From Dehalococcoidia bacterium (GTDB taxonomy: Bacteria > Chloroflexota > Dehalococcoidia > E44-bin15 > DAOWNJ01): a stretch of 41,651 nt of DNA. The stretch covers positions 1 to 41,651 of the forward strand of contig DAOTXZ010000100.1 of the NCBI GenBank assembly GCA_034435115.1, written 5' to 3'. Positions within the stretch are counted from its first letter, which is position 1. Each line of letters opens with the position of its first letter. The notes below the pieces were generated by a model that worked only from the letters and a program-made list of their open reading frames with translations, was not told the DNA's origin and made no database searches. The position numbers and the translations under genes are program-made. Positions 1 to 41,651 of the stretch are shown piece after piece.

Positions 1-1
1 G

Positions 2-694
2 AGCGGGACACGAACCATCTCGCTCGCCCCTGAAGCAGGTTCAGAGCGGCTGCGTAAGGTCATCAATAAGGGCATGACGCAAAATGATATCCTCAGGGCG
101 GCGGAGAAGGTCGCCAGGCATGGTCTTGGACAACTAAAGCTCTACTTCATGATCGGCTTACCGACTGAAACTGAGGAAGATGTCAGCGAGATTGTAACCC
201 TGACCCTCGCTTGTAAAGACGCCATTGATAGCCAAAAGGGAGTTACTCGGCTCAGCCTCTCTATAGCCCCGTTCGTGCCAAAAGCGGGCACCCCATTTCA
301 ATGGCTACCCATGGCCAAGCAAGATACCTTGGAGCACCGTCTCTCCTTAATTAGAGGCAGTTTGGCCGGGAGAGGGATCGAAATCAAGGCGGAGAGTATC
401 GCCTGGAGCATGGTTCAGGGGATGCTCGCTCGTGGCGACTCCCGGCTAGGCGCCGTCCTTGCCAGGATGCGAGGGGTTAGCCTCTCGGCGTGGCGCAAGG
501 CGCTGGAGGACTGTGACCTCGAGGCCGATTCCTATATTCACCGGGAAATTCCCTTCACCGAGAAGCTACCTTGGTCAAGGGTTGATTCGAGGATAGTGCC
601 CCACTATCTGAGGCACGAGCTGGAAAGAGCAGAGCAAGGCGTCCGTAGTTCTCCCTGCCCGGCAAAAGAATGCCATAAATGCGGGGTTTGCTGA
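2..694 (+). CDS. radical SAM protein, C-terminal part (5' end lies outside the window)
   Basis: The frame is open from nt 2. SGTRTISLAPEAGSERLRKVINKG precedes the first Met of the 74..694 ORF. LKLYFMIGLPTETEEDV and the C-terminal CPAKECHKCGVC are typical of large radical SAM enzymes. Confidence 0.75.
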   Translation, partial: SGTRTISLAPEAGSERLRKVINKGMTQNDILRAAEKVARHGLGQLKLYFMIGLPTETEEDVSEIVTLTLACKDAIDSQKGVTRLSLSIAPFVPKAGTPFQWLPMAKQDTLEHRLSLIRGSLAGRGIEIKAESIAWSMVQGMLARGDSRLGAVLARMRGVSLSAWRKALEDCDLEADSYIHREIPFTEKLPWSRVDSRIVPHYLRHELERAEQGVRSSPCPAKECHKCGVC

Positions 695-697
695 TAA

Positions 698-1366
698 ATG
701 GACATCGAACGAAACATCGAGGAGCTTAAGCGGCGTATCGCCAGAGCAGCGGAAAGGGCAGGCAGGTCCCCCGATGAGGTGACCATTGTCGCAGTGAGCA
801 AAGGTGTGGGGTTCCCAGCGATCAAGGCTGCCCTGGGGGCAGGCATCACCAATATCGGAGAGAATAGGGTTCAAGAGGCAAAAGTGAAGATCGAGGAGCT
901 TTCATCCCGGGGGCTTCGCCTTACCTGGCACATGGTAGGGCACCTTCAGACCAATAAGGCGAAGACAGCAGCGGAGCTTTTTGATATAATCCATAGCATC
1001 GATAGTATCAGACTCGCCCAGTTACTAAGTCATCGGGCAAAAAATGCCCTTCCTATTTTACTTCAAGTGAATGTAGCAGGCGAGGCAAGTAAAAGCGGCT
1101 TCTCTCCAGTTGAGGTCTTGAGAGCCGTGGAAGCGATCGCTCGTTTACCTAATATTATAGTAAAGGGTCTGATGACCATCGCTCCCCCCACCGATGACCC
1201 CGAAGAGGTGCGCCCCATTTTTCGCCGGCTGCGCGAGCTGCGGGACTCGTTGGGGCTGGAGCACCTCTCTATGGGCATGACCGACGATTTTGAGGTGGCG
1301 GTGGAGGAGGGGGCAACTATGGTCAGGATCGGACGTGCTATCTTTGGCGAGCGGAGTCGACCTTAG
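698..1366 (+). CDS. yggS: YggS-family pyridoxal-phosphate homeostasis protein
   Basis: 222 aa with [50 protein letters not shown]. Starts 4 nt after the upstream stop. Confidence 0.85.
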
Positions 1367-1384
1367 ATAAAAGAGGAGGTGAGC

Positions 1385-2185
1385 ATGAAAATCGCCTTTA
1401 TCGGGGGTGGGGTGATGGGTGAGACAATTATCTCACGGCTACTGGGGGAGGGACTTGCCACGCCCAAAGATATTATAGCTAGCGACATCAGCCACCCCCG
1501 TCGCCAGGTTCTGAGTGAGAAGTATGGCATCAAGACCACAGCCGATAATCGGAGTGCCCTTGAGGGTGGCGAGGTAGTAGTTCTTGCCATCAAGCCGCAG
1601 AGCCTCGCTGAGGTTATGAATGACCTTGCTGGGCATCTCCGACCTGGGCAGCTTCTGCTCTCGATTGTTGCCGGGGCGAGTATCGCCACCATAAGCAAAG
1701 GCATAAAGCATAGCGCTGTGGTTCGCGTCATGCCCAATATCCTGGCGCAGATCGGGGAGGGGATGAGTGTCTGGACTGCCACCGCCGATGTCACCCAAAG
1801 CCAGAGAGAGGCGGCTAGATCTATCCTCGCCGCACTGGGCAAGGAGATCTATGTCACCGATGAGAGATACCTCGATATGGTCACGGCGGTGAGTGGAAGT
1901 GGTCCGGCCTATGTTTTCCTTGTCATAGAGTCGCTCCTCGATGGTGCTGTGCATATCGGGCTCCCCCACGAGATGGCACGGCAACTGGTCATTCAGACGA
2001 TGCTGGGGGCAACCCGCTTTGTCCAGGAGACCGGCAAGCACCCTGCCGAGCTTCGAAACATGGTCACCTCCCCTGGAGGGACCACCGCCAAGGGCTTGCT
2101 TGCGCTTGAGGAGGGGGGGATTCGTGCTATCCTTGCTCATGCTATTATTGCTGCCTATGGAAAAGCCAAAGAACTGGGAGGGTAA
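1385..2185 (+). CDS. proC: pyrroline-5-carboxylate reductase
   Basis: MKIAFIGGGVMG Rossmann N-terminus, VMPN, SPGGTTAKGL. ATG at 1385 follows a GAGGAGG RBS. The track start at 1379 is a GTG two codons upstream. Confidence 0.9.
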   Translation: MKIAFIGGGVMGETIISRLLGEGLATPKDIIASDISHPRRQVLSEKYGIKTTADNRSALEGGEVVVLAIKPQSLAEVMNDLAGHLRPGQLLLSIVAGASIATISKGIKHSAVVRVMPNILAQIGEGMSVWTATADVTQSQREAARSILAALGKEIYVTDERYLDMVTAVSGSGPAYVFLVIESLLDGAVHIGLPHEMARQLVIQTMLGATRFVQETGKHPAELRNMVTSPGGTTAKGLLALEEGGIRAILAHAIIAAYGKAKELGG

Positions 2186-2193
2186 GTCGCCAA

Positions 2194-2436
2194 ATGCAAG
2201 TGTTATACAACTTTATTGAGATTCTCTGCCAGGTGCTCATTGTCGCCATTTTTCTTCGAGCCATTCTATCCTGGTTTATGGTGAGCTCCAGCAACATCTT
2301 TGTGGTCATTCTCCACCAGGTCACCGAGCCTATCCTCGCCCCTCTGCGCCGGGTGATTCCCCGAATAGGTTTGATAGATATCACCCCCATGATTGCTATC
2401 CTCATCCTTATATTGATCATGCAGCTTGTTCCCTAG
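2194..2436 (+). CDS. yggT: YggT-family small membrane protein
   Basis: 80 aa, two hydrophobic segments, LRAILSWF and EPILAPLRRVIP motifs. Conserved position after yggS-proC. Confidence 0.8.
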   Translation: MQVLYNFIEILCQVLIVAIFLRAILSWFMVSSSNIFVVILHQVTEPILAPLRRVIPRIGLIDITPMIAILILILIMQLVP

Positions 2437-2493
2437 TAGATCTCCCATACTACATTCTTGTGCCATCGGGCCCGGTGTGATAGAATCCAGGCG

Positions 2494-3246
2494 ATGTTTA
2501 AAAAAGTCGATCTCCACATCCATACCCCTGAGTCTTCCTGCTTTGAGGATCACGTGGTCCCTGAGGCCAAGCTCAGGACGTTCCCTGAGGACATTGTTAA
2601 GGTAGCAGTTTCCCGTGGCCTTGAGGCGATCGCCATTACCGACCACAATAGTGTTGAAGCCGTCGAGCAGATAAGGGATGTGGCAAGAAAGGATGGTCTG
2701 GTTGTTCTTCCCGGTGTGGAGTTATCGGCAAAGGGTGGGCATGCCATTGCTATATTTGATGAGAAGACCCCGGTGGAGAGGCTGCGCTATTTGCTTCGTC
2801 TCCTTTGTTTTGGAGAGGAGCACAAGGGGCAGGGCTGGGCTGAAACCCCCTACTGGATCGACGAGGTGTTCCAAGCGATAGAGGAGTATGGCGGCCTCGC
2901 CATTGCTGCCCACATTGATCGAAGGCCCAAAGGCTTTATCGCCTCGGATGAGCATCTTCAGGACAAGATAAGGATTCATAATAGCAGACATCTAAGCGCC
3001 CTGGAGATCACGGTGGAGCGGGATAAGAAACTGTGGAATCACGGGCTTATGCCCAATTTCCCCAAGAGGTATGCCTGTATCCAGGGTTCAGATGCCCATT
3101 CCCCCAAGGAGATAGGAAGGCGAGCGATCTATGTCGATACCCCCGATCTCACCATAGAGGGGCTGCGACTTGCCTTCCGCGAGTATGAAAAAAGGATCAG
3201 GTTTCCGGGAGAGGCTGAGCAAGGTCATAGGGAGGCACTTTGGTGA
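2494..3246 (+). CDS. PHP-domain metal-dependent phosphoesterase
   Basis: VDLHIHTPESS, IAITDHNS, AAHIDR, GSDAHS metal-ligand motifs. ATG at 2494 is preferred over the upstream track start at 2458. Confidence 0.7.
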   Translation: MFKKVDLHIHTPESSCFEDHVVPEAKLRTFPEDIVKVAVSRGLEAIAITDHNSVEAVEQIRDVARKDGLVVLPGVELSAKGGHAIAIFDEKTPVERLRYLLRLLCFGEEHKGQGWAETPYWIDEVFQAIEEYGGLAIAAHIDRRPKGFIASDEHLQDKIRIHNSRHLSALEITVERDKKLWNHGLMPNFPKRYACIQGSDAHSPKEIGRRAIYVDTPDLTIEGLRLAFREYEKRIRFPGEAEQGHREALW

Positions 3247-4097
3247 AAAGGGTTGCCATTGTCACTGATAGCACTGCCTGTCTTCCCAAAGAGCTGGTCG
3301 AGGAGTATGATATTCGCGTCGTGCCTGTGGCCTTCATTTTTGAGGGCAGATCCTATCGGGACGAGATAGATATAACCCCAAGCGAGCTCTACCAGTTACT
3401 TGAGACTGGAGACAAACTTCCCACCACCTCTGCCCCTCCTCCAGGAGCCTATCTCGAGGCTTATCGGGAGCTAAGCCAGAGGACAGATAGCATTGTTTGC
3501 ATCACCGTCCCCCGTGAGCTCAGCATGGTGTTTCAGACAGCAATGCAGGCGAAAGAGGTGGCTAGAGAGGCACTCCCCAATACCTCCATAAGCGTGATCG
3601 ACTGTCATACTGCTGCCGGTGGACAGGGGCTGATTGTCCTCGAGGCGGCGCGAGCCGCAGCCAAAGGGGCATCCCTTGAGGAGGTTCTAAAGGTGGTGAA
3701 GGACATGATGCCAAGGGTACATCTCTTTGTCATGTTGGACACCCTTTATTATCTTGCAAAGGGGGGGCGTATTCCGAAAGTGGTAGCCGGGGCTGGCTCA
3801 GTCCTTAGGGTCAAGCCCTTCCTCACTGTAGCCGACGGAAAGATACGCATGCTCACTCCCGTAAGGACTAAACGCAGGGGATTGGAACGCATGCTCAAGA
3901 TAATGCGGGAGCGCACAAAAGGCCCGGTACATGTTATAGTAATGCACGCCAATGTATTACATGAGGCGGAGGAACTCAAGGCTCGCATTTCCTCAGAGTT
4001 TGATTGTGCTGAGATTTATGTCACGGACTTTACCCCGGTAATGGGTATTCATACTGGGCCGGGACTTGTTGCCATCGCCTTTTATAGTGGAGTCTAG
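3243..4097 (+). CDS. DegV-family fatty-acid-binding protein (paralog 1)
   Basis: VAIVTDSTACLP N-terminus, TTSAPPPG, 285 aa. GTG 3243 or TTG 3240 follows an AGGGAGG RBS and overlaps the PHP stop. Confidence 0.85.
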   Translation: MKRVAIVTDSTACLPKELVEEYDIRVVPVAFIFEGRSYRDEIDITPSELYQLLETGDKLPTTSAPPPGAYLEAYRELSQRTDSIVCITVPRELSMVFQTAMQAKEVAREALPNTSISVIDCHTAAGGQGLIVLEAARAAAKGASLEEVLKVVKDMMPRVHLFVMLDTLYYLAKGGRIPKVVAGAGSVLRVKPFLTVADGKIRMLTPVRTKRRGLERMLKIMRERTKGPVHVIVMHANVLHEAEELKARISSEFDCAEIYVTDFTPVMGIHTGPGLVAIAFYSGV

Positions 4098-4126
4098 CTG
4101 GTAGCCTAAGAGAAAAGGAGAAGGTC

Positions 4127-4990
4127 ATGGGGAAGGTTGCAATTGTCACCGATAGCGTTGCTTGCCTCCCCAGGGAGCTGGTGAGGAGGTATGACATTAG
4201 TGTGGCACCCTGTAGCGTTATATTCAAAGATAGGGTATATCGGGATGAGGTGGATGCAATCCCTGGCGAATTCTATAGATTCTTGGCTGAGGCGACCGAG
4301 CCTCCAAACACCTCTCCCCCCTCCCCAGCCAGCTACCTAGAGATATACCGCGAGGTGAGCAAGAAAACCGACACCATACTCTGCATCACTCCCTCAGCCA
4401 GGCTTACCGGCGTCTACACCTCGGCACTGGCGGCGAGGGAAATGGCAAAGGAGGAACTCCCTCACACCACAATCGAGGTACTCGACTCCACCATCGCCAC
4501 CATGGCACAGGGCTTCGTTGTTTTAGCAGCCGCCAGGGCTGCCGCCGAAGACAAAAGCCTGGCTGAGATCATCCAAGTGGCGAAGAGCTTGATTCCGAGA
4601 GTAAACTGCGTTTTCCTGGTGGATAATCTGGCCTATGCTTTACTGAGAGGTCGCCATCCCAGGATAGCAGCCTTGACCGGTCCCTTGCTCGGTAATATAA
4701 AGCCTATCTTTGACTTCCGCGATGGAATGGCACATCGCCTCGCGATCTCTAGAACCAAGCCACGGGCAGTGGCACTTCTCCTTGAGATAGTGCGGCAAAG
4801 AGTGGGGACGGAGAATCGGGTGCACATCGCTGTGCACCACACTAACGTCCCAGAGGAGGCGGAGAGACTCAGGCGCCAGGTGGACCCCCAATTCGACTGT
4901 GCCGAACTTTATGTTACGGAGTTCTCACCGGTCATGGCTACCGGTGCTGGTCCTGGGATGCTGGGGCTTGCCTACTATGGCGAAGATTGA
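4127..4990 (+). CDS. DegV-family fatty-acid-binding protein (paralog 2)
   Basis: VAIVTDSVACLP, NTSPPSP, 287 aa, AAGGAGAAGG RBS. Clearly paralogous to the upstream gene. Confidence 0.85.
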   Translation: MGKVAIVTDSVACLPRELVRRYDISVAPCSVIFKDRVYRDEVDAIPGEFYRFLAEATEPPNTSPPSPASYLEIYREVSKKTDTILCITPSARLTGVYTSALAAREMAKEELPHTTIEVLDSTIATMAQGFVVLAAARAAAEDKSLAEIIQVAKSLIPRVNCVFLVDNLAYALLRGRHPRIAALTGPLLGNIKPIFDFRDGMAHRLAISRTKPRAVALLLEIVRQRVGTENRVHIAVHHTNVPEEAERLRRQVDPQFDCAELYVTEFSPVMATGAGPGMLGLAYYGED

Positions 4991-5013
4991 TCTAAAGGTG
5001 AGGGAGGAAAAAT

Positions 5014-5697
5014 ATGGGGGCTGATCTGGCGCTGATCCTGGGTGCCTATCTCTTTGGCGCATTGCCCATTATCTATATCATAGGCAGGCTTAGGGGTGTC
5101 GACCTGAGAGAGTATGAGGATGCCCACATCGCCCTATGGCGAAGGGTGGGGCGGCTGGAGGGGTTCATAGGGGTAGTGACGGAGTTTGTCAAAGGAATTA
5201 TCGCTGTCCTGGTCGCCAGGGGGCTGGGCTTTCCAGATCTGACCGTTGCCCTCACCGGGCTGGCTGCGGTGGTGGGGCAGATGTGGCCCGTCTTTCTTAA
5301 GTTTGACGGGGAAAAGGGAAACAGTGTCGGGATAGCTATGGCCGGAACACTTGCCACCCAGCCTTTTCTTATTGCCTTGATACCCATGCTTCTTGGCGCC
5401 TTGATCAGAACCCTGCCCCGCCTCTTGGATACCACCTGCTCGAGGGAGGAGCGCCTAAAGCTCGGTGGACCTCCCAGCCTCAGCTTACCCCTGGGCGTAT
5501 TCATCGGCTTTGCCGTTCTGCCTATATCATCCTGGCTCCTGGGGTGGCCCCTGGAGATAACCTTGGCCTTTGTGGCACTCTTTATATTGATACTGACAAG
5601 GAGGGCGACCGCCGGGGTTAGAGCCGACCTTAAAGGGGCTGCGAGCAAGAAAAGTATCATCCTGAACCGTCTTCTCTTTGACCGCAGCTATCGCTAG
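5014..5697 (+). CDS. PlsY-family (COG0344-like) membrane protein, divergent
   Basis: Polytopic, 227 aa. GQMWPVFLKFDGEKGNSVG resembles the PlsY GHxxPxFxxFxGGKG motif. The canonical SGNxGATN motif is not visible. Confidence 0.55.
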   Translation: MGADLALILGAYLFGALPIIYIIGRLRGVDLREYEDAHIALWRRVGRLEGFIGVVTEFVKGIIAVLVARGLGFPDLTVALTGLAAVVGQMWPVFLKFDGEKGNSVGIAMAGTLATQPFLIALIPMLLGALIRTLPRLLDTTCSREERLKLGGPPSLSLPLGVFIGFAVLPISSWLLGWPLEITLAFVALFILILTRRATAGVRADLKGAASKKSIILNRLLFDRSYR

Positions 5698-5726
5698 ACC
5701 AACATAGCGAATTCAACCGACCTCTC

Positions 5727-5750
5727 AGTCCAACAGGAGTTGGTCTTTTT
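5727..5750 (+). terminator. putative intrinsic terminator after the PlsY-like gene
   Basis: AGTCCAAC-AGGA-GTTGGTCT stem (7 of 8 pairs) followed by a T run. An alternative perfect 5' arm AGACCAAC lies at 5696-5703. Confidence 0.45.
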
Positions 5751-5799
5751 GTTAAGGGGATGGCACAATTTAGGGAAATATCCTATAATTGAGAAAGCT

Positions 5800-6387
5800 G
5801 TGGAGAGGAGCCAGGTAACCAGAGACGTCCAGACATTAAAAGAGAGTTTAGGGGAGTTGCCTGAGCCGGTGGTCGATCCTGCCCTCATCGTAGTTAGCGG
5901 TCTTCCGGGGACGGGGAAATCTCACTTTTGTCGCCGACTTGCGGAAAGACTCCCCGTCGCCATCTTGGAAAGTGACGCCCTGCGCAAGGTCCTCTTCCCG
6001 AGCCCAAGCTATAGTCGTCAGGAAAGCTCCCGCCTCTTTGAGGCCTGCCATGCTCTCATTTTTGAGCTTTTAGGTAAAGGAATAACGGTCGTCCTTGATG
6101 CCACCAATTTGACGGAGCGTCACCGGGAGCACCTATACCACATCGCTGACCGCCTCGGGGTGAAGCTAATCATGGTTCGTGTTGAGGCGCCGCCGGAACT
6201 GGTGCGTCAGCGCCTTGAGGCTCGGGTTCGTGGGAGTAATCCTGAGGATAGGTCAGATGCTGACTGGAGGGTGTATCAGAAGATGAAGTCCTCGGTTCAA
6301 AGGATAAGACGCAACTACTTCACCCTTGATACCTCAAGGGACATCACCCCTGTCATTGACAAGATCTTGCGAGAAGTAAGGCGGTAG
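5800..6387 (+). CDS. P-loop kinase / AAA_33-type ATPase
   Basis: VVSGLPGTGKSHF Walker A, VVLDATN Walker B-like. The start is uncertain. GTG 5800 is chosen because the TTG at 5740 lies inside the terminator hairpin. Confidence 0.6.
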   Translation: MERSQVTRDVQTLKESLGELPEPVVDPALIVVSGLPGTGKSHFCRRLAERLPVAILESDALRKVLFPSPSYSRQESSRLFEACHALIFELLGKGITVVLDATNLTERHREHLYHIADRLGVKLIMVRVEAPPELVRQRLEARVRGSNPEDRSDADWRVYQKMKSSVQRIRRNYFTLDTSRDITPVIDKILREVRR

Positions 6388-6416
6388 CACCCTTCGCCCT
6401 GGTTGGAGGGGAAACC

Positions 6417-8288
6417 ATGCCCTATGGTTACAATGGCAAAATCCTGCGGATTAATCTATCTCGGGGGAGCACCCAGGTTGAGGAGCCTGACAGCAGTTTC
6501 TATCGTCGCTATTTGGGAGGAAGAGGCTTCGTTAGCTATTATCTCCTGAGAGAGCTCAGGGCGGGCATTTCCCCCTTAAGCCCGGAAAATAAACTCATCT
6601 TCGCCACGGGGGTTATCACTGGAGCCCCGGTCGGAGGGTGCGGCAGGAACAGCGTAGGCGCAAAATCGCCTCTCAGTGGAGGCTACGGGGATGCCGAGGT
6701 TGGGGGATATTGGGGGGCTGAGCTAAAGAGGGCGGGGTATGATGCCATCATTGTTGAGGGAAGGGCAGACGAACCAGTATATCTATGGATTGAGGATGGG
6801 AGGGTGGAGCTTAAAGATGCGAAAAGGCTTTGGGGAAAGCCAACCGCAGAGGCGCAGAGGATGATTCACGAAGAGCTAGGCGACCCTCTGATTCGTGTTG
6901 CCCAGATAGGGCCGGCGGGGGAGAATTTGGTTCGCTATGCCTGTGTCATCAACGATCTCGCTCATGCCGCAGGTAGAACCGGCATGGGGGCGGTGATGGG
7001 CTCCAAGAACCTGAAGGCTATAGCCGTCCGCGGGCACAAAAACCTGGGGATGGCAGACCCCAAGGCGGTTAGCTCCCTGGCAAAGTGGCTCCGTGACAAC
7101 TTCGTGACGCTCGCCCGGAGGCTTTACGACGAGGGGACTGCCGGTGGTCTCTGGAGCCTCAACCGAAATGGGGGCCTGCCCACCCGCAACTTCCAGGAAG
7201 GGGTATTTGAGGGGGCAACCAAGATAAATGGTCGGGTGCTTAGGGATACTATCCTTGTTGCTCGCCGAAGCTGCTGGGCCTGCCCCATCCGCTGTAAAAG
7301 GGAGGTAGTGGTGAGAGAGCCATATAACGTGAGCCCCGCCTACGGTGGCCCGGAGTACGAGACTATCGCATCGCTCGGCTCAAACTGCGGCATAGATAGC
7401 CTTGAGGCCATCGCCAAAGGGAATGAGCTTTGCAATGCCAATGGGTTGGACACTATATCCACAGGGGTAGTTATCGCCTTCGCTATGGAGCTCTTTGAAA
7501 GGGGCATCCTCACTGAGAAGGATACCAACGGAATGAAACTCAGCTTTGGGAACGCGGAAGCCATGGTGAAAATGGTGGAGATGATCGCTGGACGGGAGGG
7601 GATTGGTGACCTCCTCGCTGAAGGAGTGGCCAGGGCAAGCGAGAGGATAGGAAAAGGTGCTGAAGACTTTGCCCTTCATGTCAAAGGGCAGGAGATTCCC
7701 ATGCACGAGCCCCGCTATAAGCAGGGTATGGGGCTGGGGTATGCAGTATCGCCCACCGGGGCTGATCATGTGCATAACATTCATGACGATATGTTCAATA
7801 GAGAAGGTCGTGAGCTAGAAAACCTTAAGGCCCTGGGGGTGCTTGAGCCCCTGCCCCTCACCGACCTCAGCCCAGCCAAGGTTCGCATGCTCATCTATTT
7901 CACCAATTGGCGCCATCTCCTCGACTGCCTCTCACTGTGCGTGTTTATCCCCTTTAACTATAGCCAGGTCGCCGATCTGGTGAAGGGCGTGACTGGCTGG
8001 AACACCTCACTATGGGAGCTGATGAAGGTGGGTGAAAGGTGTGTCACCATGGCCCGCGCCTTCAACATCCGTGAAGGGTTTGCCAAGGATGACGATCGCC
8101 TGCCCCGGCGTTTCTTTGAACCATTCACCTCTGGTCCGCTTCAGGGGGTGAGCATCAAAAAAGAGGAGCTTGAACGGGCCAGAGATATATATTATTCTAT
8201 GATGGGGTGGGACGAAGCCACAGGTACCCCCAAGCTGGGGAGGCTTCAGGAGCTCGGCATCGAGTGGGTAGCGGGGGTGATGAATTAG
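6417..8288 (+). CDS. aor: aldehyde:ferredoxin oxidoreductase (tungstopterin AOR family)
   Basis: 623 aa. YGYNGKILRINLS N-terminus, GGRG, CWACPIRCKR [4Fe-4S] motif, GGAGGGG RBS. Confidence 0.9.
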   Translation: MPYGYNGKILRINLSRGSTQVEEPDSSFYRRYLGGRGFVSYYLLRELRAGISPLSPENKLIFATGVITGAPVGGCGRNSVGAKSPLSGGYGDAEVGGYWGAELKRAGYDAIIVEGRADEPVYLWIEDGRVELKDAKRLWGKPTAEAQRMIHEELGDPLIRVAQIGPAGENLVRYACVINDLAHAAGRTGMGAVMGSKNLKAIAVRGHKNLGMADPKAVSSLAKWLRDNFVTLARRLYDEGTAGGLWSLNRNGGLPTRNFQEGVFEGATKINGRVLRDTILVARRSCWACPIRCKREVVVREPYNVSPAYGGPEYETIASLGSNCGIDSLEAIAKGNELCNANGLDTISTGVVIAFAMELFERGILTEKDTNGMKLSFGNAEAMVKMVEMIAGREGIGDLLAEGVARASERIGKGAEDFALHVKGQEIPMHEPRYKQGMGLGYAVSPTGADHVHNIHDDMFNREGRELENLKALGVLEPLPLTDLSPAKVRMLIYFTNWRHLLDCLSLCVFIPFNYSQVADLVKGVTGWNTSLWELMKVGERCVTMARAFNIREGFAKDDDRLPRRFFEPFTSGPLQGVSIKKEELERARDIYYSMMGWDEATGTPKLGRLQELGIEWVAGVMN

Positions 8289-8308
8289 AGTGGTGAAAGG
8301 AGGAGAAG

Positions 8309-9811
8309 GTGGAGATAAAAGTCATATCTGGCGACATCACAAAGGTTGAGGTCGATGCTATTATAGTGAATCTCTTCGAGGGGGTGGAAAGCCCGGGCGG
8401 TGCCAGTGGGGTGGTGGATAAAGCCCTTGATGGTGCTATCACCAAGCTCATCGCTGATGGTGAGATCAAGGGCAAACTGAACGAGGTTACCATGATCCAC
8501 ACCCTGGGTAAGATCCAGCCAGCAAGGGTGGTTGTTGTGGGGTTGGGTAAGCAAGCCGAGCTATCCCTCGACCGGATTCGGGGGGTGGTGGCTGAGGCGT
8601 GTCGGTTCCTTCGCAAGGTGGGTGCCCAGCGGGTGGCAACTATTGCTCATGGGGCGGGGGTGGGTGGCGTGGAATATGATAAGGCAGCCCAAGCTATTGT
8701 CGAGGGCTCGATCCTGGGACTTTATACTTTCCGAAGGCACATCACCAAAGAGCCCGAGTATAGGGAGATCAAAGAGCTGCTTATCGTGGAAAGGGATGAG
8801 GGAAAGCTCCCTGCCCTAGAGCAGGGTTGCCGCCGGGGTAAGGCGATTGCTGAAGCCACGTCCTTTGCCCGAGACATGACAAACGAGCCGGCAAATCATA
8901 TGACCCCAACCGATATGGCGGAGCGGGCAAAGGAGGTTGCCCAAACCTACGGTCTAGAGTTCAGTGTCCTCGAGCGAGAGGAGATGAAGGAGCTGGGGAT
9001 GGGTGCCCTCTTGGGGGTGGCACAGGGCTCAAGCCAGCCGCCAAAGTTCATCATACTCCGCTATAAGGGGGATAGCTCCTCCGAGGCCTCTCTGGGCATT
9101 ATCGGCAAGGGGATAACCTTCGACTCGGGTGGGATTTCAATCAAGCCCTCCGAGGGCATGGAGGAGATGAAGGGGGACATGGCGGGGGGGGCTACAGTTA
9201 TCGCCACCATGTGTGCTATCGGCGAGCTAAAGCCGAAGATCAACGTCACCGCCCTTATACCGGCAACCGAGAACCTTCCCAGTGGCTCCGCCTTGAAGCC
9301 GGGGGATGTGCTGAGGGCGATGGGCGGAAAGACCATCGAGATTGTCTCCACCGATGCTGAGGGGAGGCTCATTCTGGCCGATGCCCTAAGCTATGCCAGA
9401 AGGCTTGGACTTTCGCCTCTAGTTGATGTTGCTACACTTACCGGCGCCTGTCGTATTGCGCTGGGGGATATCTGCACAGGCGCCTTCACCAATAACCCGG
9501 ATTTGCTGAACAAGATTGTAAAGGCTGGGGAGGAGGCAGGGGAGCGCATCTGGCAGATGCCCATGTATGAGGAATACAAAGAGCAGAATAAGAGCGATAT
9601 TGCCGATATCAAAAACGTAGGGTCAAGATACGGCGGTGCGATAACCGCTGCCCAGTTTCTTGCCGAATTCGCCGGGGATACACCCTGGGTCCATCTCGAT
9701 ATTGCCGGCACATCGCGCAGTGAAAAGGAGAAATCCTATCTGGTTAAGGGGGCAACCGGGGTGGGAGTGAGAACCTTGACAAACCTCATTCTCGCCCTTG
9801 CTCAGAAGTAA
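8309..9811 (+). CDS. pepA: leucyl aminopeptidase (M17)
   Basis: NEPANHMTP, GKGITFDSGGISIKP, MKGDMAGGA, STDAEGRL. GTG start after an AGGAGGAG RBS. Confidence 0.9.
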   Translation: MEIKVISGDITKVEVDAIIVNLFEGVESPGGASGVVDKALDGAITKLIADGEIKGKLNEVTMIHTLGKIQPARVVVVGLGKQAELSLDRIRGVVAEACRFLRKVGAQRVATIAHGAGVGGVEYDKAAQAIVEGSILGLYTFRRHITKEPEYREIKELLIVERDEGKLPALEQGCRRGKAIAEATSFARDMTNEPANHMTPTDMAERAKEVAQTYGLEFSVLEREEMKELGMGALLGVAQGSSQPPKFIILRYKGDSSSEASLGIIGKGITFDSGGISIKPSEGMEEMKGDMAGGATVIATMCAIGELKPKINVTALIPATENLPSGSALKPGDVLRAMGGKTIEIVSTDAEGRLILADALSYARRLGLSPLVDVATLTGACRIALGDICTGAFTNNPDLLNKIVKAGEEAGERIWQMPMYEEYKEQNKSDIADIKNVGSRYGGAITAAQFLAEFAGDTPWVHLDIAGTSRSEKEKSYLVKGATGVGVRTLTNLILALAQK

Positions 9812-9833
9812 CGTGGTAAAGGAGGCTTCGAAA

Positions 9834-10487
9834 ATGAAGGTCAAATGGCTTGGTCATGCGTCGTTCCTGATCACATCGGAGGAGGGAACTAGGATCATCA
9901 CCGACCCGTATCAGCCTGAGGCGTTTGGGCTTAACTATGGGAAGATAAGCGAAGCGGCTGACATTGTTACCGTTAGCCATGACCACCCCGATCACAACTA
10001 TGTGGCCGGGGTTCCCGGAAAACCTCAGGTTGTCACGGGCACTGGAACACATCGGGCGAAAGGCATCGAGTTCAAGGGAATAGCGAGCTATCATGACGAA
10101 TCGAGCGGTGGCGAGAGGGGGCCGAATACCATTTTCTGCTTCACTGTAAATGGGGTCAGGCTCTGCCACGTGGGCGACCTTGGTCATCAGCTAACCGATA
10201 AGCAGCTTTCAGAGATCGGTGAGGTTGATGTCCTTCTGATTCCGGTGGCTGGGACATTCACTATTGACGCCGCCGGAGCAAACAAGGTAGTCGATAAGAT
10301 CAAGCCGAGGGTGGTCATTCCCATGCACTTCAGGACAGAGAGGTGCCCCTCTTTCCCGGTAACCGACTGCCAGCCCTTCCTGGCTGGCAAGAAAAACGTG
10401 AAGAGGATGAATGCTAGTGAGGTGGAATTCAGGAAGGGGGAGCTGCCAAAGGAGACCGAGATAGTGGTTCTCAGGCACGCCCTTTAG
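9834..10487 (+). CDS. MBL-fold metal-dependent hydrolase (UPF0173-like)
   Basis: MKVKWLGHASFL, SHDHPDH. ATG 9834 follows an AAGGAGG RBS. The track start at 9798 overlaps pepA. Confidence 0.8.
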   Translation: MKVKWLGHASFLITSEEGTRIITDPYQPEAFGLNYGKISEAADIVTVSHDHPDHNYVAGVPGKPQVVTGTGTHRAKGIEFKGIASYHDESSGGERGPNTIFCFTVNGVRLCHVGDLGHQLTDKQLSEIGEVDVLLIPVAGTFTIDAAGANKVVDKIKPRVVIPMHFRTERCPSFPVTDCQPFLAGKKNVKRMNASEVEFRKGELPKETEIVVLRHAL

Positions 10488-10618
10488 AAGGGACTTTTGT
10501 CCGCAGCTGGGGCTGTAAAATAGGAGAAAAGTAATATGGACAACTATTGACAAACATGCTATTCTATACCCAGTTAGATTTTAGTTAGTTGAGATATCTT
10601 GATATAGAGCGCCGGGTG

Positions 10619-11293
10619 ATGGAGAAAGTCGGGGTCTTTATAGTCGATAACCAGGAAATCTTCCGGCAGGGTATTCGTGCTTCCCTATCAGCGGAGGAAG
10701 ACATCAGCGTAGTCGGCGATGCGGAGCAGAGCGAGGAGACGCTCTCTCTGCTTGAGGCCTATATGCCCGATGTAGTGCTTCTTGATATTGGGTTACCCTC
10801 GCTTAAAGGTCTTCAACTGGCAAGCCAAATCGGGCGACGCCTACCTGGGGTCTCGGTCATCGTACTTTCAGCCTACGAAGATGATACTCAGCTCTTTTTG
10901 GCAATTAAGGCCGGGGCAGTGGCTTATCTTACCAAAGATGTCTCCCCCGAGCACATGGCGAAGACTATCAGGAGGGTATTTAACGGGGAGTATCCCATAA
11001 ATGAAACCCTACTCTCCAAGCCCGATCTCGCTGCCCGCATCCTTACCCAGTTTCAAAGTCTATTTCAGGCCGGGCAGGAGATGCAGGCATTGGTTGCTCC
11101 ACTCTCACCTCGAGAGATTGAGATCCTAAATCTGGTGGCTAATGGTTATGCAAATAAACAGATCGGCCACACCTTGAGGATCAGCGAGCAGACTGTTAAG
11201 AACCATATAACCTCCATTCTGCGAAAGCTTGCTGCAAACGACCGCACCCATGCCGTAGTCCTTGCTCTGCGCCACGGCCTGATCTCAGTGTGA
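10619..11293 (+). CDS. NarL/LuxR-family response regulator (no adjacent kinase)
   Basis: Receiver domain (VVLLDIGLP, VLSAY, AIKAGA) plus a LuxR helix-turn-helix (LSPREIEILNLVANGYANKQIGHTLRISEQTVKNH). Confidence 0.85.
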   Translation: MEKVGVFIVDNQEIFRQGIRASLSAEEDISVVGDAEQSEETLSLLEAYMPDVVLLDIGLPSLKGLQLASQIGRRLPGVSVIVLSAYEDDTQLFLAIKAGAVAYLTKDVSPEHMAKTIRRVFNGEYPINETLLSKPDLAARILTQFQSLFQAGQEMQALVAPLSPREIEILNLVANGYANKQIGHTLRISEQTVKNHITSILRKLAANDRTHAVVLALRHGLISV

Positions 11294-11451
11294 AGCCCCT
11301 AGCCACACTTTACCCCACTTCTCCTATCTATTAGCACGATTGGGAAGATGATTCCGCACCGGGAAAAAGGCTTTAAGGTTTGTGCTGTAAGGGGGTATTT
11401 GCTGATGTGTGGATGCCAGGCGTTTATGCCTGATTTACCCTGACTTGGGGT

Positions 11452-11757
11452 TTAGCGGCCTTTCCCTTTTCTCCGACGCAGCTTCCCGTATAGCAAGGCG
11501 TAGCGATACCCCAGCTCGAACCCCATGGTGATCTCTATTGCCTTCTCGATGTCATCGCGAGCGGTGTCCCTAATAAACCGCCTGAGGGCTACCCGGTCCC
11601 TCTCATCAAGGCAGAGCAGCAGGGGCTCCCTGCTTGCCTCCTCCAATACACTCTCCAAGCGAGCCGTCAGCTCCTCGTTACACTCTCCATAGATATCGTT
11701 GATGGTATCCAGGAAGCCCAAAAGTCGTAGCTCTGTAAACTGGCTAAGGTCGTCCAT
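11452..11757 (-). CDS. hypothetical small protein co-oriented with the HD-GYP regulator
   Basis: 101-aa ORF starting 18 nt after the upstream stop. Acidic body and a basic RRRKGKGR tail. No recognisable domain. Confidence 0.45.
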   Translation of the reverse strand: MDDLSQFTELRLLGFLDTINDIYGECNEELTARLESVLEEASREPLLLCLDERDRVALRRFIRDTARDDIEKAIEITMGFELGYRYALLYGKLRRRKGKGR

Positions 11758-11775
11758 TCGATCACCACTTCCGTT

Positions 11776-13248
11776 TTAAGTCCCGGCTCTTAGCATGTCT
11801 ATAAAGGCATCTGTTATATTTGGGTCAAACTTTGTGCCCTTATCCTCATAAAGGGTTGCCATCGCGTCATCGCGGGGGATGGCTGGGCGCCAGGGGCGAG
11901 CCGAAGTCATAGCATCATAGGCATCACAAAGAAGCACGACATGAAGCGCTGGTGTTATCTCATCCCACGAAAGACCATCCGGATAGCCGGAACCATCCAA
12001 GCGCTCGTGGTGATGGCGCACTATTTGGCGAGCATCGGCCAGGAAGGGGAGGGGGGCGATGAGATCATCCCCGATTACAGGGTGAAGCTTCACCATCTCC
12101 CACTCGGGGGGGGTGAGTAAGGCGGGCTTATTGAGAATAGCCTCACTCACACCCAGTAGACCAATGTCGTGAAGCCTCGCCCCAAGCTCGATGTTTCTTA
12201 TCTTGTCCTCACTCAGGCCAACGATCTTGCCAAGCTGCATACCCAGGTTGGCTACCTGCTCCATGTGGCTATGAGTGTATGGAGTTCTCCGATCGACTTG
12301 AGAGGCGATCAATCGCAGGGTTTTGAGGCAATTTTCTTCGACTTCAGAGACTGACCAACGACTCTTTAAACATATGGCGAGCTGGGAGGCGAGAATAGTC
12401 AGGAGCTCCAGGTCCCCCTCGCTGAATAAGCCCTCACCTCCGGCGCGGCTGGTGGTCAGGAAACCGATTGTCCCCCCCTCGGTCTCTATGGGGAGCATTA
12501 GGATCTCCTGATGCTTAGCCCTAGGGGTGAGCACCTGGTTGCTGGGATAATGGGAACCGACCTGACCGAACAGGGGGTGGTCCTCGACATTGGTGAAAAG
12601 AATAGGTTTACTGGCTCCCGACGGGGGGGTGATGTCCTTCTTGAGTATTGCATTGGCTATTAGTGCTGCCCACTCCCATGCACCCGAGGCAGCAGCTATC
12701 CTCACCTGATCCCTGAATGAGTTGAAAAGCACGATGGCACCGCCGCTAGACCTCGTCTCCCTTATGGCAGTACTAAGTATGAGCCCCATTAATTCCTTCT
12801 CGTCTGTGCCGATGGCTACAGCCTGGCTGACCTTATATAGACCAGTCAGTTGCTTAAGCCGGGCGTTTTCATCGGCAAGCCTCTTCCTGCCAAGGGCATC
12901 GGCTAACGCTAGACAGATCTCACCCCGGTCGAATGGTTTGGTGATGTAGTTATAGACCCCCTGGCTAATGGCGATGCGCGCCGTTTCAATACTGGGATAC
13001 CCTGTTATGAGGATGGGTATGGTCTGGGGGCTTATTTCCCGAAACTCCTCGACCAGCTCCAGTCCATCCTTTTTGGGCATCTTGATATCGGCAAGCAAGA
13101 GGTCAAAACAATCCCCTTTTGCAAGTTGCAGAGCTGCCTCTGCGCTTTCGACGCCCGTGGCGCTGTAGCCTTCGCGAACGAGGATCTCACATATCGTCTC
13201 TCGTGCTAGCTCTTCATCGTCAACAACCAACACCCTGACCTGTTTCAA
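11776..13248 (-). CDS. response regulator receiver-GAF-HD-GYP protein (putative c-di-GMP phosphodiesterase)
   Basis: VLVVDDEE..LLLADIKMP receiver, central GAF-like region, HDIGLLGV and HHERLDGSGYPDGL. TTG start after an AGGAG RBS. Confidence 0.85.
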   Translation of the reverse strand: MKQVRVLVVDDEELARETICEILVREGYSATGVESAEAALQLAKGDCFDLLLADIKMPKKDGLELVEEFREISPQTIPILITGYPSIETARIAISQGVYNYITKPFDRGEICLALADALGRKRLADENARLKQLTGLYKVSQAVAIGTDEKELMGLILSTAIRETRSSGGAIVLFNSFRDQVRIAAASGAWEWAALIANAILKKDITPPSGASKPILFTNVEDHPLFGQVGSHYPSNQVLTPRAKHQEILMLPIETEGGTIGFLTTSRAGGEGLFSEGDLELLTILASQLAICLKSRWSVSEVEENCLKTLRLIASQVDRRTPYTHSHMEQVANLGMQLGKIVGLSEDKIRNIELGARLHDIGLLGVSEAILNKPALLTPPEWEMVKLHPVIGDDLIAPLPFLADARQIVRHHHERLDGSGYPDGLSWDEITPALHVVLLCDAYDAMTSARPWRPAIPRDDAMATLYEDKGTKFDPNITDAFIDMLRAGT

Positions 13249-13276
13249 GAAAACTCTCCTAGATCAAGACTATTCC

Positions 13277-13305
13277 ACCATAAGGGGTATACTGCCTCCA
13301 ATCAA
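13277..13305 (-). promoter_or_regulatory. putative sigma70-type promoter for the HD-GYP operon
   Basis: On the minus strand: TTGATT, 17-nt spacer, TATGGT. Lies about 30 nt upstream of the TTG start. Confidence 0.4.
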
Positions 13306-13371
13306 TAGCCTTTTGGGTCTAGTTTGAGATAGCCATATAGGTGGGGGAACTAGGTACTAGTGGGTAAAATG

Positions 13372-13403
13372 ATAGTGGGTGACCAAGTCTGGCCACCCAC
13401 TAT
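13372..13403 (-). terminator. hairpin downstream of the enoyl-CoA hydratase gene (terminator or operator)
   Basis: Perfect 10-bp inverted repeat ATAGTGGGTG / CACCCACTAT with a 12-nt loop. On the minus strand it is followed by CATTTTA. Confidence 0.4.
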
Positions 13404-13467
13404 ATTCCCCTCCACGGGGTGATACCCTCAAAGCGACTGCGCGGCGTGTTATATCTAACCTAGAGGG

Positions 13468-14262
13468 TTATCTCCCCTTAAAGATTGGTTCCCTCTTTTC
13501 AAGGAATGCGCTAACTCCTTCCTTGAAATCTTCAGTCTGCATGCATATTCCCTGGAGATGCATCTCATACTCATGCTGGAATGCTAGATCCTCCTCCGCA
13601 TACCCTCTATAGAGAGCGCGCTTAGCCAATTGAATCGTTATTGGAGGCCCCTTAGCTATCGTTGTTGCCAGTTCCCTAGTTGCCTTCATCAGCTCATCGT
13701 GAGGTACAACCCGGCTCACCAAACCTATTCGCTCCGCCTCCCTGGCATCGATTATCTGCCCCGTGAATACCATCTCACATGCCTTAGACATTCCCACCGC
13801 GCGGGGGAGAAAGTAGGTTGACCCAGTGTCTGGGATAAGTCCCCTCCTGACGAATATCTGTGAGAATCTAGCATTCTCCGAAGCTATCCTGATATCACAT
13901 GCTAGGGCAATGGAAAAGCCCATCCCGGCGGCGACGCCGTTTACCGCAGCTATCGATGGTCTCTTCAGGTTCCGAATTAGAAGAGTTACCTGGTTGATCG
14001 TTGGTTCAAGCGCCGCCTGCCTTACCCCCGCCTCAGCAGCTCCTGAGGCAAGCATGCTACTAAGATCAGCTCCAGAGCAGAAGCCGCGCCCGGCGCCGGT
14101 GATGATCACCACCCTCACCCCTTCATCGCTATCAACGTCCTTAAGGGCATCGATCAAATCAAGGGTCAGTTGACTATCCACGGCATTGAGCCTATCAGGG
14201 CGATTGAGAGTGATGGTGGCGATCCCTCCCTCCTTCTCTAGGATAACAGTTTGGTATTTCAT
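13468..14262 (-). CDS. enoyl-CoA hydratase/isomerase (crotonase family)
   Basis: ITLNRPDRLNA, ITGAGRGFCSGADL. ATG 14262 follows an AAAGGAGG RBS. The longer track ORF adds 34 aa that do not look protein-like. Confidence 0.85.
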   Translation of the reverse strand: MKYQTVILEKEGGIATITLNRPDRLNAVDSQLTLDLIDALKDVDSDEGVRVVIITGAGRGFCSGADLSSMLASGAAEAGVRQAALEPTINQVTLLIRNLKRPSIAAVNGVAAGMGFSIALACDIRIASENARFSQIFVRRGLIPDTGSTYFLPRAVGMSKACEMVFTGQIIDAREAERIGLVSRVVPHDELMKATRELATTIAKGPPITIQLAKRALYRGYAEEDLAFQHEYEMHLQGICMQTEDFKEGVSAFLEKREPIFKGR

Positions 14263-14520
14263 CCAGCACCTCCTTTTAGCTAAATAATCTTCTGGTTCCG
14301 AAAACACCAACCGGAAGATATGCCCCGCTGCCCCCTCCCCACCGAAAGAGTAGCAGAAAACCATGAACCAGTCAAGCCGCGAGATTGATAGGATAGGACA
14401 CTGAATCAGCTCCAGATTTGATTCTCTCTATACTCTACCGCCTCTTTTACAGTATAATGACGGGGTGATACTGCCTGATAGGATCAAGAGGATGGAGCCA
14501 GTCCCTGAGGAGGAATAGTA

Positions 14521-16980
14521 ATGGACATCGAGAAGTACGAGGTGCCGGCTGATAAGTTACGCTGGAGGTGTGACCCCAGCCTGTTGAACTTTGCCAGCAC
14601 CGAGGACCTAGCTCCCTTGGAAGAGTTCATCGGCCAGGCACGGGCAATAAACGCGGTGAAGTTCGGTCTGGAGATGAACCGCCCCGGCTATAATATCTAT
14701 GTGGCTGGTCTCACGGGCACAGGAAAGACATCGGTGGTAAAGGCACACATTCAAAGGCTGATAAAGGAGCGTGAGGAAGAGGAAGGGCCCTATCACCCTG
14801 ATGACTGGTGCTACCTATATAACTTCACTGACCCCGATCGTCCCCAGATAGCGAAGCTTCCCCAGGGAAAGGGCAGGGTCTTTGCCAACCAGGTGACGAC
14901 CTTGCTACTAAAGCTTCAAGAAGAACTGCGCAAGATATTCTCCAGTGAAAACTATGGAACAGAGAGGAGGAGGATTATCGAGGAGGGTCAGGGCGAGCAG
15001 CGGCAGATTTTAGAGCAACTGGAAAAGGAAGCCCAGTCTCAGGGATTCTTGTTTCAGATTTCGCCTGCAGGACCGGCGTTAATCCCAATGAGTAAGGGCA
15101 AGCCTTTGTCCCAAGCAGAATACCTCTCGCTGAAGGAAGAGGTGAGGAGGACTCTGGAAGAGAGGCAGGCCCATATTATGAAGCTGGCAGAGGCAAGCTT
15201 TGAGAAGGTTCGAGGGCTGGAGAAGAACACCCTCGAAAGACTGCGCCAGCTTGACCGCAACATAGGGGAAAGGGCCATCCACACCTTGTTTCAGGAGCTC
15301 TTGGAGGACTATCGCCAGTTCAGCGGTGTGGATCAGTATTTCAAGGGACTGCAAGCTTACACTTTGGACAACTTAGACTTATTCAAGCAGCAGGAAGCCC
15401 CCACCCCGGCTGTCCCTGGCATGCCCACTGGGCAGCTGATGGGGGCAAGGGATCCCCTCCTCCCCTTCCGGGTCAACGTCTTCGTGGACAACAGCGAGAC
15501 CGGGGGGCCACCGGTGATTGTGGAGAACAATCCCACCTACGGGAACCTGTTCGGCAAGGTGGAGAGGCGCTTCTTTTTTGGCGGCTATCTCAGCGACCAT
15601 ACCATGCTGAAGCCCGGCTCGCTGAGCCTGGCCAACGGCGGTTATTTACTACTCAATCCCAGGGACGTGCTGACGAGGGCTGGGGTGTGGGAGGCCCTGA
15701 AACAGGCCATCCGCAACAAGGAAGTGCGGATTGAAGACCCTTTCGAGCAGTTCGGTCTCATCGCCCCCATGGGGATGAGACCGCAACCCATGCCTATAGA
15801 CGTGAAGGTGATTCTCATCGGTGACAATTACATCTACCAGTTGCTCTCCGAATACGACGAGGAATTCTGGGAGTTATTCCGGGTTAAAGCCGAGTTCAAC
15901 TTCGAGATGGATCGAACACCAGAGAACATGGAGGCCTATGCCTGTTTTATCGCCCACTGCTGTGCAGAGGAACGCCTGCGGCACTTTGACCCTTCGGGGG
16001 TAGCCAAGGTGCTAGAGTTTGCAGCGCGGGTGGTGGCTGACCAGGAGAAGCTATCCTCCAGGTTTGCCCAGATAAAGGAACTTCTGATGGAGGCCGATTA
16101 CTGGGCAGGGAAAAGCGACGCCTCCTTGATTTCAGCAGAACATGTGCAGAGAGCCCTTGACGAGAAGATGTTCCGCCACAATCTGATCGACGAGCAAATA
16201 CGGGGGCTTATCGAGAAAGGGACACTGCTGATAGACGTAGATGGCAAAGCAGTGGGGCAAGCCAACGGACTCAGTGTCTACAGTGTAGGTGACTCAATGT
16301 TTGGCAGGCCCTCTCGGATCACGGCTAAGACCTTCATGGGGCGCAGCGGGGTGATCAACATTGAGCGGGAGTCCCAGCTCAGTGGCAGAATCCATGACAA
16401 GGGGGTCATGATTCTGAGTGGCTACCTGGGCTGGAAATATGCCCAGGATAAGCCCCTGTCCCTATCAGCCAGTCTGTGCTTCGAACAATCCTATGAGGGT
16501 GTGGAGGGGGATAGCGCCTCATCCACGGAGCTATATGCTATCCTGTCGAGCCTGTCAGGGGTACCGCTGAAACAGGGGATTGCCGTCACCGGCTCGGTGA
16601 ATCAGATGGGAGAGGTTCAACCTATTGGTGGGCTCAACCATAAAATCGAAAGCTTCTACCGTGTATGCAAGGCCAAGGGGCTCACCGGCGAGCAGGGTGT
16701 GTTGATTCCTTATAAGAACATACGTAACCTTATGCTGCACGATGAGGTGGTGGGTGCTGTGGCTCAAGGGAGGTTCCACATTTATGCGGTTAAGACCATC
16801 GATGAGGGGATTGAGGTGCTCACCGGGGTGGAGGCCGGGCAGAGGAGAGAGGATGGAACTTATCCCGAAGGCAGCATCAACTACCTAGTGGACAGACGAC
16901 TGAGGCAGATGGCAGAGGGCCTCAAGTCCTTCTATGCTGAGGCGGAGACGAAGGAAAAGGGAAGGGTATTCGGGGGATGA
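14521..16980 (+). CDS. Lon-like ATP-dependent protease (COG1067 type, AAA+ with long helical insertion)
   Basis: GLTGTGKTS Walker A, charged helical insertion at about aa 130-290, S16 protease domain with GVEGDSASSTELYAILSSLSG and IGGLNHKIE. Confidence 0.85.
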   Translation: MDIEKYEVPADKLRWRCDPSLLNFASTEDLAPLEEFIGQARAINAVKFGLEMNRPGYNIYVAGLTGTGKTSVVKAHIQRLIKEREEEEGPYHPDDWCYLYNFTDPDRPQIAKLPQGKGRVFANQVTTLLLKLQEELRKIFSSENYGTERRRIIEEGQGEQRQILEQLEKEAQSQGFLFQISPAGPALIPMSKGKPLSQAEYLSLKEEVRRTLEERQAHIMKLAEASFEKVRGLEKNTLERLRQLDRNIGERAIHTLFQELLEDYRQFSGVDQYFKGLQAYTLDNLDLFKQQEAPTPAVPGMPTGQLMGARDPLLPFRVNVFVDNSETGGPPVIVENNPTYGNLFGKVERRFFFGGYLSDHTMLKPGSLSLANGGYLLLNPRDVLTRAGVWEALKQAIRNKEVRIEDPFEQFGLIAPMGMRPQPMPIDVKVILIGDNYIYQLLSEYDEEFWELFRVKAEFNFEMDRTPENMEAYACFIAHCCAEERLRHFDPSGVAKVLEFAARVVADQEKLSSRFAQIKELLMEADYWAGKSDASLISAEHVQRALDEKMFRHNLIDEQIRGLIEKGTLLIDVDGKAVGQANGLSVYSVGDSMFGRPSRITAKTFMGRSGVINIERESQLSGRIHDKGVMILSGYLGWKYAQDKPLSLSASLCFEQSYEGVEGDSASSTELYAILSSLSGVPLKQGIAVTGSVNQMGEVQPIGGLNHKIESFYRVCKAKGLTGEQGVLIPYKNIRNLMLHDEVVGAVAQGRFHIYAVKTIDEGIEVLTGVEAGQRREDGTYPEGSINYLVDRRLRQMAEGLKSFYAEAETKEKGRVFGG

Positions 16981-16999
16981 AGGCTCAAGGAGGGATCAG

Positions 17000-17560
17000 A
17001 TGTTAGAAAACTACCCCAAGACGGTGGTGATACAGGACGGTACCCGGCTCACGCTGCGCCCCCTGGTTAGAGAAGACGAGGCTAGGCTCAAGGAGTTCTT
17101 TGCCACTGTCCCACGGGAGGACCGCTGGTATCTGAAAGAGGATGTATCGGACCCCAGGGTGATCGAGGCTTGGGTGCGGGGCATCAACTACGAGCGGGTG
17201 GTGCCCATAGTGGCTGAAGTCGATGGTCAGATCGTGGCTGATGCCACCCTGCATCGGCGCCCCTTTGGAGGCAGCCGCCATGTCGGCAAGATAAGGGTCG
17301 TGGTGAGCCCCCGCTACCGGGGCATGGGCCTGGGCACCTGGATGGTTTTGGATATATTGAACCTGGCCATGGAGACGGGGGTGGAGAAGCTGATTGCGGA
17401 AGCGATCGCCGAAGAGCAGGCTCCCGTCATCGCCGGACTAAAGCGGCTGGGCTTTGTCGAGGAGGCACGGATAGCCGACTATGCACGCGACCCTCAGGGA
17501 AAACCTCACGACCTGGTGATAATGGTCAGAACCTTCTACCCGGATTGGGGAACCTTTTAA
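17000..17560 (+). CDS. GNAT-family N-acetyltransferase
   Basis: RYRGMGLGTWMV acetyl-CoA-binding motif. ATG 17000 follows an AAGGAGGGA RBS. The track start at 16934 overlaps the protease gene. Confidence 0.75.
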   Translation: MLENYPKTVVIQDGTRLTLRPLVREDEARLKEFFATVPREDRWYLKEDVSDPRVIEAWVRGINYERVVPIVAEVDGQIVADATLHRRPFGGSRHVGKIRVVVSPRYRGMGLGTWMVLDILNLAMETGVEKLIAEAIAEEQAPVIAGLKRLGFVEEARIADYARDPQGKPHDLVIMVRTFYPDWGTF

Positions 17561-17674
17561 GGCACCAAGTTGCCCGAAACTGCCTTAGTTTAAGGGACGG
17601 CCTCAAGGTAGCGCCTTTTAAGGCGGTAAGTTGCCAAGACAGAGAGGGTTTATCCAGTCCATATCGGGGGGGCC

Positions 17675-18310
17675 ATGGGGGGCAAAGACAGAAGCACCGA
17701 CATCGTGACCAATAGGGGAGTAGTTCACATCAGAAGCCACTGTTCTCCCGATTTTGTTGACCAGCTTGAGATGGATGAGGGCATCGGCGTCTTCGCCCAT
17801 TACCGTTCCATTGTCCGAGACAAGGAGGCTTTGAAGGGGGTGGCTGCCTTGGAGGAGGGCAATGTGGTGCTAGCCTATGTGGATGACGGCAAGATCGTGG
17901 GTTATGTCGCCTTTTCCAACCCCAGCCCCATGGAAAGGTGGGGAAGAGACTCGACTCTACCCCTTTATGAGCTGGGATCAATCGAAGTGAGCCGCCACTG
18001 GCGCCGCCTGGGGATTGCCCGGAAAATGGTGGAGCTGGCGATGGCGGATGAAGATGTGGAGGATAAGATCGTATTCCTCACCGGCTTTAGCTGGCACTGG
18101 GACCTCGAGGGGGCGGGCCTTTCCAAGATAGGCTACCGCAAGATGCTGATGCGCCTATTTGAGCCCTTTGGCTTTCGCCATTTCTACACCACGGAACCCA
18201 ACGTAGGGATGGATATCGCCAACATACTAATGGTGCGCATTGGGGCAAGGGTTAGCACAGAGGATCGGGCAAAATTTCTAGACCTCGCCTTTGCCACCAA
18301 TGGGGGCTAG
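17675..18310 (+). CDS. acuA: AcuA-like GNAT acetyltransferase
   Basis: Matches my recollection of B. subtilis AcuA along its length: PMERW, ELGSIEVSRHWRRLGIA, FSWHWDLEGAG, YRKMLMRLFEPFGF, MVRIGARVSTED. Confidence 0.7.
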   Translation: MGGKDRSTDIVTNRGVVHIRSHCSPDFVDQLEMDEGIGVFAHYRSIVRDKEALKGVAALEEGNVVLAYVDDGKIVGYVAFSNPSPMERWGRDSTLPLYELGSIEVSRHWRRLGIARKMVELAMADEDVEDKIVFLTGFSWHWDLEGAGLSKIGYRKMLMRLFEPFGFRHFYTTEPNVGMDIANILMVRIGARVSTEDRAKFLDLAFATNGG

Positions 18311-18364
18311 GGGCATGGTCCAGTCTGGGCTATTCTTGTAGCACGCTTCGCAAAGAGCCACAGC

Positions 18365-18393
18365 TTGCAAAAAAACAGGGCAGGCTCTATAAT
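18365..18393 (+). promoter_or_regulatory. sigma70-type promoter for tRNA-Met
   Basis: TTGCAA (18365-18370), exactly 17 nt, TATAAT (18388-18393). The tRNA starts 27 nt after the -10 box. Confidence 0.6.
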
Positions 18394-18419
18394 ACAGTAC
18401 AATCAGAGACTTCTGTTCA

Positions 18420-18491
18420 GGGCCTGTAGCTCAGCGGCAGAGCGACCGGCTCATAACCGGTTGGTCGCAGGTTCGAATCCTGCCGGGCCCA
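18420..18491 (+). tRNA. tRNA-Met (anticodon CAT); an Ile2/lysidine identity cannot be excluded
   Basis: Hand-folded cloverleaf. Acceptor GGGCCTG/CGGGCCC, D arm GCTC..GAGC, anticodon arm ACCGG-CTCATAA-CCGGT, T arm GCAGG-TTCGAAT-CCTGC, discriminator A. CCA is not encoded. G1-C72 argues against an initiator. Confidence 0.9.
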
Positions 18492-18525
18492 GAATTGATC
18501 ACTTTTTGACAGGGCAGTTTACCAT

Positions 18526-18898
18526 CAAAAAGATGCTTGAGATATTACTGGGCACGGAAGGAAAGGGAAAACTACGGCTTAGAGACAAGACCAGTAACGA
18601 GCTATTTGAGCTTTAGACAGCCTCCTGACCCCAAGGCACCATTCTCAGGATGCCTTGGACGCAGCCAGGAGAGTGCTGAGCCATTTTAGGGAATATCTTG
18701 GTTCTTATCCCCCTTCTCCTGAAATAGCAGCTGGGTTCGTGGCTCAATTTGCTTCCAGAAAGCCAGCTACCCTTTAATCGCTACAGCGCTATAGTAAAGG
18801 GCTTTATGGCTTGGTATGGAGAGGAGCTAGGCCACAAGGTTAAGATTCCTGAGACGCCACCCGAATATATTATCTACGGGCTGCAAGGGGAGAGCTAG
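18526..18898 (+). pseudogene. tyrosine-integrase N-terminal (SAM-like) fragment, broken by stops and frameshifts
   Basis: Three reading-frame pieces directly downstream of the tRNA: ..RDKTSNELFEL*, DSLL..RRVLSHFREYLGSYPPSPEIAAGFVAQFASRKPATL*, NRYSAIVKGFMAWYGEELGHKVKIPETPPEYI. No catalytic domain follows. Confidence 0.5.
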
Positions 18899-18941
18899 TG
18901 CAATCGACGATCCGTGAGGTAGGATACTGAAAGGGATATAG

Positions 18942-19305
18942 CAACCCTGGGGAAGGACACAATTAGTCCAGATTGTTACCGTTTACACGATGACTCAATT
19001 GTACCTTATTGCCTCACCCTATCATCCCCAGACCAACGGCAAGATAGAGCGGTATCGCTGCACCATAAAGGGGGAGATTAGCCAGGTGCCCTACGACATG
19101 CCGGGTGAACTCAGGGATGCCATCCGGGCCCTTGTTGAATACTATAACTACCGGCGTTACCACGAGGGGCGGCAGAGTCACGCCCTATGATGTCTATACC
19201 GGGCGTCACCTTGAAATAATCCAGAAAAGAAAGGAGGCAAAAAGCATGACATCGGTAGCAAGAGGGGACTATAATAGGAGCGTCAGGGAGGGGCATGGCC
19301 TTTAG
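18942..19305 (+). pseudogene. DDE (rve) transposase C-terminal fragment with one frameshift
   Basis: SPYHPQTNGKIERY..YYNYRRYHEG, then shifted by one frame: VTPYDVYTGRHLEIIQKRKEAK. The N-terminal two thirds of the transposase are absent. Confidence 0.6.
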
Positions 19306-19767
19306 AGTGTCCACTTCTCTAAAGGCCTGCTTTGTCCCATTTTCGCTGACGACATACATTCTGAGCAACACTGATAATGCAAAGAAACGGTTTGCTTGCC
19401 TCGTCTCTAGTATGCGCGCTAACTGTGGAAGGGCGAAGGGGTATTCCATTTGCTCATAGAGCAACCTGTGCTGAAAGCTGCTGACAACAGGCCGGGTATA
19501 ACCTTTACCTAGAGTGCTGTACCTCGACTTCGCGAACAAACTCCGCTGTTTCCTCCGGTGAAAACGATATTGATGGGCAAGCCAGAGCTCATCCGAAAGC
19601 CAGCCACAGGGGTAAGAGGGGGCACTCTTGTTAGGTGCCACAGGTGGTAGCTCTTCTTCTTGTCCCCGAGCGGCGCAGTACGTATTGCATAGTTGAAATC
19701 GGGGGTTGTTCAGGCCGAGGTAAAGCTCAAGCAACATAGTCCTGAGAACGTGGGCAAGGCTTCGCAA
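19111..19767 (-). CDS. hypothetical ORF in degraded mobile DNA (probably a remnant)
   Basis: 218-aa ORF with no recognisable motif. Its 3' third is antisense to the transposase fragment. A further in-frame-interrupted piece (MTPTQIDDYLG..) lies upstream. Confidence 0.25.
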   Translation of the reverse strand: MRSLAHVLRTMLLELYLGLNNPRFQLCNTYCAARGQEEELPPVAPNKSAPSYPCGWLSDELWLAHQYRFHRRKQRSLFAKSRYSTLGKGYTRPVVSSFQHRLLYEQMEYPFALPQLARILETRQANRFFALSVLLRMYVVSENGTKQAFREVDTLKAMPLPDAPIIVPSCYRCHAFCLLSFLDYFKVTPGIDIIGRDSAAPRGNAGSYSIQQGPGWHP

Positions 19768-20269
19768 GTCTTCAGAGGCGACATTGCTGAAGAAGTGCTG
19801 GTCTTTCTTGGGGGAGTATCTAGGTCTCGAAGGGTGGGAAAAGAAGTAAGTGGAATACTAGGAGCTTGCCGGTATCTTGCACGACCCGACGGCCGACCCA
19901 AGGTAATCATCAATTTGAGTCGGGGTCATCCCTTTTCTTTAAGCATATCGAGACGGTTATCCTGACATTGATATGCCTGCTTTTTGTAGTCGCAGTTGCC
20001 TGGGAGTGGTGCAACCGCGGTTAGATAGTCAGGAGGATACTCCGGCTAACACAGGCTTCGCGGCGAATCAGAGTTCGGCCAAATACTGCCTATTTCAAGA
20101 GGCGCCGAAACTCAAGCATAAATATGATGGCTTAGAGGAGCTAATATCAAGTAACAAAAGTCCAGATTGTTCCCTCGGGTCATAGAGGCAGATTATGTTA
20201 CCCAATCCTAACGAAACGTGGAAACACTATTGAAAGCGCCTCAGCATTCGCAGAAGGATGTGAAGGGTG

Positions 20270-22276
20270 CTAAACAGGCACTTCCAGAACTATAGTAGTT
20301 CCTTTGCCCAGCTCAGAATGCAGTGTCAATTCGCCGCCCAGAAGGCGTGCCCGCTCCTGCATTCCGGCAAGGCCCAGCTTGCCGCTACGGGCCAGGTCTC
20401 CCAGCCTCTCCGGCAGCTCAAATCCCTTGCCATCATCGCTAATGGTAAGGCGGATACCGCTTTTGCCAAATTCGACGCTAACCTCAGCCCTTGAAGCTTG
20501 GGCATGCCTCCTGATATTGCTCAGCGCCTCTTGGACAATGCGGAAAAGGGGCGTTTCTACCTCTGGGGGGAAGCGCCTCTCGGTACCAACCACCTTGAGC
20601 TTTGCCTTTATGCCATGCTCCCTTTCCAGCTCGCCAATAAGCCACCCCACCGCTGGCAGCAAGCCGAGGTCATCCAATATCGAGGGGCGCAGGTCTTGGA
20701 CAAAGCGCCGCAGTCCCTGTACGGCTTCCCCAATTTGTTGGCGAAGGCCCTTTAAAAGGGCTATATCCTCCTCAGCGAGGTGGGCGCTATTGCGAAGGAT
20801 GTTGTCCAGCTGGCGTGAAGCGGCATAAAGAACTTGGGTGGTATCATCATGAAGCTCGCGGGCTATGCGTTTCCTCTCCGCCTCTTGGGCTTGGGTGGTC
20901 TGCTGAACATAGAAGCGCAGGTTCTCCTGCATCCTCTTTTCCTCGGTGACATCCCGGGCAATATGCTGGAAGCCTGTCGGCTGTCCATCGGTGGTCACTA
21001 GGCTAGTGGCAAGCATGAGGATGGCCACTGTGCCATCTCTCTTGATGAGGCGTTGCTCATAGGGTTGTTCCAGCGGTTCCCCACAGAGCAAGCTACGACG
21101 CACCATTCTGGCAACATTGAGCCCTTCCTTGTCGAGGAAGGAGGTCACGTTCATTCTGGTCAGCTCCTCCACGGTGTATCCGGTAAGCTTTTCCGATGCC
21201 TTGTTTGCCGATATGATATTACCTTCCATGTCGTGAACCCAGATGGCGTCATTGGCACCCTCAAACAGTGCTCGATAGTTTCTTTCCGAAACGCGCAGTT
21301 GCTCGGCGATGAGGCGCTCCTTTTGATACAGGCGGGCATTCTCCATGGAGATGCCTATCTGGTTGCCAATGGCACTGAGCATTTCCACCTCCTCGGGAAG
21401 GAATTCCCGGGGGCGGCGCACGGCAACGGATAGGGTGCCCACGACCATGCCTTTGGATTTCAGAGGCACAATGAGCTGGGCTTGGAGTTTCATCTCCTTT
21501 ACCGCCGTTCTGGTGAGCCTGGGATCATGAGAGGCATCCTTCACTATCAGGGGTTCTCCGCGCTCAGCCACCATCCCATTAAAGCCCTCTCCAAGCTTCA
21601 TCCTATTAACCTCCTGGGCAAATTCTTCAGAAACGCCCTCGTATGCCACCAGCTCCAGCTCCTTCTTCCTCTCATCCAAGGAAAATATCAGGACAACCTC
21701 CACCTCCATCACCTCCATGACCATCTCGATGGCTCGGTGCAGAACCTCGTGTAGCTCCAGGGACTGGGTGAGCACGGTGGAAATAGCATTGATGGTGGCG
21801 AGGCGCTTTTCATTGCTCCTGGAGAGGCGAATGTGAGCTTGAAGCTGTTGGTGAGCCTCCTCCAGTTTCTCCAGGGCTTTTCGGTGCTCTTCCTTCTCTC
21901 GCTCTAGAGACCTAAGCCAAAGACAGGCCAAAACGCCAATGAGAAGGACACATCCCACCTCGAAGAGGGCATCTGCGGGAGCAGGGGAGATAAAAACCGC
22001 CCTGGGCAACATAACAACTAGGGACACAGCAGATGTGATCACCCCCGCTCTGAGCCCGAAGACAAATCCACTGTAGACTATAGGGATCAAGAAAAGGATG
22101 CGGTCAAAAGCATGGCGAGTGAGCCCAAAGTGGAGGCTGGGGGCAGTTGTGCCCGGGATTCCCAGCTGCTCGGCATAATGGAGGATAGTGAATATCACCA
22201 TCGAGGCCAGGATCAGCCAGAAATGGCCGCTACCAAGGAGGGCGGTTAGTTGGTTGGTCCATTTCGGTGGGAACAT
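20270..22276 (-). CDS. membrane sensor histidine kinase (TM-GAF-PAS-HisKA_3-HATPase)
   Basis: About 4 N-terminal TM segments, a coiled coil, GAF and PAS-like regions, ARELHDDTTQ H-box, GKGTTIVLEVP G-box. Confidence 0.85.
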   Translation of the reverse strand: MFPPKWTNQLTALLGSGHFWLILASMVIFTILHYAEQLGIPGTTAPSLHFGLTRHAFDRILFLIPIVYSGFVFGLRAGVITSAVSLVVMLPRAVFISPAPADALFEVGCVLLIGVLACLWLRSLEREKEEHRKALEKLEEAHQQLQAHIRLSRSNEKRLATINAISTVLTQSLELHEVLHRAIEMVMEVMEVEVVLIFSLDERKKELELVAYEGVSEEFAQEVNRMKLGEGFNGMVAERGEPLIVKDASHDPRLTRTAVKEMKLQAQLIVPLKSKGMVVGTLSVAVRRPREFLPEEVEMLSAIGNQIGISMENARLYQKERLIAEQLRVSERNYRALFEGANDAIWVHDMEGNIISANKASEKLTGYTVEELTRMNVTSFLDKEGLNVARMVRRSLLCGEPLEQPYEQRLIKRDGTVAILMLATSLVTTDGQPTGFQHIARDVTEEKRMQENLRFYVQQTTQAQEAERKRIARELHDDTTQVLYAASRQLDNILRNSAHLAEEDIALLKGLRQQIGEAVQGLRRFVQDLRPSILDDLGLLPAVGWLIGELEREHGIKAKLKVVGTERRFPPEVETPLFRIVQEALSNIRRHAQASRAEVSVEFGKSGIRLTISDDGKGFELPERLGDLARSGKLGLAGMQERARLLGGELTLHSELGKGTTIVLEVPV

Positions 22277-22301
22277 CTCGCCTACCTACAGCAAGAGGCC
22301 T

Positions 22302-22997
22302 TCAGCCGATGTCATCCAGGGAGAACCACCCCCACTTCAGAGCATATATTATCGCCTCGGAGCGCGAGCCAACCCCGAGCTTATTGAAGATGCTTCTAAG
22401 GTGTGCCTGAACGGTGCGCACGCTGATAAATAGCTCGCCGGCGATATCCTTATTCCCCATGCCCTTGGCCGCCAGCTTGAGCACCTCCATCTCCCGTTCG
22501 CTTAGAAGCTCTCTGGGGTGGCCCGCCGCTGGCTTTGCTTCGCGAGGTCTCAGGTGAGCCATTATCTTTCGAACAACCACCGGGTGAAGCACTGGCTCCC
22601 CGGCGTAGACAGCACGGATGGCATCGATGAGCTCATCGCCGCTCACGCTCTTAAGCAGGTAGCCAGCGGCACCGGCCTCCATCAGGGCAAAGATGTACTC
22701 ATCGTAATCATATGCGGTGAGGATGAGCACTGCCACTGATGGCAGAAGGGATTTGATCTGTTTGGTGGCCTCAATACCATTGAGCTTGGGCATGGCGATA
22801 TCCATGATGATCACATCGGGTTTGAGTTCAATGGCAAGAGCTACTGCCTCCTCGCCACATCCGGCACCGCCCACCACCTCCATATCCGGCTCCCGCTCCA
22901 AGAGCTGACGGGTGCCCTCCCGCACCACCACATGATCATCAGCAAGCAGAATCCTGATCCTGTCCACAAGGCCTTCCCCACTGTTATTATAGTTCAT
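22302..22997 (-). CDS. NarL/LuxR-family response regulator
   Basis: ILLADDHVVVREG, IIMDIAMPKLNG, LSEREMEVLKLAAKGMGNKDIAGELFISVRTVQAHL. Lies 25 nt upstream of the kinase. Confidence 0.9.
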   Translation of the reverse strand: MNYNNSGEGLVDRIRILLADDHVVVREGTRQLLEREPDMEVVGGAGCGEEAVALAIELKPDVIIMDIAMPKLNGIEATKQIKSLLPSVAVLILTAYDYDEYIFALMEAGAAGYLLKSVSGDELIDAIRAVYAGEPVLHPVVVRKIMAHLRPREAKPAAGHPRELLSEREMEVLKLAAKGMGNKDIAGELFISVRTVQAHLRSIFNKLGVGSRSEAIIYALKWGWFSLDDIG

Positions 22998-23172
22998 CCC
23001 ATAGCCTCATTCAACTTTCGCCGATGCCTAGACCAAAATGCGTAGGTGCTAGCGCCCAGTGCATGCTGGGGCAGTCGCGTTTATGCTGTGGTAAGAATCG
23101 GTTCTAAAGCTGATGGCATCCAGTGCTCATCATGTTTAAATTAAAGGATTTAGGGGCTAAGGGAGGAAGACA

Positions 23173-23517
23173 ATGAAGGCAGTAACGGTTCAAAGAGAGG
23201 AGATTACCCAAGAAGAGACGATGGGCTTTTGGGCAGGCAAGACGCCCTGCTGGAAGATGTGCCACTGTCCTCAGATGATAAGGGAGGAGTGCCCGGCGAC
23301 CAAATACCCCTTCCACCCCTGCTGGGAGATAGAGGGCACATACTGCAAGCTGGACGATTATGGAGCCACTGGCAGGGACACCAGCATATGCCAGGTGTGC
23401 CGGGTGTACAAGCGGTGGGGTGGCAAACAGCCCATAAGGCTCAAGCTCTTCGGTAGGGGCATTGATACCTCCCTTAAGTCGCTGACGAGAATGGCCGAAG
23501 GGGAAAGGGTCAAATAG
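23173..23517 (+). CDS. small Cys-rich protein with two CW dipeptides ('two-CW'-like domain)
   Basis: 114 aa, AGGGAGGAAG RBS. TPCWKMCHCP..CPATKYPFHPCWEIEGTYC..CQVCRVYK gives 8 Cys in about 50 aa. Assignment to the 'two-CW' domain is from memory only. Confidence 0.6.
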   Translation: MKAVTVQREEITQEETMGFWAGKTPCWKMCHCPQMIREECPATKYPFHPCWEIEGTYCKLDDYGATGRDTSICQVCRVYKRWGGKQPIRLKLFGRGIDTSLKSLTRMAEGERVK

Positions 23518-23615
23518 GCTTGCTGTGGCGAGATGCAGTTACCCCGAGGCCAGCGAGATTGGGTCAAGCCTCGCCACAGTAATCAGAGGGAAGGCGCCCT
23601 GATGGGCACTTTTCC

Positions 23616-23645
23616 TTGACTCCCTTGTTTAGAATGCTGTAGAAT
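23616..23645 (+). promoter_or_regulatory. putative promoter of the hydrogenase operon
   Basis: TTGACT, 18-nt spacer, TAGAAT. A second TAGAAT copy lies 10 nt upstream of the -10 box. About 60 nt upstream of the NuoE-like start. Confidence 0.45.
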
Positions 23646-23704
23646 CGTGATCAGAGCTAGAAGAAAGCCGTTGAGGGAGAAGTGAGCTTCAAAGGGGCTA
23701 CATT

Positions 23705-24229
23705 ATGGATGGAATCGACGCTGAGATAATAGCGGAGGCGGTGGCGAAGCGGGAGGTTGGGGGCGGAATCGCGGGCAGGATCTTCAGGCAGGTACAGAGG
23801 CTGGTGGCCGACACCAGGGGGGAGCCGGGAGCGCTGATTCGCGTCCTCGAGCAGACTCAGGGGATGCTTGGCTATCTCCCCCACCCAGTGTTGAAAACCA
23901 TCTCCAGAGACTTGAGGATCCCCCTCAGCGAAATATACGGCGTAGCCAGCTTCTATCACTTCTTCACCTTGGTTCCCCGGGGCAAGTACGTGATCCAGGT
24001 CTGCATGGGCACATGCTGCTATGTGAAGGGAGGGGAGAATATCCTGAACGCTCTGAGGAAGGAGTTCGCCATCGAACCCGGTGAAACTACCACTGACGGC
24101 AGGTTCTCCTTGGAAACCGTTCGCTGCTTGGGCTGCTGTGGCCTGTCACCCGTTGTCGCCATTGGGGATCAGGTCTACCGCCAAATGACGCCGGGCAAGA
24201 TGATGGACCTTTTGAGTTCCTTCGAGTAG
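23705..24229 (+). CDS. hoxE: NuoE/HoxE-like [2Fe-2S] subunit of the NAD(P)-linked hydrogenase diaphorase
   Basis: CMGTCCYVKGG and CLGCCGLSP thioredoxin-like [2Fe-2S] motifs, 174 aa. Confidence 0.85.
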   Translation: MDGIDAEIIAEAVAKREVGGGIAGRIFRQVQRLVADTRGEPGALIRVLEQTQGMLGYLPHPVLKTISRDLRIPLSEIYGVASFYHFFTLVPRGKYVIQVCMGTCCYVKGGENILNALRKEFAIEPGETTTDGRFSLETVRCLGCCGLSPVVAIGDQVYRQMTPGKMMDLLSSFE

Positions 24230-24239
24230 GAGGTCATGG

Positions 24240-27200
24240 GTGAGGGTGATCACTAATATTGAAGCCCTAAGAGAATGGAGGCAAGAGGCCCAGAGGAAAC
24301 TAGCCGAACGGGAGAAGAATGTCCAAGTAAAGGTACATATGGGCACCTGTGGCATCTCCTCGGGGGCAAACGCCGTTCTCGATGCCTTCCGCCACAACCT
24401 AGAGAGAGGTAAGCTAATTCACGTCACCCTTTCCAAGGCAGGCTGCATTGGACTATGCAGCCATGAGCCTACCGTTACTGTCATTCATCCTAAAGGTGGA
24501 AAAGCCCTTTACCTTGATGTGACCGTAGAGATGGTCCTCCAGATAGTTGAACAGCATATAGTGGCGGGGAAGGTGATCGAGGAATGGGCGGCAAAGGAGG
24601 ATAGCCCTTTCTTTAAGTTGCAGGAGAAAAGGGTTCTCTCAAATCAAGACCTGGATGCCGGGGATATCGAGGAATATATCGCTCGCGATGGTTACCAAGC
24701 CTTGGCCAAAGTTCTTACCAAGATGAAGCCGGAAGAGGTTATCGAGGAGGTAACCAGATCGGGGCTGCGGGGTCGAGGCGGGGCTGGCTTCCCCACCGGA
24801 ACGAAGTGGGGCTTCGTCCGCGCCGCAACAGGGGAGGAAAAGTTTGTGGTTTGTAATGGAGACGAGGGCGACCCCGGCGCTTACATGGACCGCACCGTTC
24901 TAGAAGGTAACCCCCATGCGGTGATCGAAGGGATGACTATTGGGGCCTATGCCATTGGGAATGTTCGCCAGGGTTATGCCTATGTGCGCGCCGAATATCC
25001 TCTCGCCATTGAAACCCTGAGCAATGCCATTCGTCAGGCGCGAGAGCATGGTCTCTTAGGGGAGAACATCCTAGGCACCGGGTTTAGCTTCTCCATCGAT
25101 ATCTTTCCCGGGGCTGGTGCCTTCGTCTGTGGAGAGGAAACAGCCCTCCTCATCTCCATTGAGGGAAAGCGGGGCAATCCCCGCCAGAGGCCTCCCTTTC
25201 CTGCCCAGAAGGGGCTTTTCGATAAGCCCACCACCCTCAACAATGTGGAGACCTGGGCCAATGTCCCCTCCATTATCCTCAAGGGGGCCGATTGGTTTGC
25301 TGGTGTGGGAACAGGACGAAGTAAAGGGGCAAAGACCTTCTGCTTGGTGGGCAAGATAAATAACACCGCCCTCATCGAGGTTCCCCTGGGGATACCGCTG
25401 GGGCAGATAGTATTCGATATCGGCGGTGGCATCCCCAACGGGAAGAGGTTCAAGGCGGTGCAAATAGGGGGGCCCTCCGGAGGCTGTATCCCCATAGAGC
25501 ATCTCAACACCCCGGTCGATTATGAGGCGGTTACTGCATTGGGAGCGATCATGGGCTCTGGTGGCTTGATCGTGATGGACGAGGATAACTGTATGGTGGA
25601 TATGGCCAAGTTCTTCCTCCAGTTCACCAAGGACGAATCCTGCGGCAAGTGCGTTCCTTGCCGCGCTGGCATCCCCAAGATGCTGGATATCCTGACCAAG
25701 ATCACCAACGGCGAAGCCACCATGGAAGACCTCGATGTCCTCGGGCAATTGGCACAGATGGTGGGCTCGGCGTCTTTGTGCGGCCTGGGGCAAACGGCCC
25801 CCAACCCTGTCTTGAGCACGCTGCGCCACTTCCGCGATGAATACGAGGCCCACATCATCGACAAGAGGTGCCCTGCCGCCATCTGCCAGGCCCTGTTTCG
25901 GGCACCCTGTCAGCATACTTGCCCGGTGGGGCTGGATATTCCAGGTTATGTTGCCTTCATCAAAGAGGGGAAATTTGAGGAGGCCTATCGCCTGATCAGA
26001 CAAAGGCTTCCCTTCCCCTCCGTCTGTGGCCGGGTATGCCATCATCCCTGTGAGGGCAAGTGCCGTCGCGGCCAGTTGGATGAGCCCATAGCCATCAGGC
26101 ATCTCAAGAGGTTCGCCGCTGACTGGGCCTTCGAGCACGGAATCGAATATATACCACCAGTAAAGCAGAGGAGGGAAGAGAGGGTTGCCGTAATTGGCGC
26201 CGGCCCCGCCGGGCTGTCCGCAGCCCACGACCTCGCCCTGGACGGATACCGGGTTACCGTTTTTGAAGCTCTTCCTGTGGCTGGGGGTATGCTGGCAGTG
26301 GGCATTCCCGAGTATCGCCTGCCGAAGAGGATACTGAAAAAGGAGATCGAGGCCATCGAAAAACTGGGGGTCGAGATAAAGCTAAATACCCGGGTTGAAG
26401 ATATAGAATCGCTGCTCAGTGATGGATATGGGGCGGTTTATGTCGCTGTTGGTGCTCACCGCGGCGATAAGATGAACCTCTCTGGCGAGGAGCTGGAAGG
26501 GGTTTACGATGCGGTGGAGTTTCTGCGGGAGGTTAATCTGGGGGAGAAGGTGAAGGTGGGCAGGCGGGTTGCGGTCATCGGCGGCGGCAATACCGCAATC
26601 GATTCGGCCCGGGTGGCGCTGAGAATGGGTGCCCACGAGGTACATATATTCTACCGGCGGGAGAAGCAGGATATGCCGGCGATAAAGGAGGAGGTGGAGG
26701 CGGCGGAGGAGGAGGAGGGAATCCACCTCCACCTGCTCACTGCCCCCACCAGAGTGTTGAGCCATAATGGCAGGGTTTCGGGGCTGGAGCTTATTCGCAT
26801 GGCACTGGGGGAATTCGACAGCAGCGGCAGGAAAAGGCCTAACCCTATAGCAGGGTCGGAGTATACTTTCGATTGTGATATGGTCATCGGGGCCATAGGC
26901 CAAAGGCCAGATACCTCCTTCCTCAGCGGCAACGGGATCAAGATAGGGAGGGGTGGAAATATAGTGGTCGACCCCCGCACCCTTGCTACCGACCGCCTCG
27001 GGATTTTCGCCGGCGGCGATGCGGTAACCGGACCCCGGACTGTTATTGAGGCCATCGCCGCCGGGCAAAGGGCTGCCTGCTCCATCAAGAGGTATCTTGA
27101 GGGGAAGAAGCTTGAGCTGAGAATGGAGCGGGAGGACAGGGAGACCTTCGTGCTCCCCCCTGCCGAGGAGGCAGAGACCAAGGAGAAGGCTAGGGTTGCT

Positions 27201-27329
27201 ATCAGCAAGCTTCCCAGTGCGGAGAGGAGCCGCTCTTTTGAAGAGGTGGTTCGGGGTTATAGTGAGGAGAAGGCGATGGAGGAGGCAGCAAGGTGCCTCA
27301 GGTGTGATGCGGAAATCAGAGGAAAGTAA
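24240..27329 (+). CDS. hoxF: NuoF/HoxF-like FMN/NADH subunit fused to a GltD/NfnB-like FAD/NAD(P)H oxidoreductase
   Basis: 1029 aa. GRGGAGFPTGTKW, CNGDEGDPGAY, ESCGKCVPCR, SLCGLGQTAPNP. Then CPVGLDIPGYV, VCGRVCHHPCEGKCRRG, VAVIGAGPAGLSAAHDL, VAVIGGGNTAIDSAR. GTG start after a TAGGAGG RBS. Confidence 0.85.
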   Translation: MRVITNIEALREWRQEAQRKLAEREKNVQVKVHMGTCGISSGANAVLDAFRHNLERGKLIHVTLSKAGCIGLCSHEPTVTVIHPKGGKALYLDVTVEMVLQIVEQHIVAGKVIEEWAAKEDSPFFKLQEKRVLSNQDLDAGDIEEYIARDGYQALAKVLTKMKPEEVIEEVTRSGLRGRGGAGFPTGTKWGFVRAATGEEKFVVCNGDEGDPGAYMDRTVLEGNPHAVIEGMTIGAYAIGNVRQGYAYVRAEYPLAIETLSNAIRQAREHGLLGENILGTGFSFSIDIFPGAGAFVCGEETALLISIEGKRGNPRQRPPFPAQKGLFDKPTTLNNVETWANVPSIILKGADWFAGVGTGRSKGAKTFCLVGKINNTALIEVPLGIPLGQIVFDIGGGIPNGKRFKAVQIGGPSGGCIPIEHLNTPVDYEAVTALGAIMGSGGLIVMDEDNCMVDMAKFFLQFTKDESCGKCVPCRAGIPKMLDILTKITNGEATMEDLDVLGQLAQMVGSASLCGLGQTAPNPVLSTLRHFRDEYEAHIIDKRCPAAICQALFRAPCQHTCPVGLDIPGYVAFIKEGKFEEAYRLIRQRLPFPSVCGRVCHHPCEGKCRRGQLDEPIAIRHLKRFAADWAFEHGIEYIPPVKQRREERVAVIGAGPAGLSAAHDLALDGYRVTVFEALPVAGGMLAVGIPEYRLPKRILKKEIEAIEKLGVEIKLNTRVEDIESLLSDGYGAVYVAVGAHRGDKMNLSGEELEGVYDAVEFLREVNLGEKVKVGRRVAVIGGGNTAIDSARVALRMGAHEVHIFYRREKQDMPAIKEEVEAAEEEEGIHLHLLTAPTRVLSHNGRVSGLELIRMALGEFDSSGRKRPNPIAGSEYTFDCDMVIGAIGQRPDTSFLSGNGIKIGRGGNIVVDPRTLATDRLGIFAGGDAVTGPRTVIEAIAAGQRAACSIKRYLEGKKLELRMEREDRETFVLPPAEEAETKEKARVAISKLPSAERSRSFEEVVRGYSEEKAMEEAARCLRCDAEIRGK

Positions 27330-29309
27330 ATGAAGGAGATCAAGCTCACCATCAATGGCAGGGAGGTAAGGGGCAAGGAGGGCAATACCGTCCTCGATGT
27401 TTGCCGCGCCAACGACATCTATGTGCCCACCCTGTGCTATATTGAGGGATTGTCCAGTGTAGGCGCCTGCCGTCTCTGTATGGTGGAGATCGAGGGGGAG
27501 AGGAGGATAAATCCCGCCTGCACCTACCCTGCCAGGGATGGGCTGGTGGTCAAAACCACCAGTGAACAGCTGGAAGGGTATCGGCGCATGATCCTGGAGC
27601 TCATCTTCACTGAGCGGAACCACTTTTGCATGTTCTGTGCCCAGAGCGGCGACTGCGAGCTGCAGGATTTGGCCTATCGCTACCAGATGGATCATGTGCG
27701 TTACCCGTATGCATTTCCCTCCTTACCTGTGGATACATTAAACGATTATGTGGTCCTGGATCACAATCGCTGTATGCTTTGTGGCAGGTGTGTTCGGATA
27801 TGCAGCGAGGTAGTGGGCATCCATACCCTGGATTTCGCCCGGCGAGGTTTCAGAACCATGGTATGTGCCGATCTGGATCAACCTTTAGGTGAATCCTCCT
27901 GTATCTCCTGCGGCGCCTGCGTGCAGGCATGTCCCACAGGCGCTATTTTCAGCAAGGTGAGCGCCTATAAAGGAAGAACCAGCGAATGTCAAGAGATAGA
28001 GAGTGTCTGCTCCCAATGCGGCGTCGGCTGCGAAATAAGGGTTCTGGTAAGGGACAACAATCTGGTCAGGATCGATGGAGCAGAGCTCACCGGGCTCAGG
28101 GGCCAGCTCTGCCGAAAGGGCCGTTTCGACCCTCTCAGTGAAACTCGCCACAGGGTCACGACACCTTTGAAAAGGGATGGCAAAGGGCAACTGAAGGAAT
28201 GCTCCCTAGATGAGGCCCTGGAATTGATCGCAGACAAGATGGGGGAGATAAGCAGGAGCTACGGGCCCGGCGCCATTGCCGGCATTGCCTCGGCCAAGGG
28301 TTCCAACGATTCCCTGGAGCGATTCAATAGGCTTTTCCGCGAGGTGATCGGCACCGATAAGGTGGATACTATGGATGGGGATAGCTACCGGGCCATCGCC
28401 AGGGCCATAGAAAGCTTCAACGGGAAAGGCCTGGAAATTGAATGCCCCATGGAGAAGATACTGGAGGCGGACTGCATCATGGTGGTTGGCGCTGACCCTC
28501 TGGAAAGCCACCCAGTCTTGGGATGCTACATTTTGAGGGCTGTAGCCCGGCGGGGGGCAAGGCTGGTCGTTATCGACCCGCTGCGAAATTCCTTTGCCTA
28601 TCGTGCCCACCTCTGGCTGAAGCCTGAGGAAGGAACGGAAGACAGCCTGATCAAGGGGCTAGCTCACCTTATCATGGAGAAGGGCCTGGGCGACTGGAAA
28701 AGGGCGAAGCGGGGTTTTGTCAAGGCCATCAAGGATTATAGTGCCGATAGGGTGAGCAAAGGGACTGGGGTAAAGGCGGAGGACCTCGAGCGGGCAGCGG
28801 AAATTTATGGCAGGGCAAAGCATGGCATCATCGTCTATGGGGAGGGGATTGTCAGTAAGGGGGATGCCGAGCCGATCGCTTCCCTTTTGAACCTGGCTGC
28901 CATGACGGGGAACTTCACAAAGGACAAGCTCAGGGTTATCTCCCTCAAGCCCAATGGCAACAGCAGAGGTGCCTGGGAGCTAGGGGTTGCCTCAAAGAAC
29001 GGCTTTGAACTGGGCGATGTGAAGGCGGTATACCTGTTTCTTGCTGACGATGCAATTCAGGATGAGAACCTAGTGGCTCAGCTTAAGGAGGTGGAATTCC
29101 TAGCGGTGCAAAGCAGCTATCATTCTCCCGTCACCTCCATGGCTGATGTTGTCCTTCCCTCGCCTATCTGGGCAGAGAGGGAGGGCAGATATGTTGCACT
29201 GGATGGTAGCCTTCGGCATTCGAGGCGAGTCTTGGAGTCAGGGCAGGGGATAAAGGATGACTGGCAGCTAATGGAAGAGCTTATGAAACGCTTGAAGGGA
29301 GGGAAGTGA
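27330..29309 (+). CDS. hoxU: NuoG/HoxU-like Fe-S subunit with a degenerate molybdopterin-oxidoreductase (formate dehydrogenase-like) domain
   Basis: CRLCMVEIEG [2Fe-2S], HNRCMLCGRCVRIC, CISCGACVQACPTGA, CSQCGVGCEIRV..LCRKGRF (MopB-type 4Fe-4S). 659 aa. Confidence 0.8.
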   Translation: MKEIKLTINGREVRGKEGNTVLDVCRANDIYVPTLCYIEGLSSVGACRLCMVEIEGERRINPACTYPARDGLVVKTTSEQLEGYRRMILELIFTERNHFCMFCAQSGDCELQDLAYRYQMDHVRYPYAFPSLPVDTLNDYVVLDHNRCMLCGRCVRICSEVVGIHTLDFARRGFRTMVCADLDQPLGESSCISCGACVQACPTGAIFSKVSAYKGRTSECQEIESVCSQCGVGCEIRVLVRDNNLVRIDGAELTGLRGQLCRKGRFDPLSETRHRVTTPLKRDGKGQLKECSLDEALELIADKMGEISRSYGPGAIAGIASAKGSNDSLERFNRLFREVIGTDKVDTMDGDSYRAIARAIESFNGKGLEIECPMEKILEADCIMVVGADPLESHPVLGCYILRAVARRGARLVVIDPLRNSFAYRAHLWLKPEEGTEDSLIKGLAHLIMEKGLGDWKRAKRGFVKAIKDYSADRVSKGTGVKAEDLERAAEIYGRAKHGIIVYGEGIVSKGDAEPIASLLNLAAMTGNFTKDKLRVISLKPNGNSRGAWELGVASKNGFELGDVKAVYLFLADDAIQDENLVAQLKEVEFLAVQSSYHSPVTSMADVVLPSPIWAEREGRYVALDGSLRHSRRVLESGQGIKDDWQLMEELMKRLKGGK

Positions 29310-29311
29310 TC

Positions 29312-29848
29312 GTGGCCAAGACTAGGGTTGCCACCGTTTGGTTGGATGCCTGTGCCGGGTGCCATATGTCTTTCTTAGACATAGATGAGGCCATAATTGA
29401 GCTGGCCAACCTTGTGGAATTCGCCCGAAGCCCGATAACGGACATAAAGGAGTTCTCCCCTGTAGATGTGGGCATCGTAGAGGGGGCGGTGGGCAATGAG
29501 GAGGAGGAAGAGGTGGTAAAGGAACTGCGCCATAACTGCAAGATATTAATGGCCTGGGGCGATTGTGCCTGCTTTGGTGGGATAGCCTCCATGCGCAATT
29601 TCTTTGATAAAGAGGAGATCCTGCGCCGCTGTTACGTGGAAAGCGAGAGCACGGGCAAGGGCAAAGTTCCGTGGTCAAAAGACATTCCGCCCCTTCTGGA
29701 CAAGGTGAAGCCGGTAAATCAGGTGGTTAAGGTCGATTGCTATGTTCCGGGATGCCCTCCCAGAGCCAAGGCTATCGACTATGCCTTGAAGGAGCTCCTC
29801 GCTGGCAGGATCCCGGTCTTGCCTCGAGATTTGATGAGATTCGATTAG
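29312..29848 (+). CDS. hoxY: [NiFe] hydrogenase small subunit, group 3 (HoxY-like)
   Basis: VATVWLDACAGCHMSFLD, GDCACFGG, YVPGCPP. GTG 29312 is better spaced from the GGGAGGG RBS than GTG 29306. Confidence 0.85.
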   Translation: MAKTRVATVWLDACAGCHMSFLDIDEAIIELANLVEFARSPITDIKEFSPVDVGIVEGAVGNEEEEEVVKELRHNCKILMAWGDCACFGGIASMRNFFDKEEILRRCYVESESTGKGKVPWSKDIPPLLDKVKPVNQVVKVDCYVPGCPPRAKAIDYALKELLAGRIPVLPRDLMRFD

Positions 29849-29863
29849 GGGGAGAAGAAGCAG

Positions 29864-31297
29864 ATGGCATCCCGCACTATCGTCATCAACCCGGTCACTC
29901 GAGTTGAAGGCCATGGAAAGGTAACGATTCACCTCGATGGTGATGGCAGAGTATCGGCGGCCAGATTCCACATAACCGCCTTCAGGGGCTTTGAGAAGTT
30001 CTGTGAGGGGAGGGTTTTCTGGGAAATGCCAGTAATCACCTCCAGGATCTGCGGCGTCTGCCCGGTGAGCCATCACCTCGCCTCAGCAAAGGCCTGCGAC
30101 GCCATCTTAGGGGTGGAGATCCCGCCAGCAGCCAAGAAGCTGCGCCTGCTCATGCACATGGGGCAATTCATCCAGTCCCATTCCCTCCACTTCTTCCATC
30201 TGGCAAGTCCGGATCTCCTTTTGGGAATGGACGCTGACCCGGCGAAGCGAAATATCATCGGATTAATCAAGCAAAAACCTGAGATTGCCAAGGTGGGTAT
30301 TGGCCTGCGTAGCTTTGGCCAGAGGATCATCGAGACGCTGGGAAGCGGCAAAAGGGTTCACCCCATGGGTGCCATCCCCGGTGGAATGAATCAAACCCTC
30401 TCTCCCCAAGCTCGCGACCAATTCCTCAACGGGGTAGATGGGGTTATCGCCAATAGCCAGCTCGGCATCGAAATAATCAAAGACTACTATTCAAAAGGGG
30501 GGGAGGAGATAGCTCGCTTCGCCAACTTTCCCTCAGGGTATCTCAGCCTGGTGGATGAAAACGGGAACCTGGAGCTTTATGATGGCAAACTGACATTTAA
30601 GGACAGCAAGGCAATCACCCTCGAAGAGAGGTTTGAACCCAAGGATTACCTCTCTATCATTGAGGAAAGGGTGGAGGATTGGTCTTACCTCAAATTCCCG
30701 TTCTATAAGAAGATGGGCTATCCGGCAGGTATCTATAGGGTAGGGCCTCTGGCGAGGCTAAATGTCGCCTCTGGGATAACAACCCCCTTAGCCAACAAGG
30801 AGCTCCAGGATTTCAAGGGTTTAGCTCCCAACAGTATGGTGCAGGGCTCCCTTTACTACCACTACGCCCGGTTGATCGAGCTCCTTCACGCCGGAGAGAA
30901 GGTGAGATCCCTGCTTGAGGATGATGAAGTCTGCTCTCAGGAGATAAGGGTTAATTCCACTAAGATCAATGAGGAGGGGATAGGGGTGATCGAGGCTCCG
31001 CGGGGAACCCTTTTCCACCATTACTGGGTGGATGGTAGCGGCAAGATCCGGAAACTGAACTTGATCGTAGCTACCGGTAACAACAATGCAGCAATGAACC
31101 GGGCAGTCTTCGAAGTGGCAAGGCAATACGTTAAGGGCGAGAAAATCAGCGAAGGCATGCTCAATAGGGTTGAGGCCGCCATTCGCTGCTATGACCCCTG
31201 CATCTCCTGCTCTGCTCACGCCCTGGGCCAGATGCCGCTGCTGGTTCAGCTTGTTTCTGCCGATGGCGAGGTTATCGACGAAGTCGGCAGAGGCTAG
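29864..31297 (+). CDS. hoxH: [NiFe] hydrogenase large subunit (HoxH-like)
   Basis: [11 protein letters not shown]-terminal Ni-Fe ligands and [10 protein letters not shown]-terminal ligands, followed by a 25-aa extension. 477 aa. Confidence 0.9.
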
Positions 31298-31428
31298 CTG
31301 AAAGCTGCGGTCACTGTCTCCTTTTAATTCCCTGTCGACCATGGGACAAAGACTGGCGTAAATCTGGATGAAGTCCCAGCCTTCTCTTGGCGCATGTTGC
31401 ACATTTCCAATTTGTTGGATTAGAGGAT

Positions 31429-31464
31429 AAAAAGGAGCTCCCCAAGCCATCACCTGGGGAGCTC
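31429..31464 (-). terminator. intrinsic terminator for the minus-strand ORF block, between convergent genes
   Basis: GAGCTCCCCA / TGGGGAGCTC 10-bp stem with a 10-nt loop. On the minus strand it is followed by CTTTTTAT. Lies 36 nt after the stop at 31500. Confidence 0.5.
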
Positions 31465-31499
31465 TCGCAATAAGAATCTAGCTTGCTCTCTTGGAGAGC

Positions 31500-31829
31500 T
31501 TAGAAGTCAAACAGCGCTGGCTGCGCTGCCTTGATTCTGGCTGCCACCTCCGCCTTTTTCTGCCTTCCCTCTCTTGCCCTGGTGCGCTGGTGATATATCC
31601 ACTCCTTGAGACGGTTGAGATCTGCCATTTGCTCCTCATTGAGAGATTCTACTTTGATATCCTCCGGGATCTCCCCACCCCTGTTAGCACGGGCATAGGT
31701 CTCGCCGGCAACATGGAGGTAAATCTTAGTCCAGTCCTCACTCATAGGGGCAGTGAGGGAGGCCGTATAGAGATAGGCAGTCGCCTCAGCATCGATCCCG
31801 GTGGGTTGCTCCCTGTGAGTCTCCTTCAT
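31500..31829 (-). CDS. hypothetical phage-like protein (possibly the 3' part of a frameshifted 31500..31971 gene)
   Basis: 109-aa ORF. An RBS-preceded ATG at 31971 opens a 35-codon ORF that runs into this frame across a C6-T-C5 tract (31888-31899). Confidence 0.5.
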   Translation of the reverse strand: MKETHREQPTGIDAEATAYLYTASLTAPMSEDWTKIYLHVAGETYARANRGGEIPEDIKVESLNEEQMADLNRLKEWIYHQRTRAREGRQKKAEVAARIKAAQPALFDF

Positions 31830-31992
31830 ATTCTCGGTTAGCCTCTCCAGGGTTATCTGGGTTTTAATCCAGTCGAGGAGCGTGTCTCCCCCCTCCCCCG
31901 GGGTAGACTATTATCGGGTCGGTGAAAGTTCCCACCAGGTTGCCAATCATACTATCCGTTATTTTGGCCATAGTTACCTTATCACCTCCTCT

Positions 31993-32166
31993 CTACCTCT
32001 CTTCTTCGAGTTTCCTCTTGATGTAGTGGAGTAGCTTGCCCATCTCCGCCCGATACTCCTTGAGGTCGTCGAGATGTGGCTTTTCAACCATGTAGCTAAG
32101 AGCCTCACAGATAAGCCACCAGCTTCGGTAAGCAAGCGATATGCGAATACCCCGCTTTTCTGGCAT
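31993..32166 (-). CDS. hypothetical small protein (57 aa)
   Basis: ATG preceded by GAGAGGAGGTTAGG. MPEKRGIRISLAYRSWW..KRKLEEER. Below the 60-aa track cutoff and found by hand translation. Confidence 0.4.
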   Translation of the reverse strand: MPEKRGIRISLAYRSWWLICEALSYMVEKPHLDDLKEYRAEMGKLLHYIKRKLEEER

Positions 32167-32220
32167 TGTCCTAACCTCCTCTCTAGCCGTAGTTATCCCA
32201 TCGAACTAACCTCAATTGGG

Positions 32221-32694
32221 TTACTTCTTAAACTGAACAATGTCCAGGCTGACATAGCCCCTTGGCCGGTAGGGGTCAATGGGATGCTCACCAAAGCCGT
32301 TCGAGAAGTCCACCAGCCACAGGGTATAGCCCTCATACTCCTGCTCTCGGAGATTAACCAGTTGGTCGGTAAACATCCTCACGCTTGCCCCCTGTTTCCC
32401 AGAGGACTATGACGGATGGCAGATTGTTACCACCTCGGAACCTCTCCACCTTGAGTCTTCCTAGCTTCAGGTTGCGAAGCCGGAAGTGGTTATGCGCTCC
32501 GCCATAGGTGCCGATGTAAACAATCTTCCCCCTCAAGCTGGTCAAGGACTTCCATCAACCTTTGTAGGGCTTCCCTCCGCCTCTTGCGGAGAGGGACTTG
32601 GGCAATCCTGGTTCCTGCCTGAACTCTGGTTCTCGGCTCTGGCTGTTTTTACCTCTACATTAGCCTCTTCAAACAGGCTGGGCTGGGTTGTCAT
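32221..32694 (-). pseudogene. phage-like gene broken by three +1 frameshifts
   Basis: ATG 32694 follows GAAAGGAGGTGAG (MTTQPSLFEE..). The open frames succeed one another a-b-c-a and overlap at A5/G5/G5 runs. Joined, they give about 157 aa ending ..SLDIVQFKK. Confidence 0.45.
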
Positions 32695-32742
32695 CGTCTC
32701 ACCTCCTTTCTAGGGCATAGTTACCCGATCGCCCGGGCGATT

Positions 32743-33042
32743 TTACAGCCCTAAGTTTTCTTGCCTGCCGGCCTTCAGCTGGTCCCGTTCTGCCTCGACC
32801 GCGCCGTCGGGTATCGACTTGCGCACAGCTGTCACCCGGTGCCTTGGGGCTTGGATCGCTCTTTCGAGTTCGAACCTCACACCACCGAGGCGCTGGAGCA
32901 TGTAGTCAGGCAGGTTGGGGATTCGCTCTGCATCGAGGATGATTTGCCCAGCTTTCTCAAGTATCGGCTCGGCTTCATTGAGCAGGGCGTCAACCCTGTT
33001 CATAGCCTCACTCACCTTGAGCGCGCTCCACCTGATAGGCAT
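32743..33042 (-). CDS. hypothetical protein (99 aa)
   Basis: ATG preceded by an AAGGAG RBS. No recognisable domain. Confidence 0.45.
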   Translation of the reverse strand: MPIRWSALKVSEAMNRVDALLNEAEPILEKAGQIILDAERIPNLPDYMLQRLGGVRFELERAIQAPRHRVTAVRKSIPDGAVEAERDQLKAGRQENLGL

Positions 33043-33135
33043 AGTTTCATCTCCTTTCTCTCCTGATTCCGGGCATAGCTCCCCTTTCCCGACTGCCAGG
33101 GTCGGGCCTTCCTTTTGTGCTTTCCAATAGATTTG

Positions 33136-33315
33136 CTACTCGGTCTCTTTGATGACCGCTCTCAGCACCTCAATGGCAGCATTGAGACACTCCAGCTCCT
33201 CATCGGTAACCCAGCCAGGTGAATTGGCTAGGTCATCGTAGAGGTTGTGGAGAATGTCCAGCGCCTGCTCAGGTGCCAATGGCTGGCACAGGCTCCCCAG
33301 CTCCTGTCTTGTCAT
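33136..33315 (-). CDS. hypothetical small acidic protein (59 aa)
   Basis: ATG preceded by GGAAAGGAGGAGA. MTRQELGSLCQPLAPEQ..VIKETE. Found by hand translation. Confidence 0.45.
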   Translation of the reverse strand: MTRQELGSLCQPLAPEQALDILHNLYDDLANSPGWVTDEELECLNAAIEVLRAVIKETE

Positions 33316-33397
33316 TTGTCTCCTCCTTTCCGGTCACAAAGAGAGGGGCTTCTCCACCCCTCTTTCTTGTGTGGCTTTTGTTTCTGGCTAAAGCGTT

Positions 33398-33757
33398 CTA
33401 GGCGGCTGCTACTGGCTCTCTTGCCTCATCGGGGGATAGCTCTATCCCCTCATCCTCATCGGCTTGGGCTTCGGGCTCGACTACCGCCTCGGCTTGGGCT
33501 GCCCCCTCTTTTGGCCTGACATCCTCGACCATCATCGGCATAACCACAAAGCGATAACCGTCAACCGTGAACATGACTGGGCTACTTTGGGAGCTTACCT
33601 TTAGCTCCACCATCCCCCCGCAAGCTTTCAGGGCTTGGACAAGATAGCGAGCACTAACCGCCGTCTTGACCTCCCCGCTTGTGTCTGCCTCGACCTCCGC
33701 CTTGCCCCTATCCTCTTTTGCCTCAAGGATAACCTTGCCATCGCTTATGGTAAGCAT
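33398..33757 (-). CDS. DNA polymerase III beta-clamp C-terminal fragment with an acidic tail (likely truncated phage dnaN)
   Basis: DGKVILEAKEDRGKAEVEADTSGEVKTAVSARYLVQALKACGGMVELKVSSQSSPVMFTVDGYRFVVMPMMV aligns with the last ~75 aa of E. coli beta (..FNVSYVLDVLNALK..YVVMPMRL). The ATG overlaps the upstream stop (TAATG). Confidence 0.6.
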   Translation of the reverse strand: MLTISDGKVILEAKEDRGKAEVEADTSGEVKTAVSARYLVQALKACGGMVELKVSSQSSPVMFTVDGYRFVVMPMMVEDVRPKEGAAQAEAVVEPEAQADEDEGIELSPDEAREPVAAA

Positions 33758-36700
33758 TATCGGCCGGTATTCCTTTTTGGGAGGTCATCATGCCAGATAG
33801 CGACAAGGCTTCTGATTGCCTTTGACGCCTCTTTAGTGTCAAAGGTATGGCTCATGCTGTCGTCATAGCTTGCTGCCAGCTCTTTTTCCTCTCTCCAGCT
33901 ACTGCTCTCAATCAGCGTTCGCATTGAGGTGGCATATTCACTCCCAGAGGGACCGAATATCCTGGCTTTAGCTAATTCTCCAAACCTGCCTTTAGCTTCC
34001 AGGTAGTGCTTGCGGATATAGTTATGCTCCGGTGGCTCCTCTGCACTAGCCGCCATTTCTATCGCTCTATTGATCAGGTCGATGTGAGTTCCAAAGAGGT
34101 CGCGGAAGATACCACAGATGGTGACAACTACATCTATCCTTGGCCTGCCTAGCATTTCCAGCGGTATGAGTTCCAAATCCTTAAACCAGGGGCTGGCTCT
34201 CGTTATAAGTCTGACACCCAAATAGGCAAGTATCTGGGCTATGGTATCCCCACCCGTCTTTACTGTCTCAAACCCCCAGAGCACCAGCCCCACGCTTTCC
34301 GGGTAGCAACCATGTTTTTCGTGGAATTTCCTAAGAATGCTGGAGACAGCCTCTTCACCCACCCGCAGGGCGGTACGGGTAGGAATCAGCCTAGGGTCGA
34401 ACTCGTACATGTTGCGGCCAAGGGGGAAAATCCCCGGCGTGCGGATAGAGTCCCCACCCAGGTTCGGGAGCACATATCCCCCCGAAAGGGCCTTAAGCAA
34501 AGCCCCGCTCTCATCCGACTGATAAATTTGTTCTCTAAGCTGAAGAATATAGCGACTAATCTCCTCCGGGATGGCAACTCTTTTGCCTTCAAGTAGCTGT
34601 GCTAATAGGTGCCTTACCTCTTCTTCTATCTCCTCGGCAAGCTTCGGATCTTTGGTCAACGCCGCTCGACTCACTCCACGGCGTTCGGCCAGAAGCTCAT
34701 AGAGAGAAGGGATTTCACGCCCTAATCTGAGCACTGAGGTTAGGTATGATATCAGTGACTCGCCCTCCAACCGTCGGTCTATTATGTGCAGACCTCCAGG
34801 TATGAGTCGCCGCTTCATACGATAGAGTAACAGCTTCAGCGCCTCAACATCAGCGGCATCAAGGTTCAACTCACTAGCCTTCTCCCTGATAAGCTCCAGG
34901 AGTCTCCCCTTGTCCTTATCCTCCGCCTTGTCATGTTCAGCAAGTAGGTCTTCCAGCTCCAGATAAGCGCCATAGAGGTCCGAGGGTACCATGGGAGGTG
35001 AAGCGTGGGAAATAGTGACGGCGTAACTCCGGCGTTTAGCAATGGTTGATTCCGAGGTGTTGCCTACCCAGTAGTAGTAGATATGGGGGATGTTGCCAAT
35101 CAGTATATCAGGGTAGCAGTTCTGGGAAAGGGCTATCTCCTTACCTTTGTTGAATTCAAGGGTTCCGTGCATCCCCCAGTGAATCAGGGCATCAGCCTTA
35201 AATTCCTTTTCCAGCCATTTATAGAAGCAGATATACTGATGATGGGGTGGAAGGTCTTTATCATGGTATGCCTTTTGCGGGTCCTCGTGCACACCCCGTG
35301 CAGGCTGAAGCCCAACAAAGACATTTCCGAGAATTATCCCCGGAATGAGCAATTTGCCATCCTCAACCATCACCTCACCAGGAGGTGGTCCCCAATGCTC
35401 TTCTAACTCCTCTTGTACTTCCGCAGGAAGCGCTGAATACCACTCAACGTATTTCTCCGCGCTCACCATTATCTCAGGGGATGAACTTTTGAACCTAGGG
35501 GAATTAACTACCCCTCGGGAAATCAAGGTGTCTGAAAGCCTCCCAGCTGGTAGCTCCACCCTGTATCCGCTTGCCGCCAGCTTCTTCAGAAATATCTCCA
35601 AGCTTGCCAGACTGTCGAGGTACCCTGCTGTCCCGATGTTAGCTTCGCCAGGTGGGTAGTCATATAAAATCAGGGCGATTTTCTTGTCCTCACTACGCTT
35701 TTTCCTGAGGCTGATCCAGCGTAGCGCTCGCTCCGCTAGTTTAGCTACCCGCTCCGGGATAGCCTGGCATTCCTTCACCTCAGCCAAGATGGATTCATCT
35801 CTGCCCAGCGAAACCAAACCGGCAACCACCAGTGGCTCAATGCAGCCATCAAGCTCAGGCAGCACCACGCCAAGCACCACCTCCAGCGGGTTCACTCTCG
35901 TCGACCTTCTCCATTCTTCGATCTCCGTTGTGTAGAGGTGAAAACCTGTAAGCACAGGAACGTTTAACCTTTGCAGTAGGTCATAGGTTGGCTCCGGTGT
36001 CCCACCATACGGTCCGCCATGCAGCCTGAAATACTGCATATTGACCACGAGGTCAATAACCGGAGTGCCGCTTGAGAGAAAATATTTGGAGATAGCCTCC
36101 AGATTGTATTCCACCCGGGAGAACACGGGTATAATATTAGTTCGGTCCCCAACTGCGGTGATGAATTCCCTCACCATGGGGGTACAGTCTTCGAAATGCA
36201 TCTGGCCGTAAAAGAATATGCCGATAGTTGGCCTTGAATTATCCCATTTGATTTCCCTCTGAAATTGGCTAAGCTCGCTATAGAAACCTTTTTCTGGCCA
36301 CCAGATGCCGAAGTCAAGCGTCTTTTGAGGTGGTGGCACATGTCTTACCTTGATTCCACCGTACTCTCTGAGCAAAAATAGGAGGAGCCCTTTGATATTC
36401 TCCTTTCCATAGTTAGAGTAGTACTCCTGGGCGATAATCCAGTTGCGCATATCCTTAAGTTTTCCCAAAGGGAAGACGGAGCCTATCTTTTTGGTGAGCT
36501 CGGAGAACTTCCGGGCTTTGATAAAACTCTCAACGTCCATCTGACGGTCACCCTTGAAGATATCGCTCCCTTTGAACGATCCCATGCGGGTGAGGGCGAA
36601 AATCTGAGAGCTGCCGCCAATTAGCACTACGATGGTAGCTTTAGTCTGGGGAAGGAGTTTTTGGAGAAAATCGGATATTCCACTCTGGCCGCGGATATCC

Positions 36701-36888
36701 ACCAGAATGATCTGAGAGGTTTGGAGCTCCCTCTCTACTTCGTCTAGGGAAATCTGCCCCTTCTCAAGGTCATGAAGGTAAATCTTTCTGAGCGAAAGGA
36801 TATTGCCGTGTTCTATTTTGAGTTCACTAACGGCCTCTCGTAGCTCACGCGTATTATCCATAGTGCTGAAGAGAAGGAATCTCACCAT
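33757..36888 (-). CDS. cobN: CobN / Mg-chelatase H-family large chelatase subunit, C-terminally truncated
   Basis: 1043 aa. [36 protein letters not shown]. Family similarity stops near ..ASYDDSMSH. The tail [27 protein letters not shown] looks foreign. The start overlaps the upstream stop. Confidence 0.8.
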
Positions 36889-38714
36889 TTTGCTACCTCC
36901 TCCAGGAAGAAGTGGTTGCCGGAAGCGACTTGAGCAAATTCCTTCAGGTGACCAAGATCATGTGACCTCTTGCCGGTGTTGATTATTACCAGGCGAATTC
37001 CCTTAACTTTGATTTCCTCTCCAAGCCAGAGCAGGTCTTCCTTGAGTGAGCCCTTAATAGGCAGGTTACCACGGCCATCGGAGATAAGCACAATTTGGGC
37101 ACTTAAGTTCTTGTCCCGCTGTTTTTCAATGAGCTTTAGACATTCAATTATGCCCTGGGATAGCGGCGTTTTGCCACCTGTTGGTAGCTCCCTCAATCTC
37201 TCTTGGGCTGTCTCCATACTGGAAGTGGGTGGTACAACCAATTCTGCATCGCTTCCTCTGAAGGCCACCAGGGCTACCCTGTCCCTCCTCTGGTAGGCTG
37301 TCTCAAGGAGCCGGTACACGGCACCTTTGGCCAGTTCTATTCTAGCCTGCGCTCCCATTGACGAGGAGGAATCAAGACAGAAGACATAGAGGACACTGCT
37401 CTTACCCAGCCTAATCTTCTCCATGAGGTGCTCTGGATTGACCTCTAACCTGCCTCCCGGGGCATCTATGGCTGCCTTCCGCAGGGTGGCATCTATGGCG
37501 ATATCATTCGAATCTTCTCTGGAGCGGGCAGAAACATACTTTCCTCTCGGCGAGTCAGTCGAAGGATGATTTCTTCCCGGAGTCACTTTGTTTTTTCTTT
37601 CCACGCTCCGGGCAAGTTCAGCCAGCTTGAGCGAGGTATCTACCTTGAAGGTCTTCTCTTTCGGAGACTTGTGTTGTGCGTCCTCTACCATTTGCCCCAG
37701 GGCTTCAAGAATCTCCTGTTTTGAGGCTATTTTCTCGAATGGCTTTTTCCTCAGGCGGTGTGGTAGCGCGAGCTCTATAGCCTTAAAGATGTCCTGGTCA
37801 TCGACTTCGTCTCTTCCATCCAGGGCAGCCAGTGCTCTGGCGGCTTTCGTCACCACAATGTCCGCCCTGAGCGTCTCCACATGAAGACTAGCACAAACCT
37901 CAGTCACTAAATCCAGCCTCTCTTCTGGAATTGAGATATTCGCTAGCCTCTCCCTTGCCCTCACAATACGCTGACGCAGTTCCACTTGTGCCGCTTTGTA
38001 CTTCGCTGCGAATGCCCACGGGTCTCGGTCGAAATCCTCGCGCCGTCTGACTACTTCTGCCCTCTCTTCCTTGGTTGCCAAGCTCTTTACTTCGACACAA
38101 AGGCCAAAACGGTCTAGCAGCTGAGGCCTCAGCTCACCTTCTTCTGGATTCATCGTGCCAACAAGAATGAACCTAGCTGGATGGTGCAATGAGATACCCT
38201 CTCGCTCAACCACGTTAACACCCATGGCGGCAGCATCAAGGAGTACATTTGCCACGTGGTCATCAAGCAAATTTACCTCGTCGATGTAGAGGATGTTCCG
38301 GTTTGCTTCGGCAAGCACCCCGGGCTGGAGGGCTCTTATCCCCTCCTTTAATGCTCTCTGTAAATCTAAGCTGCCCACTACCCTGTCCTCGGTTGCGGAA
38401 ACGGGTAGCTCTACCACCGTCATCTTCTTGCGGAGGTGGGGCAATGATTGACCCTGCTCTACTGCTTCTTGACAGGTCCGGCACATTTCACGGAGATTAT
38501 CAGGATCGCAGTTGAAGGGGCATCCAGCGACAATCTCTATCTCCGGTAGAAGGTCTGAAAGCCCACGCACCGCAGTTGATTTGGCAGTACCCTTCTCACC
38601 TCTGATTAGTACCCCACCAATGCGCGGGTCAATAGCATTTAGAATGAGCGCAAGCTTCATGTCGTCCTGCCCAACGATAGCGGTAAAAGGATATATCACG
38701 TGTTTATGATGCAT
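36882..38714 (-). CDS. chelatase ATPase subunit, ChlI/BchI (AAA+) fused to a ChlD-like vWA domain
   Basis: [43 protein letters not shown]-terminal v[16 protein letters not shown] 38714 follows a GGGGGA RBS. Confidence 0.85.
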
Positions 38715-38731
38715 ATTGTCCCCCAAGCGGC

Positions 38732-38807
38732 GTTGCAATTAAAATTAGTTGCAAGTAATTGCACTGTGCCGACGTAATTTTATCATGGCGAGGCTTTAAG
38801 TGCAATT
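38732..38807. promoter_or_regulatory. cluster of TTGCAA / TGCAATT palindromic motifs (candidate operator array)
   Basis: GTTGCAA at 38732 and 38748 (16-nt period), AATTGCA at 38757, TGCAATT at 38801. They overlap the -35 box and the leader of the chelatase operon in an AT-rich patch. Confidence 0.35.
38777..38805 (-). promoter_or_regulatory. sigma70-type promoter of the chelatase operon
   Basis: On the minus strand: TTGCAC, 17 nt, TAAAAT. About 60 nt upstream of the ATG at 38714. Confidence 0.5.
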
Positions 38808-39150
38808 ACTATTCAGCTTGCCCGAGGGAATCAGTAACGGACTATGTGGGCAAAGTGTGATGCTCGCGGGCGACTTACAAGCGAAGGCACAAACCGCTAT
38901 AAAGTGCAGCGGGGTAACGAACAGCCTTCCGCTCTCCGAAGCTAACAAAAAAGGTGAGATTGTTCCCCGTTTGCGCATTGCCCCAAGGATGGAAAAGCGC
39001 GGGGGTGTGGGGACATAGTCATTTTGAGCTCAGCGATTCCCATCCCGGGAACGTCAAACCTCGCTGTCCCATACCCGACCCGGCTTCGTGTAATCCCAAA
39101 GCGACCTCCCCTAAGCTACACGGACTCAATTTGTTAAGCCGCCCCACAGC

Positions 39151-39458
39151 TCAGAGCAAGGAAGCCACCTTGCACTTTGTAGCGCGTGTGTAATGAACTT
39201 GTCCCTTGTTTCGCTGGTAATGCGCCATAAGGACATTCCTAATCGAGCCTCCCTGACTTGTGGATAGGGAAGGGAACAGCTTCTCCTTATCTAAACCGGA
39301 GAAAATGCGGTGAGATGTAGTTAAGAGGCTTTTTTGCCACATTGAACTTCTCATGAAGCTGGTAGAGAACCTCAGCAAGGCCGAGAATAGCTGCATCTCT
39401 GTGCTGTCCGGCTAGAAGGCTACGAAATGAACAAAGAAAGGCAAAAGCTGACCCTGGG
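39151..39458 (-). pseudogene. tyrosine recombinase C-terminal remnant (frameshifted)
   Basis: Frame 1: ..RDAAILGLAEVLYQLHEKFNVAKKPLNYISPHFLRFR*. Frame 2: ..GGSIRNVLMAHYQRNKGQVHYTRA. These resemble the HxLRH and LLGH..Y boxes. The match is weak and by eye only. Confidence 0.35.
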
Positions 39459-39516
39459 AATGCTAAGGATTACTGGAGAGCCACTTGCGACAGGACGGAG
39501 TCGTCGTTGTTTTTTT

Positions 39517-39525
39517 TGGTAAAAT
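39517..39525 (+). promoter_or_regulatory. extended -10 element (TGGTAAAAT) upstream of the small membrane-protein gene
   Basis: TGnTAAAAT immediately after a T8 run, about 60 nt upstream of the ATG at 39584. Confidence 0.3.
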
Positions 39526-39583
39526 AGCGAAGGTGGCTAAAGGAGAAAACCATTAGATATCTCGCCAGCGGAGGGAGTAAGCA

Positions 39584-39751
39584 ATGAAGGGAATATCAAT
39601 TGCCTTGATACTCATCGGTTTGATACTTCTCATAGCCGGTATAGCCGTTGACACCGCCCCGCTTTCAATCGCTGGCGGGATAATGATGTTTGTCGACATA
39701 ATCCTGCTCATCCCAGCGATGCTGAGAAAGGAGGAAGTTATTGATAACTGA
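39584..39751 (+). CDS. small two-helix membrane protein (55 aa)
   Basis: GGAGGGA RBS. MKGISIALILIGLILLIAGIAVDTAPLSIAGGIMMFVDIILLIPAML. Below the track cutoff and found by hand translation. Confidence 0.5.
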   Translation: MKGISIALILIGLILLIAGIAVDTAPLSIAGGIMMFVDIILLIPAMLRKEEVIDN

Positions 39752-39800
39752 TCAATTCTAGTGGAGAACGCTCAGGCTAAGGCAGAGAACATCTTCACTG

Positions 39801-40217
39801 ATGCGGAAACTTTTATCAAGGAGTCCAAAGCCCCCCGGTTTGAAAATGGAAAGACAGAAGCTAGCTCCGGGCATAATAAAGGGGATTCTGGGGGTAAAAA
39901 GGGACTTCTTTGTGGTTACCCCTCTGGACAATCCTCGCCTTGAACCTTTCAAGCTTTTCTTAAATGCCAGAGATTATGGCAATAATTTAGATGTTTCTTG
40001 GTATGTAACCTATAAACCCGGAGCACTGAGACTCCGGAGGCTAACTGCCGCTTCAATCGTAGGTGGTTTGGATTTGTTTGACCAGCAAGACCTGAGAGCC
40101 TATGTCACCAATGCCCATCACTGCCTGTTAAAGGCAGTGGAAAAGCTGATGGTCGGTCTCAATCAAGATCCCTCCGAGATAGAACGGAAGTCAAGAGGCT
40201 TCTTGGGGATTTCATAA
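39801..40217 (+). CDS. hypothetical protein (start uncertain)
   Basis: 138-aa ORF. The conserved-looking core is FFVVTPLDNPRLEPFKLF..LDVSWYV..DLFDQQDLRAYVTNAHHCLLKAVEKLM. A GTG-initiated ORF in another frame (39761) overlaps its 5' end across a C6 run, so a frameshift is possible. Confidence 0.45.
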   Translation: MRKLLSRSPKPPGLKMERQKLAPGIIKGILGVKRDFFVVTPLDNPRLEPFKLFLNARDYGNNLDVSWYVTYKPGALRLRRLTAASIVGGLDLFDQQDLRAYVTNAHHCLLKAVEKLMVGLNQDPSEIERKSRGFLGIS

Positions 40218-40230
40218 GCAGAGAAGAGAG

Positions 40231-40803
40231 ATGAACTGGAAGGAACGATTCAAGGGTCTCAAAGACCTCGCCAGATTAGAAAAAGAAACCGCAGCCAGCG
40301 AAAGTAAGAGGCAGGAGGAGCCGTGGAAGGAGGTCGAGGCTCTGAATCGCAAGGTTCTATCTCAGGTTGAAAAGGTAAGTAAGAAGTTTGCCTCCACCAT
40401 TGGCTGGGAAGTTTCAAGAGACAATCTGAATCTTCCCGACCAATCGTTCCCTATTTTCAATTTTGCTGAGGATACTCTGGCAGCGAAACTACAAGAATTT
40501 TACGAACGAACAAGCCTGTTAAAAACCCAGAGGCCCACTTCAGAGCAAAGGGTTGATTATCAGGAAATCCCCGGCACCCTCAACATCGGCTGGTACTATA
40601 GTGAGAATAAAAATGAATTCCAGATGGCGAAGGTCGCCAAGGAAGACAGGGCTACCCACGTCTATGTCATCGGCGCCACCGGCACAGGGGAGACGAATTT
40701 TCTTGAATTGTTAATCCAACAAGATATTGAGTTGTCGCAACGGCCGGGGTCCCCGAAAAGAAATCGCCAATACTTTGCCATGTTGAAACCTCCTCCTCGC
40801 TGA
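40231..40803 (+). pseudogene. truncated conjugation/HerA-type P-loop ATPase
   Basis: THVYVIGATGTGETNFLELLIQQDIE has Walker A with Glu (GAG 40690-40692) where Lys is expected. Family similarity ends near 40731 and the frame runs into unrelated sequence. Confidence 0.5.
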
Positions 40804-41021
40804 TTATATCATCGACCTCGATGCAACCTCACCTTCTCGATGTAACGCATGGCGGCGGTTTCTCCAAGCATCTTGAAGTTTGTCCCCCGGCTAGTGTCGC
40901 CCAACCCAAATTCAACGCGTTTCAGATACACCGGTAATCGTGATTAGTACTCAAACTCATGCGCCTCTCTTTACTTCGTTGCTTCGCCTCCTAAACCTAG
41001 GCAGGTAGTCGCCCAGCTTTA

Positions 41022-41067
41022 TGGAGCGGGAGACGGGACTCGGACCCGCGACCACCTGCTTGGAAGG
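41022..41067 (-). pseudogene. 3' fragment of tRNA-Gly(UCC), from the anticodon loop to the encoded CCA
   Basis: Minus strand CCTTCCAAGCAGGTGGTCGCGGGTCCGAGTCCCGTCTCCCGCTCCA matches the 3' half of bacterial tRNA-Gly. The T loop is TCCGAGT rather than TTCGAGT. No matching 5' acceptor (GCGGGAG), D arm or 5' anticodon-stem strand lies upstream. Confidence 0.6.
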
Positions 41068-41248
41068 AGGGGCTGTCGCTAAACCCCGTTTTCCCCTCTT
41101 CTTGAACCTAAAAAGCGGGAGAAAACCACCTCTTTTCCGCAACAGTCAGATGACCGCTTTTTTGGAACCTCCCGCCACTTGCTTGCCCGATTTTACCATA
41201 CTTGCCTGCCAGGCAACAATCGCTTGTCTCGGCAATAAGCTGCAGCTA

Positions 41249-41650
41249 TCAGCTTCCTTGCAGGAACTCTTGCCACCCCAGACATGAAATGCCATGATTT
41301 GTCGCTTTACTTCTTCCTCGTTTGTCATCAATAACTAGGGGAACTTGTCTGCTAAGAGCCAAAGCTATGGCAGAAGCTTCCTCGTCGTGGATGCCTGGCT
41401 GTCCTCGAATTCTGAGGTATAGGTCTTCTTCCGAACCTGTGAATTGAACAACAATAGACGGGTAAGCTGAGACAAACCTACCTAGAGGCGATCCGGCCAC
41501 CGCGACTTCCTCAGCGACTTTGCTTGACAAAATAACCTCCCGACGGCGTCTTCGAAGGTTAGTCATCCTTCTAGCTCTCTCTATGAAAACCAGCGAAGAC
41601 GAGTCGAAGACATATTGAAATAGCGATCTCTGAAACTGTTCGATGCTCAA
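41249..41650 (-). CDS. PIN-like (DUF3368-type) protein; start at or beyond the window edge, C-terminus probably truncated
   Basis: VFDSSSLVFIERA, EEASAIALALSRQVPLVIDDKRGR. The ORF is open to the last window codon. Confidence 0.55.
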   Translation of the reverse strand: MSIEQFQRSLFQYVFDSSSLVFIERARRMTNLRRRRREVILSSKVAEEVAVAGSPLGRFVSAYPSIVVQFTGSEEDLYLRIRGQPGIHDEEASAIALALSRQVPLVIDDKRGRSKATNHGISCLGWQEFLQGS

Positions 41651-41651
41651 C

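Follow-up and report, generated by a model that had tools for sequence, protein, structure and literature searches.

The [NiFe] hydrogenase NiFe-HydABCSL of Acetomicrobium mobile (NiFe-Bfu; 7T2R/7T30; Feng et al. 2022, PMC8880783) has a 597-aa HydB whose C-terminal part is a ferredoxin-like domain with 2x[4Fe-4S] (clusters B3/B4), and ferredoxin reduction has been assigned to the path through these clusters (PMC8880783). Published structures place ferredoxin reduction at the C-terminal domain of HydB, StnB and NfnB alike (PMC8880783, PMC10482914, PMC12018979). The StnABC/NfnABC enzymes (Nfn-Bfu; 8OH5 from S. ovata, 9BOV from C. saccharolyticus and 9N5U from T. sibiricus) have no hydrogenase and retain the ferredoxin domain on BfuB; their GltD module is an insert of the A subunit, placed behind the N-terminal [2Fe-2S] domain, and feeds the mid-potential A-chain. 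A homologous FAD/NADPH/2x[4Fe-4S] module is found in NfnAB/NfnSL (4YLF, 5JCA), where canonical NfnB has an N-terminal RCLxC element and depends on an NfnA/S partner that bears [2Fe-2S] and FAD.

A GltD-like protein is also linked genetically to [FeFe] hydrogenases of group A2 ('glutamate synthase-linked', HydDB), where it is stand-alone or HydA-linked and lacks a NuoF core. The HydDB rule for this group reads 'GltD ... but not NuoF' (PMC5037454), which implies that its authors had met proteins with both domains. The one paper in which we found an explicit description of such a fusion is Greening et al. 2024 (PMC11216029), whose available sections describe archaeal hybrid [FeFe]/[NiFe] hydrogenases with a NuoF-like HydB bearing a 'glutamate synthase (GltA) domain', in operon with a group 3 [NiFe] enzyme. 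The acceptor at this domain is guessed there to be 'likely ferredoxin', and in the same sections we found no mention of NADPH motifs or of replacement of the ferredoxin domain. Nor did we find the fusion described in the available part of the Bfu census. Here we describe a GltD module within the NuoF-like subunit of a [NiFe] enzyme, encoded in a window (the whole stretch of DNA analysed) of 41,651 nt.

The operon and its surroundings

The operon holds five plus-strand genes, and for all five products the top solved-structure match is a chain of 7T2R. HydC/BfuC (23705..24229, 174 aa) is a NuoE/HoxE-like, thioredoxin-like [2Fe-2S] subunit (Pfam 2Fe-2S_thioredx, E 8.6e-48; 7t2r_C, NiFe hydrogenase subunit C, 149 bits) whose C1 cluster Cys motifs align. 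It is followed by the fused HydB-like ORF (24240..27329) and by the conduit subunit HydA/BfuA (27330..29309, 659 aa), which matches 7t2r_A over its full length (473 bits) with the cluster Cys and His residues aligned. HydA carries a [2Fe-2S], a His-ligated [4Fe-4S], 2x[4Fe-4S] and a molybdopterin-oxidoreductase-like domain with its own [4Fe-4S] (Pfam Fer2_4, NADH-G_4Fe-4S_3, Fer4, Molybdop_Fe4S4 and Molybdopterin); the H-cluster is absent from it. The small subunit HydS (29306..29848, 180 aa; Pfam Oxidored_q6; 7t2r_E, 215 bits) and the large subunit HydL (29864..31297, 477 aa; Pfam NiFeSe_Hases) complete the set. HydL bears the Ni-Fe ligand motifs RICGVC and DPCISC and scores higher against 7t2r_D (595 bits) than against Hox 5xf9_D (456) or Mvh 5odc_F (407). 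The molybdopterin-like domain of HydA, the ligands of the B2/Zn hinge and the Ni-Fe ligand motifs are all shared with A. mobile. The archaeal hybrids, as the available sections of PMC11216029 describe them, differ in that they contain a HyhS-HydA fusion and that their conduit subunit is short.

The first-pass annotation had called the enzyme 'Hox-type' while noting a departure from the textbook HoxEFUYH architecture; the departure holds, the name does not. HoxEFUYH (group 3d, e.g. 5XF9) likewise combines a soluble [NiFe] hydrogenase and diaphorase parts resembling NuoE/F/G, and the large subunit of relatives matches Pfam HoxH. However, the NCBIfam models for HoxE (164 bits against a cutoff of 224) and HoxU (283 against 333) fall short, and the 'HoxU' here is a NuoG/HydA-like protein of 659 aa, compared with about 240 aa in HoxEFUYH. 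Hox also lacks clusters B2 to B5 (PMC8880783). With all five subunits nearest 7T2R, a classical HoxEFUYH identity was rejected in favour of the NiFe-HydABCSL/Bfu type.

A sigma-70-like promoter candidate (TTGACT-18-TAGAAT, 23616..23645, plus strand), called from its 10/12 consensus match alone, lies ~60 nt 5' of the first operon gene, in a region where the number of promoter-like sites is near the shuffle expectation. A 13-bp GC-rich hairpin (31435..31464), ~140 nt past the hydL stop, is a possible operon terminator; it is listed with a T-run on the minus strand and has no listed T-run site on the plus strand. Directly upstream of the operon, a 114-aa Cys-rich, two-CW-like ORF (23173..23517, plus strand; NCBIfam two_CW_domain, 21.7 bits, E 1.9e-4, below cutoff) is possibly associated with it. 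The divergent minus-strand genes for a GAF-PAS-HisKA_3 histidine kinase (20270-22276) and a LuxR-type response regulator (22302-22997), both assigned by Pfam, are candidate operon regulators. A kinase/regulator pair of this type, composed of a GAF/PAS sensor protein and a Response_reg-GerE regulator, also adjoins the fused gene in loci L004 and L087; histidine-kinase domains are not among the Pfam matches listed for the L004 sensor.

Architecture of the fused subunit

The fused gene starts with GTG, 6 nt past a GGAGG ribosome-binding site and with the stop of the hoxE-like gene 10 nt 5' of it, and encodes 1029 aa on the plus strand. The first-pass annotation had read it as one uninterrupted ORF made of three modules with two nucleotide sites. 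There is indeed no internal stop, every motif quoted is present in the translation, and Pfam and NCBIfam scans confirm the map: the N-domain is thioredoxin-like, the core is of the NuoF/HydB FMN type, and a GltD/NfnB-like FAD/NAD(P)H module follows. The N-domain contains GTCGISSG (aa 35-42) and GCIGLCSHEP (aa 68-77); the core contains GRGGAGFPTGTKW (aa 178-190), CNGDEGDPGAY (aa 205-215), ESCGKCVPCR (aa 466-475) and SLCGLGQTAPNP (aa 512-523); and the module contains CPVGLDIPGYV (aa 561-571), VCGRVCHHPCEGKCRRG (aa 595-611), GAGPAGL (aa 653-659) and GGGNTAID (aa 781-788). Matches to Complex1_51K (aa 171-343, E 2.5e-44), NADH_4Fe-4S (aa 454-538, 7.9e-35) and nuoF_fam (aa 141-539, 486 bits) are succeeded by Fer4_20 (aa 546-634, 3.9e-29), Pyr_redox_2 (aa 648-942, 6.7e-37), gltA/GltD-type models (aa 549-955) and PRK12771 (aa 507-1022, 519 bits against a cutoff of 516). 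AlphaFold2 gave a poor model (mean pLDDT 56, pTM 0.36).

The N-terminal 'B5' domain (aa 1-120, 24240..24599) gives a weak match to Pfam 2Fe-2S_thioredx (aa 26-105) and aligns with the N-domains of 7t2r_B, 9n5u_B and 9bov_B. Among its putative metal ligands, C69 and C73 are invariant, and H33 and C37 at least 90% conserved within the Dehalococcoidia clade; the HxGTC variant is present also in the unfused BfuB of locus L064. The NuoF/HydB core (aa 140-554, 24657..25901) has its FMN/NAD(H) site at GRGGAGF (aa 178-184) and its B1 [4Fe-4S] ligands at C468, C471, C474 and C514. Similarity to 7t2r_B extends over aa 30-554 (719 bits), and the core is shared with the BfuB/BfuC core of StnABC/NfnABC (637-675 bits). 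A Bfu-specific B2/Zn hinge is formed by C451, T489, H538, C544 and C549, mapped onto C438/C476/H525/C531/C536 of A. mobile (residue numbers from PMC9304861). The four Cys/His ligands are kept in 53/53 fused proteins from many phyla, the set used for all motif counts, and position 489 varies (T35 C9 S8 A1). The hinge His is reported absent from non-bifurcating homologs (PMC9304861).

Fused and unfused BfuB are collinear as far as the second hinge Cys. Past the hinge, unfused proteins continue with two CxxCxxCxxxCP motifs over about 55 aa, whereas the fused ones continue with the PC(Q/E)xxCP of the GltD Fe-S domain. Just 7 residues separate the Zn ligand C549 from the cluster ligand C557, and therefore the GltD clusters must adjoin the hinge, the normal place of B3. 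The suggestion of a NuoF/HoxF-GltD/NfnB fusion thus stands as to the fused module, but on this alignment the module is more than an added tail: directly after the Zn/B2 hinge, it takes the place of the ferredoxin-like C-terminal domain of HydB with its 2x[4Fe-4S] (B3/B4).

The 475-aa module (aa 555-1029, 25902..27326) binds cluster I, by its motifs, through C557, C561 and the C-terminal C1019 and C1022, and cluster II through C600, C604, C608 and either C596 (present in 41/53) or E605. Its FAD site is GAGPAG (aa 653-658) and its NADPH site GGGNTA (aa 781-786) with Y805-R806-R807. The motifs of both nucleotide sites, in the core and in the module, are intact and conserved; in the module, FAD GxGxxG is kept in 53/53 fused proteins, the second-Rossmann Gly residues of GGGxxA in 53/53 and its Ala in 52/53, Y805-R806-R807 in 52/53, and the cluster Cys in 52-53/53. 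The top PDB matches are 9bov_A (aa 101-567, 433 bits), 9n5u_A and 8oh5_C, then canonical NfnB 4ylf_B (377 bits), with 5jca_L at 329 bits. Moreover, the RCLxC element forms the C-terminal end, as in StnC/NfnA. By these matches, the module is assigned to the circularly permuted StnC/NfnA(Bfu) subtype and not to canonical NfnB/GltD; what distinguishes the window enzyme from StnABC/NfnABC is that the module has taken over the site of the ferredoxin domain on BfuB and that the A-chain leads to a [NiFe] site.

The fusion in relatives

The gene fusion is real and widespread. At least 119 other homolog clusters, among the matches listed, share the architecture at 68-86% identity, 98-100% query coverage and a length of 1027-1054 aa, with the exception of two truncated clusters of 960 and 975 aa. 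Among the 80 best loci of GTDB species-representative genomes, an ORF/blastp scan shows the fusion as a single ORF in 49 (46 full-length at ~1010-1150 aa, 3 cut at a contig end). When 1.84 billion proteins were searched, most of the top 150 representatives proved to cover the junction, which is kept residue by residue across phyla. The possibility that a frameshift in sequencing or assembly had merged two genes, hydB and a gltD-like one, was refuted because these homologues, which come from independent assemblies, share the architecture and, but for the two truncated, the query length; we give it practically no credence.

The partners of fused proteins are [FeFe], [NiFe], formate-dehydrogenase-like or glutamate-synthase-like modules. 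In the Dehalococcoidia relatives examined, the fusion and the [NiFe] genes co-occur in the same closed five-gene unit. Locus L004 retains HydC and an intact fusion and lacks the hydrogenase. The fused loci include archaeal ones (L044, L049), and in the bacterial locus L034 the fusion is paired with a small-subunit fusion protein in which a single H-cluster-like motif is left. In L007, L040, L044 and L051, a short BfuA gene is followed by a ~530-aa protein with a Pfam Glu_synthase domain.

Proposed coupling of the two nucleotide sites

An NADPH-binding flavoprotein module occupies the usual place of the ferredoxin-binding domain, and hydrogen is therefore probably coupled to both NADH and NADPH in this enzyme. 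Such coupling, or bifurcation/confurcation, had been suggested in the first-pass annotation and is the most reasonable reading; replacement after the hinge and the permuted subtype make the prediction more specific, putting NADP(H) on the arm through which characterised Bfu enzymes reduce ferredoxin. With about even confidence, we propose that the ORF is the HydB (BfuB) of a five-subunit cytoplasmic [NiFe] hydrogenase of the NiFe-HydABCSL/Bfu type, catalysing gated bifurcation/confurcation between H2 and NAD(H) plus NADP(H), the latter replacing ferredoxin. H2 would be split at the Ni-Fe site of HydL. By way of HydS and the cluster chain of HydA, electrons would reach the 'flavobicluster' FMN/B1/C1, which is shared between HydB and HydC and whose FMN would be the reaction site for NAD(H). 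The gated arm would run from the Zn hinge through two GltD-type clusters and FAD to NADP(H), instead of through B3/B4 to ferredoxin. The predicted reaction, 2 H2 + NAD+ + NADP+ <-> NADH + NADPH + 2 H+, would be reversible and without ferredoxin. We infer NADP(H) as the partner on the gated arm, the energetic coupling of the nucleotide half-reactions and the direction in vivo.

It is possible, though rather unlikely, that ferredoxin still docks, whether as in NfnSL at the GltD-type [4Fe-4S] exposed to solvent or at another site, and that H2, ferredoxin, NAD(H) and NADP(H) are equilibrated; such an enzyme would combine a hydrogenase and an Nfn-like transhydrogenase in one complex. In NfnSL, the homologous FAD is itself a bifurcating flavin. 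The homology of the module to NfnB/NfnL, whose two clusters deliver to ferredoxin (PMC10482914), is consistent with this, as are the variable fourth ligand of cluster II and the ferredoxin assumed at this domain in the available text of Greening 2024 (PMC11216029). However, the permuted StnC/NfnA subtype is reported to have lost bifurcation and to serve as NADPH entry only (Kumar et al., PMC10482914), and the window ORFs scanned yielded no NfnA/NfnS-like partner gene. A plain Fe-S wire joining Ni-Fe to two independent nucleotide sites is less probable still. Such an enzyme would reduce NAD+ or NADP+ with H2, evolve H2 from either and act as a soluble transhydrogenase. Two sites intact by motif would suit it, StnABC has an uncoupled NADPH:NAD+ side activity (PMC10482914), and HydC plus fusion, as in L004, is what a plain transhydrogenase would be expected to retain. 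Against it stand the strictly kept, bifurcation-associated hinge ligands and the aligned C1-cluster motifs of the window HydC, and an ungated NADH-NADPH wire would presumably dissipate the cellular NADPH/NADH disequilibrium.

We regard as very improbable that the module, as in glutamate synthase, is the electron-donor subunit for a separate GltB-like or other catalytic partner, the hydrogenase feeding amination or another reduction and not the NADP pool. The Glu_synthase-domain genes of the four loci above point that way, but neither the operon nor any window ORF scanned was found to contain one, and the Dehalococcoidia unit is closed. Moreover, conservation of the NADPH and FAD motifs counts for a nucleotide role, since a mere Fe-S wire would not need them.

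For gated coupling to NADP(H), E' values of about -280 mV for NADH and about -370 to -380 mV for NADPH (PMC10482914, PMC9304861) apply. We calculate that the coupled reaction would be at equilibrium near 100-150 Pa H2; with NADH alone the equilibrium would lie at about 3 Pa, and with NADPH alone at 3-7 kPa. As a 'low-potential' partner, NADP(H) with its E' of about -370 mV falls far short of ferredoxin, and at high H2 coupling would therefore be unnecessary. Gating would also prevent the enzyme from short-circuiting the NADPH/NADH disequilibrium. Given the absence of a hydrogenase in L004, the core may be functional, or may simply persist, independently of H2. Typical sediment H2 is a few Pa, and there the H2-evolving direction alone would run.

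The fused reading frame and its domains

The plus-strand ORF at 24240-27329 of the window encodes 1029 aa; its GTG start lies 10 nt past the stop codon of the preceding NuoE/HoxE-like gene, with a GGAGG ribosome-binding site 6 nt upstream. The first-pass annotation had read this ORF as a NuoF/HoxF-GltD fusion, and all of the motifs that it quoted were found in the translation where it had placed them. Pfam recognises a weak thioredoxin-like [2Fe-2S] domain (aa 26-105), Complex1_51K (aa 171-343, E 2.5e-44), NADH_4Fe-4S (aa 454-538, E 7.9e-35), Fer4_20 (aa 546-634) and Pyr_redox_2 (aa 648-942). SLBB (IPR019554) is matched weakly at aa 367-415 (19.6 bits against a cutoff of 27, E 8e-4), in a region that aligns gap-free to 7t2r_B, the HydB chain of the Acetomicrobium mobile NiFe-HydABCSL structure. 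Among NCBIfam models, nuoF_fam covers aa 141-539 and GltD/gltA-type models aa 549-955, and PRK12771 ('NAD(P)-binding protein', aa 507-1022) is the sole one to exceed its curated cutoff.

The gene fusion is genuine. Among the matches listed, 119 other homolog clusters share 68-86% identity with the protein and, save for two that are truncated, are 1027-1054 aa long and cover 98-100% of it; those that are named come from Dehalococcoidia/Chloroflexi MAGs. Moreover, a 141-aa junction-spanning query against 1.84 billion representative proteins returned 82 matches at E <= 1e-30, with both sides of the junction covered in most of the best 150 matches. A frameshift artefact is rejected on these homolog lengths, coverages and junction-spanning matches. 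Fused homologs are publicly annotated as 'FAD-dependent oxidoreductase', 'hydrogenase' or 'NADH-quinone oxidoreductase subunit F'. A separate set of ~650-aa proteins (P0229, P0232, P0261, P0264 and similar) has no FMN domain and keeps, at about aa 90-240, the final helices of the four-helix bundle of NuoF together with the Zn hinge and the GltD module; PRK12771 appears to model such an arrangement.

Motif conservation was counted over 53 fused proteins from many phyla. Residues 1-554 form a complete BfuB core, in which the FMN/NAD(H) loop GRGGAGF and the cysteines of the B1 [4Fe-4S] cluster are intact. The Nuo51 FMN-binding domain (IPR011538) is present, the Gly and Arg positions of GRGGAGF being retained in 53/53, as is the NuoF [4Fe-4S] domain (IPR019575), with C468, C471, C474 and C514 kept in 53/53.

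For the last 475 residues, the top matches are NfnL/GltD-like domains carried by A subunits of the Nfn-Bfu transhydrogenases, namely NfnA of C. saccharolyticus (9BOV_A aa 101-567, 433 bits), NfnA of T. sibiricus (9N5U_A, 400 bits) and StnC of S. ovata (8OH5_C aa 100-566, 393 bits), with canonical NfnB/NfnL behind them (4YLF_B, 377 bits; 5JCA_L, 329 bits). In canonical NfnB/GltD a '...FEEV.LGY..EEA..EA.RCL.C' element precedes the 'PC...CP' motif, whereas in the alignments of StnC, NfnA and the window protein the RCLxC element stands at the C-terminal end of the module, a circular permutation that the window module shares with StnABC and NfnABC. The permuted element of the window protein, ...SFEEVVRGYSEEKAMEEAARCLRCD, contains C1019 and C1022 (each 52/53), which together with C557 and C561 are the ligands of cluster I (52-53/53). 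Cluster II is served by C600, C604 and C608 (53/53), with C596 as fourth ligand (41/53). The FAD motif GxGxxG (653-658) retains its Gly positions in 53/53; in the second Rossmann motif GGGxxA (781-786), Gly781 and Gly783 are kept in 53/53 and Gly782 and Ala786 in 52/53. Tyr-Arg-Arg at 805-807 (52/53), also seen in the aligned NfnB, NfnL, StnC and NfnA sequences, binds the 2'-phosphate of NADPH in GltD/NfnB-type enzymes. Because the cluster, FAD and NADPH motifs are conserved across the fused proteins, the module has the look of a functional NADP(H):FAD oxidoreductase rather than of a decayed Fe-S spacer.

Exchange of the ferredoxin-like domain

The B2 site, or hinge, of A. mobile HydB is formed by C438, C476, H525, C531 and C536 (Schut et al. 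2022, PMC9304861), to which C451, T489, H538, C544 and C549 of the fusion align. The B2 His is reported to occur in virtually all BfuB and to be absent from non-bifurcating homologs (PMC9304861). All four Cys/His hinge ligands are kept in 53/53 fused proteins and position 489 is variable (T35 C9 S8 A1). Most members of the family have Thr at this second position, and other Bfu enzymes of known structure with Thr there bind Zn at the B2 site (PMC12018979).

In unfused BfuB from GTDB genomes, the last hinge Cys is followed by two CxxCxxCxxxCP motifs, in a ~55-aa ferredoxin-like domain that holds clusters B3/B4. In every fused protein, that of the window included, the PC(Q/E)xxCP of the GltD Fe-S domain begins 7 residues past that Cys. 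The ferredoxin-type domain (IPR017896, B3/B4) was not found in the fusion by Pfam or alignment: Pfam gave no Fer4-type match, only Fer4_20, and the 7t2r_B alignment ends at chain residue 541 of 597, the remainder of the fusion being GltD-like. Since the chain passes from the last hinge Cys straight to the GltD Fe-S motif, the ferredoxin-like C-terminal domain of BfuB is, as these alignments indicate, exchanged for the GltD module and not supplemented by it. Moreover, only 7 residues part the Zn ligand C549 from the cluster ligand C557, and the GltD clusters must therefore adjoin the hinge, in the position of B3/B4. An AlphaFold2 model of the 1029-aa protein, built on a 28-sequence alignment, was unusable (mean pLDDT 56, pTM 0.36, junction aa 532-564 below 50), so this geometry is taken from sequence spacing alone. 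In a neighbour-joining tree built on 412 columns of the BfuB core from 84 sequences, fused and unfused proteins are intermingled, the unfused L063 being sister to the window clade, and the tree is no basis for counting fusion events, whether one or several.

The fusion is the second of five tightly packed genes, between HydC/BfuC (NuoE-like, 23705-24229) and a 659-aa NuoG/HydA-like conduit with a molybdopterin-oxidoreductase-like domain (27330-29309), and followed by the [NiFe] small subunit HydS (29306-29848) and large subunit HydL (29864-31297). HydC carries the thioredoxin-like [2Fe-2S] domain (IPR002023; Pfam 2Fe-2S_thioredx, E 8.6e-48) and intact C1-cluster motifs. In the 659-aa subunit, Pfam finds Fer2_4, NADH-G_4Fe-4S_3 and Fer4, which correspond to BfuA-type [2Fe-2S] and 4Fe-4S domains. 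For all five subunits the best match of solved structure is a chain of 7T2R: HydB scores 719 bits (aa 30-554), HydA 473 (full length), HydL 595, HydC 149 and HydS 215. HydA, C, S and L align nearly end to end with NiFe-HydABCSL, whereas HydB aligns only to aa 554 and is without the B3/B4 C-terminal domain.

The first-pass annotation had called this a Hox-type [NiFe] enzyme of other than textbook HoxEFUYH architecture. The departure from the textbook stands; the Hox-type assignment does not. The HoxE model NF005747 reaches 163.7 bits against a cutoff of 224, and the HoxU model NF005745 reaches 283.4 bits against 333 and spans only aa 3-226 of the 659; HoxU being ~240 aa, the window subunit has almost three times the expected length. 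As a proxy for its HydDB class, HydL matches 7t2r_D at 595 bits, ahead of Hox 5xf9_D at 456 and Mvh 5odc_F at 407. Classical HoxEFUYH (group 3d) is rejected, since the HoxE and HoxU models fall below cutoff and 7T2R chains match best.

Two further candidates were rejected. Canonical NfnAB/NfnSL would bring an NfnA/NfnS partner (PyrK-like, FAD and [2Fe-2S]), of which there is none in the operon or among the window ORFs scanned. As for a glutamate synthase small subunit (GltD), gltA TIGR01316 (403.6 bits against 471.75) and gltD_gamma_fam (303.8 against 482.95) both fall below cutoff, and no Glu_synthase-domain (GltB) partner was found among the window ORFs scanned. The Stn/Nfn-Bfu transhydrogenases share the permuted module and differ in its placement: in StnABC and NfnABC it is inserted in the A subunit after the [2Fe-2S] domain, and BfuB keeps its ferredoxin domain, whereas in the window it sits on BfuB, and the [2Fe-2S] domain of the A subunit runs directly into NuoG-type clusters with no module inserted. 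As judged by its domains, the fusion enzyme is of NiFe-HydABCSL/Bfu type and departs from it in one family-defining feature, the ferredoxin-type domain, because that domain is swapped for an NADPH module of Stn/Nfn-Bfu type.

Distribution, partner modules and neighbourhood

We scanned one genome per GTDB species and analysed the best 80 loci by ORF prediction and blastp. The fusion is a single ORF in at least 49 of these 80 (46 full-length, ~1010-1150 aa, and 3 cut by a contig end). Judged by homolog names, the hosts belong to Chloroflexota, Desulfobacterota, Bacillota, Bacteroidota, Acidobacteriota, Planctomycetota, Verrucomicrobiota, Omnitrophota, Armatimonadota, Actinomycetota and Spirochaetota; two archaea among the best 80 loci, one a Loki-type Asgard, also carry it. 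At two loci, in an alphaproteobacterium (L058) and a member of the Atribacterota (L056), it is split into two adjacent ORFs.

The catalytic partner varies. A [FeFe] HydA-like protein of ~520-660 aa with H-cluster motifs is encoded at L005, L006, L020, L023, L024, L028-L030, L033, L036, L045, L047 and L053, a formate-dehydrogenase-like A subunit of ~880-1020 aa at L008, L009, L010, L017, L018, L022, L032, L035 and L059, and [NiFe] HydS/HydL in the window and at L001-L003, L038, L046, L048, L052 and L058. The five-gene unit recurs in the Dehalococcoidia relatives L001-L003 and L085-L087, so that the company of the fusion and [NiFe] subunit genes, as first noticed in the window, holds in related genomes. 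At four phylogenetically distant loci, one from a Loki-type Asgard, a short HoxU-like A subunit is followed by a ~530-aa Glu_synthase-domain (PF01645) protein (L007 4802-6424; L040 11882-13465; L044 11846-13426, with a glutamate dehydrogenase gene next; L051 11844-13448), and this set may be a Bfu-linked glutamate-synthase-like enzyme. On a 1.03-Mb Dehalococcoidia chromosome (CP070810.1; L004, 8474-12386), HydC and an intact 1031-1034-aa fused HydB-GltD accompany a HydA reduced to a 48-aa [2Fe-2S] remnant, with no hydrogenase subunits. This is either a two-subunit core with its own function (e.g. transhydrogenation) or a decaying operon in a streamlined genome.

Several loci have additional features. 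A Balneolales MAG (L034 3802-10936) encodes HydC, the HydB-GltD fusion, a short conduit and a divergent [NiFe] large subunit, along with a 494-aa protein. The N-domain of the latter is like a [NiFe] small subunit, and its C-terminal part retains only the third H-cluster-like motif (CLAGCTNGGG); TSCCP and MPCxxK were not found. The locus is similar to the archaeal 'hybrid hydrogenase' clusters that Greening et al. 2024 described. In two Dehalococcoidia (L085 2211-6939, L086 2514-7238), an Mvh/Hdr-type cluster lies divergent beside the fused-HydB operon and encodes a flavoprotein like HdrA as well as another [NiFe] large subunit; L085 adds an MvhD/FlpD gene and a small subunit, neither called in L086, where each of the two [NiFe] large-subunit genes is broken into two ORFs. 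At L005, L023, L042 and L056 a second, unfused HydBC and [FeFe] HydA set directly adjoins the fused one, and the unfused HydB of L005 is without hinge and C-terminal domain, as in non-bifurcating HydB. Finally, L011, L014, L015, L019, L023, L025, L038, L052, L053 and many unfused loci have an extra ORF for a domain that the window keeps within its main ORF. It may be an additional copy rather than a split, because the main ORFs of at least L019 and L011 still align to that domain's region.

The operon is flanked upstream by a promoter-like site (23616-23645) and downstream by a strong hairpin (31435-31464), both of them consensus matches only. Divergent and upstream (20270-22997, minus strand) are a GAF-PAS-HisKA_3 histidine kinase and a LuxR-type response regulator. 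A like pair adjoins the fused gene in L004 (4287-7362) and L087 (15175-17879), on differing sides, which suggests a conserved dedicated regulator of the fused-HydB operon. Directly upstream of the operon, a 114-aa Cys-rich ORF (23173-23517, plus strand) with a good ribosome-binding site carries the motifs PCWKMCHCP, HPCWEIEGTYC and CQVCRVY; it has no Pfam match and a weak, below-cutoff match to NCBIfam two_CW_domain (21.7 bits, E 1.9e-4), and could be a metal or redox sensor tied to the two-component system next to it. Downstream of hydL, the small ORFs at 31491-31841 and 32074-32412 gave no convincing Pfam/NCBIfam match, and neither hyp maturation genes nor a hydrogenase maturation protease were found among the window ORFs scanned. 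The window also encodes a tungsten-type aldehyde:ferredoxin oxidoreductase (6417-8288, plus strand), a LonB/LonC-like protease (14521-16980, plus strand) and a CobN-like chelatase with its AAA/VWA partner (33757-38738, minus strand).

A proposed coupling of NAD(H) and NADP(H)

In every characterised Bfu enzyme, electrons of the third substrate reach the FMN/B1/C1 site by way of the A subunit and NAD(H) reacts at FMN; the low-potential exit is a gated arm made up of the mobile BfuC C-terminal domain, the hinge and B3/B4 of BfuB, and ferredoxin binds at B3/B4 of the BfuB C-terminal domain (PMC8880783, PMC10482914, PMC12018979). The simplest reading of the fusion would place the FAD/NADP(H) of the GltD module on the gated arm in ferredoxin's stead, with the net reaction 2 H2 + NAD+ + NADP+ <-> NADH + NADPH + 2 H+. 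We put forward, tentatively and as a possibility rather than a probability, that BfuC and BfuB-GltD may be the core of an unrecognised ferredoxin-independent Bfu branch, in which FAD-bound NADP(H) on the gated low-potential arm would let a mid-potential reaction couple to NAD(H) and NADP(H) together; the window enzyme would then be an NADH and NADPH confurcating/bifurcating hydrogenase. Across the branch, the mid-potential reaction would be that of H2 at a [NiFe] or [FeFe] site, of formate, or a glutamate-synthase-like one. Gating would stop a futile NADPH-to-NAD+ short circuit, an idea that the strict retention of the hinge ligands (53/53) and the intact C1 motifs of the window HydC would fit.

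The energetics were calculated with E'(NADH) ~-280 mV and E'(NADPH) ~-370 to -380 mV (quoted from PMC9304861 and PMC10482914), E0'(H2) = -414 mV and a slope of 29.6 mV for each tenfold change in H2 pressure. Equilibrium of the coupled reaction then falls near 100-150 Pa H2, compared with H2 evolution from NADH alone only up to ~3 Pa and direct NADP+ reduction only above roughly 3-7 kPa. Coupling would thus have two effects: below ~100 Pa a fermenter would shed NADH and NADPH as H2 without ferredoxin, and above it H2 would fill both nucleotide pools.

The same architecture may be read in other ways. Ferredoxin may still dock, for instance on the outer GltD cluster, as it does in NfnSL, and ferredoxin at this domain is what the sections of Greening et al. 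on archaeal HydB assume (PMC11216029). Alternatively, the two nucleotide sites may be uncoupled, or the module may in some relatives serve a glutamate-synthase-like partner. The Glu_synthase-domain proteins that follow the short A subunit at the four loci L007, L040, L044 and L051 speak for this last reading there; for the window it is countered by the lack of a Glu_synthase gene among the ORFs scanned.

The Bfu census defined BfuB by four InterPro domains, IPR011538, IPR019554, IPR019575 and the ferredoxin-type 4Fe-4S domain IPR017896 (PMC9304861), and its text does not contain the words 'fused' or 'fusion'; since that definition demands a ferredoxin-type domain and the fused proteins have no such Fer4-type Pfam match, they were probably filtered out. 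Hydrogenase and bifurcation surveys that filter on domain content can miss proteins annotated as a generic oxidoreductase or as NuoF. The HydDB rule 'GltD ... but not NuoF' (PMC5037454) special-cases proteins that carry both domains and implies that its authors met such proteins. The only explicit published description of such a fusion that we found is in Greening et al. 2024 (PMC11216029), the relevant sections of which mention neither domain replacement nor NADPH motifs. Searches of the literature outside subscription-only papers gave nothing for explicit fusion names (NuoF-GltD, HydB-GltD and variants) and, for the combined topics, only this mention and the HydDB rule. The Hydrogenedentota and Csac NfnABC papers have nothing on the fusion, and the Liang 2019 Nfn review has nothing relevant on NuoF, hydrogenase, Chloroflexi or HydB. 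The FdhAB of deep-sea Chloroflexi (Sewell 2017) has a NuoF-like beta subunit and is not a BfuB-GltD fusion.

The Bfu papers describe ferredoxin as the low-potential partner of all characterised bifurcating enzymes of Bfu type, and the working definition of the family includes the ferredoxin-like domain at the C-terminus of BfuB. A clean swap of that domain for an NADPH flavoprotein module, whose cofactor motifs are all conserved in many phyla and which is found with at least four kinds of catalytic partner, suggests an overlooked second wiring of the bifurcating core. If this wiring works as proposed, the NADH/NADPH balance in anaerobes, sediment Dehalococcoidia among them, would be coupled directly to H2 (or formate), and the calculated H2 ceiling for NADH re-oxidation would be ~30- to 50-fold higher without ferredoxin. 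Moreover, studies of the 'flavobicluster' would gain a natural variant whose low-potential acceptor is a two-electron hydride carrier.
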